From the NCBI RefSeq assembly GCF_988243305.1, contig NZ_OZ547136.1: a stretch of DNA of 64,000 bases; one strand, written 5' to 3'. Positions within the stretch are counted from its first letter, which is position 1; the number at the start of each line of letters is the position of its first letter. This document shows, piece after piece, positions 1 to 64,000 of the stretch. Made by a program: the position numbers and the translations under genes. The notes below the pieces were generated by a model. That model did not search any database. It saw nothing but the letters and a program-made list of their open reading frames with translations, and had not been told where the DNA came from.

Positions 1-415
1 AGCGACAATCAATGCTCTGACACCAGTGCTGTGTGGATGGATAAGCTACTTCAGGCTGACGGAAGTCAGAGGAGTGCTGGAGGAGCTGGATGGCTGGATC
101 AAACGGAAACTGCGTTGCTTGTTGTAGCGGCAGTGGAAGAGACCGCTAACCCGGGCAAAGAACCTGCAAAGAGCAGGACTGAGTAAGGACAGGGCAATGA
201 TCTCTGCGTACAACAACCACGGGCCATGGTGGAACTCAGGGTCAAGCCATATGAATCAGGCGATAAAGAATACATGGTTCAGGAGGCAGGGTCTGATATC
301 ACTGCTGGAACAGTAGAGGCAGTTCCAGAGTTAACATGAACCGCCGTATGCGGAACCGCACGTACGGTGGTGTGAGAGGACGGCGGGAGTGATCCCGCCT
401 CCTACTCGATCAATT
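1..415 (+). mobile_element. Group II intron, 3' portion (end of intron-encoded protein ORF plus probable domains V-VI)
   Basis: Frame 2 reads ...CGWISYFRLTEVRGVLEELDGWIKRKLRCLL, then after a TAG RQWKRPLTRAKNL..., typical of a group II intron RT/maturase C-terminus; hairpin ccgtatgcgg/ccgcacgtacgg near 340-375 resembles domain V. Window starts inside the element; 3' boundary approximate. Confidence 0.55.
2..315 (+). pseudogene. Group II intron RT/maturase, C-terminal fragment interrupted by an in-frame TAG at 125-127
   Basis: Same reading frame continues across the TAG with maturase-like sequence (RQWKRP...); no database check. Confidence 0.5.
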
Positions 416-464
416 TTAAAACACCTCCTATGTAGGTGGTGATCGTTCATGTGGGGCTTTCTGA

Positions 465-640
465 CAGACTGCCTCGTCATTCCATTCGTATCGCCAGTAA
501 CTGGCGTTTGTATTGTGGCAGTTCTGGTATACGTTTCCCTGTGTATCTGCACTGGTTCAGCAAGGTTTGAAAAGGAGTATCCCTTGCAAATAACCGAAGC
601 ATTACTTTCAGAGCCGGAGCTGTTTTTGTTGCTGTGATCC
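465..640. repeat. Copy A of a roughly 180-bp conserved non-coding element (inverted relative to copy B at 7836-8030)
   Basis: By-eye alignment of 465-640 with the reverse complement of 7836-8030 gives roughly 75-80 percent identity, including shared blocks ggtttgaaaagga, gcaaataaccgaagc and ttcagagccgg. Confidence 0.5.
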
Positions 641-676
641 ATTTCAATTTTTTCGTGACAAATTATTTATAAATAT

Positions 677-1939
677 ATGATTATGTTTTTAAAAATGCAG
701 GCTGAAAGTATGAAGAATAAATACAAATTAAATGAGTTTTTGGATGTAAAACGCCTTCAGACCCTGCAGGACAACTTTTCAAAATCAATGATGATCGCGC
801 TCGTGGTTGTGGATGAGAATGGTATCCCGGTCACTAAGCCCAGCGGTTTTTCAGACTTCTGCATGCGTTCGCGTCTCAACCCGACACTGGCGCACCACTG
901 TTATGAAAGCGACAACGCTGGTGGCCGGGCCGCGATGCACGCTCGCAAACCGGTGGTTTATCGCTGCCACTGCGGTTTTGTCGAATTCGCTGTCCCAATC
1001 ATGATTAACGATCATTATCTCGGTGCTTTTATTTCCGGTCAGGTAAAAGTCGAAGAAGAGAAAGAACAGAGCATTTCCTATATTCTGAATAATAATGACG
1101 TCTGGAAAGATAATCCTTGGTTAATTAATTTGCACCAGAATACACGTCGCATGCCGTATGAGCGTTTTGAGTCTACTGCCTCGACGTTACTACACGTATC
1201 GTCTTATCTGGTCGAACAAGCGCACACCAATAATATCCAACGCGAACTTCGTAAAAAGGATCTTGCACTGGCTAATGAGTTAAGAAAACGTGTAGAGATA
1301 GAACGCTCACTACATGAAGCTGAATTTAAAGCGCTCTCTTATCAGATAAATCCGCACTTTTTATTTAACGTATTAAATACCATTGGCCGGTTAGCTTTTC
1401 TTGAAGATGCGCAGCGTACCGAAACAATGGTGCACGATTTCTCTGACATGATGCGCTATTTGTTACGTAAAAATAGTCACGGCCTGATTACTCTGCGTAA
1501 TGAAATAAATTACGTCAACAACTATATGTCGATCCAAAAAGTGCGTATGAGAGACCGTTTCGATTACCTGTGCGATATCCCGGAAAAATATCTGGATGTA
1601 GTCTGCCCGTTTTTGATCCTGCAACCGCTGGTGGAAAACTTCTTTAACTACGTAGTGGAGCCAAGGGATAGCAATAGTCATCTGCTGATCCGTGCCACGG
1701 ACGATGGCCTGAACGTGATTATTGAAGTCACTGACAATGGCGACGGCATCGCACCAGATACCATTAATCGCATTTTATCAGGCGACCAAAAATTGCAAAA
1801 AGGCAGTATTGGCATTAACAACATAAAAAATAGATTGAAGTTGTTATTTGGCGAGAGCTATGGCTTGGAAATAATGAGCCCTAACAAACCCAGGATGGGT
1901 ACAACCATTAAACTTCGGTTCCCAATGCAGGAAGCCTGA
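677..1939 (+). CDS. Cytoplasmic sensor histidine kinase with N-terminal PocR-type ligand-binding domain (LytS/YesM-type kinase core)
   Basis: 420 aa ORF; Cys/His-rich PocR-like N-terminus (CYESDNAGG...[14 protein letters not shown]), H-box NPHFLFN, C-terminal HATPase-like region; low GC. Confidence 0.7.
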
Positions 1940-1955
1940 TACAGGAAAAGGACAT

Positions 1956-3011
1956 ATGTTTACCATTGTTATCGTTGAAGATGAGCCCATCGAATTAGAA
2001 TCCCTGCGGCAGATTATCTCCCAGTGTGTGGAAAACGCTGCGATCCATGAAGCCTCAACCGGTAAAAAAGCGATTCACTTAATTGACCAACTGAGTCAAA
2101 TCGATATGATCTTAGTGGACATTAATATTCCGTTGCCGAACGGTAAACAGGTGATTGAATATCTGAAGAAAAAAAACAGCGATACTAAAATCATCGTAAT
2201 CACGGCCAATGATGACTTTGATATAGTACGCAGCATGTACAACCTTAAAGTGGATGATTATCTGCTCAAACCAGTGAAAAAATGTATCTTGACCGACACC
2301 ATCAAAAAAACCCTAGCATTCGACGAAGGAGAAAATGAAAAATCCCGCGCCCTAAAACAGAAAGTGTTCGCCATGATAGACGATTGCGATTACACCCAGT
2401 GGCACAACTTTATTTTTGACACGCTCAACGGTGCCTGTCCGGTGGATATGATAGAAGAGGATAAGCGCAAAGACGTGATCGATTTTCTGGAAATAGTTAG
2501 CCAGTATATGACCGCCAAAGGGGAAAAGTTAATGCCGACTAACCGTAAAGTCGCCGCGCTGATCAAAGACATCAACCAGTATGGCATGATGGAAAGCCGC
2601 TATTTCCGCATCATGATCAGCCTGCTGACCATTAGCGAAGAGCTGTTTGATTACGCATTAAAAGGCTATACAGGCAATATCGATTTTATCGAACGAGCGA
2701 AATTCCATATTGAGAAAAATATTCTCAGAAACTTGACGCTCGATGACGTGGCAGCAAAATCGTTTGTCAGTGCCTGCTATTTGAGCCGTACCTTTAAGAA
2801 AATTACCGGGTTCGGGTTTTCGAACTATATTGCCACGCGTAAAATTACTATCGCCAAATCGTTATTGCGGTTCAGTGACTTACAAGTAAATACCATTGCG
2901 CTGGAACTGGCATACCAGGATTCAAACTATTTTTGCCGCATCTTCAAAAAAGATACTGGCATGACCCCCTCTGATTATCGAAAAGTCGTGTCCCCGGGAA
3001 TTACACGGTGA
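1956..3011 (+). CDS. Response regulator with receiver domain and AraC-type HTH output (YesN-like)
   Basis: 351 aa; N-terminal receiver (IVEDEP...LVDINIP), C-terminal AraC HTH (YLSRTFKK...DSNYFCRIFKKDTGMTPSDYRK); start 17 nt after the kinase stop with RBS aaaagga. Confidence 0.75.
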   Translation: MFTIVIVEDEPIELESLRQIISQCVENAAIHEASTGKKAIHLIDQLSQIDMILVDINIPLPNGKQVIEYLKKKNSDTKIIVITANDDFDIVRSMYNLKVDDYLLKPVKKCILTDTIKKTLAFDEGENEKSRALKQKVFAMIDDCDYTQWHNFIFDTLNGACPVDMIEEDKRKDVIDFLEIVSQYMTAKGEKLMPTNRKVAALIKDINQYGMMESRYFRIMISLLTISEELFDYALKGYTGNIDFIERAKFHIEKNILRNLTLDDVAAKSFVSACYLSRTFKKITGFGFSNYIATRKITIAKSLLRFSDLQVNTIALELAYQDSNYFCRIFKKDTGMTPSDYRKVVSPGITR

Positions 3012-3139
3012 TGGCGTGATTTTGCATTGGCCCGATAATGAAAGCAAAATAGTCCAACACGCCCGCAAGATAGTTTACGCCCACTTGTCAGGTTCCTATC
3101 CTAAGATAGGAATAAACTTCCCAAACAAGTGGGCTCGCT

Positions 3140-4291
3140 TTGAACGATTACCTGTTTACCTCCGAATCCGTTGCCGAAGGGCATCCCGATAAAATGGCGG
3201 ACCAAATTTCTGATGCCATTTTGGATGCGATACTCCTACAGGACCCGTGGGGTAAGGTTGCCTGTGAATGCTTGGTGAAAACTGGTGCCACTATTGTTGC
3301 CGGAGAAATATCTACCCATGCCGCCGTGGATATTGAGAAGATTGTCCGCAACACCATAAAAGAGATTGGTTACGACCATTCGCGATTGGGGTTTGATGGC
3401 AATACCTGCTGTGTATTAAATATCCTTGGCAAACAGTCCGCCAATATTGCTGACGGCATTCGCGGCCACTCGATGGAAGAACTGGGGGCGGGCGATCAGG
3501 GCATCACCTTCGGTTACGCCTGTGATGAAACGTCGGAACTGATGCCCGCCACGCTGGTATACGCCCATCGTCTGATGGAGCGCCAGGCGCAGTTGCGTAA
3601 ATCCCAACGGTTACCATTTTTACTCCCTGATGCCAAAAGCCAGGTTACCCTGCGCTATCAGGATAATCGTGTTCATTCAGTAGATACCGTTGTGGTGTCT
3701 ACCCAACACAGCCCTGACGTTTCTCTGGACGCGCTACGGGAAGCGGTCATCGAAGAAATTGTTAAACCTGTGATGCCTTCGCACTGGCTCACGCCACAAA
3801 CCCGCTTTCTGGTGAACCCTGCAGGCAGTTTTGTGATTGGCGGGCCGGTGGGTGACTGCGGGCTAACGGGGCGTAAAATTATTGTTGATACCTATGGCGG
3901 CGCGGCTTGCCATGGCGGCGGCGCGTTTTCAGGCAAAGATCCGTCGAAAGTCGATCGTTCCGCCGCCTACGCTGCTCGCTATGTGGCGAAAAACATCGTC
4001 GCCGCTGGGCTTGCCTCACGCTGTGAAGTCCAGTTGGGATGGGCCATCGGCCTGCCCCGCCCTGTTTCCGTCAGGATTAACACCTTCGGTACACAAACAG
4101 TGTCATCTGAAGCGTTGCTGAGAGGCGTTAACAGCCATTTCGATCTTAGCGTGTTCGGCATCATTACTACGCTTGATCTGCTGGTCCCCCGCTATCGTAA
4201 AACAGCCTGCTATGGTCACTTTGGTCGCGACAGCTTTCCGTGGGAAGTTACGGACAAAGCGGCGCTATTATACGAAGACGTTGGACGTTAA
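3140..4291 (+). CDS. S-adenosylmethionine synthetase (methionine adenosyltransferase) paralogue
   Basis: 383 aa; MetK hallmarks [63 protein letters not shown]. Apparent TTG start with no obvious RBS; exact start uncertain. Confidence 0.8.
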
Positions 4292-4335
4292 GCCGACGAC
4301 GCGCAGCACAGTTGAATTTATTACAGGAGAAATTT

Positions 4336-4881
4336 ATGTCTGGGAAAAGTTTAGGCTTAATCGAAACCGTCGGGATGTCTGCGGCGGTAGAAGCCGCCGA
4401 TGCCGCAATGAAATCCGCTAACGTTAGTCTGGTAGGCTATGAATTGACGAAAGGCGGCGGGATGGTGACCGTGAAGCTGGAAGGGGAAGTGGGCGCAATT
4501 AACGCGGCGGTAGCGGCAGCCATCAGCGCGGCAAGCCGGGTTGGCGAGGTGTATGCCCATAAGGTGATCGCCCGCACCGCGCAGCATATCGAGCAGATTA
4601 TTCACTCTAAAGTGACCGCCGGCGTCGCAGAACCTCAACCTGAAGTGCCTGCTGCACAACCGACACTGCAGGCTGAAAACGCGCCTTCACAGACATTCCC
4701 GGTGGTTAACCTTGATACGTCAATCAGCGCATCCTGTATGGATGTCACTGATGAAACGCTGAAGTCCATGGAGCAGCATCAACCGGTTAAACCCTCAATA
4801 GAAAACACTAAACCTACAAAATCTGATGTACCGCAGGAGGCAGCAAAGAAAGGTCCTCGTTCCAGCGGCAAGAAAAAATAA
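4336..4881 (+). CDS. Bacterial microcompartment shell protein (BMC-H, PduA/EutM-like) with about 90-aa low-complexity C-terminal tail
   Basis: N-terminal 90 aa MSGKSLGLIETVGMSAAVEAADAAMKSANVSLVGYE... align with PduA/EutM; RBS aggag upstream of ATG at 4336; tail rich in P/A/Q/E/K. Confidence 0.75.
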   Translation: MSGKSLGLIETVGMSAAVEAADAAMKSANVSLVGYELTKGGGMVTVKLEGEVGAINAAVAAAISAASRVGEVYAHKVIARTAQHIEQIIHSKVTAGVAEPQPEVPAAQPTLQAENAPSQTFPVVNLDTSISASCMDVTDETLKSMEQHQPVKPSIENTKPTKSDVPQEAAKKGPRSSGKKK

Positions 4882-4899
4882 GTAAATTGCTATGACGCT

Positions 4900-4935
4900 G
4901 CCGCGATAACAATTTCTTTATCGCGGCATTTTTTT
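4900..4935 (+). terminator. Rho-independent terminator after the BMC-H gene
   Basis: Hairpin gccgcgataa / ttatcgcggc followed by a T-run. Confidence 0.6.
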
Positions 4936-5237
4936 GCTTAACAGATAAAGTAAAAAACCATCTGCATAGCGGGCGGCTTTGACACGGCCCCCTGAAAGGG
5001 GGCTTAAACACTACCCTTTCAGGCCCAGTTGTATTTGTCTTTCTTCTTCCTCTTTTGCTACCTTGTTCGAAAAGGGACGCTCGTCCTCGCCCACTGTTCT
5101 GTATGCATACCTGCTCCCACTGCAAATTATATTGCTGGGCTATGTTAACAAGCCTATATGCTATTAAAAACTCATGAGCAACATATTGATAATACCATTC
5201 TTATATATCCACGCTTAAGTAAATAACTCTTACATAA

Positions 5238-5435
5238 CTAACTATTCCATCTCACTTCTTCCTTAGCGAGTTTTCGGTATGCAATAGGAGCTATACCAAA
5301 GCGGCGAGTAAATGCCCTTGTAAATGTCTGCTGAAAATCAAACTGATATTTAAAAGTGATAGTCGTGACCGATTCAGTAGTAGAACGTAGTTCTTCTGCT
5401 GCATTTATTAATATACCTACCAATAGAAATACCAA
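5238..5435 (-). pseudogene. MarA/TetD-like AraC-family regulator, C-terminal fragment
   Basis: 65 aa ORF holds only the second HTH (KYQFDFQQTFTRAFTRRFGIAPIAYRK), similar to the TetD C-terminus; no intact N-terminal half in frame. Confidence 0.5.
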
Positions 5436-5553
5436 TGATATGTTTAAACAATTTCTGTAAATACCATTTTGAATATCCAGCTTTTTTGCCTCAATATTTA
5501 TTGAGAGTTCTACCTCAAGATTTTCATCAATTCATTTAGCAAGCTCATTGATA

Positions 5554-6225
5554 TCAGCGCTGTTTTTTATAGTAGCGTTCATTTTTATCGATGCCTGTGA
5601 AGGTTGATTGGGTCAACTCCAGTACTATGCAACCCTCTCTGAAAAGGGATTTATTATCAGGTTGCAGAATGCAACTTCGCACCACCCCCGTAAACAAAGA
5701 AAAAAGCAGGAACGCCAGAGCCTCACTACGAATTTCCGAACATATTTCTCTATATAACTTACCTTTTTCGAAAATATAACATAGTAATTTCACAAAATTA
5801 TTGACATCCACCATTTTTTGTAAGAAATTTATTCTTATATCATCCGGACATTCTTCACAAAAAAACACAATATAAATTACATTCCGTAAGTGTACATTAT
5901 ATTGTAATTTAATCAGGCTACGTGATAAGCAACGATACATCGCTTTAACCGGTTCAGAAACTCTCCCATTTTTGATGGCTGTAAGCTCATCAAATAATGA
6001 TAGTGGTACCCGCTCGATGACTTGTCGCAGAAGATCTTTTTTTTCGTTGAAATACCAGTATATGGCCCCCCGAGTACAACCTGCGCGCACCGCAATCATC
6101 TCCAGTGTCGTCTTCGAAAAGCCCGTCTCACAAAAGCAGAACTCTGCCGCATCCAGGATTTGTTTGCGGGTTTCTTCCGCTGCAAATTTTGTGTGCCGCA
6201 CCACTGTTGAAATCTCCATTGACAT
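5554..6225 (-). CDS. TetR/AcrR-family transcriptional repressor
   Basis: 223 aa; N-terminal TetR HTH (TRKQILDAAEFCFCETGFSKTTLEMIAVRAGCTRGAIYWYFNEK). Confidence 0.7.
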   Translation of the reverse strand: MSMEISTVVRHTKFAAEETRKQILDAAEFCFCETGFSKTTLEMIAVRAGCTRGAIYWYFNEKKDLLRQVIERVPLSLFDELTAIKNGRVSEPVKAMYRCLSRSLIKLQYNVHLRNVIYIVFFCEECPDDIRINFLQKMVDVNNFVKLLCYIFEKGKLYREICSEIRSEALAFLLFSLFTGVVRSCILQPDNKSLFREGCIVLELTQSTFTGIDKNERYYKKQR

Positions 6226-6324
6226 CTTATTTCAGGAAATATCTCTGGGGCATTTAGTACCAACCCAACAGCCATTTACTCAGGCGCAGTATGTTGTTTA
6301 CTGCACCTGAATATTTACTCATGC

Positions 6325-7389
6325 TTATGATTGCTCAGCTTCAGTCTTATCCGATGATTTCTTATTTCTGCGGCTGAAGAACCCGGCAATTAACATATAG
6401 AAGAGAGGAATATAAAAGATTGCCAGTATCGTAGCAGTGATCATCCCTCCAACCACACCAGTACCGATGGCATGTTTACTTCCGGAACTTGCTCCAGTCG
6501 AGACAGCCAGTGGGATAACCCCCATTACAAATGCCAGCGAAGTCATAATTATCGGTCTTAACCTCACTCTCGCCGCTTCAACAGCAGCCTCTTTAATGCT
6601 TAGTCCTTCTTTCTCATGCAATTCACGAGCAAACTCCACGATAAGTATGGCATTTTTCGCAGACAGCCCTATTGTTGTTAATAAACCGACCTGGAAAAAG
6701 ACATCGTTACCAAGGCCGCGCAACAAAGTAGCACAGACAGCCCCCAGGACACCAAGCGGAACAACCAGCATGACCGAGAAAGGAATGCTCCAGCTTTCAT
6801 ACAGTGCAGCCAGACACAGAAAGACGATCAACAGTGAAAGTGCATATAGTGCAGGAGCCTGAGAACCTGAAAGTCGTTCCTCAAAAGACAAACCTGTCCA
6901 GGAAATATGGAAACCTTCGGGAAGTCTTGCCGCAATATCCTCAATTGCTTTCATTGCATCCCCGGAACTGTATCCTGGTGCCGGTTCCCCCAGGATTTCG
7001 ACAGCAGAGATACCATTATATTGCTCCAGTTTTGGTGAGCCATAAATCCATTTGCCTGTTGCAAAAGAGGCAAAGGAAACCATGTCGCCATCACTGTTAC
7101 GGACATACCATTTATCAAAATCCTGCGGTGATATACGTGAGCCGGGTTCGCCCTAAATATAGACTTTTTTCACCCGTCCACGATCGTTAAAATCATTTAC
7201 ATACATCGAACCCCAGGCTGCTGGCATTATGTTGTCGACGTCGCTCATGCTCAGTTTAAGCGCCTGAACTTTCTCGTCATCAATCAGAATCTGGAACTGA
7301 GGCTCATCGTTCATGCCGTTAGGACGAACCATGTTTAACGCTGGACTTTTCGCCGCTTCAGCAAGAAGCTGATTTCGGGCCTGGATCAT
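6325..7389 (-). pseudogene. RND efflux transporter (AcrB/AcrF-like), C-terminal remnant, frameshifted and 5'-truncated by IS2
   Basis: ORFs 6325-7083 and 7153-7389 match the C-terminal third of AcrB-type pumps (VRPNGM...[27 protein letters not shown]...[13 protein letters not shown]) in two frames; upstream part absent, IS2 end at 7482. Confidence 0.7.
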
Positions 7390-7481
7390 TTTTTCATGGC
7401 CAGCTCCGCTACGATCCTCGAGGAACAGGTCAAACCCTGTAGCATTCCCCAGTTCTGATACGGCAGGGGGCGTTTTAAAAC

Positions 7482-7838
7482 TAGACTAGCCCCCAGAATC
7501 TCCAGACAACCAATATCACTTAAATAAGTGATAGTCTTAATACTAGTTTTTAGACTAGTCATTGGAGAACAGATGATTGATGTCTTAGGACCGGAGAAAC
7601 GCAGACGGCGTACTACACAGGAAAAGATCGCTATTGTTCAGCAGAGCTTTGAGCCGGGAATGACGGTCTCCCTTGTTGCCCGGCAACACGGTGTGGCAGC
7701 CAGCCAGTTATTTCTCTGGCGCAAGCAATACCAGGAGGGAAGTCTTACTGCTGTGGCCGCAGGAGAACAGGTCGTTCCTGCCTCTGAACTTGCTGCTGCC
7801 ATGAAGCAGATTAAAGAACTCCAGCGCCTGCTGAACAA
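7482..7838 (+). mobile_element. IS2 left end, truncated about 360 bp into the element
   Basis: tagactagcccccagaatctccagacaaccaatatcacttaaataagtgatagtc matches the IS2 left inverted repeat region; orfA (InsC) sequence diverges from IS2 after ...KELQRLL. Confidence 0.75.
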
Positions 7839-7863
7839 AACGCCGGATGTCTCCCGGCTCTGA
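7573..7863 (+). pseudogene. IS2 orfA (InsC) truncated, with a foreign 9-codon tail
   Basis: [56 protein letters not shown]... is IS2 InsC-like; the C-terminal residues do not continue as IS2. Confidence 0.7.
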
Positions 7864-8030
7864 AATTAAGGCTTCGGTTATTTGCACGAAATGTTCCTTT
7901 TCAAACCCTGTTGAATTTTGTTAAGCCGGTGCAGACACACGGAAAACGCACATCAACACCGGACGGTACGATACAAACACCAGTGACTGGCGGGACGAAG
8001 GGAATGACGAATCAGTCAGGAAATGATGAC
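7836..8030. repeat. Copy B of the roughly 180-bp conserved non-coding element (inverted relative to copy A)
   Basis: See copy A; lies between the IS2 truncation point and the small ORF/alpA. Confidence 0.5.
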
Positions 8031-8141
8031 AAACAGTTGGCAGACCAGAGGAGTCAGCAGAAAGATGAGCGGGAGTGTCGCCAGCATCGGGGACAGGGCT
8101 GATTTCCGCAATACCAGCGCCGGCATTGCAACACGTTTCAT
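8016..8141 (-). CDS. Hypothetical 41-aa hydrophobic peptide, translationally coupled to the AlpA-family gene
   Basis: MKRVAMPALVLRKSALSPMLATLPLIFLLTPLVCQLFVIIS; its ATG overlaps the alpA stop in an ATGA arrangement. Not in the ORF track (below 60 aa). Confidence 0.3.
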   Translation of the reverse strand: MKRVAMPALVLRKSALSPMLATLPLIFLLTPLVCQLFVIIS

Positions 8142-8371
8142 GCTGCTGCTCCTCGTGATTCCTCAATTCGCTGCTGCATCCACTGCTCCACTTCACTTTT
8201 GTACCAGCGGCTGCTGCGCCCCAGTTTGATGGGTTTAGGGAAATGACCTTCACTGATCAGCTTGTAAAACCATTTATCGGTCATACCGGTGAAACTGGTG
8301 ATGTAGTTCATGTCGATCAGGGGATCGTCGGCACGCAGTAACACGCTGTCGTGGCTTGTTGTGGTCAACAT
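8138..8371 (-). CDS. AlpA-family phage/island transcriptional regulator (excisionase-like HTH)
   Basis: 77 aa; ...YITSFTGMTDKWFYKLISEGHFPKPIKLGRSSRWYKSEVEQW matches AlpA-family DNA-binding proteins. Confidence 0.7.
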   Translation of the reverse strand: MLTTTSHDSVLLRADDPLIDMNYITSFTGMTDKWFYKLISEGHFPKPIKLGRSSRWYKSEVEQWMQQRIEESRGAAA

Positions 8372-8439
8372 GGTCAGAATGTCCTTTGTGAGATTTATGA
8401 AGTTTGTGCGAATGCAGGGAAAGATGCTGAACCGAGCTT

Positions 8440-9015
8440 TCAGAACGGTCCTGCAGATCCGGGATAGCCGGGATTACCGGCGAGGCAACGGGCTTCCGGA
8501 TCGCACACACCACGACGATCGCGGGCGAAATCACTGAACGCCCATATCAACTCTTTGAGGATGTTTTCACAGTCCGGTGAACGACTGTCCAGCACCACAT
8601 CCCGGGTGATCTGCTTCTGATACTGCTTTGCTTCACCCGGTGACGCGAAGCCCAGTACGTTGCTCCAGGCATCCAGAATCAGCCGGTCCAGTTCAGGGCC
8701 GTCGAAATACTCCTGTCTGACACACAGCACCACGTGGTATTCCGGCTTTTCAGGATGACGGGTCAGGAGCCAGCAGAGATCTCGTCCAGGTGTTGCATTC
8801 ATCAGCGCACTGACGGTTTCGATAAAGTCCATACCGAACCAGATCTTTCTGCTGCTGAAGGTACGGTCATATTCACATGGCAGACGAAGCAGGATCCGTC
8901 GTATCCGGGAGCCGGACTGCTCACGCAGCGCACGCTCAAGGACACCGATGATTTTGTTCTGATAAGACGGCCAGAAGGGTGCCAGGCTATAGTCGAAATA
9001 AGGGATAGCATTCAT
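8440..9015 (-). CDS. YfjJ/YagK-like (inovirus Gp2 family) island protein
   Basis: 191 aa from MNAIPYF (start trimmed from the ORF track); family assignment from memory of CP4-57-type islands. Confidence 0.45.
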   Translation of the reverse strand: MNAIPYFDYSLAPFWPSYQNKIIGVLERALREQSGSRIRRILLRLPCEYDRTFSSRKIWFGMDFIETVSALMNATPGRDLCWLLTRHPEKPEYHVVLCVRQEYFDGPELDRLILDAWSNVLGFASPGEAKQYQKQITRDVVLDSRSPDCENILKELIWAFSDFARDRRGVCDPEARCLAGNPGYPGSAGPF

Positions 9016-9272
9016 AAGATATGCTCCGTTATGCGCAGCCCACAATGCGTCCTGCCCGTGAATGAGCTGACGTGTTATAGCTTGCGGATGGGGTTGATGG
9101 AATAAGTGAAGAACCGAAGCAGAACGGGAAGATCAGGTCACCGACAAGGGACAGAACACCGGATGTGGTTAAGAGTGAATGATCTCCGTTGACTTCAGTT
9201 CACATCATTAAGCAAGGTGGTAAGGTTTTACCGACGGAATGTTTCCAGGACAGGAAGCTCAGGATTTAAGCT

Positions 9273-9839
9273 TCAGAAGTGAGGGTTACGAGGACGCCCT
9301 GCAGCAGGACGTTCAGGAACTTCATTGCAGCCGTAGGCACACAGCCCGTCTTTTTGCTCTTCTTTTGCCAGATAATGCAGGGCACCGCGAATATTATCGA
9401 TGCTTTCAGGATCGTTGTGGCGCACAGGAATGTTGATGTTGTATGTATAATGCGGCTGATATGTACAGCGGTGTGCCGAACCGCTGTTATGTGTAATAGA
9501 CCGCCAGCATTCCGTAATCCGCTCCGCAAAGGGATATATTTTTTTAACCCTCTGACGATCGATCCACAAAACCGCATGCGCATGAAAACCATGATCAGCC
9601 GTCCATTCAATCACCCAGAAGAAACCAACGATATTTTCAAATTGTTCCACCTGCTCCAGCAGCATACGCAACTGCAATTCAAGCCAGCGATGATCAGGTT
9701 GTAAGAAATCGGGCGTATCTTTCCTGTAGAAGAAATCCATCCGTAAGGCCCGCAGGCAGGAATAGCGTGCCATCATTTGATTGATGTGATTGTCAAGTAA
9801 AGCGGTAAAAAACCAGTTTGGTGTGTAAGATTTAGGCAT
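9273..9839 (-). CDS. YfjJ/YagK-like (inovirus Gp2 family) island protein
   Basis: 188 aa; HxH motif (FHAHAVLWIDRQ) as in Gp2-like proteins; adjacent paralogue at 8440-9015. Confidence 0.45.
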   Translation of the reverse strand: MPKSYTPNWFFTALLDNHINQMMARYSCLRALRMDFFYRKDTPDFLQPDHRWLELQLRMLLEQVEQFENIVGFFWVIEWTADHGFHAHAVLWIDRQRVKKIYPFAERITECWRSITHNSGSAHRCTYQPHYTYNINIPVRHNDPESIDNIRGALHYLAKEEQKDGLCAYGCNEVPERPAAGRPRNPHF

Positions 9840-10671
9840 GTTGATGACTCCTGAAAGTTAATGATGTTTTAAGCTCTGTGAACGAATTAATGCTTTCGCT
9901 CATAACGGTAATAACTTACAGATGGTATTTATCAGGCATGCTGTAGCAGAATGGATACGACGGGTTATTAACGATACGCAGCATTATGCAGAAAGAAATG
10001 GATTATCTGATGGTATTAGCTAAAGAGATGAGATAAACGAGGAGTAAAGAAAATACAGACTCAATAAAACATCACGAAATACTGTAAAATACGAGCTAAA
10101 ACCCCACTACCTGGAGATTAAGAAACATATTGCGACCAATCACATCATAAACTACAAACTTGCTCTCAGTGAGTCTGCAAAAACGTGTACAAGGCCAACA
10201 CATATCTGTAACCTGATAAAATCATACACTCTCATTTAATCTGTTAAAAACAACTCACTTCAAAACATGAGCGTTAACGGGTACACGGTACCAGAATAAA
10301 ATATACCATGGATGGATAATTTTCATTTTGTTTAACATACAAGATAATCAGAAACGAACAAATATAATCAGGAATTCACTCTGTTAATTTCATTGTTTAT
10401 CCTGCGCTGTTAAACATGACGAAATCATGGATACCTTATCAAAGAGTAAACATCCAGTTAATCAGTGATGACAGAAGTATTGATATTTACCAGAATAGTT
10501 AAAACACTTCAGGTCAACAACAATCATCGTTAAGTCAATACAGTTCATTATGGATAATGACTAAAATCAATTGCTGTTTCAGTGAAGACTGATAACAGGT
10601 AGATATTAGCAACAACGTAGTAAAATAACTTATCTGAGTATCGTATGAATTACAGTAGTTATGATTGAATG

Positions 10672-10721
10672 AAGGAGAAGGTGGAGAAGGTGGAGAAGGT
10701 GGAGAAGGTGGAGAAGGTGGA
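10672..10721. repeat. Tandem repeat, 9-bp unit GTGGAGAAG, about 5.5 copies
   Basis: Direct read: (g/a)aggagaag then gtggagaag x4 then gtgga; embedded in a purine-rich plus strand within a 1.3 kb AT-rich non-coding region. Confidence 0.9.
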
Positions 10722-11157
10722 TACCATGATAATGGTGGCAATGAAGATTAGACAAGGAAGGGAGTAAGTATAATCGGGTGAGGGTCAGAGTAATGGAATG
10801 AGTAAAGATAGAGAGTAAGTAAAAACAGAGTGAATAAAGACAAAGTGAATATAATTATAGTAATAAACCTAAATTAAAAATACTTGCGTATAATGGAAAG
10901 AAATAAGAATTAAGAATAGCGTATGAGTCGTAGTCATGACCTGGCTACAAAAAGTCATTCCATCTGGCTGTCATTCAGACACACTCCCCAAACATTCGAC
11001 TACAAAGTACTAACAGAAAATTAACTGATGTATTATTCTTCTGCCCTGAATGAACATCCGGAAGTATAATCTCCCCTAGCTTCACGTTCACCGGGAAAAA
11101 CGAAGCTATTTACTTTGATGATCGCTGACGAAAAACCGAACAGGCAGTTGCATAATC

Positions 11158-12252
11158 ATGGACAACAGAGAAAAAGAGATACTCAGGATCCTGCGTCACA
11201 ACCCACTGATCCAGCAGAATGAAATTGCTGAGATTTTACAAATCAGTCGGTCGCGTGTTGCTGCACACATTATGGATCTGATGCGCAAAGGTGCGATTAA
11301 AGGGAAAGGCTACATCCTGACAGAACAGGAATACTGTGTTGTTCTTGGGGCGATTAACATGGATATCCGTGGGGTGGCGGATATCCATTATCCACAGAAA
11401 TCCTCCAGTCCGGGCAGTATTTACTGCTCTGCCGGAGGTGTCGGACGCAACATCGCCCATAATCTCGCCCTTCTGGGCCGCAATGTGCATCTGATATCTG
11501 CTGTAGGCAATGATTTTTATGGCGAAACATTACTGGAGCAGACCCGCCTGGCCGGCGTTAATGTCACCAATTGTATTCGACTGAACGGACAAAATACTTC
11601 AACTTATGTCTCCATCGCCGACCTACAGGCAGAAACAGTGATGGCGATTAATGATACCCATATTCTGCAACAACTGACGCCGCAGTTGCTGGACGCCTCA
11701 CGTATGTTAATCCGTCACGCTGGCGTGGTGCTGGCTGACTGTAATCTGACACCTGCCGCCCTTGAATGGATCTTTACGGTCGCTGACGGCATTCCCGTTT
11801 TTATTGATACAGTGTCGAAATTTAAGGCTGTTAATGTAAAAAACTGGCTTCCGCATATCCATACCCTGAAACCCACACAAAAAGAACTGGAGATATTATG
11901 GGGTTCCCCTGTCAACAATGAGACCGATCTACTCACCGCAGTGAACGCACTACATCAGCAGGGTGTGCAACAGATTTTTGTCTGGATGGGAGATGAATCC
12001 GTTTTCTGTAGCCAAAGAGAGGGAGAACAATTTCTGCTCACACCGCCCGTTCATGCCGTTGTGGACAGCTTTGGTGCAGATGATGGCTTTATGGCAGGTC
12101 TGCTTTACAGTTTTCTGGAAGGAAGTAGTTTCCAGGAAAGTGCTCACTTTGCGATGGCATGTGCAGCACTGTCACGTGCCAGCACCAGCATCAATAACCC
12201 AACACTTTCCGTTAATAACGCGCAATATCTGTTAAAAACATCCCGGGGGTAA
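11158..12252 (+). CDS. YeiI-like protein: N-terminal winged-helix HTH fused to a PfkB-family sugar kinase domain
   Basis: 364 aa; N-terminal HTH (ILRILRHNPLIQQNEIAEILQISRSRVAAHI), PfkB motifs (GGVGRNIAHNLALLG; DSFGADDGFMAG). Confidence 0.65.
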   Translation: MDNREKEILRILRHNPLIQQNEIAEILQISRSRVAAHIMDLMRKGAIKGKGYILTEQEYCVVLGAINMDIRGVADIHYPQKSSSPGSIYCSAGGVGRNIAHNLALLGRNVHLISAVGNDFYGETLLEQTRLAGVNVTNCIRLNGQNTSTYVSIADLQAETVMAINDTHILQQLTPQLLDASRMLIRHAGVVLADCNLTPAALEWIFTVADGIPVFIDTVSKFKAVNVKNWLPHIHTLKPTQKELEILWGSPVNNETDLLTAVNALHQQGVQQIFVWMGDESVFCSQREGEQFLLTPPVHAVVDSFGADDGFMAGLLYSFLEGSSFQESAHFAMACAALSRASTSINNPTLSVNNAQYLLKTSRG

Positions 12253-12270
12253 CACCCGGGATTGTATTTT

Positions 12271-13521
12271 TTATGCCAGCCCAATGAAAAAACCAGCGAT
12301 AGTCGCACTCATCAGGTTTGACAGGGTGGCCGCCGCCAGTGCACGCATGCCCAGTTGTGCAATTTCAGGTGCACGCTGAGGTGATATGGCTGAAAAGGCA
12401 CCCACCACCACACCAATGGAGCCAAAGTTGGCAAAACCACACAGTGCAAAAGAAATAATTGCGGTGGTTTTCACATCAAGCGTACTGCCTGGCTGTAAAT
12501 AGGGTGAAAGATTGAGATAAGCAACAAATTCGTTAATTGCCAGCTTCTGACCAATCAGACTTCCTGCCAGTGAAGCATCCGCCCAGTCAACGCCCATGAT
12601 CCACGCAAGGGGAGCCAAAATCCAGCCGAAAATGCCCTCAAGGGTAATATTACCATAACCAAACCAGCCTCCGATACCACCGATTATACCGTTAATCAGA
12701 GCAATAATAGCAACAAAGGTCATCACTACCGTTGCAACTCCGACAGCGATTTTCAACCCGGTCATCGCCCCGCTGGCCACTGCTTCAATAACACTTTTGG
12801 GAGGAGTATCAGTGAAAGAAAGATTTTCAAAAGTGACTTTTGATTCTTCTGTGGCCGGACTCAGAATACGGGCAAAAAGGATCCCCCCCGGGATCGCCAT
12901 CAACGACGCCGCCAGCAAATAGTCAATCGGAACCCCCATCCCGGCATAGCCGATCATCATTGAACCGGCAATCGAAGCCATCCCACTGCAGATGACAGTA
13001 AATAATTCATTACGATTCAGACGATTAATAAACGGTTTTACAATTGCCGGGATCTCGTTTTGCCCCAGGAAAATTGTCGTTACTGCCACAAATGACTCAA
13101 CTTTACTTATGTTCAGAGCTTTCTGAAAAATCCCCCCCAGAATACGGATAAGCCCCCCCATCACTCTGATGTAGTACAGCAGACTGATAAGCGCTGTAAC
13201 AAAAATGATGGCAGGAAGTACACGGAAGGCGAAGATAAAACCCGCCCCATCGAACAGTACGTCCATTTTGTCCCCTACCAGAGAGCCAAAAATAAAGGCA
13301 CTGCCCGCATCACTGTAAGACATAATTTTATGTACGCCCAGTGCAGCCTGTTCAACCAGCCATTTCCCCGGGGGGAAATAGAGCATGATCCCACCAATCG
13401 CGATTTGAAGAACCAGTGCAGCTCCTGTGGTACGTAAACTGATACGTTTTTTATTCACTGATAGTAGAAATGCAATTATCAGCAATACTGCCATTCCCAC
13501 TATACTTCTCATGATGTCCAT
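12271..13521 (-). CDS. psuT: NupC-family nucleoside transporter (PsuT/YeiM-like)
   Basis: 416 aa polytopic membrane protein with NupC-like sequence; position next to psuG/psuK. Confidence 0.65.
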   Translation of the reverse strand: MDIMRSIVGMAVLLIIAFLLSVNKKRISLRTTGAALVLQIAIGGIMLYFPPGKWLVEQAALGVHKIMSYSDAGSAFIFGSLVGDKMDVLFDGAGFIFAFRVLPAIIFVTALISLLYYIRVMGGLIRILGGIFQKALNISKVESFVAVTTIFLGQNEIPAIVKPFINRLNRNELFTVICSGMASIAGSMMIGYAGMGVPIDYLLAASLMAIPGGILFARILSPATEESKVTFENLSFTDTPPKSVIEAVASGAMTGLKIAVGVATVVMTFVAIIALINGIIGGIGGWFGYGNITLEGIFGWILAPLAWIMGVDWADASLAGSLIGQKLAINEFVAYLNLSPYLQPGSTLDVKTTAIISFALCGFANFGSIGVVVGAFSAISPQRAPEIAQLGMRALAAATLSNLMSATIAGFFIGLA

Positions 13522-13604
13522 AATGCTCTCCCCTTATACCTGAACCAGACACGGAATCTGGTTCAGGTAATTTCGGGCGACCTCACACTGCCCGTTCATT
13601 TATA

Positions 13605-14540
13605 TCAGACAATTTGTTGATATTCTTTTGCTATCTCACAGGCCAGAACTGCGTTGTTGAATACCAGCTGAATATTTGATTTCAGACTGTCACCACCGGT
13701 TAATTCTGCCACCCGTGCCAGCAGGAACGGTGTGCTTTCTTTACCGGTAATGCCCTGCACTTCCGCTTCTTTTACGGCCTGGTCAATTGCTGCATTAATT
13801 TTCTCTTCCGCCATGGCGTAAGCTTCCGGAATCGGATTGGCAACAACCAGACCACCGTTCAGGCCGGTTTGCCATTTCACTGCCATCGCGCGGGCAATCT
13901 CTTTTGCACTGTCCAGACGTATACTGACCTCAAACGGACTGGTGCGGCAAAAAAATGCCGGCAATGATCTTGTCTGATAGCCAATTAAAGGTACACCAAA
14001 TGTTTCTAAATATTCCGTGGTTAACCCTAAATCGAGAATGGATTTCGCGCCTGCACAAACCACGGTGACATTAGTATGTGCCAGTTCCTGTAGGTCGGCT
14101 GAAATATCAAAAGTGTGTTCTGCACCGCGATGAACGCCGCCAATTCCTCCTGTGGCAAAAACTTTAATTCCGGCAAGAGCAGCAATAATCATGGTTGAAG
14201 CTACCGTTGTTGCACCATGTTTTCCTTCAGCAATAACGAAAGGTAAATCCCGGCGACTGACTTTGGTAACGTTATGTCCTTCGCGACCCAGTAATTCAAT
14301 CTCATCTTTACTTAACCCGACTTTCATTACACCGCCAATAACGGCAATGGTGGCTGGTACTGCTCCGTGTTTACGTATAGTTTCTTCGACTTCAATAGCC
14401 GTCTGAGCATTCTGAGGAAAAGGCATACCATGTGAGATAATTGTTGACTCGAGAGCAACAACAGGTTTTTTACTGTTAATGGCATCCTGTACTTCCGGTG
14501 AAATTTGCAGTAATTCAGAAGAAATGGTTATTTCAGACAT
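13605..14540 (-). CDS. psuG: Pseudouridine-5'-phosphate glycosidase (PsuG/YeiN, IndA-like)
   Basis: 311 aa; close to E. coli YeiN by memory (…VVALESTIISHGMPFPQN…GGIGGVHRG…). Confidence 0.7.
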   Translation of the reverse strand: MSEITISSELLQISPEVQDAINSKKPVVALESTIISHGMPFPQNAQTAIEVEETIRKHGAVPATIAVIGGVMKVGLSKDEIELLGREGHNVTKVSRRDLPFVIAEGKHGATTVASTMIIAALAGIKVFATGGIGGVHRGAEHTFDISADLQELAHTNVTVVCAGAKSILDLGLTTEYLETFGVPLIGYQTRSLPAFFCRTSPFEVSIRLDSAKEIARAMAVKWQTGLNGGLVVANPIPEAYAMAEEKINAAIDQAVKEAEVQGITGKESTPFLLARVAELTGGDSLKSNIQLVFNNAVLACEIAKEYQQIV

Positions 14541-15468
14541 TCTGTTTCTCCACTAAGCTTTTAACGTTAGCAACAGATAATTCAGGATTATTGGTATACT
14601 CACTGGCCAGCGCCATTGATGAACACCCCTGTGCAAATCGAATGGAATCAATAAATGGCATATTATCAACCCAGCAGGAAGCCAGCCCTGCCATCATGGC
14701 ATCCCCTGCCCCCGTAACGTTCACCACCTGTGTTTTTACTGGCGGCGACCAGCCGCTGGCTCCGTACAGTTCGCTGTAATAAACTCCATCCCCCCCCATG
14801 CTGAGCACAAGGCGATTCAGACCATGTGTATGGAACCATACCGCCACTTTTTCAGCATCATTCCGATCTGAAAGCGAAATACCACTGAGTGTTTCTGCTT
14901 CAAGCCGGTTGGGCTTGAGAGTATGAATTTGTGCTAAATGTTCACGAATTTTGACACACTTCCATGCAGATACCGGGTCAACAAATACCGGAACCTTACC
15001 TGCATTATTCAGTAGCCAGACAAGTGTTGACTCACTGATATTACAGTCTGCAACAATAACCTTCGCTCCCTGAATAAAATCAATATGCTGTGATAAAAAC
15101 TCAGCTGAAATATGTTCACTAATCGTCATGTCATTTATTGCCACCAACATTTCACCGGTTTTATCGAGAAGTGATAAATAACTTGAGGTATTTTCTCCAT
15201 TAACAATCAGACATTTATCAACATTAACGCCGGACTGAGTCGTTTGTGCTAATAATGATTGCCCGTAGAAATCATCTCCCACAGCTGACATCAGCCATGA
15301 GTTTTTACCCAGCAGAGCAAGATTATGTGCAATATTACGCCCCACACCTCCGGGCGTGAATTTAATCTTCCCCGGGTTAGAATCAGCATAATTTAAGGAG
15401 GCATACGAATATCCGGCTATATCTATATTGGCAGAGCCAATTGTGATGATGTATTCCTTATCACACAT
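14533..15468 (-). CDS. psuK: Pseudouridine kinase (PsuK/YeiC, PfkB family)
   Basis: 311 aa from MCDKEY with RBS aggag; PfkB motifs GGVGRNIAHNLALLG and GAGDAMMAG; overlaps psuG start by 8 nt. Confidence 0.7.
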   Translation of the reverse strand: MCDKEYIITIGSANIDIAGYSYASLNYADSNPGKIKFTPGGVGRNIAHNLALLGKNSWLMSAVGDDFYGQSLLAQTTQSGVNVDKCLIVNGENTSSYLSLLDKTGEMLVAINDMTISEHISAEFLSQHIDFIQGAKVIVADCNISESTLVWLLNNAGKVPVFVDPVSAWKCVKIREHLAQIHTLKPNRLEAETLSGISLSDRNDAEKVAVWFHTHGLNRLVLSMGGDGVYYSELYGASGWSPPVKTQVVNVTGAGDAMMAGLASCWVDNMPFIDSIRFAQGCSSMALASEYTNNPELSVANVKSLVEKQNV

Positions 15469-16003
15469 GGCACATCTCCTGACATTTAAAAACACAAAAA
15501 TAATAAATCTGTATTTCTATTCGACCACGCAGATAGAGTTGAACATATATTCAAAATCAAACATGTGTTCACTTTATGCCTGTTTTTAGAAATGTAAATA
15601 CCAGTCCAGAATCAAAAAGTGAAAAATGAAAACAGGATCACAATTTTTATCGTTAATCCATGTTGTCCTTATCCGGTTTTATGGCGTTGCCCTGTTTCAT
15701 CAGGTTATTTGCATGAACGGAATAAATACCGGAGATGACAGGAAACACCATAAGATATTCAGGATGTTACGATGAATTTCATGAGGATCGCTAAAAATGA
15801 GCCTGTTTAATAATTTTATGCAAACACCTTATACCAGGGCTTCCCTTCGGAGATATCAATGACCCCGACAGCGCTCTCACTGCCCTGGTTGCTGGTTTCC
15901 GATATCCTCTTAACTTGCAGGCTCATCCCGCATTTCACTCATGGTGAATAAGGCACATAATGGTCTGGAGTCAATTCTGGCTTACGATTTGTAAATATAA
16001 TAA

Positions 16004-16456
16004 TTAAAGCGTTCTCAAAAGTCTGGCTGGATTACCGGCATACACGCCTTTTACCAGCACGGGCTTTGTAACCACACTACCAGCCCCAATCACTGCTCCA
16101 CTGCAAATTTCTGTTGTTAAAATAGTCGCTCCGCTACCCACTGTTACAGTGTTACCTAATACGATACGTATCCAGCTTTCTGCAGAGGCATCGGGACCAC
16201 CACACTTAAAAAGATCATTAGCAAAAGTTACGCCATGACCGATGAAACAGCCATCACCTAAAATGACGTTCTCACAGATGAAACTGTGGGACTGAATTCG
16301 GCTCCGCTTGCCAATGATGCATCCCTTCTGTATTTCCACAAAGGGACCGATAAAAACATCATCCCCCAGTTCACATTCATAGAGGTTTACTGGCATGACG
16401 ACTTTCACATTTTCACCAAATTTCACATCACGAATGCCGCTGTTAATAACGTGCAT
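16004..16456 (-). CDS. Hexapeptide-repeat (left-handed beta-helix) acyl/acetyltransferase
   Basis: 150 aa with repeated [LIV]G-x-x-x-x hexapeptides (IGKRSRIQSHSFICENVILGDGCFIGHGVTFAND...VTVGSGATIL). Confidence 0.55.
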   Translation of the reverse strand: MHVINSGIRDVKFGENVKVVMPVNLYECELGDDVFIGPFVEIQKGCIIGKRSRIQSHSFICENVILGDGCFIGHGVTFANDLFKCGGPDASAESWIRIVLGNTVTVGSGATILTTEICSGAVIGAGSVVTKPVLVKGVYAGNPARLLRTL

Positions 16457-16976
16457 ATCCGTTGTATCCTCCCTCAGGATGATTCTTATCAGAACATTTC
16501 ACCTGTCAGAATATTCCCGGTAATGCGATACAAGATCCTGTCTCACCGGGTACCACGTGTTATTGCCCGTATCCTTTTGCCCGTTACGAGTGTACAACCG
16601 GTTTTGTATTTTGCAATCCAGGCCTGTTACACCAGAGCATCCTCCCACTGCCCCCTCACTGCTCAGTCCGGGATTCAAAGTCATCTTCCAGCACTAAACC
16701 TCATACCAGTTCTGAACCTTCCCTCGCCAGCAGTCAGGATCGTACGGTTCACCACTATCCTCTTCCGTGAATGGCAGTAAGTGAGCAGCACCAAAATAAA
16801 TCGGTACTTCCAATGACAGACAGTGAAAGTGTAAGGGGAAATATGAACATGAGAATGGAAGCAGATAAAAATACCGTTTCATGACTTCAGGGCGATTATC
16901 AGAAAACGAGCTAAGGGCGTCAGCCAACGTCCTGACCGTGGTATACGCTCAGGCACCGGATGCTGTTTTACCGGGT

Positions 16977-17708
16977 TCACCTGCCATCCAGTAGACGCCC
17001 CGGCCCACGACTGCAACCATAATTACGTTGCCCGGAACCGTCATGCTGCTTCGTCTCATATTTCACGAGATAACTGGCTCTGTTCCGGGCTTTCTGCAGC
17101 GCTTCCACATCACCACGCTTGATCCAGAGCACAGCGGCTTCACCTGGCTTTTTGTCTGAAGCCTTCCTGGTATCAGAACATCCACCCGACAAAGGCGTGT
17201 CATCGGAAGAAGGGCGAGCATCAGACGATGTCGGTTTACGGGAAGGCGTCCACCTGGAAAAATGGACCAGGCCATCGCCTTGCCAGGGCTCAAGATGCAG
17301 GGCGCTGCACCATGCCTCCTGGATCATCGTCGCCAGCGAAGACGGTTCGCTGAAATCCCCGAGCGAGCACCAGGTATCTTTGTTGAGCAGTAATATCACG
17401 TGATAATGTTTCCTGCCATACATCTTGCCGAACTCCCGGCACCAGAAATAACGCAGGCTGGTTGCATGCACACGCTGATTGGCCCATCTTTTTTTCCGCT
17501 GGTAAGCCTGAATTTTGGCTTTCAGGGATGCGAAAAAACGGGAAATCACCGCTGAATCCGGATCGGGATCCATGATGGTGACAGGCATATACTCAGGGAA
17601 ACGTAAATCCACCCGGATTAACGAGACGGCACGGTGTTGCACCAGGGCACTGTTGAGAATACTTTCAAAACGGGATAACCAGTAATCATTGTGTATTGGT
17701 TGATTCAT
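16977..17708 (-). CDS. YfjJ/YagK-like (inovirus Gp2 family) island protein, third paralogue
   Basis: 243 aa; HYHVILLLNKDTW motif; resembles the proteins at 8440 and 9273. Confidence 0.45.
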   Translation of the reverse strand: MNQPIHNDYWLSRFESILNSALVQHRAVSLIRVDLRFPEYMPVTIMDPDPDSAVISRFFASLKAKIQAYQRKKRWANQRVHATSLRYFWCREFGKMYGRKHYHVILLLNKDTWCSLGDFSEPSSLATMIQEAWCSALHLEPWQGDGLVHFSRWTPSRKPTSSDARPSSDDTPLSGGCSDTRKASDKKPGEAAVLWIKRGDVEALQKARNRASYLVKYETKQHDGSGQRNYGCSRGPGRLLDGR

Positions 17709-18377
17709 GATGAGAGATCTCCGTTGATTTGGATTGACTTCACATCATTAATCACTGCGGTAAAACTTTACGGCATCCCGCCATTGAGCAACGCCAATGG
17801 CTCCTGATTAAAACAGAATGAATCGTCCCGTAACGAAAAGATAATCCTGCACACGACAGCAAAACGTAAAACAACAGCATGAATGAGCTAAATGTCTAAA
17901 GAAAAACTGCCTTTTCACATTATTTTTCAGCGAGTAATCATACCAGCATCCCTAACATACGAAATCGCATCGTGATCGATCGCTGATTCGCCGAACAACT
18001 GATCGAATACACCGGAATCTGCACTAACATCCTGATGGGTAACGGAAGACTAAAAAACCAGTGTTCTATTGATTGCACGGAATGCCTGTGCGCTGGCCTG
18101 ACCAGTAAGCACAATTCTACGAGTAGTAAGATATCTACTCCAAAACCATGCGCAGTAGCCACCATATGTTGCCAGGGTGAAAAATAAGCTCAGAGCTATA
18201 GGGGAGTAATTCCCGTTAATGTCATCGCCGTACCTCAATCAGCTCACAAACTGGCTGAAACGTTAAGCTGAGGCCTTTATTCTTCAGATGTATTTTCCGG
18301 TTTACCTGTAAATTATCTTCTGATATTTATCACATTAGTAATTGTGCTGATTATCTACATACTTCAAGGTCTGAAAT

Positions 18378-18908
18378 ATGAAGCTAACAGAAGAAAGTCT
18401 GAATCTAGTCATTGACATCCTGAATGATTTGATCTGTGAAGGAAAAATGCTGAACGATGTGGAGCGCAGATCTCTGCTCAATGCAGTTATGGCAATTACA
18501 GCGGTAAAAGAACGTTCTGTCGTATCTGTATCATCCCGAAAAGAGCAAAGTAAGAAGGAGAAGAAGGAAAGAGAGATCGATCCTCGTTTCCCAAATGCTG
18601 GTGTGGCATGGAATGAGGCAGACGAGAGTTTATTGCGAGATGTTCTGGAGGATGTACCGGACGATGAAATTGGTAAACACCTTTTCTGGCTAGCAGAGAA
18701 ACTAGGGCGAACCCCGTACAGTGTAGCCTGTAAAGTCAGACAAATTAAGAAATTACCTGCAGAATGGAAGGATCAATTTCGTAAAATCTCTGACAGGATC
18801 CGTAGTTCTGGAATGTCAGTCAGTGAATATCTACAACGCCAGGGACTGTTAAGCCCAGAGTCAGGGGAAGAAAACAATCCTGTCAGTCATAACAACAATG
18901 TAGCTTAA
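18378..18908 (+). CDS. Hypothetical protein, 176 aa, lysine/glutamate-rich linker
   Basis: ORF on coding-like sequence bounded by AT-rich non-coding DNA; no recognisable motif. Confidence 0.45.
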   Translation: MKLTEESLNLVIDILNDLICEGKMLNDVERRSLLNAVMAITAVKERSVVSVSSRKEQSKKEKKEREIDPRFPNAGVAWNEADESLLRDVLEDVPDDEIGKHLFWLAEKLGRTPYSVACKVRQIKKLPAEWKDQFRKISDRIRSSGMSVSEYLQRQGLLSPESGEENNPVSHNNNVA

Positions 18909-20070
18909 TCCTGAAGAAGATGAACAGTTTATACTCTTTAAACTGTTCCCTTAATTTTAGAAAAACAGTTTGTGTAAGTGCATGCTCCAACATTCTGAAG
19001 GCGTTATTTCTTACAATACATCATAATCATTGGCAGATCCTCATCTGAATCAAAACACCACAACCAATCATCACACTTTTTCTGAAAAGAGCCTTATGAT
19101 GAAGATAATCACCTTACGCTGAGAAAAAACACCAGGGCCAGTTAATCACCTTATCAATCTCGCCGTTACAAAATCATCCATAAGCCATTTAACAGTGTTA
19201 TCGCAAACTCACAGTAAATCGCATCAGGTTACCTCAATCGGATTTGAGTTAATTCACTGGGCTTTACGTAAAGATACTTTTCTCAGGTTAACGACTAAAA
19301 CACGAAAACTCAGAAAAGGTTAAACACAGGTTCAGTAAAATCGAATATCATCTTGATTGCTTAAACAGGACAGAGGGTTTTGTAGTGAGGTTAACTGATT
19401 TTAGCGATCGTAAAAAAAGGACTAACAAATTTACTAAACTGGATGTGTTTCAGACAAAGCAATGTGTACAGCAATGCTTAATGAAAATACTTGTATGATT
19501 GTCTATGAAAATGCGTGTATAACACTTAGTGAAGATATGTCTGTATAATACGTATATAGTACCATTCCCGACATTCTCAATATCTTCAGACATCCATGCA
19601 GACTGAGTGTTGATTTCAGTTTTTCACGGCCAGCATGGATCTTTACTGGTCAAAAAACAGACAGGTTTACTCTGGAATTATTTTTTTGATTCCGTCTTCA
19701 GAACAACAAAAACTCGTGATAACTCTACAACAAACTATCGTAATTGGCTTCTGTAACCCCGTCACTTTTCCTAAGAAACGTGCCCCCATATGATGCGGGA
19801 GAGATAAGTCATCGTATACAGGAAACACTGCCAATCATAATATGGCGTCATTCAGTAATTTTTATCCATAATCAGATTAGCATATCATGATTATTGAATA
19901 TTATGATATATAGCTCATATGAATGTGTTATTATCTGTAAGCGTTAAGCATCACATTGCATAACCATACTAAGCTGGCTAATCATCAACATTTTTATATG
20001 TAACTCATTGAAATTAATTATATGTTTTTTGTGAATAATTAATATGTAATGTGAAATTAATATTTTTACA

Positions 20071-21294
20071 TCATGAGCGCCATTTAAAATTACCATCCTG
20101 AATATCATATGACAATATATTTTCACTAAAGCATGAATTGTATATGTCTATTAACTCTGGAAAATTATCAGGATTCACCTTCAAATTCACTTGAATGTTA
20201 CGCTTAATTTCACCCAGCAGTTCTTCATGTGTGGATTTTATTATCCCTTTCTCATAATCGATAAATACACACATGTTCTTTATGAATTCAAAACCTTTTC
20301 CTGTATACAGTTTAATGAATGCCACCAGAGCAAACATTTCAAGATATAGCCATAATGCCACGTTAGTTTTTTGCAAAGTATAAAAAATTGAATTCGCCAC
20401 TCTTTTACTTATTGCTCTTTTATACTGTGATCGAGCAAGATTCAGTAGCGGAAGCTCTCGTTCAATAAATGAATGTGAAAAGACTGGATAAATTGATGTA
20501 GGAAACCTTTCAGGTCTTATGATATTTTCTATTTCCACCATAAATCTATCCATAGAAAGAAAGTCACTTTCTTTTTTTATTCTGGTATAGAGACCGCCTT
20601 TATTTCTTTCTGAGGTTTGTTTTCGTGCTATCCCCCCCAACACTTTCTCTAATTGTTTATTTATCTTCGTATAATTAAATACAACCATTCTTCTTATCAT
20701 CCTCGGAAGGATAATAATATCAGTGCTTGAATCACTTGAGCGGCAATTATTATTTATCCATGCAACTTCAAGTTGCAGTATCGGAACATTAACTTTTCTG
20801 GGGTGAATATCTCTCTGATATCGTTTTTTGTATGCGTTTTCATTAAGATATTCTCTGCTGTAGAGAAACTTATAGCAATATAATCTGATAATATCTTTTA
20901 TGTAAAATTTAAATAGTTCACCTGTAACAGATATATGTTTTCTGCTCAGTAACTCCTGTGTATTAAGCCATTCCCGTGACCGAAGCACACCCTTGTGAAA
21001 ACTTTTTCTTACTTGCTTTGAAGCACGCCATTGATGTAATATTTTTGCGTCCTCAATAATTCTCTTTCCCGTTTTATTTTTTGCAGCATCTCTTACTCTA
21101 TAAAATATCTCCCAGTCCAGACTTTTGTCATATCTACTAATTATACGACAAATATTCCTGACCCGACGATTCTCTTTATTTCGCTTCCATAGCTTATAAT
21201 GATCATCGCATAACCTTAAGGCATTTGCCTCATCAAATTCTGAAACAGGATTACTGCATTTTTTATTCCGACAGATACCTTTGTTTTTAGCCAT
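20071..21294 (-). CDS. Hypothetical basic protein, 407 aa, N-terminal Cys/His cluster (CRNKKCSNPV...CDDH), very AT-rich gene
   Basis: Long uninterrupted ORF in AT-rich DNA, divergent from the GTPase gene; no family recognised. Confidence 0.5.
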   Translation of the reverse strand: MAKNKGICRNKKCSNPVSEFDEANALRLCDDHYKLWKRNKENRRVRNICRIISRYDKSLDWEIFYRVRDAAKNKTGKRIIEDAKILHQWRASKQVRKSFHKGVLRSREWLNTQELLSRKHISVTGELFKFYIKDIIRLYCYKFLYSREYLNENAYKKRYQRDIHPRKVNVPILQLEVAWINNNCRSSDSSTDIIILPRMIRRMVVFNYTKINKQLEKVLGGIARKQTSERNKGGLYTRIKKESDFLSMDRFMVEIENIIRPERFPTSIYPVFSHSFIERELPLLNLARSQYKRAISKRVANSIFYTLQKTNVALWLYLEMFALVAFIKLYTGKGFEFIKNMCVFIDYEKGIIKSTHEELLGEIKRNIQVNLKVNPDNFPELIDIYNSCFSENILSYDIQDGNFKWRS

Positions 21295-21394
21295 ACTCTT
21301 CTTCCCGTCAATGGAAAAATTTTCACACCCATATTACCTGAATGATAAACCGGATTAGTGTGATCCGGTTCAGTGAAATCAACAGGATACCGGT

Positions 21395-22279
21395 ATGCCA
21401 TTCAGCAATTCTTCCCTCTCCGCGCAAGTGAAATCATATCTGACGTTTCTTCCTGAAGAAATTCGCCAGAAAATCCTTGAACATCTCCACGGTGTTATTC
21501 ATTACGAGCCCGTGATTGGCATTATGGGTAAATCCGGCACCGGCAAAAGCAGTCTGTGTAATGCCATTTTTCAGTCCCGTATCTGCGCCACGCATCCCCT
21601 GAACGGCTGCACCCGCCAGGCTCATCGCCTCACCCTGCAGATTGGTGAACGCAGAATGACGCTGGTCGATCTGCCCGGCATTGGTGAGACACCGCAGCAT
21701 GATCAGGAATACCGGGAGCTTTACCGTCAGTTACTGCCGGAACTGGATCTGATTATCTGGATCCTGCGGGCTGATGAACGTGCGTATGCTGCCGATATTG
21801 CCATGCATCAGTTTTTACTGAATGAAGGTGCAGATCCCTCGCGTTTTCTGTTTGTTCTCAGCCATGCCGATCGCGTGTTTCCTGCTGAAGAATGGAATGC
21901 CACAGAAAAATGCCCATCCCGTCACCAGGAACTCTCACTGGCAACTGTTACAGCCAGGGTGGCAACCCTGTTCCCGTCATCATTTCCGGTACTCCCCGTT
22001 GCTGCGCCTGTCGGCTGGAATCTTCCGGCGTTTGTGTCGCTGATGATCCACGCCCTGCCACCGCAGGCAACCAGTGCGGTTTATTCACATATCCGGGGGG
22101 AAAACCGCTCTGAACAGGCCCAGAAACACGCACAACAGACTTTTGGTGACGCCATCGGGAAAAGTTTTGACGACGCCGTTGCCCGGTTCACTTTTCCGGT
22201 CTGGATGTTACAGCTTCTGCGTAAAGCCCGGGACCGCATTATCCGCCTGCTAGAAACACTGTGGGATCGTCTGTTCTGA
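21395..22279 (+). CDS. YeeP/YfjP/YkfA-family GTPase (CP4-type island)
   Basis: 294 aa; P-loop GIMGKSGTGKSSL and DLPGIGE motif. Confidence 0.7.
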   Translation: MPFSNSSLSAQVKSYLTFLPEEIRQKILEHLHGVIHYEPVIGIMGKSGTGKSSLCNAIFQSRICATHPLNGCTRQAHRLTLQIGERRMTLVDLPGIGETPQHDQEYRELYRQLLPELDLIIWILRADERAYAADIAMHQFLLNEGADPSRFLFVLSHADRVFPAEEWNATEKCPSRHQELSLATVTARVATLFPSSFPVLPVAAPVGWNLPAFVSLMIHALPPQATSAVYSHIRGENRSEQAQKHAQQTFGDAIGKSFDDAVARFTFPVWMLQLLRKARDRIIRLLETLWDRLF

Positions 22280-22481
22280 CACACTCACGCCGACAGGATG
22301 TGTCGCTGGATTAATGAGTATTCTTCTTTTTATGAAATCATCATTAAAAATCAGATAATTAAAGGAATATTTTTTCTGCTGCATTTTATTCCTGATTATT
22401 CAGATACGACACATCCTTTCAACACCATGAGGCATAATAACATCATGAAATAAAAGATGTTTTCTTACGGAGTGCACATCT

Positions 22482-23162
22482 ATGTCTGATAATCGTTCCC
22501 GGCATGATCGCCTGGCGGTTCGCTTATCACTCATTATCAGCCGACTGATGGCCGGAGAATCTCTGTCACTAAAAACACTGTCAGATGAATTTGGCGTTAC
22601 AGAACGTACTTTACAGCGCGATTTTCATCAGCGTCTGGTTCACCTGGATTTAGAGTACAGAAATGGCAGGTACAGCCTCAGACGACAGAGCAGCCCAGGT
22701 GCGATCCCTGAAATGCTTTCTTTTATACAGAATACCGGGATCGCACGGATACTTCCGCTCCGGAACGGACGACTGATAACCTGTCTTACCGACAACCAGG
22801 AGCCCTCTCCCTGCCTTATCTGGCTACCGGCGCCGAATATCACTGCAACGTTCCCCGAGTGTTTCTCGCAACTCATCCTGGCAATAAGACAGTGTATCCA
22901 CATCTCTCTGATGACTGAGCGATGGTATCCGTCACTGGAGCCCTGCCGGCTCATTTATTACAGCGGTAGCTGGTATCTGATCGCGTTACAGAAGGGAAAA
23001 CTGCAGGTCTTTCCTCTGGCAGATATCAAATCAGTCAGCCTGACATCAGAACGGTTTGAACGGAGAGGCCACATCCACAGTCTGGTCGCTGAAGAGCGTT
23101 TTATCTCCGCCCTGCCACATTTCTCTTTCATCCATAAACTTATCAACACCTTTAACCTGTGA
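22482..23162 (+). CDS. WYL-domain transcriptional regulator (YfjR-like)
   Basis: 226 aa; N-terminal HTH (LKTLSDEFGVTERTLQRDF), C-terminal WYL-like (YYSGSWYLIAL). Confidence 0.6.
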   Translation: MSDNRSRHDRLAVRLSLIISRLMAGESLSLKTLSDEFGVTERTLQRDFHQRLVHLDLEYRNGRYSLRRQSSPGAIPEMLSFIQNTGIARILPLRNGRLITCLTDNQEPSPCLIWLPAPNITATFPECFSQLILAIRQCIHISLMTERWYPSLEPCRLIYYSGSWYLIALQKGKLQVFPLADIKSVSLTSERFERRGHIHSLVAEERFISALPHFSFIHKLINTFNL

Positions 23163-23309
23163 TCGCCGGCCTGCCAAAGCCGTCCCGACAGGTATGGAGA
23201 CAATATGTTGAACAGAAAACTAAATATACGGCTACGTCATTCCCTGAACAGTCACTGCATACCTTCCATCATTATCAATAACACCGTACGTTCATTTCAG
23301 AGGTCAGTC

Positions 23310-23987
23310 ATGAATACCAGAGCTCTTTTTCCCCTGCTGTTCACTGTGGCATCATTCTCCGCCTCCGCCGGCAACTGGGCTGTCAAAAACGGCTGGTGTC
23401 AGACCATGACGGAAGATGGTCAGGCGCTGGTAATGCTGAAAAATGGCACGATTGGTATTACCGGCCTGATGCAGGGATGCCCGAATGGCGTACAGACGCT
23501 CCTGGGCAGCCGTATCAGTATTAACGGTAACCTGATCCCCACATCACAAATGTGTAATCAGCAGACGGGATTCAGGGCTGTTGAGGTGGAAATCGGACAG
23601 GCGCCGGAAATGGTCAAAAAAGCCGTTCACTCCATAGCAGAGCGTGATGTGTCCGTTTTACAGGCATTTGGTGTACGAATGGAATTCACCCGCGGTGATA
23701 TGCTGAAGGTCTGTCCGAAATTTGTCACATCACTTGCCGGTTTTTCCCCGAAACAGACGACCACTATTAATAAAGACTCCGTCCTGCAGGCTGCCCGGCA
23801 GGCATACGCCCGGGAATATGACGAGGAAACAACAGAAACCGCTGATTTTGGCTCTTACGAAGTAAAAGGCAATAAGGTTGAGTTTGAAGTATTCAATCCT
23901 GAAGACCGTGCGTACGACAAAGTGACCGTCACGGTTGGTGCTGACGGTAATGCCACCAGTGCCAGCGTTGAATTTATCGGAAAATAG
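23310..23987 (+). CDS. Secreted hypothetical protein (signal peptide)
   Basis: Start set at [20 protein letters not shown] (signal-peptide-like, ASA cleavage motif); 225 aa. Confidence 0.5.
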
Positions 23988-23992
23988 CCGGT

Positions 23993-24226
23993 ATGTCGGA
24001 CTGTCACCCTGTTTTATTGCCCGAAGGCCCTTTCTCACGCAAACAGGCAATGGCTGCCACAACAGCTTACCGCAATGTGCTTATTGAAGATGACCATGGA
24101 ACGCATTTCCTGCTGGTTATCCGCAATGCCGAAGGGCAGCTACGCTGGCGGTGCTGGAATTTTGAGTCTGACGCCGGAAAACAGCTAAATTCGTACCTCG
24201 CCAGTGAGGGAATTCTCAGGCAATAA
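23993..24226 (+). CDS. Small CP4-type island protein (DUF905-like, YkfF-like)
   Basis: 77 aa; position and size match ykfF-like genes; family from memory. Confidence 0.4.
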
Positions 24227-24315
24227 ACGTCTTCATTTCATCCATCAGGCCGCGTCTTCTCCGGGAGACGCGGCCTTTTCGTTTATACCGCTAATTCATT
24301 CATAAGGAGCAAAGT

Positions 24316-25134
24316 ATGCAATTAGCCAGTCGTTTTGGTCATGTAAATCAGATCCGTCGGGAGCGCCCACTGACACGCGAAGAACTGATGTACCACGTCC
24401 CGAGTATTTTTGGAGAAGACCGGCACACCTCCCGCAGTGAACGGTATGCGTACATTCCCACCATCACCGTCCTGGAAAATCTGCAGCGGGAAGGCTTTCA
24501 GCCGTTCTTCGCCTGCCAGACCCGTGTGCGCGACCAGAGCCGCCGGGAATATACCAAACATATGCTGCGTCTGCGGCGGGCCGGACAGATAACCGGTCAG
24601 CATGTGCCTGAAATTATTCTGCTCAACTCCCATGACGGTTCATCCAGCTACCAGATGTTACCCGGATATTTTCGTGCCATTTGTACCAATGGCCTGGTCT
24701 GCGGTCAGTCGCTGGGAGAAGTCCGGGTGCCACACCGGGGAAACGTGGTGGACAGGGTCATAGAAGGTGCTTACGAAGTGGTGGGCGTGTTTGACCGGAT
24801 TGAGGAAAAGCGTGATGCCATGCAGTCGCTGGTCCTGCCGCCACCGGCACGCCAGGCGCTGGCACAGGCGGCGCTGACTTACCGTTATGGTGATGAACAT
24901 CAGCCCGTCACCACTACCGACATTCTGACGCCACGACGCCGGGAGGATTACGGTAAGGACCTGTGGAGTACTTATCAGACCATCCAGGAGAATATGCTGA
25001 AAGGCGGAATTTCCGGTCGCAGTGCCAGAGGAAAACGTATCCACACCCGTGCCATTCACAGCATCGACACCGACATTAAGCTCAATCGCGCATTGTGGGT
25101 GATGGCAGAAACGCTACTGGAGAGCCTGCGCTGA
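24316..25134 (+). CDS. DUF932-family protein (YfjQ/YafZ-like)
   Basis: 272 aa; conserved position before klcA in CP4-type modules; family from memory. Confidence 0.5.
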   Translation: MQLASRFGHVNQIRRERPLTREELMYHVPSIFGEDRHTSRSERYAYIPTITVLENLQREGFQPFFACQTRVRDQSRREYTKHMLRLRRAGQITGQHVPEIILLNSHDGSSSYQMLPGYFRAICTNGLVCGQSLGEVRVPHRGNVVDRVIEGAYEVVGVFDRIEEKRDAMQSLVLPPPARQALAQAALTYRYGDEHQPVTTTDILTPRRREDYGKDLWSTYQTIQENMLKGGISGRSARGKRIHTRAIHSIDTDIKLNRALWVMAETLLESLR

Positions 25135-25399
25135 TGCAATCTGTCCCTGAAGGCGTGATTCAGGCACCAGAATCACCCGACGCCCCGGAGAACTCAGTCT
25201 GTGCAGACTGAGTACAGGCAATGGCATCTTCTGGCCATCCGTCTGTGACCGGAACGGTTACGCGTACGGCTGTCCGGAATTTCAGCCGAATATCATTCAT
25301 CCCTGATATTGCCGGGTCTCACGGTCAGTGATGAACGTGATGTTGTCAGCCCCCGGCCTTTATTTCCTCTCATTTATACACATTGTAAGGATTTCACTC

Positions 25400-25879
25400 A
25401 TGAAAATCGTTTCTCAGAACACAACTGCTCTTTCTTCAGCCACAGCACCAGGGAATAACCAGCCCCAACTGGTTGCTACTCCCGTCCCTGATGAACAACG
25501 TATCAGCTTCTGGCCGCAGCATTTTGGCCTCATTCCACAGTGGGTGACCCTGGAGCCCCGTGTCTTCGGCTGGATGGACCGTCTGTGTGAAGACTACTGC
25601 GGTGGTATCTGGAATCTGTACACCCTGAACAACGGCGGGGCATTTATGGCACCCGAACCGGATGACGATGATGACGAAACATGGGTACTGTTCAATGCCA
25701 TGAACGGTAACCGCGCTGAAATGAGTCCGGAAGCTGCCGGCATTGCTGCCTGTCTGATGACGTACAGTCATCATGCCTGTCGTACGGAGTGTTATGCCAT
25801 GACGGTCCATTATTACCGGCTGCGGGATTACGCCCTGCAGCATCCGGAATGCAGCGCCATTATGCGCATCATCGACTGA
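25400..25879 (+). CDS. Antirestriction protein KlcA/ArdB-like (YfjX/YafX family)
   Basis: 159 aa from MKIVSQNTTA...; acidic stretch PEPDDDDDETW; typical klcA position. Confidence 0.65.
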   Translation: MKIVSQNTTALSSATAPGNNQPQLVATPVPDEQRISFWPQHFGLIPQWVTLEPRVFGWMDRLCEDYCGGIWNLYTLNNGGAFMAPEPDDDDDETWVLFNAMNGNRAEMSPEAAGIAACLMTYSHHACRTECYAMTVHYYRLRDYALQHPECSAIMRIID

Positions 25880-25894
25880 ATGGAGAGAAGTACA

Positions 25895-26371
25895 ATGCAA
25901 CAGCTTTCCTTTCTGCCCGGAGAGATGACGCCCGGCGAGCGCAGCCTCATTCAACGGGCCCTGAAAACCCTGGACCGCCATCTTCATGAACCCGGCGTGG
26001 CCTTCACCTCCACCCGTGCGGCACGAGAATGGCTGATTCTGAACATGGCGGGACTGGAGCGTGAAGAGTTCCGGGTGCTGTATCTGAACAACCAGAATCA
26101 GCTGATTGCCGGTGAAACCCTCTTCACCGGCACCATCAACCGCACGGAAGTCCATCCCCGTGAAGTGATTAAACGCGCCCTGTATCACAATGCCGCTGCT
26201 GTGGTGCTGGCACACAATCACCCGTCCGGTGAAGTCACACCCAGCAAGGCAGACCGCCTTATCACGGAACGTCTGGTACAGGCACTGGGCCTGGTGGATA
26301 TCCGGGTGCCGGACCATCTGATAGTCGGTGGCAGCCAGGTTTTCTCCTTTGCCGAACATGGTCTGCTTTAA
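25895..26371 (+). CDS. RadC-like JAB-domain protein (YeeS/YfjY/YkfG family)
   Basis: Start at MQQLSFLPGE with RBS ggagag; JAMM-like motif HNHPSGEVTPSKAD. Confidence 0.7.
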   Translation: MQQLSFLPGEMTPGERSLIQRALKTLDRHLHEPGVAFTSTRAAREWLILNMAGLEREEFRVLYLNNQNQLIAGETLFTGTINRTEVHPREVIKRALYHNAAAVVLAHNHPSGEVTPSKADRLITERLVQALGLVDIRVPDHLIVGGSQVFSFAEHGLL

Positions 26372-26433
26372 CCCGTCACAACCACATCACACCTGTTTTC
26401 ACTTTTATCTTCTGTCTTCAGAGGTATCCCACC

Positions 26434-26655
26434 ATGAAAATCATCACCCGTGGCGAAGCCATACATATTCACCGTCAGCATCCGGCATCCCGTCTTTTTC
26501 CGTTCTGTACCGGCAAATACCGCTGGCACGGCAGTGCTGAAGCGTATACCGGTCGTGAAGTGCAGGATATTCCCGGTGTGCTGGCCGTGTTTGCAGAACG
26601 CCGTAAGGACAGTTTTGGTCCGTATGTCCGGCTGATGAGCGTCACCCTGAACTGA
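26434..26655 (+). CDS. DUF987 protein (YeeT/YkfH-like)
   Basis: 73 aa; conserved position between radC-like and the antitoxin gene. Confidence 0.5.
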   Translation: MKIITRGEAIHIHRQHPASRLFPFCTGKYRWHGSAEAYTGREVQDIPGVLAVFAERRKDSFGPYVRLMSVTLN

Positions 26656-26817
26656 TGTTCCGTCACCCGGAAAACGAGTACGACTGGCTGAGCTCAGACG
26701 CCGCTGTGGATGAGGTCCTGCTCATCAACGAATACACCTTTACCGAAGCCGGTCTGCGCGCCGGCTGACCCGTCATCGTTAAACTATCATTCACCGATTT
26801 TCTGTGAGGATTTTATC

Positions 26818-27186
26818 GTGTCAGACACACTTTCCGGGACAACGCATCCCGATGACAATGACGACCATCCCTGGTGGGGACTACCCTGCACAGTGACGCC
26901 CTGTTTCGGCGCCCGTCTGGTGCAGGAGGGTAACCGGTTGCATTACCTTGCCGACCGTGCCGGTATCAGAGGCCGGTTCAGAGATGCGGATGCGTACCCT
27001 CTGGACCAGGCCTTTCCGCTGCTGATGAAACAACTGGAATTAATGCTCACCAGTGGTGAACTGAATCCCCGCCATCAGCATACCGTGACACTGTATGCGA
27101 AGGGGCTGACCTGTGAAGCCGACACCCTCGGCTCCTGTGGTTACGTTTATCTGGCTGTTTATCCGACACCTGAAACGAAAAAGTAA
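26818..27186 (+). CDS. Type IV antitoxin of the CbeA/YeeU family
   Basis: GTG start with RBS gagga; [13 protein letters not shown]...[31 protein letters not shown]... matches YeeU/CbeA. Confidence 0.7.
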
Positions 27187-27275
27187 ACCACCGGAATAAC
27201 CTTCTGCTCCGGCCTGGTGTTTTCACCACGCCACTGTCCCATTTTTTATCTCTGCATATCAGGAAAATCTTCAGT

Positions 27276-27597
27276 ATGAAAACATTACCCGACACGCATG
27301 TACGGGAGGTATCGTGCTGCCCGTCTCCCGTCACCATCTGGCAGACACTGCTCACCCGGTTACTGGACCAGCATTACAGCCTTACGCTGAATGACACACC
27401 GTTCGCCGATGAACGTGTGATTGAGCAGCATATTGAGGCAGGTATTGCACTGTGTGATGCGGTGAACTTTCTCGTGGAAAAATACGCACTGGTACGAACC
27501 GACCAGCCGGGATTCAGCGCAGGAACTTCGTCGCAGTTAATCAACAGCATTGATATTCTCCGGGCACGCCGGGCAACAGGTCTGATGACCCGCAGCA
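27276..27597 (+). pseudogene. Type IV toxin of the CbtA/YeeV family, 3' end cut by Tn10
   Basis: [46 protein letters not shown]... is CbtA-like; from 27598 the frame reads into the IS10 outside end; the original 3' end resumes after Tn10 at 35053. Confidence 0.7.
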
Positions 27598-28923
27598 CTG
27601 ATGAATCCCCTAATGATTTTTATCAAAATCATTAAGTTAAGGTAGATACACATCTTGTCATATGATCAAATGGTTTCGCCAAAAATCAATAATCAGACAA
27701 CAAGATGTGCGAACTCGATATTTTACACGACTCTCTTTACCAATTCTGCCCCGAATTACACTTAAAACGACTCAACAGCTTAACGTTGGCTTGCCACGCA
27801 TTACTTGACTGTAAAACTCTCACTCTTACCGAACTTGGCCGTAACCTGCCAACCAAAGCGAGAACAAAACATAACATCAAACGAATCGACCGATTGTTAG
27901 GTAATCGTCACCTCCACAAAGAGCGACTCGCTGTATACCGTTGGCATGCTAGCTTTATCTGTTCGGGCAATACGATGCCCATTGTACTTGTTGACTGGTC
28001 TGATATTCGTGAGCAAAAACGACTTATGGTATTGCGAGCTTCAGTCGCACTACACGGTCGTTCTGTTACTCTTTATGAGAAAGCGTTCCCGCTTTCAGAG
28101 CAATGTTCAAAGAAAGCTCATGACCAATTTCTAGCCGACCTTGCGAGCATTCTACCGAGTAACACCACACCGCTCATTGTCAGTGATGCTGGCTTTAAAG
28201 TGCCATGGTATAAATCCGTTGAGAAGCTGGGTTGGTACTGGTTAAGTCGAGTAAGAGGAAAAGTACAATATGCAGACCTAGGAGCGGAAAACTGGAAACC
28301 TATCAGCAACTTACATGATATGTCATCTAGTCACTCAAAGACTTTAGGCTATAAGAGGCTGACTAAAAGCAATCCAATCTCATGCCAAATTCTATTGTAT
28401 AAATCTCGCTCTAAAGGCCGAAAAAATCAGCGCTCGACACGGACTCATTGTCACCACCCGTCACCTAAAATCTACTCAGCGTCGGCAAAGGAGCCATGGG
28501 TTCTAGCAACTAACTTACCTGTTGAAATTCGAACACCCAAACAACTTGTTAATATCTATTCGAAGCGAATGCAGATTGAAGAAACCTTCCGAGACTTGAA
28601 AAGTCCTGCCTACGGACTAGGCCTACGCCATAGCCGAACGAGCAGCTCAGAGCGTTTTGATATCATGCTGCTAATCGCCCTGATGCTTCAACTAACATGT
28701 TGGCTTGCGGGCGTTCATGCTCAGAAACAAGGTTGGGACAAGCACTTCCAGGCTAACACAGTCAGAAATCGAAACGTACTCTCAACAGTTCGCTTAGGCA
28801 TGGAAGTTTTGCGGCATTCTGGCTACACAATAACAAGGGAAGACTTACTCGTGGCTGCAACCCTACTAGCTCAAAATTTATTCACACATGGTTACGCTTT
28901 GGGGAAATTATGAGGGGATCTCC

Positions 28924-28926
<3 letters not shown>
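27598..28926 (+). mobile_element. IS10-left
   Basis: IS10 outside end and 402-aa transposase; the last few bases of the inside end differ from the canonical terminus. Confidence 0.85.
27705..28913 (+). CDS. IS10 transposase (IS4 family)
   Basis: 402 aa MCELDILHDSLYQFCPELHLKRLNSLTLACHALLDC... Confidence 0.9.
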   Translation: MCELDILHDSLYQFCPELHLKRLNSLTLACHALLDCKTLTLTELGRNLPTKARTKHNIKRIDRLLGNRHLHKERLAVYRWHASFICSGNTMPIVLVDWSDIREQKRLMVLRASVALHGRSVTLYEKAFPLSEQCSKKAHDQFLADLASILPSNTTPLIVSDAGFKVPWYKSVEKLGWYWLSRVRGKVQYADLGAENWKPISNLHDMSSSHSKTLGYKRLTKSNPISCQILLYKSRSKGRKNQRSTRTHCHHPSPKIYSASAKEPWVLATNLPVEIRTPKQLVNIYSKRMQIEETFRDLKSPAYGLGLRHSRTSSSERFDIMLLIALMLQLTCWLAGVHAQKQGWDKHFQANTVRNRNVLSTVRLGMEVLRHSGYTITREDLLVAATLLAQNLFTHGYALGKL

Positions 28927-29926
<1,000 letters not shown>

Positions 29927-29941
29927 CTAATTTTTGTTGAC

Positions 29942-29991
29942 ACTCTATCATTGATAGAGTTATTTTACCACTCCCTATCAGTGATAGAGAA
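29942..29991. promoter_or_regulatory. tet operators O1/O2 in the divergent tetR-tetA promoter region
   Basis: Palindromes actctatcattgatagagt and tccctatcagtgatagaga between tetR and tetA. Confidence 0.9.
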
Positions 29992-29998
29992 AAGTGAA

Positions 29999-31204
29999 AT
30001 GAATAGTTCGACAAAGATCGCATTGGTAATTACGTTACTCGATGCCATGGGGATTGGCCTTATCATGCCAGTCTTGCCAACGTTATTACGTGAATTTATT
30101 GCTTCGGAAGATATCGCTAACCACTTTGGCGTATTGCTTGCACTTTATGCGTTAATGCAGGTTATCTTTGCTCCTTGGCTTGGAAAAATGTCTGACCGAT
30201 TTGGTCGGCGCCCAGTGCTGTTGTTGTCATTAATAGGCGCATCGCTGGATTACTTATTGCTGGCTTTTTCAAGTGCGCTTTGGATGCTGTATTTAGGCCG
30301 TTTGCTTTCAGGGATCACAGGAGCTACTGGGGCTGTCGCGGCATCGGTCATTGCCGATACCACCTCAGCTTCTCAACGCGTGAAGTGGTTCGGTTGGTTA
30401 GGGGCAAGTTTTGGGCTTGGTTTAATAGCGGGGCCTATTATTGGTGGTTTTGCAGGAGAGATTTCACCGCATAGTCCCTTTTTTATCGCTGCGTTGCTAA
30501 ATATTGTCGCTTTCCTTGTGGTTATGTTTTGGTTCCGTGAAACCAAAAATACACGTGATAATACAGATACCGAAGTAGGGGTTGAGACGCAATCGAATTC
30601 GGTATACATCACTTTATTTAAAACGATGCCCATTTTGTTGATTATTTATTTTTCAGCGCAATTGATAGGCCAAATTCCCGCAACGGTGTGGGTGCTATTT
30701 ACCGAAAATCGTTTTGGATGGAATAGCATGATGGTTGGCTTTTCATTAGCGGGTCTTGGTCTTTTACACTCAGTATTCCAAGCCTTTGTGGCAGGAAGAA
30801 TAGCCACTAAATGGGGCGAAAAAACGGCAGTACTGCTCGGATTTATTGCAGATAGTAGTGCATTTGCCTTTTTAGCGTTTATATCTGAAGGTTGGTTAGT
30901 TTTCCCTGTTTTAATTTTATTGGCTGGTGGTGGGATCGCTTTACCTGCATTACAGGGAGTGATGTCTATCCAAACAAAGAGTCATCAGCAAGGTGCTTTA
31001 CAGGGATTATTGGTGAGCCTTACCAATGCAACCGGTGTTATTGGCCCATTACTGTTTGCTGTTATTTATAATCATTCACTACCAATTTGGGATGGCTGGA
31101 TTTGGATTATTGGTTTAGCGTTTTACTGTATTATTATCCTGCTATCGATGACCTTCATGTTAACCCCTCAAGCTCAGGGGAGTAAACAGGAGACAAGTGC
31201 TTAG
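29999..31204 (+). CDS. tetA: Tetracycline efflux MFS transporter TetA (class B)
   Basis: 401 aa from MNSSTKIALVITLLDAMGIGLIMPVLPTLLREF... Confidence 0.95.
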   Translation: MNSSTKIALVITLLDAMGIGLIMPVLPTLLREFIASEDIANHFGVLLALYALMQVIFAPWLGKMSDRFGRRPVLLLSLIGASLDYLLLAFSSALWMLYLGRLLSGITGATGAVAASVIADTTSASQRVKWFGWLGASFGLGLIAGPIIGGFAGEISPHSPFFIAALLNIVAFLVVMFWFRETKNTRDNTDTEVGVETQSNSVYITLFKTMPILLIIYFSAQLIGQIPATVWVLFTENRFGWNSMMVGFSLAGLGLLHSVFQAFVAGRIATKWGEKTAVLLGFIADSSAFAFLAFISEGWLVFPVLILLAGGGIALPALQGVMSIQTKSHQQGALQGLLVSLTNATGVIGPLLFAVIYNHSLPIWDGWIWIIGLAFYCIIILLSMTFMLTPQAQGSKQETSA

Positions 31205-31316
31205 TTATTTCGTCACCAAATGATGTTATTCCGCGAAATATAATGACCCTCTTGATAACCCAAGAGGGCATTTTTTACGATAAAGAAGATTTAGCTTCAA
31301 ATAAAACCTATCTATT

Positions 31317-31910
31317 TTATTTATCTTTCAAGCTCAATAAAAAGCCGCGGTAAATAGCAATAAATTGGCCTTTTTTATCGGCAAGCTCTTTTAGGTTTTT
31401 CGCATGTATTGCGATATGCATAAACCAGCCATTGAGTAAGTTTTTAAGCACATCATCATCATAAGCTTTAAGTTGGTTCTCTTGGATCAATTTGCTGACA
31501 ATGGCGTTTACCTTACCAGTAATGTATTCAAGGCTAATTTTTTCAAGTTCATTCCAACCAATGATAGGCATCACTTCTTGGATAGGGATAAGGTTTTTAT
31601 TATTATCAATAATATAATCAAGATAATGTTCAAATATACTTTCTAAGGCAGACCAACCATTTGTTAAATCAGTTTTTGTTGTGATGTAGGCATCAATCAT
31701 AATTAATTGCTGCTTATAACAGGCACTGAGTAATTGTTTTTTATTTTTAAAGTGATGATAAAAGGCACCTTTGGTCACCAACGCTTTTCCCGAGATCTCA
31801 TCTATTGAAACAGCTTGATAGCCTTTTTCAACAAACAATATTCGTGCTGAGTTAACCAGTGATTGATAGGTACTCTTAAAATTTTCTTGTTGATGATTTT
31901 TATTTTCCAT
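31317..31910 (-). CDS. tetC: Tn10 TetC (TetR-like transcriptional regulator)
   Basis: 197 aa from MENKNHQQ; conserved position between tetA and tetD. Confidence 0.8.
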   Translation of the reverse strand: MENKNHQQENFKSTYQSLVNSARILFVEKGYQAVSIDEISGKALVTKGAFYHHFKNKKQLLSACYKQQLIMIDAYITTKTDLTNGWSALESIFEHYLDYIIDNNKNLIPIQEVMPIIGWNELEKISLEYITGKVNAIVSKLIQENQLKAYDDDVLKNLLNGWFMHIAIHAKNLKELADKKGQFIAIYRGFLLSLKDK

Positions 31911-31997
31911 GATAGATTTAAAATAACATACCGTCAGTATGTTTATGGTATCATGATGATGTGGTCGTGACAATCTTAAGAACATTTAGGTTATTTT

Positions 31998-32414
31998 ATG
32001 TATATTGAACAGCATTCTCGCTATCAAAATAAAGCTAATAACATCCAATTAAGATATGATGATAAGCAGTTTCATACAACGGTTATCAAAGATGTTCTAT
32101 TATGGATTGAACATAATTTAGATCAGTCTTTACTGCTTGATGATGTGGCGAATAAAGCGGGTTATACCAAGTGGTATTTTCAGCGGCTGTTCAAAAAAGT
32201 AACAGGGGTCACACTGGCTAGCTATATTCGTGCTCGTCGTTTGACGAAAGCGGCTGTTGAGTTGAGGTTGACGAAAAAAACTATCCTTGAGATCGCATTA
32301 AAATATCAATTTGATTCCCAACAATCTTTTACACGTCGATTTAAGTACATTTTTAAGGTTACACCAAGTTATTATCGGCGTAATAAATTATGGGAATTGG
32401 AGGCAATGCACTGA
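31998..32414 (+). CDS. tetD: Tn10 TetD (MarA/SoxS-like AraC-family regulator)
   Basis: 138 aa; two AraC HTH units; stop codon lies in the IS10-right inside end as in Tn10. Confidence 0.85.
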   Translation: MYIEQHSRYQNKANNIQLRYDDKQFHTTVIKDVLLWIEHNLDQSLLLDDVANKAGYTKWYFQRLFKKVTGVTLASYIRARRLTKAAVELRLTKKTILEIALKYQFDSQQSFTRRFKYIFKVTPSYYRRNKLWELEAMH

Positions 32415-32632
32415 GAGATCCCCTCATAATTTCCCCAAAGCGTAACCATGTGTGAATAAATTTTGAGCTAGTAGGGTTGCAGCCACGAGTAAGTCTTCCC
32501 TTGTTATTGTGTAGCCAGAATGCCGCAAAACTTCCATGCCTAAGCGAACTGTTGAGAGTACGTTTCGATTTCTGACTGTGAACCGCCCCGGGAATCCTGG
32601 AGACTAAACTTCCTGAGAAAGAGGTAAACAGG

Positions 32633-32959
32633 ATGACTAAAAATACTCGTTTTTCCCCCGAAGTCCGTCAACGGGCAGTCCGTATGGTTCTGGAAAGTCA
32701 GAGCGAATATGACTCACAATGGGCGACAATTTGTTCCATTGCTCCAAAGATTGGCTGTACGCCGGAGACTCTGCGTGTCTGGGTTCGCCAGCATGAGCGG
32801 GATACCGGGGGCGGTGATGGAGGGCTCACCACCGCTGAACGTCAGCGTCTGAAAGAGCTGGAACGTGAAAATCGTGAACTGCGCCGCAGTAACGATATCC
32901 TTCGCCAGGCTTCCGCTTATTTTGCGAAGGCGGAGTTCGACCGCCTCTGGAAAAAATGA
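32633..32959 (+). CDS. IS629-like OrfA (IS3-family transposase N-terminal protein)
   Basis: [60 protein letters not shown]... Confidence 0.8.
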
Positions 32960-33846
32960 TGCCACTGCTGGATAAGCTGCGTGAGCAGTACGGGGTCGGA
33001 CCGCTATGCAGCGAACTGCATATTGCCCCGTCAACGTATTACCACTGTCAGCAACAGCGACATCATCCGGATAAACGCAGTGCCCGTGCGCAGCGCGATG
33101 ACTGGCTGAAGAAAGAGATACAGCGCGTATACGATGAAAATCACAAGGTATACGGTGTGCGTAAAGTCTGGCGTCAGTTGTTACGGGAAGGTATCAGAGT
33201 GGCCAGATGCACTGTGGCACGTCTCATGGCGGTTATGGGACTTGCCGGTGTTCTCCGGGGTAAAAAGGTCCGTACGACCATCAGCCGGAAAGCCGTTGCC
33301 GCAGGCGACCGCGTAAACCGTCAGTTCGTGGCAGAACGACCTGACCAGCTGTGGGTGGCTGATTTTACTTACGTCAGCACATGGCGGGGCTTCGTCTATG
33401 TGGCGTTCATCATTGATGTGTTTGCCGGATACATCGTGGGGTGGCGGGTCTCATCGTCCATGGAAACGACATTCGTGCTGGATGCACTGGAGCAGGCGTT
33501 ATGGGCCCGTCGACCGTCCGGCACGGTCCATCACAGTGATAAAGGTTCTCAGTATGTATCGCTGGCCTACACACAGCGGCTTAAGGAAGCCGGATTACTG
33601 GCATCAACAGGAAGTACAGGCGACTCGTATGACAACGCGATGGCGGAGAGCATCAATGGTCTTTACAAAGCGGAGGTAATACACCGTAAGAGCTGGAAAA
33701 ACCGTGCAGAAGTGGAACTGGCCACACTCACGTGGGTGGACTGGTATAACAATCGACGATTGCTGGAAAGGCTGGGCCATACTCCTCCGGCAGAAGCAGA
33801 AAAAGCTTATTATGCTTCCATCGGAAACGATGATCTGGCAGCCTGA
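32956..33846 (+). CDS. IS629-like OrfB (DDE integrase/transposase core; normally expressed as OrfAB by -1 frameshift)
   Basis: 296 aa with DDE-type core (…WVADFTYV…HHSDKGSQY…DNAMAES…). Confidence 0.8.
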
Positions 33847-34945
33847 GTTCACAGATAAAACACTCTCCAGGAAACCCGGGGCGGTTCACTGTGTTAGCCT
33901 GGAAGTGCTTGTCCCAACCTTGTTTCTGAGCATGAACGCCCGCAAGCCAACATGTTAGTTGAAGCATCAGGGCGATTAGCAGCATGATATCAAAACGCTC
34001 TGAGCTGCTCGTTCGGCTATGGCGTAGGCCTAGTCCGTAGGCAGGACTTTTCAAGTCTCGGAAGGTTTCTTCAATCTGCATTCGCTTCGAATAGATATTA
34101 ACAAGTTGTTTGGGTGTTCGAATTTCAACAGGTAAGTTAGTTGCTAGAACCCATGGCTCCTTTGCCGACGCTGAGTAGATTTTAGGTGACGGGTGGTGAC
34201 AATGAGTCCGTGTCGAGCGCTGATTTTTTCGGCCTTTAGAGCGAGATTTATACAATAGAATTTGGCATGAGATTGGATTGCTTTTAGTCAGCCTCTTATA
34301 GCCTAAAGTCTTTGAGTGACTAGATGACATATCATGTAAGTTGCTGATAGGTTTCCAGTTTTCCGCTCCTAGGTCTGCATATTGTACTTTTCCTCTTACT
34401 CGACTTAACCAGTACCAACCCAGCTTCTCAACGGATTTATACCATGGCACTTTAAAGCCAGCATCACTGACAATGAGCGGTGTGGTGTTACTCGGTAGAA
34501 TGCTCGCAAGGTCGGCTAGAAATTGGTCATGAGCTTTCTTTGAACATTGCTCTGAAAGCGGGAACGCTTTCTCATAAAGAGTAACAGAACGACCGTGTAG
34601 TGCGACTGAAGCTCGCAATACCATAAGTCGTTTTTGCTCACGAATATCAGACCAGTCAACAAGTACAATGGGCATCGTATTGCCCGAACAGATAAAGCTA
34701 GCATGCCAACGGTATACAGCGAGTCGCTCTTTGTGGAGGTGACGATTACCTAACAATCGGTCGATTCGTTTGATGTTATGTTTTGTTCTCGCTTTGGTTG
34801 GCAGGTTACGGCCAAGTTCGGTAAGAGTGAGAGTTTTACAGTCAAGTAATGCGTGGCAAGCCAACGTTAAGCTGTTGAGTCGTTTTAAGTGTAATTCGGG
34901 GCAGAATTGGTAAAGAGAGTCGTGTAAAATATCGAGTTCGCACAT
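33728..34945 (-). pseudogene. IS10-right transposase, C-terminus replaced by read-through into IS629
   Basis: Identical to the IS10-left transposase for about 350 residues, then diverges (…ANTVNRPGFPGECF…) at the IS629 junction. Confidence 0.8.
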
Positions 34946-35113
34946 CTTGTTGTCTGATTATTGATTTTTGGCGAAACCATTTGATCATATGACAAGATGT
35001 GTATCTACCTTAACTTAATGATTTTTACCAAAATCATTAGGGGATTCATCAGCCCGCAGCAACTACAGAACGGTAAATAACATTACCCGGGGGAAGCATC
35101 CGGAGGCGAAACA

Positions 35114-35536
35114 ATGAAACTGGCCCTGACGCTGGAAGCCGACAGCATTAACGTGCAGGCACTGAACATGGGGCGCATTGTCGTTGACGTCGATGGTGTT
35201 AATCTCGCTGAACTGTTTAATAAAGTCGCGGAAAATGGTTATTCACTCCGCGTGGTGGATGAGCGTGTCACTACCGAAACACCGGCGACCTCTGCCAGCC
35301 CTCATCAGTTGCCGGAAGACAATACAGTGATACAGAGCGTAATGCCATTAGCCACAGAAACGGCGCTGGATATTCTGATTGTGTGGCTGCAGGACAATAT
35401 CGACTGCGAATCGGGGATTATCTTCGACAACGATGAGGATAAAACGGATTCGGCAGCACTGTTGCCCTGCATTGAACAGGCCAGGGAAGATATCCATACC
35501 CTGCGCCAACTACAGCTTCTGCACCAGAACCGGTAA
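35114..35536 (+). CDS. Hypothetical protein in the position downstream of cbtA (YeeW-like position)
   Basis: 140 aa ORF beginning 53 nt after the Tn10 right end; family not verified. Confidence 0.4.
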   Translation: MKLALTLEADSINVQALNMGRIVVDVDGVNLAELFNKVAENGYSLRVVDERVTTETPATSASPHQLPEDNTVIQSVMPLATETALDILIVWLQDNIDCESGIIFDNDEDKTDSAALLPCIEQAREDIHTLRQLQLLHQNR

Positions 35537-35620
35537 ATATTACTCACCATACTTCATTCCACTGACGCCAGCCTGAACAGGGCTGGCGTTTTCATTTATC
35601 TGCAAAAAGGAAAAACGATT

Positions 35621-36463
35621 ATGTCTGAAATCACAGTCTCCCGTCCGGAAGTGGTCAACGGACATACGGACGTTATCTGCTCAACCTCAGTCAGCCACAT
35701 TCTGGCTGTACGAAAGAGTACACTGTTGCAAATCGACATACTTATCCGGCAACTGGCTGAAATCTCAGCAATGACAGAAAGTATTGGCGGTAAAACCGCA
35801 CTGGACTGGGCCATGAAACAGGATTTTCGCTGCGGCTGCTGGCTCATGGAGAAACCTGAAACGGCAATGAAAGCCATTACCCGCAACCTTGACCGTGAAA
35901 TCTGGCGTGACCTGATGCAACGCTCCGGGATGCTGTCATTAATGGATGCGCAGACCCGTGATACATGGTACCGGTCACTGGAGTACGATAATTTTCCGGA
36001 AATCAGTGAAGCGAACATTATGAGCACATTTGAACAACTGCACCAGAATAAGGATGAGGTGTTTGAGCGGGGAGTGATTAACGTCTTCAGGGGACTGAGC
36101 TGGAATTATAAAACCAACTCTCCCTGTAAATTTGGCAGTAAAATTATCGTCAACAATCTGGTGAGATGGGGCCGGTGGGGATTTCATCTTATCACCGGAC
36201 CACAGACTGACCGGGTTGCCGACCTGGAAAGGATGCTGCATCTCTTCAGTGGCATCCCCACTCCCGACAACCGGGAAAATATCATAATTCGTCTGGATGA
36301 GCATATCCGGTCTGTTCAGGGTAAAGAGTACTATGAAGACGAAATGTTTATCATTAAATACTTTAAGAAGGGATCTGCACACATCACTTTCAAAAGGCTG
36401 GAACTGATTGACAGAATTAACGATATAATAGTCAGGCACTTTCCTTCTGTGCTCTCAGCCTGA
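35621..36463 (+). CDS. Conserved hypothetical island-distal protein (possibly DUF4942-like; uncertain)
   Basis: 280 aa ORF with RBS aaaagga; last gene before the island boundary. Confidence 0.4.
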   Translation: MSEITVSRPEVVNGHTDVICSTSVSHILAVRKSTLLQIDILIRQLAEISAMTESIGGKTALDWAMKQDFRCGCWLMEKPETAMKAITRNLDREIWRDLMQRSGMLSLMDAQTRDTWYRSLEYDNFPEISEANIMSTFEQLHQNKDEVFERGVINVFRGLSWNYKTNSPCKFGSKIIVNNLVRWGRWGFHLITGPQTDRVADLERMLHLFSGIPTPDNRENIIIRLDEHIRSVQGKEYYEDEMFIIKYFKKGSAHITFKRLELIDRINDIIVRHFPSVLSA

Positions 36464-36573
36464 TCCCGAGTGTGATTCCCTTTCGATATCAAAAGGGACT
36501 GCGGGTATAATTGAGGGTACATTTTTAATCAAACCAAACAAATCAGATTAATATCAATATGATAAAAGAAATT

Positions 36574-36595
36574 TTCGATTCCGAGTCCGGCACCA
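36574..36595 (+). other. Island right junction (attR-like): direct repeat of the tRNA-Phe 3' end, one G missing
   Basis: ttcgattccgagtccgg-cacca matches the T-arm/acceptor 3' end of E. coli tRNA-Phe (TTCGATTCCGAGTCCGGGCACCA); not a complete tRNA. Confidence 0.7.
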
Positions 36596-36609
36596 CTAAT
36601 TCTTAAGAA

Positions 36610-36631
36610 CCCGCCCACAAGGCGGGTTTTT
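36610..36631 (+). terminator. Rho-independent terminator (native tRNA-Phe downstream terminator)
   Basis: cccgcc cacaa ggcggg followed by ttttt. Confidence 0.6.
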
Positions 36632-36743
36632 GCTTTTGGATCTGACAATAACCTTCACGAAAAAACTTAGCTTATAAGGTCTGGGGGAATTACTCTCGCC
36701 ACGTTAACGAGAGTAATTTTATTGATATTAATCTCCTGATACT

Positions 36744-37280
36744 TTACCCCCGTCCAAACTCCAGCCGCTGCACATTCACCATCCCAGGCTTCTCAGCAGC
36801 ACTGACATCAATTTGTGTCACCCGCAGCGCATATTTTTCATCCAGTGCGTTTAACCATTTCAGAAGGTCATTAAACACCACAGGTTCTATCCAGACCTGA
36901 ATATTCTCCCCACGCTCGGCTATCCGCTTGATGACCACCGAGTGCGCGGAAGCACTGTCACTGATGACCCGCGATACCTGCGCAGGCGTTGTTGTGGCAG
37001 ATTTTCGCGCTGCAATAATATCCGGCGCGGCGCTCTTCAGTCGGGTGTTCATTGCCACCAGCTGCTGCAACATCGTCTCCTGTTGTTCTATCCGTTCGCT
37101 CAACGGCTGCCAGATGAGGACGTAATATCCGGCGCTAAACAGGAACACCGCCGCTGCCAGTAACATGCCTTTTTCACGCGGAGAACGCCCCGCCAGGTGT
37201 TGTGTCAGCCAGTGTTCGCCACGGCTTAACTGGCGTTCACGCCATTGCTGAAAATAGTGAATAAATTTATCGCGTAACAT
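36744..37280 (-). CDS. gspM: T2SS inner-membrane protein GspM
   Basis: 178 aa, last gene of a collinear gsp operon; single TM segment. Confidence 0.75.
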   Translation of the reverse strand: MLRDKFIHYFQQWRERQLSRGEHWLTQHLAGRSPREKGMLLAAAVFLFSAGYYVLIWQPLSERIEQQETMLQQLVAMNTRLKSAAPDIIAARKSATTTPAQVSRVISDSASAHSVVIKRIAERGENIQVWIEPVVFNDLLKWLNALDEKYALRVTQIDVSAAEKPGMVNVQRLEFGRG

Positions 37281-37281
37281 G

Positions 37282-38460
37282 TTATTTCCTCCGCAACGTT
37301 ACGCCGCCGGAAACCGCATCACCCTCTTTCTGTAACGCGTCCTGTTGCACAACATAATCTGCCGCCAGTGCGCTACGCAGTTTGTCGAAGCTGGCAAAGT
37401 TTGCAGCCCGTAGCTGAAGGTGAAGCGTCTGGCGTTTTTGATCAAAGGTGAAACCACGCATTTCGATGTCGGTAAGTGACGCTGATTTCAGGGTACTGGC
37501 GATCGCTGACAATTCTGCGAGCAGCCGGGTATCGTCGGCCTGCGGGCGATATTTTTTCAGCGCCATCGTCACCTGGGAACGCAAATTCACAATCCGCTTC
37601 TGCTCCGGGAACAGTGTTAAGAACTTTTTTTCCGCCTGGGTGCGGCTTTGCGCCACCTGTTCGCTGACGCTCCATAACGTCACGCCCCGTTCCACTACCA
37701 GCGCAACCAGAATCAGCAATATCGGCAGAATCATCACCCGCCAGCGCGCCCACTGTTTTCGGTAGCTGACACGAGGCTGCCACGGCCCTGTTAGCAGGTT
37801 CCCTTCCGGTTCGCCATAAGTGGTAATGGCTGGCAGAGCCGTAACGGTCAGGCGTTCGGCGTCCGCACCAGCCCATGCAGATAGTTCTTCCGGTGCAATG
37901 CCGACCACGGTTAGCGAAAGCGGTAAATTCTGCTCATTGAGCTGTGCACGGAACATGACCGGAGCCAGCGCCCGCCCGGCGCTCCATCCCCGGCATTCAT
38001 CGATGCGGCAGATAACCCGTTGCGCATCGCCAGCCATAAACCCACAAGGAATGGACATCCAGTCTGGCGCGACGGTAGCGCGGGTGATGCCGTTTGCCTG
38101 CAACCATTGCGCAATGTTGCGCATATGCTGCTGGTGAATCACAGCTACGGTTGCCAGTTGCTGGTCGATTTTCAACGGGGCGAAATGCAGTTCATCGATA
38201 TCCTGGTTCAGCTCTTCTTCCAGCAAGGCGGGCAGAATCGTCGGTATCTGCTTACGGGGCACATCAGGCAGTTCAACCTGCCAGACGCTGATCCATTCGC
38301 CGGGAATATAGAGTCGAATCGCATCAGTTTGCAGCCATTGCTGGAGACATTCATCAGCAACGTCAGGCCAGATGCCGCACTCCACGTCGGGTGTACGGCG
38401 CTGCCAGCGGATGGGATCAGCGGCGCAAAGCGGGAAAAAAATCTCAAGCATGGAACTCAC
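37282..38460 (-). CDS. gspL: T2SS protein GspL
   Basis: 392 aa, operon position and size. Confidence 0.75.
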   Translation of the reverse strand: MSSMLEIFFPLCAADPIRWQRRTPDVECGIWPDVADECLQQWLQTDAIRLYIPGEWISVWQVELPDVPRKQIPTILPALLEEELNQDIDELHFAPLKIDQQLATVAVIHQQHMRNIAQWLQANGITRATVAPDWMSIPCGFMAGDAQRVICRIDECRGWSAGRALAPVMFRAQLNEQNLPLSLTVVGIAPEELSAWAGADAERLTVTALPAITTYGEPEGNLLTGPWQPRVSYRKQWARWRVMILPILLILVALVVERGVTLWSVSEQVAQSRTQAEKKFLTLFPEQKRIVNLRSQVTMALKKYRPQADDTRLLAELSAIASTLKSASLTDIEMRGFTFDQKRQTLHLQLRAANFASFDKLRSALAADYVVQQDALQKEGDAVSGGVTLRRK

Positions 38461-39434
38461 TCACTTTCTCCTGTCTGATGCCAGAGAACAGAAAAGTGTT
38501 GTGGGCCCATGCGGACAATTAACGAATTCATCGTCAGTTCAATCTCATTCACGGTGATATCTGAACGCAGCCAGAAGTAATTGCTGTCCACGCTCAGGAC
38601 GGTTTTTAGCTGTTTTTTAGTACGCTCATCGACGTCTGCAAGTAGCGGCTGAGCAAGAAACTGATCGACATCTTCCCAGCCCTTCGCCGGACGTTGTTGT
38701 AATAATGCCCGCGCCTGAACAGGGCTTAACCACGGGTCAAACAGCGCCTCAAGAATCACACTTTGCGTGACGTCTAAGGTATTGATGTTGATTTGCTGGC
38801 GGGTCATCGGCAGCGCACAGACCAGCGGTTTCAGTTTTTGATAAAGTCCGGCGTCCATTCCCTGCACCACGCGCATCTCGCTGATATCCGCCAGCGGTTG
38901 ATTAGCGGCGTAGAACGGCACCGAGCGGGCGAGATACTCGCTGTCTTCACGACCCAGACGCGTCTGCACGCTGCGGTCTTCGTCAATAAACTCCCACAGG
39001 CTTTCGGCTATCAGTTCGGCCCGATAAGCAGGTACATCAAGGCGCGAGATCAGGGCAATCAGTTGTTGTACCGCGAGCGGACGCGACGCCGTCGTCGGCT
39101 GAGCGAGGGCATTCAGGTTAAAGCAGGCCTGTGCGTCACGCAGAGTGACGGCGATTTGCCCCTGCGGCAGTGGGAAAAAACGAGGGCCGGAAGCCCACGG
39201 CTGCGCCAGATGCACGCGCTTTTCATTTTTCAGGCTCAGACTGAGTGCGCTCAACGCCAGGCTTTCTGCACTGGCGCTGTACCACAGCGCCTGCTGGTAC
39301 TCCTGCTGGCTGCGGGTTCGCCCAAGTTGTTGCTGCATCCGCCCGGAAAGCGTGATGGTTACCAGCATCATAACCGCCAGCAATACCAGCACCACAACCA
39401 GTGCCATTCCGCGTTTTGGTGGTGAGGTGATCAT
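38457..39434 (-). CDS. gspK: T2SS minor pseudopilin GspK
   Basis: 325 aa; N-terminal hydrophobic segment MALVVVLVLLAVMMLVTITLSG. Confidence 0.75.
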   Translation of the reverse strand: MITSPPKRGMALVVVLVLLAVMMLVTITLSGRMQQQLGRTRSQQEYQQALWYSASAESLALSALSLSLKNEKRVHLAQPWASGPRFFPLPQGQIAVTLRDAQACFNLNALAQPTTASRPLAVQQLIALISRLDVPAYRAELIAESLWEFIDEDRSVQTRLGREDSEYLARSVPFYAANQPLADISEMRVVQGMDAGLYQKLKPLVCALPMTRQQININTLDVTQSVILEALFDPWLSPVQARALLQQRPAKGWEDVDQFLAQPLLADVDERTKKQLKTVLSVDSNYFWLRSDITVNEIELTMNSLIVRMGPQHFSVLWHQTGESE

Positions 39435-40036
39435 GATAATTGCGGCCCGCGTAACAACCAGATGCGTTCAATTTCGCCCCATTGCAGCGAATGCAGGGTT
39501 ATGCGTACCGCCACGGGGATCGCCTGTACTGACGACCAGCTCTCCTGCCAGCGCGTGCCGTCGTAGAACTGCAAACGGAGCGAATCCGCCGGAATCAACT
39601 TTTGCATTGTCGGCTTCACGCTGCCTGCTGCGTCGGTCAGCGGCCAGGCTAACCGTTCGAGATAACCGTCATGAATGCGGTAACCGACGGTGAGCAGATT
39701 ACTGCGCGGCAGACGCATCAACGGATTAACCACACCGCCGCGCACAAAGCGCATCCCTTCACTCTCAGACGCCAGTACGCCAGCGCCCGCCAGTAACGCT
39801 GGTTCACGCTGGCCCTGATTGCCTCTTACCGGACGCGGCATCATTTGTGTCAGATCGTGGGTCAGAAAACTCATCGTTTGCTGCATGAGGTTTAGTTTTT
39901 GATCGTGTCCGGCGACGGCGCTATTCACGCGTGTGACGCCGTTAGTCACCTGCTGCGCCATCAGTGCCAGCGAGGCAAAAATGGCAATTGCCACCAGCAT
40001 TTCCAGTAACGTGAAACCAGCGCGAGCCCTTCTCAC
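39431..40036 (-). CDS. gspJ: T2SS minor pseudopilin GspJ
   Basis: 201 aa; prepilin-type N-terminus AGFTLLEMLVAIAIF. Confidence 0.8.
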   Translation of the reverse strand: MRRARAGFTLLEMLVAIAIFASLALMAQQVTNGVTRVNSAVAGHDQKLNLMQQTMSFLTHDLTQMMPRPVRGNQGQREPALLAGAGVLASESEGMRFVRGGVVNPLMRLPRSNLLTVGYRIHDGYLERLAWPLTDAAGSVKPTMQKLIPADSLRLQFYDGTRWQESWSSVQAIPVAVRITLHSLQWGEIERIWLLRGPQLS

Positions 40037-40404
40037 TGTTGGCCTCCCACGGCGCTAAACCAGGCGCGTCGTGACTGAATAACCGGCGAAAAATCTTCGT
40101 GACGGCTGACTTCAATATCCACCGCCTGAAGTAGCGCGTTACCTGTATTCAGCGGTGTGGTTCGCCAGTACCAGCGGCTTCCTGCCATATCGCTCTCGCC
40201 CTGATGGCTGACCGCCCGCTGCTCGCGGGTCATCAGGTAGAGCAGCGCGGTCTGGTTTTCAGCCACCCACCCCGCTACCGTTTTTTCCTCAAGAACGTGC
40301 TGATTACTCAGCGCGCCGCTGGCAATCTGTAACACCGCCGTGGCAGCCAGCGCAAAAATCGCCAGCGCGAGCATCACTTCCAGCAAGGTAAATCCACGCT
40401 TCAT
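40033..40404 (-). CDS. gspI: T2SS minor pseudopilin GspI
   Basis: 123 aa; MKRGFTLLEVMLALAIF. Confidence 0.8.
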   Translation of the reverse strand: MKRGFTLLEVMLALAIFALAATAVLQIASGALSNQHVLEEKTVAGWVAENQTALLYLMTREQRAVSHQGESDMAGSRWYWRTTPLNTGNALLQAVDIEVSRHEDFSPVIQSRRAWFSAVGGQQ

Positions 40405-40964
40405 GGCATCCTCTCATCACATTGACTGAGGGATAACGCGCCATCGTGTGCCAGTTTTACCGCCCAACATGCGTTTTGCGCCGCCGAGTAGAAGCGCAGC
40501 GTAAACGGCGTGGCGGGTTCAAAAGGCGAAAAACGGATCTGCGGCGTCTTCTTTTTCGCCTCTTTTTGCAGCTCCAGTTCAATATCGTGCAGCGTCAGGC
40601 GACGACGCTGCAGTTCCAGCGCATACTCCTTCTGCCAGATATCACTGCCGGGTTGTAACAGCATCTGCACCTGTTTTGGCACCGTAACCTGTGCCGATAA
40701 GCGGGTCGCAGAAACGGGCAACCACTGCCCGTGACGACGCTGCATAAACTGATAGCCAGGAGGATCGATTAGTACACCGAGTGTTTGCCCTTCGATCACT
40801 GCCCTGTCCTTAAACTGCGCAAAGCGAGTCAGAAAATCCTGCGCCACTTTTTTCGCAGGCGGCTCTGAAGCGGTCGCAAACGTCTGTACCACGCCCGCAC
40901 TGGCAAGGCCGATAAGGAAAATCACCAGCATGATTTCCAGAAGTGTGAATCCGCGTTCAGGCAC
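40401..40964 (-). CDS. gspH: T2SS minor pseudopilin GspH
   Basis: 187 aa; ERGFTLLEIMLVIFLIGL. Confidence 0.8.
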   Translation of the reverse strand: MPERGFTLLEIMLVIFLIGLASAGVVQTFATASEPPAKKVAQDFLTRFAQFKDRAVIEGQTLGVLIDPPGYQFMQRRHGQWLPVSATRLSAQVTVPKQVQMLLQPGSDIWQKEYALELQRRRLTLHDIELELQKEAKKKTPQIRFSPFEPATPFTLRFYSAAQNACWAVKLAHDGALSLSQCDERMP

Positions 40965-40967
40965 TGA

Positions 40968-41423
40968 TTACTGAAACTCCTGCAAATTCCAGTTACCGAT
41001 ATCTGCGCCAGCGCCCTCCCCGTTTTCCTGACCATCTGCCCCCAGGGTATAAACATCAAACAGCCCTTTTTCACCCGGGCTGAGATACTGATAATCATTG
41101 CCCCACGGATCTTTTGGCAGTCGTTTAATGTATCCACCAGTACGGTAGTTGCGGGAGTCCGCCATATTGGCCGGTTGCTGGATCAGCGCCTCCAGCCCCT
41201 GTTCTGTGGTCGGATAACGCCCGTTATCCAGTCGGTACATATCCAGCGCGTTCTCCAGCGCCACGATATCGCTGATGGCTTTTTGCCGATCCGCTTTCTC
41301 TTTATTGCCCAACAGGTTAGGCACCACCAGACTTGCCAGGACGCCAAGAATAACAATCACCACCATCACTTCCAGCAGGGTAAAACCTGCCCGTGGTTTT
41401 TGTGTGCGGGATAACGAATTCAT
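40968..41423 (-). CDS. gspG: T2SS major pseudopilin GspG
   Basis: Start trimmed to MNSLSRTQKPRAGFTLLEVMVVIVILGVLASLVVPN with RBS ggag; 151 aa. Confidence 0.85.
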   Translation of the reverse strand: MNSLSRTQKPRAGFTLLEVMVVIVILGVLASLVVPNLLGNKEKADRQKAISDIVALENALDMYRLDNGRYPTTEQGLEALIQQPANMADSRNYRTGGYIKRLPKDPWGNDYQYLSPGEKGLFDVYTLGADGQENGEGAGADIGNWNLQEFQ

Positions 41424-41439
41424 GTGATAACTCCGTAAA

Positions 41440-64000: not shown

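Follow-up and report, generated by a model that had tools for sequence, protein, structure and literature searches.

A putative extra pseudouridine-scavenging cassette carried by a tRNA-Phe island of Escherichia coli

Four genes and their control region

Within the window (the whole 64,000-nt stretch of DNA that we analysed) lie all four ORFs that a preliminary description had proposed, each where it had placed them: on the plus strand a yeiI-like gene (11158–12252), encoding a 364-aa protein in which an N-terminal winged HTH is fused to a PfkB domain, and on the minus strand genes for a predicted pseudouridine kinase (psuK, 14533–15468), a predicted pseudouridine-5'-phosphate glycosidase (psuG, 13605–14540) and a psuT-like NupC/CNT nucleoside transporter (12271–13521). 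The same description had the HTH-kinase gene diverging from a transporter–glycosidase–kinase operon; the two units instead converge, tail to tail, their stop codons only 18 bp apart, and transcription runs psuK>psuG>psuT, with the kinase gene first and the transporter gene third and last. The psuK start codon, an ATG at 15468 with a conserved AGGAG ribosome-binding site, agrees with the RefSeq annotation, and the last 8 bp of psuK, with its stop, overlap the start of psuG. Overlapping the yeiI-like stop codon is a hairpin (12240–12262) whose eight-pair stem, with six G-C pairs, leads into a T-run on either strand; situated between the convergent yeiI-like gene and psu operon, it could be a bidirectional terminator of both transcripts.

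The profile scores of the four ORFs are far beyond chance. PsuK reaches 648.3 bits against the NCBIfam equivalog NF007355 (cutoff 540; residues 10–319 of the 320-aa ORF), PsuT 507 bits against TIGR00804 (cutoff 442) and the YeiI-like protein 732 bits against NCBIfam NF007416 (cutoff 561), its Pfam domains being HTH_24 (residues 1–48) and PfkB (58–348); PsuG matches Pfam Indigoidine_A (PF04227; E = 2.9e-133, model positions 1–291 of 291) and the solved E. coli YeiN structure 4GIJ (E = 6.7e-180). Identity to the K-12 counterpart is 90% for PsuG, 79% for PsuK and 75% for the YeiI-like protein, and island PsuT is nearer to K-12 PsuT (90%) than to the paralogue NupX (84%). Pseudouridine transport is putative even for K-12 PsuT. 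In island PsuG, K93, H137, D149 and N289, all four of which we take to be active-site residues, are conserved. Glu31 and Lys166 are retained as well, the residues of YeiN catalysis, in which Lys166 forms an iminium intermediate (PMC7722734). Island PsuK keeps S30, N143, K170, K185 and D256 (within GAGD), matching E. coli PsuK in the triad that makes it pseudouridine-specific (Ser30/Asn143/Lys170) and in its catalytic Lys185 and Asp256 (PMC9061257), together with Y97, N112, M114 and W169. From its homology we infer that island PsuK is a pseudouridine kinase.

Upstream of psuK, a consensus scan identified a candidate sigma-70 promoter (TTTACA, 16 nt, TAAAGT; 15571–15598, minus strand), with two operator-like palindromes of the GAACAnnTGTTC type (15541–15570, minus strand) directly downstream of its −10 hexamer and a CRP-like site, TGTGAtcctgtTTTCA (15627–15642, minus strand), whose centre lies ~70 bp upstream of where transcription is inferred to start. 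Cross-genus alignment reveals that the paired palindromes are kept in 13 loci from eight genera, that both the −35 and −10 hexamers are conserved, and that the TGTGA half-site of the CRP-like site is invariant (13 of 13 aligned loci), its right half being weak in the island copy. The palindrome occurs as a pair nowhere else in the window, and motifs of its type were also found upstream of psuK in other loci; a search upstream of the yeiI-like gene itself found no operator-like motif. CRP-like site, promoter hexamers and paired palindromes all fall inside the transferred segment, a mobile psu cassette (11009–15648) delimited as the stretch common to an accessory cassette of Salmonella enterica.

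Island context, distribution and ancestry

The preliminary description had set the module inside a tRNA-Phe island, and its surroundings agree: the right edge of the island in the window (~36600) abuts gspM/yghD, and in strain M217 the same island, which interrupts conserved backbone, spans from the tRNA-Phe gene pheV and a tyrosine integrase to gspM. The window itself contains no tRNA. Some 65 kb in size, the island occupies pheV (this window and M217) or, in other strains, pheU; in NZ_AP022049.1, which matches window positions 1–27597 at 99.986%, it runs from pheU and the same integrase to cadC. Realignment delimited a Tn10-like insertion with tetR(B) sequence (27598–35052), and it ruled out cadC at the pheU site as the flank of the window, the gspM flank being on the pheV side. 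In IAI39, the psu-bearing segment of this island (18.6 kb) adjoins setC. No tRNA-derived direct repeat was found at the distal end, the 3'-terminal 14 nt of tRNA-Phe being absent from the whole window, and this end of the island appears decayed.

Counting as island-type any psuG copy of at least 95% identity, we found that 385 of the 5426 complete genomes of E. coli (about 7%) carry the cassette, many of its carriers being human clinical isolates. In all, 376 copies of the cassette match at 99% identity or more along their full length, with all four ORFs intact, and a 96.1% variant within E. coli shares 10848–15715. A distant search with island psuG was positive in 5404 of the 5426 genomes (~99.6%, against the ~7% that carry the cassette) at 5801 places, places outnumbering genomes because 385 genomes hold island-type copies. 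No island-type cassette was found on plasmids, where the matches were Escherichia-type psuKGT or mislabelled chromosomes.

This is not the only psu locus of its carriers, which also keep a backbone locus of the form fruA-psuKGT...yeiI-nfo; a whole-genome check found an intact one in the carrier strain WP4-S17-ESBL-08 (NZ_AP022049.1), where fruA-psuK-psuG-psuT-yeiL-rihB-nupX-yeiI-nfo occupies 1731302–1738844. The K-12 genes psuT, psuG and psuK are also named yeiM, yeiN and yeiC (Preumont et al. 2008, cited by both PMC9061257 and PMC12506659). Like the island cassette, the K-12 backbone locus comprises the same four gene families, a psuK>psuG>psuT operon, a promoter layout of CRP-like site, −35/−10 hexamers and paired palindromes, and all catalytic and specificity residues that we tested. 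Whereas the K-12 locus lies between nfo and fruA, the cassette lies on the pheV/pheU island and does not have the nupX-rihB-yeiL insert of K-12, so that its yeiI-like gene directly abuts psuT across the 18-bp gap.

Nucleotide identity between island and backbone is 71–77%, and dS between island and K-12 ranges from 1.4 to over 4, with synonymous sites saturated. In a neighbour-joining tree built after concatenating the four proteins, the island cassette and the Salmonella accessory cassette are sisters (100% bootstrap support) nested in a Citrobacter amalonaticus/sedlakii clade (99%), away from all Escherichia backbone copies, and the backbone copy of the carrier strain clusters with K-12. Together with the 75–90% protein identity to K-12, this grouping upholds the earlier suggestion of an extra, horizontally acquired copy and marks the cassette as foreign.

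The closest relative of the island cassette is that of Salmonella enterica (GCA_010633625.1, locus L025), whose positions 14465–9820 align with window positions 11009–15648 in a single 4652-bp blastn alignment (84.9%) and whose proteins are 85–95% identical to those of the island. The two have in common a 364-aa YeiI-like protein, convergent genes that nearly touch and the right-hand boundary; they differ in the second operator, more degenerate in Salmonella, and in their neighbours, which in Salmonella are tcf-type fimbrial genes, a pyrimidine-nucleoside phosphorylase gene, an IF-2B-family gene and a ParE/RelB pair. No copy closer than ~85% to the Salmonella form was found in the E. coli genomes, and a genome-contig scan with a search of 5.8 billion proteins found no close donor and, outside E. 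coli, nothing nearer than the Salmonella cassette (PsuK 89%), the other best matches (82–94%) being in Citrobacter. Among chromosomal homologues the closest are those of C. amalonaticus and C. sedlakii (YeiI 81–82%, PsuT 92–94%, PsuG 93–94%, PsuK 82–86%), with the same compact four-gene architecture as the island in a locus of the core chromosome bounded by nfo and fruA, and a gap of ~100 bp between the convergent genes; this locus is too distant to be the direct donor. Their order, nfo-yeiI><psuT-psuG-psuK-fruA, is the backbone order in Citrobacter, Enterobacter, Buttiauxella, Kluyvera, Kosakonia, Phytobacter and E. albertii. Citrobacter backbone homology covers 11133–15648 of the window, and a search of the cassette ends for remnants of nfo and fruA found only some 23 terminal nt of nfo, from its 3' end, and nothing of fruA. 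Two repeats considered as capture sites (D2 and D3; 8.5-kb spacing, ~74% identity) proved to lie upstream of paralogous YagK/YfjJ-like genes and probably represent promoter regions of these paralogues rather than sites of recombination. For all four genes, dN/dS is 0.03–0.27 between mobile lineages, the 96% E. coli variant included, and, judged by substitution pattern, the four are maintained by selection.

The YeiI-like protein as a candidate sensor-regulator

The YeiI-like protein retains an S/N/K triad (S83, N196 and K223) and D309, and it lacks the canonical PfkB catalytic motifs expected of an active kinase: GADD and TxxE replace GAGD (anion hole and base) and NxxE, as they also do in K-12 YeiI and in the Salmonella and Citrobacter orthologues, whereas PsuK and the HTH-PsuK fusions of other bacteria have GAGD and NxxE. 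A kinase role is doubtful because of these altered motifs, even though the catalytic Asp and the triad are nevertheless kept, and 'regulator/kinase', as the gene was first labelled, is reasonable as a putative name. Since the YeiI clade keeps pseudouridine-binding residues while its kinase motifs are altered, the protein is probably a sensor-repressor. YeiI is uncharacterised (PMC9061257; PMC12506659), and our literature search found no paper on an island-borne psu locus or on YeiI function. Linkage of yeiI to psuTGK is seen in the two mobile cassettes as well as at all the loci that we examined.

Fusions of an HTH to PsuK in Yersinia, Serratia, Photorhabdus and Pasteurellaceae offer a comparison: like YeiI, they join a winged HTH, closely similar to that of YeiI, to a PfkB domain, and they are followed by psuG and psuT. 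In Yersinia, Serratia and Pasteurella, one such fusion, with GAGD and NxxE kept, is the sole kinase of a three-gene operon, upstream of which we found only weak AACAnnTGTT-core palindromes, far upstream. Identity to PsuK is 57–60% for the fusions but only 39% for YeiI. The island cassette thus appears to assign to two proteins, PsuK and the YeiI-like protein, the roles that the fusion combines. Our tentative proposal, to which we give somewhat less than even odds, is that YeiI is a kinase-derived, pseudouridine-sensing repressor, descended from an ancestral bifunctional HTH-PsuK that split into PsuK and YeiI, and that it acts on the paired operators at the psuK promoter. If YeiI is such a sensor-repressor, regulator, operators and enzymes would form a self-contained, ligand-controlled cassette, which would explain why the four genes travel together between Citrobacter-like chromosomes, Salmonella and E. 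coli islands. The psuK palindromes could instead be bound by a global regulator.

Competing explanations and significance

We consider it likely, with a probability of about 0.72, that the locus is a complete, functional and self-regulated extra pseudouridine-scavenging cassette of ~4.6 kb, acquired horizontally and carried as cargo by the ~65-kb tRNA-Phe island. By homology to the K-12 pathway, PsuT would import pseudouridine, PsuK would phosphorylate it to pseudouridine 5'-phosphate, and PsuG would cleave the C-C glycosidic bond to yield uracil and ribose 5-phosphate. The psuK>psuG>psuT operon would be transcribed from its own promoter, co-transferred with the CRP-like site and the two palindromes over the transcription start. 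Its cognate repressor would most likely be the product of the convergent yeiI-like gene, whose PfkB domain may sense pseudouridine or its phosphate, the winged HTH then releasing the operators. The source of the cassette would be a Citrobacter-like enterobacterium, from whose backbone it was cut out of the region nfo-yeiI...psuK-fruA; afterwards it would have circulated among Salmonella and E. coli as mobile cargo, leaving carriers with two pseudouridine loci.

Might the cassette be a silent hitchhiker, carried with the island and neither expressed nor useful in E. coli? Its function is redundant with that of the backbone locus, it is AT-richer (44–48% GC against 47–52% in the backbone locus), and the flanking spacers have 34–39% GC, a range typical of xenogeneically silenced DNA; yet the conservation of four intact ORFs at 99% identity or more in 376 genomes, the dN/dS values between mobile lineages and the retention of a complete promoter/operator region render such silence improbable. 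We regard as slightly less probable still that specificity has changed and that the cassette imports and degrades some other nucleoside (another C-nucleoside or a modified uridine), complementing the backbone locus. Consistent with this idea, PsuK and the YeiI-like protein are its parts most diverged from K-12, and the pyrimidine-nucleoside phosphorylase and IF-2B-family genes adjoining the Salmonella cassette hint at wider nucleoside salvage. However, the residues for pseudouridine specificity and catalysis are all kept in PsuK and PsuG, and the divergence equals that between the backbone orthologues of different genera, whose function is presumed to be the same. Least credible of all, and very improbable, is that the strain duplicated its backbone psu locus and that the cassette is the copy which entered the island: gene families and relative orientation are those of the K-12 locus minus nupX-rihB-yeiL, but the low nucleotide identity to the backbone, the saturated dS and the tree, which places the cassette with Salmonella and Citrobacter at 99–100% bootstrap support, contradict it.

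As a horizontally acquired scavenging cassette, the locus is ordinary accessory metabolism, another tRNA-linked island with a ready-to-use catabolic cassette in which a foreign allele duplicates a core pathway, and is unsurprising alone. It is chiefly of use for comparison: where the cassette begins and ends, the fact that yeiI was transferred along with psuKGT, the promoter/operator footprint and the contrast with the fusions define a minimal 4.6-kb unit in which to test pseudouridine utilisation and lead to a concrete, cheaply testable hypothesis for yeiI. Should the sensor-repressor reading of YeiI be true, carrier lineages, which are for the most part human isolates, could also be better able to scavenge pseudouridine, a nucleoside abundant in urine, and a function would be assigned to the E. 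coli orphan gene yeiI.

A second pseudouridine locus in Escherichia coli

The preliminary description had placed four pseudouridine genes at 11158–15468, and four long open reading frames are indeed present there, with profile matches above cutoffs: a yeiI-like gene on the plus strand (11158–12252; 364 aa; NCBIfam NF007416, 732 bits against a cutoff of 561; Pfam HTH_24 at residues 1–48 and PfkB at 58–348) and, on the minus strand, psuT-like (12271–13521; TIGR00804, 507 bits, cutoff 442), psuG (13605–14540; Pfam Indigoidine_A, E = 2.9e-133; solved E. coli YeiN, 4GIJ, E = 6.7e-180) and psuK (14533–15468; NF007355, 648 bits, cutoff 540). An identical sequence in RefSeq has the same four genes already annotated, and our search of the literature for an island-borne psu cassette found no paper describing one. 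The operon is transcribed in the order psuK, psuG, psuT, with the psuK stop overlapping the psuG start by 8 bp; the yeiI-like gene, initially read as divergent from it, is instead convergent, the two stop codons lying 18 bp apart at a G+C-rich hairpin with T-runs on both strands (12240–12262).

At the sequence level, the products have every feature sought for assignment to PsuK, PsuG, a PsuT-like CNT transporter and YeiI, except the canonical kinase motif, the only one missing from the cassette and one that all YeiI proteins lack. Island PsuK retains Ser30, Asn143, Lys170, Asp256 and Lys185, residues shown experimentally to underlie pseudouridine specificity and catalysis in the E. coli enzyme (PMC9061257), and island PsuG retains the YeiN residues Lys166 and Glu31 (PMC7722734). 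The encoded pathway would import pseudouridine through PsuT, phosphorylate it with PsuK and, by PsuG cleavage of the C-glycoside, yield uracil and ribose 5-phosphate. Values of dN/dS between mobile lineages are 0.03–0.27 across all four genes, indicating that they have been under purifying selection while mobile.

The suggestion that this is an extra copy is borne out. Among 5426 complete E. coli genomes, 385 carry the cassette (coverage at least 80%); in these, identity is 99% or higher for 376 instances and 90–95% for 11. A sensitive search with island psuG found 5801 places in 5404 genomes, the non-island copies having ~81% nucleotide identity to it. In NZ_AP022049.1, one of the carriers, the backbone locus is intact and reads fruA-psuK-psuG-psuT-yeiL-rihB-nupX-yeiI-nfo (1731302–1738844). 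With more psuG places than genomes and an intact backbone locus in a carrier, the island cassette is not the only psu locus.

Ancestry of the cassette

Comparison with the chromosomal genes likewise upholds horizontal acquisition. Island and K-12 proteins are 75% (YeiI), 90% (PsuT), 90% (PsuG) and 79% (PsuK) identical, island PsuT is 84% identical to NupX, and synonymous divergence from K-12 is saturated. In a neighbour-joining tree of the four concatenated proteins, the island cassette pairs with an accessory cassette of Salmonella enterica (100% bootstrap) within a Citrobacter amalonaticus/sedlakii clade (99%), while the carrier's backbone copy is placed with K-12. The Salmonella cassette is the closest relative, at 84.9% identity over 11009–15648 and 89% for PsuK, and a search for a closer donor found none. 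Homology to Citrobacter spans 11133–15648: it takes in the last ~23 nt of nfo and stops upstream of the psuK promoter. Other E. coli contigs contain a 96.1% identical variant that shares 10848–15715 but lies among IS21 and DUF3987 neighbours. Both the locus and this kind of island were known already; the allele carried here is a foreign one.

In a survey covering one genome per species, Citrobacter, Enterobacter, Buttiauxella, Kluyvera, Kosakonia, Phytobacter and E. albertii had the compact backbone order nfo-yeiI><psuT-psuG-psuK-fruA; in E. coli and a few others it is interrupted by nupX-rihB-yeiL. Besides Escherichia, Citrobacter amalonaticus S646 and Phytobacter diazotrophicus carry this insert in the yeiI-psuT gap, but their close relatives do not, a patchiness from which it seems to have been gained or lost repeatedly.

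The surroundings of the Salmonella cassette comprise fimbrial, nucleoside phosphorylase and toxin-antitoxin genes. In the S. enterica locus from GCA_010633625.1 it directly adjoins a pyrimidine-nucleoside phosphorylase gene and an IF-2B-family gene (possibly a ribose-phosphate isomerase) at locus positions 6739–9490, beside a ParE/RelB pair, and with these neighbours may form a larger nucleoside-salvage module. Searched for on plasmids, the island-type cassette was not found. Conjugative E. coli plasmids of 180–300 kb with IncHI-type transfer genes, one of them an mcr plasmid, have psuK-psuG-psuT but no yeiI, beside ISVsa5 (pCP53-mcr, NZ_CP033094.1 148775–151986, and hits H89–H94 and H97); ~90% identical to K-12 and 91% to E. 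albertii, this Escherichia-type psu operon was mobilised separately.

A mobile island and its cargo

Positions 1–27597 match the island of WP4-S17-ESBL-08 (NZ_AP022049.1) at 99.986% identity, and 35053–36595 is the terminal part of the island, with gspM/yghD, gspL and sslE entered from about 36600. In strain M217 the same island, ~65 kb long with the psu cassette inside, begins at tRNA-Phe pheV (adjoining yqgA), followed by a tyrosine integrase, and extends to gspM; in NZ_AP022049.1, with an identical integrase protein, it extends from tRNA-Phe pheU to cadC; in IAI39, an 18.6-kb cassette-bearing segment (8114–26655, 98.3% identity) adjoins setC, next to dsdCXA and a choline-utilisation cluster. 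These placements show an island-borne cassette on an island that is mobile among sites. A tRNA-derived direct repeat was looked for at the distal island end and not found.

Between cbtA and a DUF4942 gene lies a Tn10-like insertion (27598–35052) flanked by a 9-bp target duplication, with two IS10/ISVsa5-type transposase genes (27705–28913 and 33728–34945), tetR(B) (29294–29920), tet(B) (29951–31204) and an extra IS3-family element; the island of NZ_AP022049.1, identical at 99.99% in other respects, lacks this insertion. The island also carries a complete grp locus (about 677–4881, continuing upstream in two other E. coli island loci) for a glycyl-radical propanediol-utilisation microcompartment, grpA–S, with a reverse-transcriptase/maturase remnant separating grpO and grpP; the IAI39 psu segment is joined instead to dsdCXA and the choline (cutCD) microcompartment cluster. 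What looks like decayed cargo lies at 5554–7470: a TetR/AcrR regulator gene, a neighbouring RND efflux permease pseudogene that is truncated and has an internal stop, and then a transposase fragment.

On both sides of the cassette are YagK/YfjJ-like ('inovirus Gp2 family') genes, three paralogues in all (8440–9045, 9273–9839 and 16977–17708), with similar ~60-nt sequences near them at 9176–9231 and 17711–17771. A hexapeptide-repeat acyltransferase gene (16004–16456), outside the transferred cassette, lies between psuK and the third paralogue. Upstream of the cassette, an AT-rich (34.5% GC) unannotated spacer holds about six tandem copies of a 9-bp repeat, GGAGAAGGT, at 10665–10736, whose minus strand would encode a PPS-repeat peptide within a 68-aa open reading frame.

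Control region and a proposed role for yeiI

The 230 nt preceding psuK, aligned across 13 loci of eight genera, contain, in order, a CRP-like site with an invariant TGTGA (15627–15642), a conserved −35/−10 pair (15571–15598), two GAACAnnTGTTC-like palindromes immediately downstream of it (15559–15570 and 15541–15552), the sole such pair in the 64-kb window, and a conserved ribosome-binding site. The transferred segment reaches to 15648, just past the CRP-like site, and includes all of these elements, so the cassette moved with its own control region.

YeiI is uncharacterised (PMC9061257), and a curated critique argues against simply naming it 'pseudouridine kinase', since loss of psuK is already enough to abolish the phenotype (PMC12506659). 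Its gene is linked to psuTGK at all loci examined, and likewise in the two mobile cassettes. The three-gene operons of Yersinia, Serratia and Pasteurella have a single HTH-PsuK fusion, 57–60% identical to PsuK, as their only kinase; these fusions keep the PfkB motifs GAGD and NxxE, whereas the YeiI clade has GADD and TxxE while retaining the pseudouridine-binding Ser/Asn/Lys triad and an HTH closely similar to that of the fusions. A search for a solved YeiI structure found none, the nearest solved protein being PsuK. We infer that YeiI descended from a bifunctional regulator-kinase and may now act mainly as a pseudouridine-responsive regulator, probably at the GAACAnnTGTTC-like palindromes. 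Against this, the palindrome motif was sought upstream of the yeiI-like gene and not found, and the fusion operons have only weak matches to it. The testable hypothesis for yeiI is the most useful by-product of the analysis.

Follow-up and report, generated by a model that had tools for sequence, protein, structure and literature searches.

The five characterised enzymes closest to the one considered here all acetylate the C-3 amino group of a hexose, to judge by PDB entry descriptions and paper titles. WlbB of Bordetella petrii (3mqg/3mqh), a UDP-2-acetamido-3-amino-2,3-dideoxy-glucuronate 3-N-acetyltransferase, is one of them: a bare left-handed β-helix without an N-terminal domain, encoded in an O-antigen operon as part of a dehydrogenase/aminotransferase/acetyltransferase set. 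QdtC (3fs8), the FdtD domain (4mzu) and an enzyme of Helicobacter pullorum (7s3u) are dTDP-3-amino-3,6-dideoxyhexose N-acetyltransferases; they work on dTDP-sugars in S-layer and O-antigen pathways, and QdtC and FdtD have extra turns or domains. In QdtC, the residues E141, N159 and D160 reportedly hold the 3-amino hexose, as Thoden et al. are said to have described in 2009.

Two other kinds of system bear on what follows. Self-resistance and detoxifying acetyltransferases are small, acetyl-CoA-dependent enzymes that are encoded beside producer clusters and also occur free-standing. Pat/Bar (phosphinothricin), Pac (puromycin) and Maa/LacA (non-metabolisable sugars) provide a functional analogy, and only that, with the stand-alone detoxifying enzyme proposed below: Pat and Pac have the GNAT fold, while Maa and LacA are O-acetyltransferases whose models score 30-34 bits against our protein, with cut-offs of 314-347. 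The second system is the ntdABC/kabABC type of kanosamine operon of Bacillus subtilis and B. cereus, which, to our knowledge, includes no β-helix acetyltransferase, no FMO and no SemiSWEET. Kanosamine (3-amino-3-deoxy-D-glucose) is an antimetabolite that enters cells by glucose transport, is phosphorylated, and then inhibits GlcN-6-P synthase (reviewed in PMC9272926).

The gene described here lies in a 64-kb stretch of an E. coli chromosome (the window, below), in a mosaic island adjoining the yghD/gsp genes. Typical genes of the QdtC/WlbB/FdtD type have a sugar 3-dehydrogenase and a DegT aminotransferase as neighbours; this one has neither and, unlike the gene for WlbB in its operon, stands alone. 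The features to which the text refers are these:

11158..15495, no strand assigned: pseudouridine/nucleoside module, comprising HTH-PfkB kinase, CNT transporter, PsuG and PsuK (Pfam PfkB, Indigoidine_A, Nucleos_tra2; RefSeq)
16004..16456, minus strand: coding sequence of a predicted hexapeptide-repeat N-acetyltransferase (ORF list, Pfam, AlphaFold2, profile matches, RefSeq)
16457..16509, minus strand: short 5' region of that gene (sequence, promoter scan, upstream alignment)
16977..17708, minus strand: YagK/YfjJ-family gene, in RefSeq an "inovirus Gp2 family protein" (Pfam YagK_YfjJ_C 9.4e-36, REP_ORF2-G2P 5.6e-09)
16000..17885, no strand assigned: co-moving unit of acetyltransferase gene, 520-bp gap, YfjJ-like gene and a further ~180 bp (blastn)

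The gene and its place in the island

The 150-residue open reading frame extends on the minus strand from an ATG at 16454-16456 to a stop codon at 16004-16006. The Pfam model Hexapep (PF00132) matches its product over three stretches, and the score of 62.5 bits (E=1.9e-17) is well above the required 27. A prior look at the letters alone (the sequence-only reading) had proposed a hexapeptide-repeat acyltransferase with exactly these limits, and the Pfam match and the β-helix predicted by AlphaFold2 bear it out. The identical protein is entered in RefSeq as WP_000558152.1, "acyltransferase", on 100%-identical E. coli chromosomes. Homologs in more than 20 genera retain both the ATG start and the length of 150 residues; the gene is therefore intact and not a fragment. 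Its GC content is 45%, as against 49% across the whole window.

What lies 5' of the gene is short. A GGAGG Shine-Dalgarno sequence (the complement of 16468-16472) is placed about 11 nt 5' of the ATG, and the promoter scan picks out a σ70-like site, CTGACA-16-AAGAAT at 16509..16482, by consensus match only. Upstream alignment shows conservation across the subclade and across genera for only about 45 nt 5' of the ATG; the scan for promoters and terminators around the gene found no terminator-like site. An RNA element in the large upstream gaps was considered and rejected: Rfam yields no match over 15400-17100 at E≤1, and conservation upstream is confined to those ~45 nt. An antisense frame at 16286-16780 (plus strand, 164 aa) was also rejected, being unannotated and not conserved in homologs. 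(Hexapeptide genes typically show a low density of antisense stops.) Two RefSeq genomes annotate no small ORFs in the 520-bp gap at 16457-16976. Comparison of the protein with the PADLOC defence models brings up no family at E≤0.01, and the window contains no tRNA genes.

Downstream of the gene on the same strand, past a gap of 508 bp, are genes for a PfkB kinase (pseudouridine kinase in RefSeq), an Indigoidine_A/PsuG protein and a CNT nucleoside transporter, with the HTH-PfkB kinase of this module divergent from the rest. Upstream, past a gap of 520 bp, is the YagK/YfjJ-family gene. The same arrangement is only partly found in a second E. coli island of different context: blastn aligns 16000-17885 of the window with 9001-10884 of the locus of strain NCTC11129 (L010) at 94.1% identity, the acetyltransferase gene itself being 98% identical, and the shared segment stops 4 nt past the stop codon, H-NS/HTH pseudogenes taking the place of the pseudouridine module. 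Limitation of the shared segment to 16000-17885 means that the acetyltransferase gene travels with the YfjJ-like gene, and that the pseudouridine module is an unrelated neighbour. A functional tie to that module is accordingly rejected: the NCTC11129 copy lacks it, and the homology extends no further than 4 nt past the stop. The YagK/YfjJ-family gene is a co-travelling neighbour of a kind typical of integrative elements, not a functional partner.

Thus, the description of the gene as standing alone between a pseudouridine module and a YfjJ-like gene holds, as does the absence of partner genes: its surroundings contain neither a glycosyltransferase nor an aminotransferase nor a sugar dehydrogenase gene, the 64-kb window as a whole contains no sugar-pathway partner, and tblastn with the five module proteins of its relatives' pathway (described below) against the whole window gives no match at E≤1e-3.

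The island copy is widespread. A 2.3-kb segment with the gene recurs at 100% identity in several hundred complete E. coli genomes, and the gene is present at ≥95% nucleotide identity in 508 of 5426 complete E. coli genomes (~9%), belonging to many lineages; 133 of these 508 are variant matches that begin at query position 61.

Family placement and predicted chemistry

None of the curated NCBIfam models reaches its cut-off with this protein, and a search of the PDB with the single sequence retrieves QdtC, FdtD and WlbB at ~1e-10. A profile search, which the sequence-only reading had suggested as a check, puts the QdtC/WlbB/FdtD-type 3-amino-sugar N-acetyltransferases first: with a profile built from 56 family members and searched against all PDB sequences, the top ranks go to FdtD (6.4e-29), the H. 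pullorum dTDP-3-amino-sugar N-acetyltransferase (7s3u/7s43; 3e-27), QdtC (2.2e-24) and WlbB (8.1e-24). A gap of ~10^5-10^6 follows WlbB; then come GlmU (2e-18), Maa/LacA, Vat/CatB and the γ-carbonic anhydrases (~1e-13).

The AlphaFold2 monomer model (pLDDT 96, pTM 0.89), with short strands every ~6 residues, is a bare left-handed β-helix from residue ~8 onward, ending in C-terminal strands and without an N-terminal domain. Its best Foldseek matches are WlbB (TM 0.88), FdtD (0.80) and 7s3u (0.80), and all top matches are β-helix enzymes. WlbB, the best structural match and likewise bare, is nevertheless only ~25% identical to the protein and longer (~190 residues against 150); the identities with QdtC, FdtD and the H. 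pullorum enzyme are 23-27%.

Individual residues point in the same direction, with some qualification. Among the 56 sequences N80 is invariant and D81 is conserved in ≥90%; E62 is near-invariant. E62, N80 and D81 align with E141, N159 and D160 of QdtC, respectively (in numbering derived from the alignment), and N80-D81 also falls on the "TND/CND" motif of FdtD and the H. pullorum enzyme, so that an "N-D" motif after the β-helix loop and the glutamate E62/E141 are shared with these enzymes, all of which act on a 3-amino hexose. WlbB, in contrast, has N-V at the motif. Two further residues, H57 and H74, are invariant in the family and have no counterpart in QdtC, WlbB or FdtD.

By Pfam, predicted fold and profile, then, the protein is a hexapeptide-repeat (left-handed β-helix) acyltransferase, and the last two of these place it among the QdtC/WlbB/FdtD-type 3-amino-sugar N-acetyltransferases, which are often called Class II. 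Its chemistry can be narrowed, on the strength of sequence comparison and the modelled fold, to a predicted N-acetylation of a 3-amino sugar.

Other families can be set aside. Class I sugar N-acetyltransferases (PglD, PerB, VioB) combine an N-terminal globular domain with a catalytic histidine (PMC9271549). The PglD/PerB/VioB/NeuD group is excluded: TIGR03570 (NeuD/PglB) gives 62.3 bits against a required 160.8, its match covers only profile positions 154-202 (the last ~48 residues), and the model of our protein has no N-terminal domain. Vat, CatB, Maa, LacA, WbbJ and WcaF are likewise excluded, at 27-38 bits against NCBIfam cut-offs of 183-475.

Could the protein not be an acetyltransferase at all? 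γ-Carbonic-anhydrase-like proteins (YrdA, PaaY, CaiE) have three zinc-binding histidines and a long C-terminal helix. Structures of YrdA match the model at TM ~0.75, and the two invariant histidines of the family are 17 residues apart, which is one turn of the helix; a YrdA/PaaY-type protein of this kind might be suspected. The fold by itself is not decisive for family, precisely because YrdA-type proteins reach a TM of ~0.75, a value generic to β-helices. The profile, however, gives the sugar N-acetyltransferases E-values of 1e-24 to 1e-29 and the γ-carbonic anhydrases ~1e-13, and the NCBIfam model NF050158 scores 30 bits with a cut-off of 250. Position +5, where the third histidine would be expected, is occupied by A79, and the C-terminus is a β-strand rather than a long helix. 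The triads with a dehydrogenase and an aminotransferase in which homologs are found (see below) also argue for acetyl transfer, and a carbonic anhydrase-like protein is hardly credible.

A broader acetyltransferase of xenobiotics or antibiotics is also very improbable. Kanosamine is the 3-amino-glucose ring of kanamycin, and the 3''-amino group of that ring in kanamycin-class aminoglycosides, or some other amino compound, might be the target. β-Helix resistance acetyltransferases exist: Vat, CatB and ApmA, the last of which is presented in PMC7885111 as a β-helix acetyltransferase that confers apramycin resistance. Yet with the Vat, CatB, Maa and LacA models the protein stays at 27-37 bits where 300-475 are required, the 60 best PDB matches do not include ApmA, and a protein found on at least 1000 contigs bears no resistance annotation.

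Relatives, their neighbourhoods and a kanosamine-type module

Homologs in the Enterobacterales are 62-96% identical and retain the length of 150 residues. A scan of one genome per species finds relatives in at least 566 species; those at ~60% identity include proteins of Vibrio, Aeromonas, Helicobacter, Bacteroidota and Verrucomicrobia. The protein is present on at least 1000 contigs, under generic names only. Comparison of neighbourhoods in other genomes, also suggested by the sequence-only reading, finds orphans at unrelated loci, glycan triads and a kanosamine-type module: ORFs were called in 94 loci and then clustered, and four context patterns emerged.

In class A, the acetyltransferases (67-71% identical to the window's protein) are linked to the six-gene module of kanosamine type that is described below. 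In class B (~62% identity) the order is Gfo/Idh/MocA dehydrogenase, acetyltransferase, DegT aminotransferase, all co-directional and lying in glycan clusters that also carry formyltransferase, amidotransferase and methyltransferase genes; the hosts are Helicobacter (at times with two copies), Bacteroidota and Verrucomicrobia. This triad, which resembles the set that includes WlbB, is the classical layout for the synthesis of 3-acetamido sugars. The class C gene is a syntenic chromosomal orphan, in the order malEFG - psiE - (GNAT) - acetyltransferase - pgi or yjbFGH, in Klebsiella, Raoultella, Citrobacter, Kosakonia and others. The fourth pattern comprises scattered orphans in Mixta, Edwardsiella and Serratia, on a Pantoea agglomerans megaplasmid, on a Rahnella plasmid and in the leading region of a Salmonella IncFII plasmid; their contexts all differ from one another and are all partnerless. 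Taken together, partnerless copies occupy unrelated loci in dozens of genera.

The module of class A deserves a fuller description. A paralog (WP_000670960.1) with 70.7% amino-acid identity to the window's protein is found on several hundred E. coli plasmids. On one of these, the IncF plasmid pYLMB49a, its gene is convergent to a five-gene operon and separated from the operon's end by ~30 bp; the operon encodes, in order, a DegT aminotransferase, an S6PP-type HAD-IIB phosphatase, a Gfo/Idh/MocA dehydrogenase, a SemiSWEET and an FMO-like flavoprotein. In every instance of the module the acetyltransferase gene comes sixth and is convergent, with 28-32 bp between it and the end of the operon (the FMO gene); it is never inside the operon. 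The hosts are E. coli IncF/ColV plasmids, a plasmid of Erwinia sp. E602, E. amylovora, Pantoea ananatis and Photobacterium damselae. A search seeded with the FMO recovers the same six-gene layout in the last three species, with FMO identities of 63-88%.

Against the PDB, the module's aminotransferase matches 7kz3 (4e-91) and B. subtilis NtdA (3e-88), and its phosphatase matches NtdB (5.7e-47) and nothing else closely; for the dehydrogenase the search gave generic Gfo/Idh/MocA matches only and no NtdC-like identity. The flavoprotein matches the FMO-like Pfam model at 8.8e-45, and one source names a homolog "SidA/IucD/PvdA family". To judge by these sequence matches, the module is a predicted kanosamine-6-phosphate/kanosamine pathway of the ntdABC/kabABC type, with an N-oxygenase-type flavoprotein and an exporter in addition. 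It shares with the Bacillus operons an NtdA/KabA-like aminotransferase, an NtdB-like phosphatase and a Gfo/Idh/MocA dehydrogenase; the β-helix acetyltransferase, FMO and SemiSWEET are additions of the enterobacterial version. (ntdABC-like genes are absent from the window.) On an enteroaggregative E. coli plasmid, "ntdABC" and an acetyltransferase have been named, by annotation only (PMC5320562). In the literature we found no functional study of the six-gene module, no link between kanosamine and SemiSWEET, and no description of the module in Erwinia, Pantoea or Photobacterium.

The module contains no nucleotidyltransferase. A free or phosphorylated sugar is therefore plausible as substrate of the module-linked acetyltransferases; unlike the pathways that serve QdtC, FdtD and the H. 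pullorum enzyme, the module cannot itself supply its acetyltransferase with a nucleotide sugar.

This bears directly on a different proposal: that the island enzyme is a nucleotide-sugar 3-N-acetyltransferase acting in trans, with a dehydrogenase and an aminotransferase encoded elsewhere (in an O-antigen or capsule locus), so as to alter a surface glycan in the manner of the island- or prophage-borne NeuO. The closest solved relatives all use UDP- or dTDP-3-amino sugars according to their PDB descriptions, homologs at 62% identity are members of triads in glycan clusters, and the gene is carried by a mobile island, all of which suits the proposal. On the other hand, the 64-kb window lacks a partner enzyme, the nearest clade-mates accompany a pathway in which no nucleotidyltransferase is encoded, and presence in ~9% of E. 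coli of many lineages, together with partnerless occurrence in dozens of genera, is hard to square with a serotype-specific pathway. We regard action in trans on a nucleotide sugar as unlikely.

Many plasmid copies of the module have decayed, and 59 of 535 records carry it intact. Decayed plasmids show no preference for keeping the acetyltransferase gene, for remnants with the acetyltransferase gene only and FMO/SemiSWEET remnants without it both exist; Yersinia canariae has a lone FMO, with neither pathway nor acetyltransferase. Chromosomal and plasmid-type copies of the acetyltransferase gene occur together in at most 43 E. coli genomes, where ~37 are expected by chance, and give no signal of exclusion or association in that species. 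The module is rare by comparison with the acetyltransferase, whose relatives are spread so much more widely.

The orphan lineage and its possible role

In a neighbour-joining tree (100 bootstraps), the window's gene belongs to a subclade made up entirely of orphans (bootstrap 100/100; at least 8 genera), with members in E. coli islands, Citrobacter, the Salmonella IncFII plasmid, P. agglomerans, Cedecea, Mixta, Mangrovibacter and Rahnella. A clade with 98/100 bootstrap support unites this subclade with the module-linked copies and interspersed orphans, and is distinct from classes B and C and from the Vibrio, Serratia and Aeromonas proteins. Within it the all-orphan subclade is sister to the module-linked copies rather than nested among them; bootstrap support for the branching order inside the clade is ~52%. 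Synonymous and non-synonymous codon differences number 54 and 24 in comparison with Citrobacter, 68 and 29 with Mixta; the synonymous excess implies that the orphan lineage is under purifying selection.

If orphans descend from a biosynthetic module, are they simply debris? In that case the window's gene would be what is left of the six-gene module, coding for a stranded tailoring enzyme that once finished an amino sugar, or N-hydroxyamino sugar; having hitch-hiked into the island, it would have neither substrate nor selected role there. IucD and IucB form a hydroxamate by successive action of an FMO and an acetyltransferase, and the placement of an FMO of N-hydroxylating type beside the acetyltransferase gene resembles that pair; moreover, plasmid-borne modules decay readily, and some of the remnants consist of the acetyltransferase gene only. 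What speaks against debris is the robustness of the all-orphan lineage: its clade (100/100, in at least 8 genera), intact 150-residue frame and synonymous excess indicate that the orphan copies have themselves been under purifying selection for a long time. The acetyltransferase gene is, besides, always convergent to the operon instead of forming part of it. A stranded relic is accordingly judged improbable, on about the same footing as a nucleotide-sugar enzyme working in trans.

The explanation that we prefer, with a probability of roughly 0.45, is that the orphan gene specifies an acetyl-CoA-dependent amino-sugar N-acetyltransferase kept alone for detoxification or orphan immunity. The window's gene is probably a detoxification or immunity gene, with a substrate that is predicted only. 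The enzyme would be of the trimeric left-handed β-helix type, taking the acetyl group from acetyl-CoA; the acceptor would be the C-3 amino group (or a 3-hydroxylamino group) of a 3-amino-3-deoxy hexose of gluco configuration without a nucleotide attached. In the island it would work alone, expressed from its own short promoter, and would neutralise kanosamine or an N-oxidised derivative by acetylation. The compound might come from neighbouring bacteria with the six-gene kanosamine-type module, or from Bacillus; left unacetylated, it could serve as an amino-sugar antimetabolite. We infer the substrate, protection as the direction of benefit, and retention by the orphans of the specificity of the module-linked copies.

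Three observations fit immunity better than tailoring, although none constitutes proof: 1) the acetyltransferase gene is a separate, convergent unit in every module; 2) orphans are abundant relative to modules; 3) selection acts on the orphans. Several considerations count against detoxification or immunity. The window's subclade is a sister of the module-linked copies, decayed plasmids do not favour the acetyltransferase gene, chromosomal and plasmid-type copies coincide about as often as chance would have it, and H57 and H74 find no equivalent in QdtC, WlbB or FdtD. The solved relatives all act on nucleotide-linked sugars, not free ones; and in the module the enzyme could perform a tailoring step, with N-hydroxylation by the FMO followed by acetylation, for example, to yield a hydroxamate. 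If the acetyltransferase is a tailoring enzyme in the module, its orphan copies need another explanation.

The sequence-only reading had offered a detoxifying or modifying acetyltransferase, and this is also the best-supported reading here, inferred from family placement and the contexts of clade-mates. It had named clear membership in a housekeeping family with a partner operon elsewhere as the finding that would speak against it. Partner operons do exist elsewhere, kanosamine-type modules and glycan triads both, and they are not housekeeping operons; they do not speak against the reading but sharpen it as detoxification or immunity.

One may go a step further. The enterobacterial clade might be the immunity part of an undescribed system of small-molecule interference, in which the module would make a kanosamine-derived, FMO-N-oxidised amino sugar and export it through the SemiSWEET, while orphans would protect non-producers. 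Orphan immunity genes of bacteriocins would be the analogue, with the proposed orphan acetyltransferases acting on a sugar antimetabolite instead. This wider scheme, drawn by analogy, is doubtful, though not far-fetched. If the acetyltransferase were indeed the module's immunity factor, orphan copies would be markers, in communities of the gut and of plants, of both exposure and resistance to a new amino-sugar antimetabolite.

The gene itself is a common and already annotated accessory acetyltransferase, not a new kind of system. Its placement among the 3-amino-sugar N-acetyltransferases gives a more precise identity to a protein that more than 1000 contigs list under generic names only, and with it a concrete and cheap panel of candidate substrates. 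The more interesting by-product is the conserved kanosamine-type module with its FMO and SemiSWEET, which clinically common IncF/ColV plasmids share with plant and marine pathogens.

A six-gene module of kanosamine type

In some close relatives the 150-aa β-helix acetyltransferase is the convergently oriented member of a module that also encodes an NtdA/KabA-like aminotransferase, an NtdB-like phosphatase (both likened to Bacillus kanosamine-pathway proteins), a Gfo/Idh/MocA dehydrogenase, a SemiSWEET and an FMO-like monooxygenase:

L008:6255-11607, six-gene module, E. coli IncF plasmid pYLMB49a

The same module lies at comparison loci L014, L095, L096 and L097. It is carried on IncF/ColV plasmids of E. 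coli, E. albertii, Salmonella and Klebsiella; of the 535 plasmid records that match, 59 hold it intact. Erwinia, Pantoea ananatis and Photobacterium damselae have it as well. The module is conserved, and apparently without known study; its likely output is an N-oxidised amino sugar derived from kanosamine, which it would also export.

Family histidines and other genomic settings

Two histidines, H57 and H74 in the numbering of the window protein, are near-invariant in the family alignments (A1/A2) and lie one β-helix turn apart; the solved 3-amino-sugar N-acetyltransferases QdtC, WlbB and FdtD, in contrast, have no counterpart of either. The pair may act as a catalytic base peculiar to this family, or may bind a phosphate or hydroxyl group.

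Klebsiella, Raoultella, Citrobacter, Kosakonia, Kluyvera and Enterobacter carry a homolog of ~63% identity at a syntenic chromosomal position, with psiE on one side and pgi or yjbFGH on the other (loci L036, L038, L042-L044, L048, L051, L054, L058, L061, L063, L065-L067, L077, L078, L083, L091, L092 and L094). A GNAT acetyltransferase gene often directly precedes it in this setting; in Serratia, a GNAT gene overlaps the 3' end of the acetyltransferase homolog by 4 bp. At L053 (Helicobacter pullorum NCTC 12824) and L069, two acetyltransferase copies are found inside one glycan cluster, each in its own dehydrogenase-acetyltransferase-aminotransferase triad; these copies differ from the solved H. 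pullorum N-acetyltransferase 7s3u (~26% identity).

Surroundings of the gene in the E. coli island

Beside the acetyltransferase gene, and beyond its upstream YagK/YfjJ-family neighbor, lie:

11158-15495, pseudouridine/nucleoside module (HTH-PfkB kinase, CNT transporter, PsuG, PsuK)
18378-18908, plus strand, 176-aa ORF, RefSeq "hypothetical protein"
20071-21294, minus strand, 407-aa ORF, RefSeq "hypothetical protein"

YagK/YfjJ-family genes flank the pseudouridine/nucleoside module (~9291-9857 and 16977-17708), which looks like an insertion between them; a related island, in E. coli NCTC11129, has H-NS and HTH pseudogenes in its place (L010:6353-9005). Pfam and PADLOC searches gave no matches for the two ORFs, and the segment that holds them is markedly low in GC (36.6%, vs 49% for the window).

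A hairpin-like motif, CCGCTCnGTGCCAGGAGCGGAC, stands ~110-150 nt 5' of the acetyltransferase start (upstream alignment A3, columns ~235-280) and is common to a Salmonella IncFII plasmid, Pantoea, Cedecea, Rahnella and Mixta (L012, L011, L017, L013 and L002); the E. coli window lacks it. The motif may be what is left of a terminator, or it may mark a mobility boundary.

Shortly upstream of the window start, between grpO and grpP (L001:3558-4646), RefSeq annotates fragments of a group II intron maturase and of a reverse transcriptase; they interrupt the glycyl-radical propanediol (grp) microcompartment locus that precedes the island.

Follow-up and report, generated by a model that had tools for sequence, protein, structure and literature searches.

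The block between positions 17,709 and 21,394 of the window (the whole stretch of 64,000 nucleotides that was analysed) holds two unrelated genes within a CP4-type integrative island of E. coli. The larger one encodes a 407-aa protein (X407) of a rare, unnamed family, termed X here, which in the searches performed was almost confined to Enterobacterales, and whose motif gives good support to a descent from HNH (ββα-metal) nucleases. Judged from alignments of island variants, islands swap this gene as part of an allelic cassette whose borders are fixed. The smaller gene, by its sequence relatives and breakpoints, is a stand-alone gene for a putative DNA-binding protein of 176 aa, which arrived on an optional 1.15-kb cassette. 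For both genes alike, a regulatory function is the most plausible reading. CP4-type islands are common in E. coli, and the subtype of YfjP-family GTPase encoded beside X407 alone was found at 2,506 places in 1,870 of the 5,426 complete genomes, which is roughly one in three. One backbone position of these islands can now be assigned to a defined family whose origin can be traced to an HNH nuclease, since stripped of its catalytic residues.

Layout of the block and the 176-aa gene

Both open reading frames are intact (Table 1) and are annotated in RefSeq as 'hypothetical protein' (WP_000778605 and WP_001107219). The original prediction, made from the letters alone, was right that they are real, unannotated genes in an island slot beside a YeeP-family GTPase gene, and that the 407-aa gene is divergent from the latter with about 100 bp between the starts (21294 and 21395; exactly 100 bp apart). 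Neither frame decay nor homology to a housekeeping or phage structural protein, which would have spoken against it, was found. The description of the DNA as very AT-rich holds for the 407-aa gene (33% GC) and for the gap between the genes (34%), but not for the 176-aa gene (43%; window 49%). The notion of a two-gene module had to be given up, because many islands with the 407-aa gene lack the 176-aa gene, and the label of orphans fell as well, since families of homologues were found for both proteins.

The gap measures 1,162 bp (18909-20070) and carries no annotation; its sole open reading frame of at least 60 aa has exactly that length and overlaps the end of the 407-aa gene. The predicted non-coding spacer of 1.1 kb is therefore confirmed in size and lack of annotation, but it is not inert, as its part from 19040 to 19685 is conserved in 1,652 of the 5,426 genomes, in none of which it is annotated. 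This element keeps 71-99% identity beside wholly different X cassettes, its indels are not multiples of three, and its direct-repeat copies, found in the window at 19477 and 19525, range from one to five in number. It has no match in Rfam, and the region 16500-22500 as a whole gave none at E ≤ 1. Nothing remarkable emerged among the repeats of 17600-21500, and shuffled sequence contained more promoter-like sites. A search for motifs downstream of X in several genera revealed no consistent repeat or type-specific operator. Because alpA comes after X in Klebsiella and Citrobacter, a remnant of that gene was sought in the gap; a decayed alpA was rejected, the best tblastn hit with two AlpA proteins having E = 0.15. 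In some strains, IS elements are inserted in the gap beside the two genes. On the left, the block is bordered by the YfjJ/YagK-type gene, which is about 90% conserved between island variants.

The 176-aa gene was found in 670 E. coli genomes, against 975 for the 407-aa gene; in 668 of the 670 its identity is 99% or higher. Two other islands have about 290-330 bp of different sequence in place of its 1.15-kb cassette. The protein has 68 homologue clusters, several of which bear the unverified NCBI name 'DNA-binding protein', and the family alignment shows the conserved core DPRFPNAG-x-W…HLFWLAEKLGRTPYSVACK. The family occurs on 2,960 plasmids, mostly Klebsiella IncF, and also in a small chromosomal insert; in both plasmids inspected (n = 2) its gene adjoins hha. 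No significant match to the protein was obtained in Pfam, NCBIfam, PHROG, PDB or PADLOC. Weak similarity was recorded for the 'transcriptional regulator, D5-like' family PHROG 323 (E = 0.003-0.07 in three of six family members) and for the Pfam NikA-like model (E = 0.025).

Table 1. Features of the block and of its immediate neighbours (positions in the window)
Feature	Position	Strand	Basis or remark
YfjJ/YagK-type gene, annotated 'inovirus Gp2 family' (Rep-like)	16977..17708	-	RefSeq; PHROG replication-initiator matches; left conserved neighbour
Optional 1.15-kb cassette carrying the 176-aa gene	17885..19039		blastn breakpoints 17852/17885 and 19039
176-aa gene, putative DNA-binding protein typical of mobile elements	18378..18908	+	homologues, family alignment, plasmid distribution
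Terminator-like hairpin, 14 nt past the 176-aa stop codon	18922..18948	+	consistent with transcription as a separate unit
Conserved non-coding element with variable-copy direct-repeat cluster	19040..19685		CTTANTRAA / ACACTTAsTrAAA
Allelic X cassette: 407-aa gene, ~385 bp 3' flank, ~25 bp 5' flank	19685..21319		replaced as a unit in other island variants
407-aa X-family gene: putative N-terminal zinc ribbon, degenerate HNH-like ββα core, C-terminal helical domain	20071..21294	-	homologues, AlphaFold2, dN/dS
HNH-like core codons, residues 175-219 (β 175-179, β 193-197, α 198-219)	20638..20772	-	model secondary structure, site table, clade II motif profile
Cys/His cluster codons (C8, C13, C29, H32), putative zinc ribbon	21199..21273	-	conservation; local model confidence 91-93
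Conserved part of the divergent intergenic region, common to all X types	21320..21394		intergenic alignment, homology boundaries
YfjP-family GTPase gene, constant neighbour of X in E. coli islands	21395..22279	+	first gene of conserved island operon

The X family and its relation to HNH nucleases

The X family comprises 16 clusters in a set of 5.8 billion proteins and 43 representatives in a set of 1.84 billion proteins, and all organism names attached to its members belong to Enterobacterales, except for one probably contaminated assembly. Neither X407 nor its family is covered by a model in Pfam, NCBIfam, PADLOC or PHROG, and the Pfam search with X407 remained empty even at E = 10. A genome scan with the profile of its nine closest relatives (A1) found two loci only, PDB sequence searches with the family profiles A1 and A3 gave no matches, and Foldseek of the X407 model returned X-family members only from AFDB50 and nothing from BFVD. 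In the literature, no paper mentioned the protein accessions, and the topics yeeP/yfjP/ykfA and island hot spots yielded nothing specific. Of the 975 E. coli genomes that carry the X407 gene, 967 have it at nearly full length. Four alleles, 91-100% identical, are all intact, and the informative comparisons among them gave dN/dS of 0.24-0.27; by this measure (dN/dS ~0.26) the gene is under purifying selection. Homologues at 33-37% identity still have 80 invariant residues and lie among the same neighbouring genes.

The Cys/His cluster noticed at the N-terminus by the original prediction is present, but its spacing is C8-x4-C13-x15-C29-x2-H32 rather than one beginning with CxxC. Its four residues are invariant in the nine closest full-length relatives and at least 90% conserved in the alignment of 32 sequences. 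The AlphaFold2 model built on the latter alignment (pLDDT 82, pTM 0.70) was used, and an earlier one from nine sequences (pLDDT 56) was discarded. In the retained model a ββα fold is predicted over residues 175-219 with local confidence of 86-96, at the place where another group of X members, clade II, carries the motif 'LEvCHxYPNSxGGxNxxxNxIIAPxxINR' with invariant H, N and N. The profile of this motif, compared with the PDB, aligned with 11 sequences at E < 1 (0.18-0.93), and 11 of 11 were HNH nucleases aligned at the catalytic motif. Weak matches of clade II members were obtained to Pfam HNH_4/HNH_5 (E = 0.013-0.04) and, over the motif stretch, to Cas9d (E = 0.02-0.03), and no X member reached significance with the Pfam or NCBIfam HNH models. 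The motif is short and the individual PDB matches have E of at least 0.18; taken together, model and profile argue well for a degenerate HNH ββα core in a protein in which the original prediction recognised no motif.

At the H/N/N positions of clade II, X407 has W179, D192 and R201. The catalytic His, which acts as general base at the end of strand 1, is missing throughout the clade of the window, in which position 179 is occupied by W, F, Y or K, and the structural Asn, expected in strand 2 or just ahead of it, and the metal-binding Asn/His of the helix are replaced by D192 and R201. The remainder of the protein is conserved. The sequence of X407 thus does not support its being an active nuclease.

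Exchange of the X cassette in the island backbone

Homology between the window and islands of the 376-aa or 310-aa type ends at 19684-19688 and returns at 21320 in all five loci compared. X407 shares about 20% identity with these two types, whereas the flanking GTPase genes are 87-100% identical, and this swapping of alleles between fixed borders beside nearly identical flanks is an unusual evolutionary pattern. The types are nevertheless homologous to X407 according to hhalign, with a probability of 99.9% and E = 2e-31 for the 376-aa type and of 96.6% and E = 7e-10 for the 310-aa type, the latter being devoid of the zinc ribbon. Each cassette brings with it several hundred bp of type-specific non-coding DNA. 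Independent searches of the E. coli genomes gave 1,068 matching places for X407, 822 for X310-like and 516 for X376 genes, together 2,406 against 2,506 for the GTPase, adjacency having been checked in about a dozen loci.

The GTPase gene opens an operon with the order GTPase-WYL-…-DUF932-antirestriction-RadC-CbeA/CbtA, and its alleles do not follow the X type. In the 75 bp of the intergenic region next to it, islands with different X types are still about 95-100% identical, the X proteins themselves sharing about 20% identity, and within this stretch ATATTACC at 21331-21338 is invariant across E. coli, Klebsiella and Citrobacter. The same stretch contains a hairpin, CCGGAT-n7-ATCCGG at 21350-21368, with a fold marginally better than that of shuffled sequence (z = -1.5).

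In E. coli, Klebsiella and Citrobacter the X gene is divergent from the GTPase gene at a distance of 95-184 bp, in one other locus the two are in tandem, and in four loci X lies beside WYL or AlpA genes; X was also found without the GTPase. Altogether it adjoins GTPase, WYL or AlpA genes in 12 of 12 distinct contexts examined, which came from E. coli, Klebsiella, Citrobacter, an unclassified Enterobacteriaceae genome and unassigned metagenome contigs. After X come alpA and the Rep-like yfjJ in Klebsiella, Citrobacter and one of the four loci, and clade II members stand directly after alpA, near an integrase. Wherever the surroundings were readable, X was located on chromosomal elements of the integrase/AlpA type, and tblastn with X407 found nothing in 50,697 phage or 72,556 plasmid records. 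X belongs, by its conserved position and neighbourhood across species, to the backbone of CP4-type (P4-integrase/AlpA) islands.

Possible roles and comparison with known systems

The reading preferred here, held tentatively and somewhat short of an even chance, is that X is a DNA-binding regulatory or specificity factor of the island backbone, derived from a dead HNH nuclease, and not defence cargo. X407 would no longer cut DNA, because the catalytic positions H/N/N are replaced by W/D/R, and it may still bind DNA, probably via the zinc ribbon together with the dead HNH core. It might control or license the operon headed by the GTPase, or else the alpA/yfjJ module nearby, and the extreme divergence of its alleles would reflect different signals or targets. 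X looks like island machinery and not like interchangeable cargo, because it stands beside the GTPase in every sampled E. coli island copy. That each type encodes a repressor with a specific operator at the GTPase promoter is disfavoured, since the 75 bp shared by the X types are nearly identical and the 310-aa type has no zinc ribbon. In any case, the pattern of allele swapping offers a handle on the regulation or mobilisation of these islands and on the function of YfjP-type GTPases.

The extreme allelic divergence would also fit an arms race. X may therefore be an anti-phage or exclusion gene that diversifies while fixed in the backbone, a reading judged rather unlikely; it would act by itself or be the variable component, sensor or effector, of a pair with the GTPase. 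In its favour, three types of about 20% identity between conserved flanks form a typical arms-race pattern, and in CP4-57 of K-12 the equivalent interval, between yfjJ and yfjP, contains RnlAB and AbpAB, which are defence systems. Most contexts pair X with the GTPase, divergently or in tandem, and the GTPase's C-terminal region scores against the LeoBC model of PADLOC (Eleos system) with E = 4e-7. Related islands carry defence cargo, with defence systems nearby (PMC12595487). However, PADLOC-DB v2.0 (2023 library) contained no family matching the 176-aa, 407-aa, 310-aa or 269-aa proteins or ten distant X members at E ≤ 0.01, so that the PADLOC search proposed with the original prediction came back blank for both genes and no X type or clade has a PADLOC model. 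The slot 19685-21319 was held by an X homologue (407, 376 or 310 aa) in every sampled island variant and not by unrelated systems, and its behaviour as a defence hot spot with unrelated cargo is not supported. The absence of X from the phage and plasmid records, the loss of the nuclease triad in the E. coli clades, the occurrence of X without the GTPase, the independence of GTPase alleles from X type and the dN/dS within the 407-aa type, which reveals no overall positive selection, likewise speak against this function. The phage-defence or abortive-infection role suggested originally is thus not supported for X, and the case cautions that not every unannotated gene in an island slot should be labelled as defence.

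A part in replication, mobilisation or packaging is unlikely, although the intact HNH triad of clade II, encoded next to alpA and an integrase, would suit an ancestral nickase acting at a cognate site. The dead E. coli forms would then be site-specific accessory DNA binders, for instance at the iteron-like element 19040-19685. The succession of X, alpA and Rep-like yfjJ in several hosts, the variable-copy direct repeats between X and yfjJ and the type-specific non-coding DNA of each cassette are consistent with such a part. The catalytic residues, however, are gone in the clades that dominate E. coli, the repeat element stays constant instead of varying with the X types, no repeat motif recurs consistently downstream of X across genera, and neither autonomous replication nor transfer is known for CP4-type islands.

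It is also conceivable, but quite improbable, that X serves as a hypervariable sensing or specificity module, descended from the dead nuclease and swapped before a near-invariant GTPase operon. Its alleles would differ in the invader or helper they recognise, be it a phage protein or DNA, and would trigger either an immune or exclusion response of the backbone or the induction of the island. If this were true, about one third of complete E. coli genomes would contain a previously unrecognised arrangement of a variable receptor plus a constant effector.

That both genes are without function or in decay, left over in island DNA that is AT-rich and silenced by H-NS, as the low GC content (33-34%), the lack of functional annotation and the IS elements in the neighbouring gap of some strains might suggest, is scarcely credible and already largely refuted by the integrity of the 407-aa gene (967 of 975 genomes, dN/dS ~0.26), the 80 residues and neighbourhood preserved in its distant homologues, and the conservation of the 176-aa gene, whose family is also spread over 2,960 plasmids.

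Both proteins can be set against known systems. Compared with HNH or His-Me finger nucleases (McrA, the HNH domains of Cas9 and IscB, Cas8f-HNH), the clade II motif LEvCH-x-YP-x3-GG-x-N-x3-N-x-IIAP-x2-IN has invariant H/N/N, X407 has its predicted β-β-α at the homologous place, and a putative zinc-binding Cys/His cluster accompanies the motif, as in many HNH proteins. In X407, however, this cluster is located about 140 residues upstream and not around the ββα core, the helical C-terminal domain of about 200 residues has no counterpart, and the catalytic triad is replaced by W179/D192/R201. The 176-aa protein shares 50-64% identity over 89% of its length with plasmid-encoded proteins of Klebsiella and Enterobacter named 'DNA-binding protein' by NCBI, of the kind encoded beside hha on IncF plasmids, including the core DPRFPNAG…W…WLAEKLGRTPYSVACK, but in the window its gene is on its own, with neither hha nor any other plasmid gene around it.

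The Stl protein of SaPI is the master regulator of a satellite or island and is transcribed divergently from the main operon. X, too, keeps a constant place in the backbone, where it is oriented divergently from the gene that opens a long conserved operon, and it differs much more between related elements than the neighbouring genes do. The analogy is positional only, as X has neither sequence or fold similarity to Stl nor a helix-turn-helix, and in contrast to Stl-type control the shared intergenic DNA is constant across X types. The defence cargo of CP4-57 occurs in the same kind of island and in the same interval between a Rep-like yfjJ and a YfjP-type GTPase, but CP4-57 and P4-like hot spots hold unrelated systems from strain to strain, whereas the X slot, in the variants sampled, is held by one family.

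The 407-aa gene and its place in the island

The window region is a portion of an E. coli CP4-type integrative island, of which strain NCTC86 has an identical, annotated copy. In that strain an 'inovirus Gp2 family' (YfjJ/YagK Rep-like) gene is followed by the hypothetical 176-aa and 407-aa genes, the YfjP/YeeP-type GTPase gene and genes for WYL regulator, DUF905, DUF932, antirestriction, RadC/JAB, DUF987, CbeA/CbtA and DUF4942 proteins, and the order ends with an integrase fragment adjoining cadC. The positions of both ORFs in the original prediction, the 1,162 bp gap between them and the 100 bp separating the starts of the divergent 407-aa and GTPase genes were confirmed by the ORF positions. 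The block had also been called very AT-rich, which is correct for the 407-aa gene (33% GC) and the gap (34%) against 49% in the window, but not for the 176-aa gene (43%). To the left, two yfjJ/yagK-type genes flank a metabolic block (sugar kinase, nucleoside transporter, pseudouridine glycosidase and kinase, acyltransferase), an arrangement suggesting that cargo was inserted and the Rep-like gene duplicated in the process; the kinase listed with the glycosidase is frameshifted in NCTC86.

Features of the region, in window positions
Feature	Position	Strand
Metabolic block with flanking yfjJ/yagK-type genes (11583-20000 in locus L001)	~9300-17700	
Segment carrying the 176-aa gene	17885-19039	
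176-aa ORF	18378-18908	+
Gap between the ORFs	18909-20070	
Conserved gap element	19040-19685	
Direct-repeat copies	19477, 19525	
22-bp tandem repeat	20009-20061	
407-aa ORF	20071-21294	-
Invariant motif ATATTACC	21331-21338	
Hairpin CCGGAT-n7-ATCCGG	21350-21368	
GTPase gene	21395-22279	+

No paper mentioning the 176-aa or 407-aa protein was found in the literature, and neither protein gave anything meaningful in Pfam, NCBIfam, PADLOC or PHROGs. The 407-aa protein is nevertheless not the orphan it had been taken for, as it belongs to a rare family, here X: a set of 5.8 billion proteins contains 16 clusters of it (90% identity), and one of 1.84 billion contains 43 representatives. Its AFDB relatives are all from Enterobacterales, and only two loci of its clade were found among 100,044 species-representative genomes. 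The island in a record titled Chryseobacterium sp. 18061 (L027) is near-identical to the one in Enterobacteriaceae bacterium RIT691 (X, WYL, AlpA, YfjJ), and this assembly is probably contaminated or mislabelled. Of 5,426 complete E. coli genomes, 975 carry the 407-aa gene (91-100% identity), and homologues of 33-37% identity retain 80 invariant residues, including C8, C13, C29, H32 and the motifs SREWxNTQEL, SREYL, LEV, IRRMV, LPL and YNSxFS. Four E. coli alleles are intact, and those comparisons that are informative give a dN/dS of 0.24-0.27; the gene is real and constrained, and it is under purifying selection.

In every context examined, X stands at the junction of the alpA/yfjJ module and the GTPase/WYL-led operon. 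In E. coli, K. michiganensis and Citrobacter, X and the GTPase gene are divergent and 95-184 bp apart; in other loci X forms an AlpA-X-GTPase tandem (L018), lies between AlpA and a ParM-like gene (L019), is divergent from WYL (L006, L026, L027) or follows just downstream of the integrase (L005). In E. coli islands without the 407-aa gene, the same place is occupied by other genes, namely a 376-aa gene as in CFT073 (hhalign against X: probability 99.9%, E = 2e-31) or a 310-aa gene paired with one of 269 aa (96.6%, E = 7e-10), the 310-aa type being without the zinc ribbon. Identity among these X types is only ~20%. The homology of such islands to the window ends at 19684-19688 and restarts at 21320 in five of five comparisons, which indicates that X is swapped as a cassette whose borders are fixed. 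The GTPase genes beside it share 87-100% identity and do not group by X type. In the E. coli collection, X407 (1,068 places), X310-like (822) and X376 (516) sum to 2,406 places and the GTPase subtype occupies 2,506, so that by matching-place counts, with adjacency checked in sampled loci only, X and GTPase loci are close to one-to-one. In the contexts sampled, X behaves as island backbone rather than as cargo.

For the unannotated partner of the 310-aa type, the sole family match is a weak one, to the IncL/M RepC model (E = 0.002). In E. coli MS 69-1 (L017 6333-8071), the 269-aa and 310-aa genes lie tail to tail with a 4-bp overlap of their 3' ends; in L016 (6289-9363) the partner has 223 aa and an IS3 element separates the two genes.

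The 176-aa gene and the non-coding DNA

The two genes are independent of each other. The 176-aa gene, found in 670 of the 5,426 genomes and nearly always at at least 99% identity, is carried on its own 1.15-kb segment, as delimited by alignment, and its stop codon is followed by a terminator-like hairpin. Some islands, such as L007 and L009, keep the 407-aa gene without it, and ~290-330 bp of other sequence replaces the segment. The 176-aa family is also found where X is missing: in a small insert in the chromosome beside folD in Klebsiella oxytoca and related species, and on K. pneumoniae plasmids. It occurs on 2,960 of 72,556 plasmids, mostly of Klebsiella and two-thirds conjugative, and in the two plasmids inspected hha is a few genes or less away, which suggests a link to the nucleoid-associated silencing functions of plasmids. 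On these two, a Klebsiella and an E. coli IncF plasmid (L024 8001-9144; L025 8001-8756), the family gene is directly upstream of, or one gene from, hha (HHA-domain). Several members are named 'DNA-binding protein' by NCBI. The conserved core (DPRFPNAG-x-W…HLFWLAEKLGRTPYSVACK) may resemble a Myb/SANT-type helix-turn-helix, for which profile searches gave no confirming profile.

The gap described as non-coding contains a conserved element in which indels disrupt any reading frame; it is present in 1,652 of the 5,426 genomes, exceeding any single X type. It has never been annotated and has no Rfam match. Its direct repeats (CTTANTRAA / AAAACACTTAGTA) vary in copy number, with two in the window and five in L016, some ~25 bp apart, and the element may serve as an origin or as an array of operators adjoining the Rep-like yfjJ gene. 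ISEc35 (IS5-like) is inserted in the gap in three genomes (23AR0303 and two others; H1-H3), so at least part of it tolerates disruption. Directly past the 407-aa stop codon lies an AT-rich tandem repeat of 2.5 copies (consensus TGAAATTAATTATATGTAATG); no such repeat was seen after X in other genera. Between X and the GTPase gene, ATATTACC shows no variation among E. coli, Klebsiella and Citrobacter; the hairpin there has a compensatory counterpart, CCTGGC-n7-GCCAGG, in the Citrobacter locus L004, and its folding barely beats shuffled sequence (z = -1.5).

Evidence for HNH ancestry of the X family

With a 32-sequence alignment, the pLDDT of the AlphaFold2 model of the 407-aa protein rose from 56 to 82 (pTM 0.70). 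In the model a Cys/His knuckle is N-terminal and the C-terminal domain is helical and confidently predicted; there are also helical regions and a β(175-179)-β(193-197)-α(198-219) unit. Clade II of the family (15 sequences) has the motif LEvCHxYPNSxGGxNxxxNxIIAPxxINR with invariant His and Asn residues, and a 60-column profile of this stretch matched 11 PDB sequences at E < 1 (individually weak, 0.18-0.93). All 11 are HNH nucleases aligned on the catalytic motif, e.g. 'LEVHHVIPLSSGGADTTDNCV' of McrA, and they include McrA, Cas8f-HNH, IscB, Cas9 and chains named 'HNH nuclease domain-containing protein'. Because these individually weak matches all agree, and because there are also weak Pfam HNH_4/HNH_5 matches, weak Cas9d matches over the motif stretch and the UniProt name 'HNH endonuclease' on distant members, descent of X from HNH nucleases is well supported. 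Positions 179, 192 and 201 are H, N and N in clade II, S/K, variable and K in the CFT073-type clade, and W/F/Y/K, D and R in the window clade. The catalytic triad is thus lost in the window protein, which is most likely a nuclease-dead derivative.

Possible roles and known systems

The favoured, still tentative reading is that X may be a regulatory or specificity factor of the island, which would act through DNA binding without catalysis. Its main weakness is that 75 bp of X-GTPase intergenic DNA are conserved and common to all X types, so a type-specific operator at that promoter is not evident. It is rather doubtful that X is a diversifying defence or exclusion gene, possibly acting with the GTPase, whose C-terminal part (residues 185-289) has a hit to LeoBC, the PADLOC model for the Eleos system (E = 4e-7); the defence role originally suggested is not supported, neither the 176-aa nor the 407-aa protein having a PADLOC match and the latter having no tblastn match in 72,556 plasmids or 50,697 phage records. 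The YfjP-type GTPase with the LeoBC match is a very common island gene. An accessory role in replication, mobilisation or packaging, exerted on the nearby DNA, seems unlikely, and a decaying remnant, largely refuted by conservation, is highly improbable.

A 2025 study of Pseudomonas islands described integrase, AlpA, a Gp2-like protein and RadC as the likely island core with defence cargo (PMC12595487), which fits the general picture here; X is not described there. As a putative regulatory or specificity factor, X behaves otherwise than hot-spot defence cargo and appears to be like satellite master regulators in position only. It is most like HNH nucleases, in working as well as by apparent descent, although the window protein probably falls outside the active HNH enzymes.

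Follow-up and report, generated by a model that had tools for sequence, protein, structure and literature searches.

A 37-codon open reading frame between a DUF987 gene and cbeA in a CP4-type module is very probably the 3' remnant of a deleted DUF8835-type gene

In the 64,000-nt stretch of DNA analysed here (contig NZ_OZ547136.1 of RefSeq assembly GCF_988243305.1, hereafter the window) a short ATG-headed open reading frame fills the gap between a DUF987 gene and the antitoxin gene that follows it, and the question raised by this locus is whether the frame encodes a small protein of the toxin-antitoxin module or is just intergenic sequence, the two possibilities offered in an earlier note on this DNA. 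The listing of open reading frames gives 37 codons and a TGA at 26655-26768 on the (+) strand, stop included, with the peptide MFRHPENEYDWLSSDAAVDEVLLINEYTFTEAGLRAG in front of the stop. The translation is exactly the one quoted in the earlier note and the frame does share its strand with the DUF987 gene and the antitoxin gene, all being (+), but the position given there, 26656-26769, is shifted by +1. From the stop of the frame to the start of the antitoxin gene, cbeA, the distance is 49 nt. The features of the region are:

25328-25879: antirestriction gene.
25880-26371: RadC/JAB gene.
26434-26655, (+) strand: DUF987 gene, YeeT-like, 73 codons and TGA (Pfam PF06174, E 1.4e-39).
26655-26657, (+) strand: ATG of the 37-codon frame, at the deletion junction, its A coming from the DUF987 stop codon.
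26655-26768, (+) strand: the 37-codon frame and its stop, very probably a pseudogene remnant of a 214-215-aa gene.
26658-26669, (+) strand: codons 2-5 of the frame (FRHP), TTCCGTCACCCGGAA, with no counterpart in the parent gene (parent: LYRQL).
26670-26768, (+) strand: codons 6-37 and stop, colinear and in frame with parent residues 184-215 and stop (ENEYDWLTSDAAVDE.LLIN.YTFTEAGLRAG, then the stop).
26769-26817, (+) strand: 49-nt spacer from the parent gene to cbeA, retained whole, with the cbeA Shine-Dalgarno GAGG.
26818-27186, (+) strand: cbeA/yeeU-family type IV antitoxin gene, GTG start, 122 codons (PF06154, E 6e-54).
27276-27597, (+) strand: cbtA-family toxin gene, interrupted after codon 107 (PF06755, E 1.6e-59).

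Upstream in the module the longest RadC frame opens with an ATG at 25880 that overlaps the antirestriction stop (TGAATG). With +0.4 kcal/mol this ATG is without a Shine-Dalgarno sequence, and translation probably starts instead at a second ATG of the frame, five codons further on at 25895, which is preceded by a good Shine-Dalgarno (-6.4 kcal/mol). At the other end cbtA is interrupted by an IS10-flanked Tn10-like element (27598-35052), which carries tetR and tetA and is, at ~7.5 kb, shorter than canonical Tn10. A perfect 9-bp target duplication, CCCGCAGCA, can be read directly from the sequence at 27589-27597 and 35053-35061, and the 3' end of cbtA continues at 35062-35117 and overlaps the start of a DUF5983 (YeeW-like) gene at ATGA. 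With the Tn10-like element lying within cbtA, the toxin of the window module is therefore inactivated. A different arrangement was seen in one E. coli assembly (locus L111, 1680-1845), in which a group II intron reverse-transcriptase gene (RVT_1, GIIM) is located directly 3' of a shortened cbeA and occupies the expected position of cbtA.

As many as 94 open reading frames with 20 aa or more lie wholly or partly within the surrounding 5.5 kb, so that a 37-codon open frame is by itself not beyond chance. What is beyond chance is that this frame is homologous, in phase, to the 3' part of a longer gene. Intact modules contain, between the DUF987 gene and cbeA, a 214-215-aa gene (about 644-648 nt; for example WP_000094921.1 and WP_000086769.1), here called the parent gene, which RefSeq labels variously 'hypothetical protein', 'antitoxin of toxin-antitoxin stability system' and, in a recent record, 'DUF8835 domain-containing', and whose translation ends in FWLYRQLENEYDWLTSDAAVDETLLINKYTFTEAGLRAG followed by the stop. 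When the window was aligned with this long form (alignment A1) it matched through the DUF987 stop, was then interrupted by one gap of ~553 nt and continued in frame through the last ~36 codons (~113 nt), the stop and the whole spacer up to cbeA, codons 6-37 of the frame pairing with the 32 codons at the end of the parent, from E184 onward, and the two stops with each other. The spacer is identical to the one found 3' of intact parent genes. Over the 162 nt that the window covers in A1, deletion-allele copies from other genomes align with the intact locus at ~92-93% identity (E 8e-58), and a tblastn search with the parent protein matched residues 178/179-215 in all of the 96 junction-bearing copies (the window and the fetched loci). 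The flanks, a DUF987 gene and cbeA on one strand, are likewise the same in the window and in the 13 of 13 parent-carrying loci inspected (11 intact, 2 frameshifted).

The missing ~553 nt include the ribosome-binding site of the parent and ~178 codons, so that the window retains only the last ~17% of the parent protein, and because of this short length and the loss of conserved residues (see below) the frame is to be regarded as a remnant and not as a member of the family in a functional sense. At the junction the TGA of the DUF987 gene and the ATG of the frame overlap by one base, the A being common to both (cTGATG). The TG of this ATG has two possible sources, with both of which the sequence is compatible: the Leu179 codon of the parent (TTG/CTG) and the parent's start codon, an ATG in the context TTCTGATGAGC. 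No clear microhomology was found at the deletion breakpoints. When the four unmatched codons were compared with the intact gene, TTCCGTCACCCGGAA showed three mismatches to the colinear parent sequence TACCGTCAACTGGAA and two to CACCGTCACCCGGAA, which is situated 94 nt upstream in the intact gene and forms with the former a near-repeat of 13-14 nt inside the parent. As TTCCGTCACCCGGAA is thus closer to the upstream near-repeat than to the colinear copy, the deletion event may be compound, and on the sequence the junction may represent a complex or compound rearrangement.

The parent is itself a real and constrained gene. A search of a 5.8-billion-protein set gave 3240 homologues at E<=1e-5, nearly all of ~214 aa and found in Escherichia, Salmonella, Klebsiella, Citrobacter and more distant Proteobacteria, and an exhaustive HMMER search gave 3269 matches among cluster representatives, one per 50%-identity cluster. 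The C-terminal part follows the motif WLYRQLE.EYD.LTSD.AVDE.I.AN.YTFTE.G.RFG, and in a 121-sequence family alignment conservation reaches 90% or more at W178, Y180, L183, N203, F207 and G211. An AlphaFold2 model built on this alignment reached a pLDDT of 96.8 and a pTM of 0.89, and among seven intact genes the dN/dS of the whole gene is 0.22. Phrog_5162, of unknown function, was the only PHROG match of the parent, and no match was obtained in Pfam, NCBIfam or PADLOC; the literature search yielded nothing on DUF8835 and little on DUF987, and no evidence supporting the 'antitoxin' label was found. Being widespread and having a confidently predicted fold but no assigned function, the parent gene is a more interesting object than the 37-codon frame. 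In some E. coli assemblies 342-343-aa proteins (P0029-P0040, 343 aa) join the parent and CbeA (PF06154) in one frame, and a TGA-to-TGC loss of the stop adds 12-13 codons toward cbeA to the parent in one locus (L021, 419-1102, 227 aa) and to the remnant in another (L030).

Every deletion allele has lost W178 and carries Y180F and L183P, with N203, F207 and G211 kept. In the AlphaFold model of the parent the L183P change falls within a long helix (residues 164-190), and residues 179-215 comprise the second half of this helix, a further, short helix (193-202) and the tail; according to the model the fragment left in the window is not a self-contained domain, the helices and the beta-sheet core in residues 1-178 being missing from it.

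The distribution of the alleles was followed with megablast in 5426 complete E. coli genomes. The region from the DUF987 gene to cbeA is present in 4869 of them and falls into three length classes, one with the length found in the window, one ~89 nt shorter (K-12 yeeT-cbeA, where the gap is 73 nt) and one ~550 nt longer, the last being the class with the annotated parent gene. A 70-nt probe across the deletion junction, with a coverage of 80% or more, detected the junction in 3052 of the 5426 genomes, matches to this probe numbering about 9,750 places in all, the intact parent gene was found in 1941, and matches to the module region occur in a median of 3 places per genome. In the RefSeq/PGAP annotation neither a CDS nor a pseudogene is placed at the remnant in any deletion-allele record inspected. 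The exact 37-aa peptide has on the other hand been deposited as 'hypothetical protein' from at least 1000 contigs, including the UniProt entry Q8VQQ1.

The parent is found in several states across strains: besides intact genes there are a frameshifted copy (L001), one that combines a frameshift with an internal stop (L024) and one truncated at the 3' end (L025), and elsewhere only a stub is left, the 5' one in the K-12 type and the 3' one in the window, a range of forms that is typical of the ordinary decay of genes in islands of the CP4 type. Another deletion is seen in modules of the K-12 type and of E. albertii, which keeps the Shine-Dalgarno and the first 8-9 codons of the parent and removes everything beyond these up to ~35 nt before cbeA; in the K-12 type the cbeA/cbtA pair is intact. 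This deletion, the mirror image of that in the window, is common to K-12-like (L003, 1737-1787) and E. albertii (L004, 2741-2791) loci, and in K-12 the 5' stub is fused to the spacer, giving a 16-codon open reading frame, MSRIIATTGPFLADFL and stop. In a K. oxytoca module no more than 20 nt separate the DUF987 gene from the cbeA homologue. The segment was considered as a possible third component of the toxin-antitoxin system and found to be absent from the K-12, E. albertii and K. oxytoca modules, which carry the cbeA/cbtA pair, and because of this absence it is dispensable for the pair.

A scan for DUF987 across the genome contigs of different species gave no more than 4 loci, of which two are probably contaminants, and the comparison across species therefore rests on E. 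coli genomes and metagenome contigs. The two loci in question are a 464-nt contig with a coverage of 0.74 in Mesorhizobium caraganae LMG 24397 (L005) and a 2.8-kb contig in a Lachnospiraceae MAG (L007), both with an E. coli-type DUF987 and remnant at 95-100% protein identity to the query, and both are most likely contamination of those assemblies.

To follow the frame, 96 deletion-allele copies were collected, consisting of the window, 12 complete-genome loci, 2 IMG/VR contigs, 80 metagenome contigs and the M. caraganae contig, the viral and metagenome contigs having been found with the pattern CTGAACTNANNTTCCGTCACCCGG in which the bases of stop and start were left free. The 94 copies long enough to be read represent 30 unique 170-nt segments and the 37 codons are kept in 92 of them. 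In one metagenome copy (L082) the start is lost, ATA replacing ATG, and in the stop-loss copy mentioned above (L030) TGC replaces TGA and the frame is extended to 50 codons; no frameshift and no premature stop was seen among the 94. In simulations the chance of obtaining no premature stop was 0.26 at ~40 distinct mutations, and mutations of the start and stop were expected, as was also observed. Given a chance of this size, selection is not needed for the frame to persist.

Selection was estimated from pairwise dN/dS according to Nei-Gojobori, on copies that are related and visibly mosaic and are thus not independent samples. The values, with the variable sites by codon position, are:

Remnant frame, 96 copies: dN/dS 1.02, variable sites 12:14:10.
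Remnant, 32 homologous codons: dN/dS 1.05, variable sites 12:14:9.
DUF987 at the same loci (79 copies, 52 unique): dN/dS 0.10, variable sites 12:9:35.
cbeA at the same loci: dN/dS 0.26, codon positions not comparable (length variants).
The same 32 codons in 7 intact parent genes: dN/dS 0.21, variable sites 4:3:7.
Whole parent, 7 intact genes: dN/dS 0.22, variable sites 31:17:40.
The same 32 codons in 11 intact genes (4 divergent ones added): dN/dS 0.36, variable sites 12:10:16.

Purifying selection on the remnant peptide was thus not detected in the 96 copies (dN/dS 1.02-1.05, no third-position bias). When the remnant is compared with its nearest intact relative the changes are mostly non-synonymous, for example 4N:0S or 2N:0S. 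A large part of the variation that separates the remnant types is found in intact parent alleles too, and some of the types themselves are present in intact genes, for example in that of locus L109; because the variants are shared in this way recombination confounds the pairwise dN/dS. Among rare variants the non-synonymous fraction is 0.56-0.64 in the remnant; DUF987 has 0.49-0.53 and cbeA 0.64-0.67, so that these fractions do not set the remnant apart from its flanking genes and are not counted as evidence. In the 13 complete-genome copies (the window and L008-L019) the first ~30 nt past the junction (26655-26690) are almost invariant, with one change (L017), and the rest of the remnant varies at ~1 site in 4; the invariant part may mark a recombination boundary between a conserved DUF987 side and a variable cbeA side.

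Conservation of the frame in homologous loci was the check that the earlier note had proposed, and in this sense the frame is indeed conserved, in 92 of the 94 deletion copies and in every intact parent inspected, but K-12-type modules are without the segment. As the conservation is inherited from the parent, it is therefore no sign of selection on a small protein. A conserved frame in homologous loci is more generally an insufficient test for a small gene, since a deleted larger gene can bequeath its frame.

Concerning translation, no Shine-Dalgarno sequence was identified upstream of the ATG of the frame. The pairing of the 20 nt upstream with the anti-Shine-Dalgarno sequence is -2.5 kcal/mol and hence at background level (median -2.2), to be compared with -7.1 for DUF987, -6.0 for cbeA and -4.3 kcal/mol for cbtA; the intact parent has -7.8 kcal/mol and an AAGGGG motif, which is lost in the deletion. 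The geometry of a UGAUG stop-start overlap permits termination-reinitiation (translational coupling), and an incidental low-level synthesis of the 37-aa peptide through coupling to the DUF987 stop is possible. No match to the peptide was obtained in NCBIfam, Pfam, PHROGs or PADLOC, and a literature search found neither the peptide string nor Q8VQQ1. In the part of a Ribo-seq study of O157:H7 Sakai that was available (PMC5597208) the peptide is not among the listed novel peptides.

Several other explanations have to be set against that of a gene remnant. One of them gives the segment a non-coding function for which it is retained, as promoter, operator, 5'-UTR structure or sRNA in the control of cbeA-cbtA, with the open frame being incidental. 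The 49-nt spacer and the first ~30 nt of the remnant do vary little among the complete-genome copies, and the ATG lies within a predicted hairpin of the minimum-free-energy fold, but this fold is unremarkable (z -1.10, with 29 of 200 shuffles folding as well), the best Rfam match has an E of 0.57 or worse, and a promoter scan showed no σ70-like promoter on the (+) strand at 26300-27300. The density of variable sites in the remnant (0.19 per site) is also similar to that of the flanking genes (0.16-0.23), and the K-12-type modules have dispensed with the segment to ~35 nt before cbeA and still have the pair intact, which makes a non-coding role very improbable. A chance open frame in unrelated intergenic DNA, to which the abundance of short frames in the surrounding 5.5 kb would lend itself, hardly deserves any credence at all, being ruled out by A1, in which the frame is homologous to the end of the parent, colinearly and in phase over 32 codons and the stop, and the spacer is identical.

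Slightly less credible than a non-coding role is a genuine small protein gene, translated by reinitiation after DUF987 at UGAUG, with the peptide having a role in the island or in the toxin-antitoxin module, for example as a mimic of the C-terminal helices of an intact parent encoded by a paralogous island in the same cell. The nearly universal retention of the frame (in 92 of the 94), the classic coupling arrangement in which its start and the DUF987 stop share one base, the very common allele (3052 of 5426 genomes) and the naming of the peptide as 'hypothetical protein' by some pipelines all fit such a gene, and with a median of 3 module places per genome and the parent in 1941 of the 5426 the two forms may well co-occur in a cell. 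Against this stand a dN/dS of ~1 without third-position bias between flanking genes that are strongly constrained, the replacement of family-invariant residues with a proline placed inside a helix, the missing Shine-Dalgarno and the existence of variants without start or stop. K-12-type modules that lack the segment moreover keep a working cbeA/cbtA pair, the fragment is in the model not a self-contained fold, and the peptide is absent from the novel peptides listed for Sakai in the available part of the Ribo-seq study. A more specific version is a longer shot still: coupling would yield a low level of the 37-aa peptide, which has the last two helices of the parent, and this microprotein would bind or titrate the contact partner of an intact DUF8835-family C-terminus, for example the full-length paralogue from a second island in the cell; if true, such a role could account for the commonness of the deletion allele.

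The explanation preferred here is that the 37-codon frame is what a deletion has left of the 3' part of a 215-codon gene, a pseudogene fragment without a functional product; a probability of about 0.9 is given to this, and a function as a small protein is accordingly unlikely. The ancestral module would have had the order RadC, DUF987, a 214-215-aa DUF8835-family gene, cbeA and cbtA, and a deletion of ~553 nt, possibly as part of a compound rearrangement, would then have taken the ribosome-binding site and the first ~178 codons of the parent and fused the DUF987 stop directly to its last ~36 codons. The junction reads TGATG, which would be an accident that placed an ATG at the head of the surviving frame, and the parent's own stop is kept. 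The deletion allele, common as it is and presumably going back to a single junction, would be old and would have reached further paralogous CP4-type islands of E. coli and recombined between them, and the fragment would drift neutrally, remaining open only because 37 codons rarely gain a stop.

With regard to the two possibilities from which the analysis started, a small protein is not borne out, given the dN/dS of ~1 and the lack of a Shine-Dalgarno, and intergenic sequence comes closer but is imprecise for what is an in-frame gene remnant. The frame is the remnant of an already catalogued gene and as such nothing novel. For annotation it follows that the 37-aa 'hypothetical protein' deposited from at least 1000 contigs, and represented by a UniProt entry, is better treated as a DUF8835-type pseudogene fragment.

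When compared with known systems, the window resembles the modules with an intact DUF8835-type parent in codons 6-37 and stop, in the 49-nt spacer and in the flanking genes, but differs from them in being without the ribosome-binding site and ~178 codons and in having five first codons, MFRHP, that are unmatched. The intact genes show a dN/dS of 0.2-0.36 as compared with ~1 in the remnant of the window, where Y180 and L183 are replaced. With the remnants produced by internal or 5' deletions in decaying prophage-like E. coli islands, among them the K-12 regions CP4-44, CP4-6 and CP4-57, the window has the type of island and the gene order in common, the difference being that the deletion in the window leaves an ATG-headed frame which abuts the upstream stop and therefore resembles a coupled small gene. 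Coupled small open reading frames (UGAUG/AUGA) have the same one-base stop-start overlap as the frame in the window; unlike these, the latter has no Shine-Dalgarno, no purifying selection and no family membership, and its overlap is very probably a by-product of the deletion.

Follow-up and report, generated by a model that had tools for sequence, protein, structure and literature searches.

A Tn10 derivative with an IS629-group element in IS10-right and a left IS10 copy that encodes a right-type transposase

We found that a Tn10 derivative in the analyzed window, a 64,000-nt stretch of contig NZ_OZ547136.1 (assembly GCF_988243305.1), carries an IS629-group element in its right IS10 copy (nest at 32576–33891), while its left IS10 copy encodes a transposase of the right type. 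The account that we favor, to which we assign a probability of roughly 70%, is that IS629 inserted into IS10-right, that the right transposase was most likely lost, and that the transposon would be mobile from its left copy. Despite the damage to the right copy, the Tn10 derivative is probably not stranded, because the left copy encodes a right-type transposase and both outside ends are intact.

The nested element is a complete insertion sequence of 1,310 bp (32579–33888, + strand) with imperfect terminal inverted repeats. Its left end is TGAACCGCCCCGGG and its right end is CCCGGGGCGGTTCA, which match as inverted repeats at 23 of the 25 terminal positions; the element starts with TG and finishes with CA. 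Two overlapping reading frames are found on the (+) strand, namely orfA (32633–32959; 108 aa), with the Pfam domain HTH_Tnp_1, and orfB (32956–33846; 296 aa), with the Pfam domains HTH_21 and rve (DDE integrase core). The overlap falls at an A6 slippery run at 32951, which is spanned by an ALIL frameshift-stimulating pseudoknot (32914–33030, + strand; Rfam RF01497, 120 bits, full length), and a programmed frameshift is annotated in an identical IS629 copy on record. In length (1,310 bp), TG…CA inverted repeats, 3-bp duplication, orfA/orfB and ALIL, the element agrees with IS629, and no structural difference between the two was observed. Elements of the IS3 family transpose in a copy-out-paste-in mode, and, judging from its features, this copy looks fully functional and could move on.

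The same copy, identical at all 1,310 bp, is carried by numerous chromosomes and plasmids of E. coli, and copies of at least 99% identity are present in 1,298 records. The only PGAP label of the exact copies is "IS3 family transposase". The exact OrfB protein has E. coli entries, CFT073 accessions included, and its 90% cluster contains members under the name "IS629 transposase OrfB". The alignment to IS629/IS1203 references that the initial annotation had proposed as a check yielded 96.3% identity over 1,310 bp to a copy named IS1203 and 99.4% over 659 bp to a partial copy named IS629, both of which are PGAP-named proxies used in place of the Shigella sonnei IS629 type sequence, with the partial one covering only those 659 bp. 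IS1203 and IS3411 are treated as isoforms of IS629, the subtypes of which are 4–5% apart and the target duplications of which measure 3–4 bp (PMC3271280). Given this isoform status, the 4–5% spread among subtypes and the fitting duplication size, the name "IS629-like" that had first been given to the element is right, and its ends, its reading frames and the ALIL pseudoknot agree with the IS629 group of the IS3 family.

Next, we examined how the element is embedded in IS10-right. It is flanked by two copies of CTG (32576–32578 and 33889–33891), the left of which corresponds to IS10 nt 1162–1164. On one side lies the inner IS10-right fragment (32411–32578, − strand), which runs from IS10 nt 1329 down to 1162 and comprises an intact inside end plus one CTG; on the other lies the outer fragment (33889–35052, − strand; IS10 nt 1–1164), with an intact outside end of the R type. 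The mapped IS10 ends of the transposon are at 27598 (outside, + strand), 32411 (inside) and 35052 (outside, − strand), and the interrupted copy spans 32411–35052, a length of 2,642 bp that is the sum of 1,329, 1,310 and 3. Joining 32411–32578 to 33892–35052 gives exactly 1,329 bp that align without a gap to the left IS10 copy. Because excision of IS629 together with one CTG restores IS10, the CTG pair is a true duplication of IS10 nt 1162–1164 rather than a chance repeat, and both the 3-bp duplication size and the intact 1,329-bp IS10 left after excision fit an IS629 insertion. In the IS10 part of the reference alignment, the restored IS10-right differs from that of R100 (NC_002134) by 3 nt (nt 47, 83 and 203), without any change in the encoded protein. 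The interrupted copy is the true right copy, as it adjoins tetD and its outside end has the R-type bases of R100 (G24, G25 and A27). The initial annotation had described a CTG duplication around an element in the 3′ part of the IS10-right transposase gene, and both observations hold, the insertion lying at codon 352/353 of 402. Its span of 32576–33891 is correct with a slight refinement: it takes in both CTG copies, IS629 proper being the 1,310 bp between them.

This structure is what would be expected if an intact IS629-group element had transposed into IS10-right of the Tn10 derivative at IS10 nt 1162–1164, leaving its usual 3-bp duplication upon arrival. Since IS629 and IS10 are both multicopy repeats in E. 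coli, and the exact junction was seen in no other record, one could also suppose a repeat-induced misassembly in which an IS629 copy was joined to an IS10 copy from elsewhere in the genome. However, such a mis-join would not leave both junctions clean and bordered by a direct duplication of 3 bp whose removal restores IS10 to the base, nor would it be expected to reproduce the insertion length and duplication size that IS629 predicts; moreover, an equivalent nest is present in a finished genome, that of E. coli 23CRST009 (NZ_AP045766.1). We therefore regard an assembly artifact as extremely improbable. In 23CRST009, the right IS10 copy of Tn10 is occupied by an IS1203 element of 1,310 bp, with a 3-bp duplication and the same relative orientation, but it is another isoform (96.2% identical to the IS629 of the window) and its insertion site is IS10 nt 364–366, where it divides the transposase near residue 86, as opposed to nt 1162–1164 here. 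In addition, the 23CRST009 transposon is otherwise full length with jemA–C, and its left copy encodes an IS10-left-type protein (WP_001352368.1). The 23CRST009 element is an independent insertion, and this type of event is not unique to the window.

The composite transposon extends from 27598 to 35052 (7,455 bp) and consists of inverted copies of IS10, a member of the IS4 family, around the tet(B) determinant. It is bordered by a 9-bp target duplication, CCCGCAGCA, with identical copies at 27589–27597 and 35053–35061. When the flanks are joined with a single CCCGCAGCA, they form an empty site that is found in one piece, at 99.9% identity, in many E. coli genomes, in a stretch encoding a cbtA-family toxin and DUF5983, DUF957 and DUF4942 proteins. 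The 9-bp repeat and the uninterrupted empty site indicate that IS10-type transposition brought the transposon into the 3′ end of the cbtA-like toxin gene. The tetracycline-resistance genes comprise tetR(B) (29294–29917, − strand; 99.9% identical to R100 Tn10), tetA(B) (29999–31204, + strand), with one substitution relative to R100 (T171A), tetC (31317–31910, − strand; assigned by alignment to R100 Tn10) and tetD (31998–32414, + strand; 138 aa, identical to R100), the stop codon of which lies within the inside end of IS10-right. In common with the 9,147-bp Tn10 of R100 (NC_002134), the transposon has inverted IS10 copies that enclose tetR-tetA-tetC-tetD (99.9% identical, leaving aside the one tetA substitution), an L-type and an R-type outside end, each on the side where it is expected, and a 9-bp target duplication. 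In contrast to R100, the window element lacks nt 1326–4329, contains IS629 in IS10-right and has homogenized IS10 copies, with a right-type protein encoded on the left and with nt 47 and 83 of the L type in both. It is therefore a deletion derivative, as opposed to the full 9,147-bp Tn10 with jemA, jemB and jemC.

The internal deletion (3,004 bp; R100 Tn10 nt 1326–4329) and the clipping of the IS10-left inside end had been overlooked in the initial annotation. At the junction is a microhomology, GGGGATCTC (28914–28922), and the break sits inside an imperfect 20-bp similarity. The deletion takes the last 4 bp of the IS10-left inside end, jemA/gltS, jemB and the first 97 codons of jemC, and the ArsR-like jemC remnant from codon 98 onwards is fused to inner IS10-left sequence (28888–29316, + strand). 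The terminal base pairs of IS10 ends are needed for cleavage. Because the deletion removed the inside terminus, IS10-left should not move alone or take part in inside-out events, i.e., it should no longer be mobile by itself.

We then considered what the insertion does to the right transposase. The resulting reading frame (33728–34945, − strand) is a chimera of 405 aa that joins residues 1–353 of the IS10 transposase to 52 residues read from IS629 in antisense, such that the last 49 native residues are swapped for 52 unrelated ones. The replacement of the transposase C-terminus noted at the outset is thereby confirmed, as is the identity of the two IS10 reading frames up to the junction, which applies to both protein and DNA. 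The chimera keeps the Pfam domain DDE_Tnp_1 (residues 90–327) and all of the catalytic DDE/YREK residues. Specifically, D97, D161 and E292, the catalytic residues of IS10, are invariant in an alignment of 42 full-length homologues and are retained in the chimera. The lost tail contains residues that are likewise invariant in these 42 homologues, the most distant at 47% identity (V358, L359, S360, R363 and E367), as well as residues that are nearly invariant (R356, L364, G365, Y374, G396 and L402). In an AlphaFold2 model of the IS10 transposase (mean pLDDT, 88; pTM, 0.86), two predicted helices with a pLDDT of about 91 (residues 361–370 and 378–395) fall within this tail.

A search of PDB chains with the IS10 transposase sequence gave no match even at E = 10, so a link to the Tn5 transposase emerged only through the predicted structure and Foldseek, the best solved-structure matches being Tn5 transposase chains that align over approximately the full length (E = 5e-11; TM score of about 0.58). 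According to Steiniger-White and Reznikoff (2000), the C-terminal helix of Tn5 transposase is required for dimerization and synaptic-complex formation, and mutation there abolishes dimerization (as cited in PMC6182136). The chimera would accordingly keep the N-terminal DNA-binding part and the DDE core and lose the last 49 residues of a conserved C-terminal helical domain. Because the lost tail carries invariant residues and two confidently predicted helices, we infer that the right IS10 copy probably makes no active transposase, based on the conservation of the tail and the analogy with Tn5.

The fate of the transposon then hinges on the left copy. IS10-left (27598–28922, + strand) comprises 1,325 of 1,329 bp; the last 4 bp of its inside end are gone, and its intact outside end is L type at nt 24, 25 and 27. 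Its transposase gene is intact (27705–28913, + strand; 402 aa; DDE_Tnp_1 at residues 90–327), and the protein is identical to the IS10-right transposase of R100. The IS10-left and IS10-right of R100 are distinguished by 15 positions, of which four alter amino acids (I266V, S381L, T389A and V398A), and the left reading frame of the window carries none of the four residues typical of IS10-left (I266, S381, T389 and V398). At the nucleotide level, the left copy is L type at nt 24, 25, 27, 47 and 83 and R type from nt 107 onwards, and the right copy is L type at nt 47 and 83 and R type at nt 24, 25 and 27 and from nt 107 onwards. An A at nt 203 is a private synonymous change common to both. Over nt 28–1325 the two copies do not differ at all, a pattern suggestive of gene conversion between these inverted repeats. 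As the copies are homogenized over this range, the left one has a right-type transposase gene with the same promoter and antisense region as the right one.

Both copies also match R100 IS10-right over nt 48–82, which lies directly before the start of RNA-IN and should contain pIN and its dam site, and over nt 84–202, which takes in the start codon and should contain pOUT. The antisense RNA RNA-OUT is recognized in IS10-left (27643–27712, − strand; Rfam RF00240, 99.5 bits, full length) and in IS10-right (34938–35007, + strand; RF00240, 99.5 bits). The end of RNA-OUT is nt 47, and the third base of RNA-IN is nt 83; with L-type bases at both positions of the RNA-OUT/RNA-IN region, expression of the left copy could fall below that of R100 IS10-right.

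In Tn10, IS10-right is the functional copy, and IS10-left is described as inactive as a result of a few nucleotide differences (PMC5006887; PMC11148124), in agreement with the premise of the initial annotation that IS10-right normally supplies the active transposase. From this premise comes the reading of the initial annotation, in which the loss of working transposase to IS629 would probably leave the tetracycline-resistance transposon immobile. Besides the classical division of labor between the arms, this reading can draw on the absence of the conserved C-terminal segment from the right transposase, on the L-type bases at nt 47 and 83, which lie in the regulatory region of both copies and could weaken expression, and on the finding of the derivative at no second insertion site in the collections searched. 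However, the left reading frame is intact, its product equals the IS10-right transposase of R100 and lacks all four amino-acid changes of IS10-left, and nt 48–82 and 84–202 are the same as in R100 IS10-right; furthermore, neither outside end is damaged, and it was by transposition that the element reached its present site. The transposon being "probably immobilised", as the initial annotation put it, is not supported, and its proviso, "unless IS10-left is functional", describes the situation in the window as far as the sequence allows a judgment. We consider it unlikely that the transposon is fixed in place, and the classical rule of a functional right and an inactive left copy does not transfer to this Tn10 derivative, judging by its alleles.

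On the account that we favor, the transposon would remain mobile from its left copy. The outside ends are the only sites required for movement of the composite, and in the window both are intact. The entire 7,455-bp tetR-tetA-tetC-tetD unit, with IS629 as a passenger, would then be mobilizable from the left copy. The interrupted copy, IS10-right::IS629, would itself retain both ends but would rely on left-copy transposase. The 9-bp duplication is proof of one transposition of the outer ends into this site, but not of one that postdates the arrival of IS629.

A different possibility is that the chimera is not simply inert but dominant-negative, binding IS10 ends, forming no synaptic complex and so poisoning transposition driven by the left copy. 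Such a role would be compatible with the retained N-terminal region and DDE core and with a loss confined to the C-terminal helices, given that mutation of the C-terminal helix in Tn5 is described as abolishing dimerization in the work cited in PMC6182136. However, it is pure inference and depends on the stability of a protein with a foreign tail of 52 residues, and the IS10 transposase acts mainly in cis (PMC6182136), so each IS10 transposase would mostly meet its own nearby end. We therefore consider a dominant-negative chimera highly unlikely. Equally speculative, and put forward as a long shot, is the notion that either a stable chimera dampens the mobility of the tet transposon as an inhibitor that binds ends but is defective in synapsis, or the 2,642-bp IS10-right::IS629 is a new compound element that moves on IS10 ends and also seeds IS629 copies.

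Finally, we asked how common the two junctions are. A 200-bp query across the IS629/IS10 junction had no contiguous match in 5,426 complete E. coli genomes or 72,556 PLSDB plasmids, and exact patterns of the junction were not found in GTDB species representatives or JGI metagenome contigs. Three E. coli matches that appeared to cover the full query were rejected, as each consisted of two separate pieces 367–601 bp apart, and another match (H3) that seemed to possess both flanks was rejected on account of a different insertion context. A gene-position index, queried for the exact sequence of the 405-aa chimera, has no record of it; a cluster member of the same length (P0158) proved to be an N-terminal start-site variant and was rejected as the chimera. 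Searches of E. coli genomes, plasmids and GTDB representatives for the Tn10 deletion junction brought up only a different deletion variant, with about 172 bp more retained; Tn10 thus does occur in other deletion forms, but this junction is absent from those collections. No second site with the exact derivative was found in E. coli genomes, plasmids, GTDB representatives, JGI metagenomes or the protein look-up, and IS629 in Tn10 is absent from the IEE preprint.

Taken as a whole, the case is one of routine IS-in-IS nesting within an antibiotic-resistance transposon of an E. coli genomic island, and mechanistically it is nothing new. Since the IS629/IS10 and Tn10 deletion junctions are both absent from every collection searched, the structure provides a clean marker by which to trace the tetracycline-resistance island of this strain, and otherwise it means little beyond bookkeeping. 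It does carry a caution, namely, that "left" and "right" in IS10 cannot safely be equated with weak and strong alleles; in the window, the left arm encodes the right-type protein, and in other present-day Tn10 copies, a left-type protein is encoded by both arms. As the position of an IS10 arm is not the same as the strength of its allele, the mobility of Tn10 must be predicted from the actual sequence of each arm.

The Tn10 derivative (window 27598-35052) interrupts the 3′-terminal part of a cbtA-family toxin gene (window 27276-27635 and 35053-35113), and through this insertion the final ~20 residues of the toxin are swapped for a shorter tail read from IS10. The toxin gene belongs to a CP4-44-like island, with a yeeU-type antitoxin upstream and DUF5983 downstream. 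The island part of window 7360-36595 (7360-27597 and 35053-36595) displayed 99.9-99.99% identity to an island of E. coli WP4-S17-ESBL-08. There, the matching island adjoins cadC, whereas in the window the genes beyond the island, within 36596-64000, are those of a type II secretion cluster (gspD and others), sslE, glcA, glcB and glcF, indicating that the island occupies a different chromosomal site from that in WP4-S17-ESBL-08. ARAGORN detected no tRNA genes in the whole 64,000-nt window. Window 677-7083, left of the part in common with the reference island, contains two genes for PocR/AraC-type regulators, one for a metK-like methionine adenosyltransferase (window 3140-4291) and one for a TetR/AcrR-family repressor (window 5554-6225).

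Relative to the Tn10 of plasmid R100, the window copy is missing 3,004 bp internally, corresponding to R100 Tn10 nt 1326-4329, with the deletion junction at window 28914-28922 marked by GGGGATCTC microhomology. This deletion removed jemA/gltS, jemB and codons 1-97 of jemC and left the inside end of IS10-left without its terminal 4 bp. The junction had no match in E. coli genomes, plasmids or GTDB representatives. The tetR-tetA-tetC-tetD genes are otherwise the same as those of R100, apart from one substitution in tetA(B) (window 30509), which results in T171A.

The two arms, IS10-left (window 27598-28922) and IS10-right (window 32411-35052), have been homogenised over nt 28-1325, and the protein encoded by IS10-left is of the IS10-right type. 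At nt 47 and nt 83, both arms have the bases of the IS10-left type, and they share a private A at nt 203. The homogenised state of the arms looks like the outcome of gene conversion between the inverted copies.

A second IS3-family insertion into IS10, and an apparent one into an IS10 relative, were also identified. In E. coli 23CRST009 (NZ_AP045766.1), a 1,310-bp IS1203 (9285-10594) lies within IS10-right of a full-length Tn10, with IS10 nt 364-366 as its target and a 3-bp duplication; this nested insertion is independent of that in the window. P0037, a 366-aa database protein present on 9 contigs, is IS10-like over its first ~265 residues (83% identity) and continues as IS3-family OrfB-like sequence (Pfam HTH_21); it appears to reflect a further IS3-family insertion, into an IS10 relative.

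Among present-day full-length Tn10 copies, that of NZ_CP063479.1 (16764-25910) encodes the IS10-left-type protein WP_001352368.1 (named ISVsa5 by PGAP) in both arms, and the 23CRST009 copy does so in its intact left arm. Therefore, the classical layout of a weak left and a strong right arm, as in R100, is not general.

Follow-up and report, generated by a model that had tools for sequence, protein, structure and literature searches.

Organization of the locus

The window analyzed here, a 64,000-nucleotide (64-kb) stretch of contig NZ_OZ547136.1 from NCBI RefSeq assembly GCF_988243305.1, holds the right-hand portion of a genomic island followed by a segment of the Escherichia coli chromosome. 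The features on which the analysis relies are listed below, with the strand given where one was assigned.

1-36573, island portion within the window (collinearity with the WP4 island; annotation, Pfam, Rfam)
8138-8371, minus strand, AlpA-family small DNA-binding protein (Pfam PF05930, E=2e-10)
27598-35052, Tn10-derived tetracycline-resistance transposon, 7,455 bp, inserted in the cbtA toxin gene
29294-29920, minus strand, tetR
29951-31204, MFS tetracycline-efflux-type gene
31317-31985, minus strand, TetR-family gene
31998-32414, AraC-family gene
35621-36463, plus strand, DUF4942 gene, the last of the island and typical of a CP4-like right end (Pfam PF13708, E=9e-64)
36464-36573, plus strand, proposed island-side arm of attR (P arm), non-coding, from the DUF4942 gene to the core
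36574-36595, plus strand, proposed attR core, a 22-nt copy of the tRNA-Phe (pheV/pheU) 3' end (homology breakpoints at both ends; published match)
36596-36642, plus strand, native pheV downstream sequence with a predicted intrinsic terminator (hairpin 36604-36632, then a T-run)
36744-37280, minus strand, yghD (gspM), the nearest chromosomal gene on the right-hand side of the island (ORF list; annotation of matching regions)

An earlier note on this DNA had described the island as a mosaic of several modules, a description that is borne out by annotation, Pfam, and Rfam. The cargo within the window consists of a group II intron remnant, grpP to grpS, with which a glycyl-radical propanediol microcompartment locus ends, pseudogene remnants of TetR and RND genes, the AlpA-family gene, and a pseudouridine/nucleoside utilisation cluster. 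The window starts inside a gene with a reverse-transcriptase domain, and a group II intron catalytic domain is found at 339-410 (Rfam RF00029, 50.4 bits); together, these point to an intron remnant located between grpO and grpP of the propanediol microcompartment locus. The AlpA-family protein is a candidate excision regulator or directionality factor, with AlpA of CP4-57 and the Rox protein of the she PAI as the models for this presumed role. The island ends in a CP4-like module which encodes a GTPase, DUF905, DUF932, antirestriction, RadC, DUF987, CbeA/CbtA, DUF5983, DUF957, and DUF4942 proteins. A DUF4942 gene also precedes attR in N1241, WP4, N385, and several other strains; APEC O1 differs in having an EAL-domain gene interposed between the two.

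The CbeA antitoxin gene of this module is intact, while its partner toxin CbtA has been truncated to 119 amino acids by the transposon. The insertion is bounded by IS10 ends and by a 9-bp target duplication, CCCGCAGCA, at 27589-27597 and 35053-35061. Inverted IS10 copies with RNA-OUT (found twice by Rfam), a tetR/tetA module, and the 9-bp duplication identify the element as Tn10-derived; we take the MFS, TetR-family, and AraC-family genes to be, probably, tet(B), tetC, and tetD. Canonical Tn10 is ∼9.1 kb, whereas the insertion here is shorter and one of its IS10 copies, the right one, is split by a ∼1.3-kb IS3-family element (∼32581-33887; ALIL pseudoknot 32914-33030). The Tn10-like insertion is a later event that is separate from the att site. 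The truncated CbtA of the cbtA::IS10 junction was also found, as an exact match, in two draft genomes at NCBI and in four metagenome assemblies (loci L040-L045, including GCA_029997405.1 contig JAASXM010000037.1 and the ENA assemblies ERZ28647627, ERZ28647756, ERZ27246475, and ERZ28648055), which indicates that the island-plus-Tn10 variant circulates. Most of these contigs stop ∼12 to 80 bp past the truncated gene, just inside IS10, and one 43.8-kb draft contig breaks off ∼16 kb left of where the window starts, without reaching the integrase.

A partial copy of the tRNA-Phe 3' end lies at the island boundary

The sequence TTCGATTCCGAGTCCGGCACCA at 36574-36595 occurs once in the 64 kb, where shuffled sequences give an expectation of 0. 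The 3' end of K-12 pheV reads TTCGATTCCGAGTCCGGGCACCA (locus L002 2420-2442), and the window retains 22 of these 23 nt, from the start of the T-loop to CCA, with the GGG run reduced to GG. From 36596, ∼60 nt are identical to the sequence downstream of pheV in K-12, the first differences falling in an A-run near 36666. Within this segment, a terminator scan flagged a hairpin and T-run at 36604-36632, for which folding gives a stem of 10-12 bp. Placed after CCA as in the native gene, this GC-rich hairpin with its T-run is predicted to act as an intrinsic (Rho-independent) terminator. Comparison with K-12 pheV therefore confirms the earlier note in reading this site as a 22-nt tRNA-Phe 3'-end repeat that lacks one G and is followed by the native terminator. 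The range that it gave, 36574-36631, starts at the correct base but falls one base short at the other end, as the hairpin closes at 36632 and the T-run continues to ∼36642.

Three comparisons place the island boundary on this repeat. First, in BLAST searches of the window against the fetched loci, homology to K-12 sets in exactly at 36574 and homology to the pheU island of WP4-S17-ESBL-08 stops exactly at 36595, such that the breakpoints coincide with both ends of the 22-mer and synteny with island-free genomes resumes precisely at the repeat. Second, identity to the related pheV island of N1241 is 99.87% over the final 1,512 bp of the island (one or two differing positions against the N1241 and WP4 islands) but only 96.0-96.1% over the adjoining 1.5-3 kb on the right of the 22-mer. 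The last 60-70 nt of the P arm are identical in the N1241 (pheV) and WP4 (pheU) islands, and this arm may bind integrase. Third, the exact YghD protein of the window, which adjoins empty pheV sites in related assemblies, led to records in which the first 10 kb of the flank are 99.98-99.99% identical. These include GCA_053164755.1, GCA_974490465.1, GCA_047312265.1, GCA_025967805.1, and the GenBank record CP170299.1. Two such close-flank loci (L036 and L039) have the empty arrangement yqgA-pheV(GGG)-terminator-yghD, and a third (L037) has a different island with the same GG 22-mer at its end. The claim that the repeat marks the right end of the island is upheld by the breakpoints, the drop in identity from 99.9% to 96.0%, and the empty sites in relatives.

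Taken together, the sequence comparisons suggest, with a probability of about 0.9, that 36574-36595 is the ordinary attR of a genomic island at E. coli pheV. The site has the form of an attR of a tRNA-integrated island, namely a partial copy of the tRNA 3' end at the tRNA-distal boundary. It also falls into the class of imperfect GI-pheV attR sites described in PMC11537424, in which the identical string stands beside the pheV-distal flank. That the 22-mer is instead a chance or relic tRNA-like fragment unrelated to the boundary could be argued from the shortness of the match and from nothing else. Such a coincidence is vanishingly improbable given that none is expected in shuffles, that the breakpoints are exact, that relatives have empty sites, and that the native downstream sequence follows.

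To the right of the boundary, 36596-64000 contains a complete T2SS-beta/sslE region, which is deleted or reduced in K-12 and N1241, and the sRNA C0719 at 55481-55702. Segment 40000-64000 finds its best full-length match at 97.5% identity in a set of 5,426 complete RefSeq E. coli genomes, none of which covers ≥80% of 24000-48000. The 97.5% value had raised the idea of a divergent host lineage, which is softened by the GenBank assemblies that match the first 10 kb of the flank at 99.98-99.99%.

The tRNA gene and integrase are predicted at the far left end

The earlier note had placed an intact tRNA gene and an integrase beyond position 1 of the window and concluded that the island exceeds 36.5 kb. 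ARAGORN and Rfam found no tRNA genes in the 64-kb window, and no second sequence resembling the tRNA-Phe end was found within it. The prediction is supported by proxy, by the islands of N385 and WP4-S17-ESBL-08, and concerns DNA that lies outside the window itself. These two islands, located at pheV beside yghD in N385 and at pheU in WP4-S17-ESBL-08, are collinear copies of ∼65.5 kb each. Each has an intact tRNA-Phe gene and, after it, an identical integrase of 421 aa (WP_001218773.1), whose Arm-DNA-bind_3, Phage_int_M, and Phage_integrase domains make it P4-type. In N385 and WP4, ∼36.35 kb separate the tRNA-Phe gene from the point equivalent to window position 1 on its right, and the window segments 1-27597 plus 35053-36595 are collinear with WP4 at 99.986% identity. 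Judging from these copies, the tRNA-Phe gene and integrase should lie beyond position 1, and the island would measure ∼73 kb including the 7.46-kb Tn10-like insertion, provided that its left part is intact.

The proxy islands also carry a hairpin terminator of their own, AATTCATATCAACGGACCTCCACGGAGGTCCGTTTTT, straight after the intact tRNA 3' end (L004 13317-13360; L029 17060-17102, minus strand; L003 29132-29175). Most likely, a P4-type tyrosine-integrase island of the GI-pheV type, with a CP4-like right end, integrated into the 3' end of pheV and produced the attR 22-mer. Integration would have displaced the native pheV terminator and yghD from the tRNA gene, leaving both after the 22-mer as they are now. 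The far left end, ∼36 kb outside the window, would then contain the functional pheV, the replacement terminator of the island, and the integrase. The predicted left junction reads yqgA-pheV (76 nt, GGG), then AATTCATATCAACGGACCTCC and the 421-aa P4-type integrase, ∼36.35 kb to the left. At the second tRNA-Phe locus, what appears to be the native pheU flank is the remnant of a similar island end, with an integrase pseudogene (a frameshifted fragment) upstream of cadC, in the strains examined (WP4, EC7518, RM12275-C1, GABEEC10, Esc4, and NGF1).

The GG form is the usual allele of the island family

The frequency of the missing G was determined in the 5,426 complete E. coli genomes using 28-nt exact seeds that must span the G-run. 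The island arm (AAGAAATT) is followed by GG in 1,031 genomes (1,124 places) and by GGG in 43 genomes (44 places), a minority class to which homopolymer errors in the public assemblies may contribute. On the other side, GG precedes the pheV flank in 1,024 of the 5,426 genomes, about a fifth (1,026 places), and a pheU-remnant or P'-type flank in 1,226 genomes (1,269 places). The same form appears in the literature. Table 1 of PMC11537424 (PLoS Genet 2024) gives the attR as TTCGATTCCGAGTCCGG-CACCA in 16 of 41 reference GI-pheV islands, including those of APEC O1, S88, ED1a, H10407, 12009, CB9615, 55989, 042, 536, and REL606, and gives the perfect 23-mer in none of those islands. In addition, PMC6174562 describes 22-bp repeats with a one-base shift at pheU and pheV alike. 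From these counts and published sequences, the missing G is the standard inherited allele of the att site of this island family rather than damage specific to one strain.

The earlier note had suggested that the single-base deletion may affect excision. This suggestion is not sustained, as GG is the normal attR allele and islands with a GG or otherwise imperfect attR are reported to excise. PAI V536, which has the GG attR, excises by means of its own integrase or that of PAI II536, according to reviews citing Hochhut 2006. The SHI-1/she PAI, with its imperfect right repeat, is reported to undergo precise integrase-mediated excision between the repeats (PMC1550401, citing Sakellaris 2004). A recent mutation or sequencing error of one strain that cripples attR and immobilises the island is accordingly very improbable, and this explanation is already contradicted by the population counts, with the same GG 22-mer in >1,000 complete genomes per flank type and in 16 published islands. 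In its favor, the discussion in PMC11537424 notes that single-base differences between repeats can lower island deletion rates, and a comparison of N385 with N1241 shows that the run can change on short timescales. Apart from that G, these two strains of the same collection have identical sequence around attR, over ∼1 kb on its left and 600 nt on its right, with GGG in N385 (L028 630-652) and GG in N1241 (L001 20975-20996). The alignment suggests that the difference is either a very recent one-base change or an assembly difference.

The GG 22-mer was also found, as an exact match, at 22 loci (L005-L026) in species-representative genomes outside the E. coli scan. The genera are Yersinia, Citrobacter, Pantoea, Erwinia, Xenorhabdus (eight loci), Sodalis, Rouxiella, Edwardsiella, Pectobacterium, Brenneria, Budvicia, and Limnobaculum, and two MAG contigs have it with E. 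coli-like pheV or pheU flanks. The left flanks of the cross-species loci are of five or more kinds, among them partial tRNA copies of 48-49 nt as in the SPI-7/HAI2 type. In Pantoea sp. IMH (L008), GG is part of a complete tRNA-Phe gene, and a Marinobacter match (L015) lies without a tRNA-like flank. We considered whether GG across species is a selected, conserved feature, which is unproven as the scan covered the GG variant only; moreover, GGG is the sole homopolymer run of the 23-mer, and 48-nt GGG versions exist (L027, L035). Among phages, the best 60 matches of a pheV BLAST search against 50,697 phage records were whole tRNA genes only, with no partial attP-type matches, and exact scans of IMG/VR gave 0 matches for the GG form and one for the GGG form.

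Which side of the crossover carries the G-run

The one-base difference between the repeat and the tRNA gene could originate from the element or from the chromosome. The reading that we consider probable is that GG belongs to the element (P side) and that strand exchange takes place in the terminal ≤7 nt (GGCACCA). On this reading, TTCGATTCCGAGTCC-GG would be the part contributed by the element, attL would keep the GGG of the host, attR would have the GG of the element, and excision would regenerate an intact tRNA gene. The corresponding attP would read ...GATAAAAGAAATT-TTCGATTCCGAGTCC-GG-CACCA-AATTCATATC..., with intact pheV (GGG) as attB.

This assignment is based on what accompanies GG on its two sides. 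On the left, GG is found with homologous island arms, in three variants (...GATAAAAGAAATT, ...GATAGAAGCAATC, and ...GATAGAAGCATTC). On the right, it is followed by at least three pheV flank haplotypes, by the pheU remnant, and by tandem junctions with the integrase end of another island. The GG state thus tracks the island arm across unrelated right flanks and is therefore probably carried by the element. Additionally, in the 16 GG copies of PMC11537424 there is no substitution besides GG, which suggests identity by descent together with the island arm and not repeated decay. The intact 76-nt GGG pheV of UTI89, which stands on the flank haplotype of the APEC O1 attR, may be an example of a restored tRNA gene. 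Of the points that weigh against the element as the source of GG, one is that the tRNA is under purifying selection, which confounds any link of the G-run state to the left context, and another is that the run, as the N385/N1241 pair shows, mutates or is sometimes mis-assembled. A GG tRNA at the left island end in EcPF5 and MS15046 was discarded as proof of an element-borne GG, as these are only two of ∼520 junctions.

Tandem arrays were examined at three loci (L063-L065), where the integrase of another tRNA-Phe island (WP_021517872.1 or WP_001218742.1; IS1-truncated in L064) comes directly after a CP4-like right end (DUF4942) and the GG 22-mer. The three arrays have three different island-arm variants. 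At L066, the same right-hand integrase end (WP_001218741.1) follows a left element that is not CP4-like, and the repeat differs at its first bases.

The converse, that the 22-mer is the displaced 3' fragment of the host pheV, with strands exchanged at the T-loop or T/acceptor junction and the G lost later, is in our estimate rather unlikely. Crossover subsites are said, in work attributed to Williams from 2002, to lie at the T-loop or at the T/acceptor-stem junction, with the element restoring the 3' part of the tRNA. Such a textbook position would put the G-run on the chromosomal side, and the first T-loop base is indeed exactly where the block of identity begins. Likewise in its favor, the repeats of other intP4 island types deviate from the tRNA in a cluster at positions 1-8 (PMC11537424). 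However, GG stands beside several unrelated right contexts and always with a homologous island arm. In the tandem junctions, the integrase end of the right-hand partner nearly always follows a GGG core (521 places; 12 of 12 sampled are tRNA genes) and rarely a GG core (seven places, two of them in a tRNA gene). Furthermore, a single flank type of 99.98-99.99% identity bears the GGG empty sites of L036 and L039, the different GG island of L037, and the attR of the window, and UTI89 has its GGG pheV on an APEC O1-type flank.

A chromosomal origin of the missing G would have a consequence for the host, in that a defective pheV of 75 nt would result whenever the integrase excises the island, and the site would tend to remain occupied or to become re-occupied (lock-in). 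Complete genomes contain genes of this description. Behind a tRNA-like left flank, GG is found in 46 complete E. coli genomes, and about half of the sampled matches are annotated as tRNA-Phe. Of 12 examined 75-nt GG tRNA-Phe genes (pheV/pheU), 10 lie at island-free junctions (loci of such genes are L046, L047, L050-L053, L055, and L057-L060; for example, NZ_CM149870.1 925332-925406). Some of these, in agreement with a chromosomal origin, have the flank haplotype seen in GG attR sites. In UPEC129 and KE48 the flank matches APEC O1, other strains with such genes at island-free junctions are HCP5S3_I2, Z1323CEC0015, EC7518, GABEEC10, and Esc4, and the GG tRNA-Phe of RM12275-C1 has an additional substitution in the anticodon stem. 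These 75-nt genes, whose acceptor stem lacks the G, may be excision scars from a crossover on the left of the G-run, slippage mutants, or assembly errors. GG tRNAs are, though, similarly rare (∼0.2-0.4%) at empty and occupied sites, as slippage or assembly error predicts. That the missing G is on the chromosomal side, with integrase-mediated island loss producing a 75-nt defective pheV/pheU and hence lock-in, we regard as unlikely.

Relation to known tRNA-Phe islands

The site described here is already familiar. The GI-pheV attR of PMC11537424 has the same string at the same locus (yqgA-pheV ... yghD) and belongs to islands with P4-type integrases; a presumed difference from those reference islands is the cargo, which here combines grp propanediol-microcompartment and pseudouridine-utilisation genes with a Tn10-like insertion. 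Among the islands found, those of N385 at pheV and WP4-S17-ESBL-08 at pheU are the closest copies. SHI-1/she PAI of Shigella flexneri likewise lies downstream of pheV and is described in PMC1550401 as having an imperfect repeat of the 3'-terminal 22 bp of pheV on its right, but its cargo is sigA, pic, and set. PAI V536 of uropathogenic E. coli 536 is at pheV with the same GG attR, and is described as having 23-bp flanking repeats; it differs in carrying the Pix pilus and K15 capsule. The LAA pathogenicity island of LEE-negative STEC is flanked by 23-bp imperfect direct repeats of the pheV 3' end between yqgA and yghD, but differs in cargo and module structure. Finally, conjugative islands of the SPI-7/HAI2 type target either tRNA-Phe copy and leave a partial tRNA at one end, with GG in some copies. 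Their repeat, in contrast, is 48-49 nt and starts from the anticodon stem, and they have another integrase family and backbone (ParA, DnaB). The island described here is not of the SPI-7/HAI2-type family.

The attR is thus no new kind of system. Its exact sequence, locus, and imperfection are already in the literature, and a grp island at pheV with a Tn10 derivative is at most a new instance. For this genome, the analysis places the right end of the island with single-base precision, assigns it to pheV, predicts the position of the tRNA gene and integrase, and removes the idea of a damaged repeat. Were the G to be missing on the chromosomal side, the occurrence of GG tRNA-Phe genes at island-free junctions of complete genomes would be accounted for, and lock-in would promote the retention or renewed uptake of islands at ∼20% of the tRNA-Phe sites in E. 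coli. The single base by which attL and attR differ is a natural marker for the side of the G-run on which tRNA-Phe-specific P4-type integrases exchange strands. The same marker could reveal whether excision restores or damages the tRNA gene, a small point on the stability of these islands.
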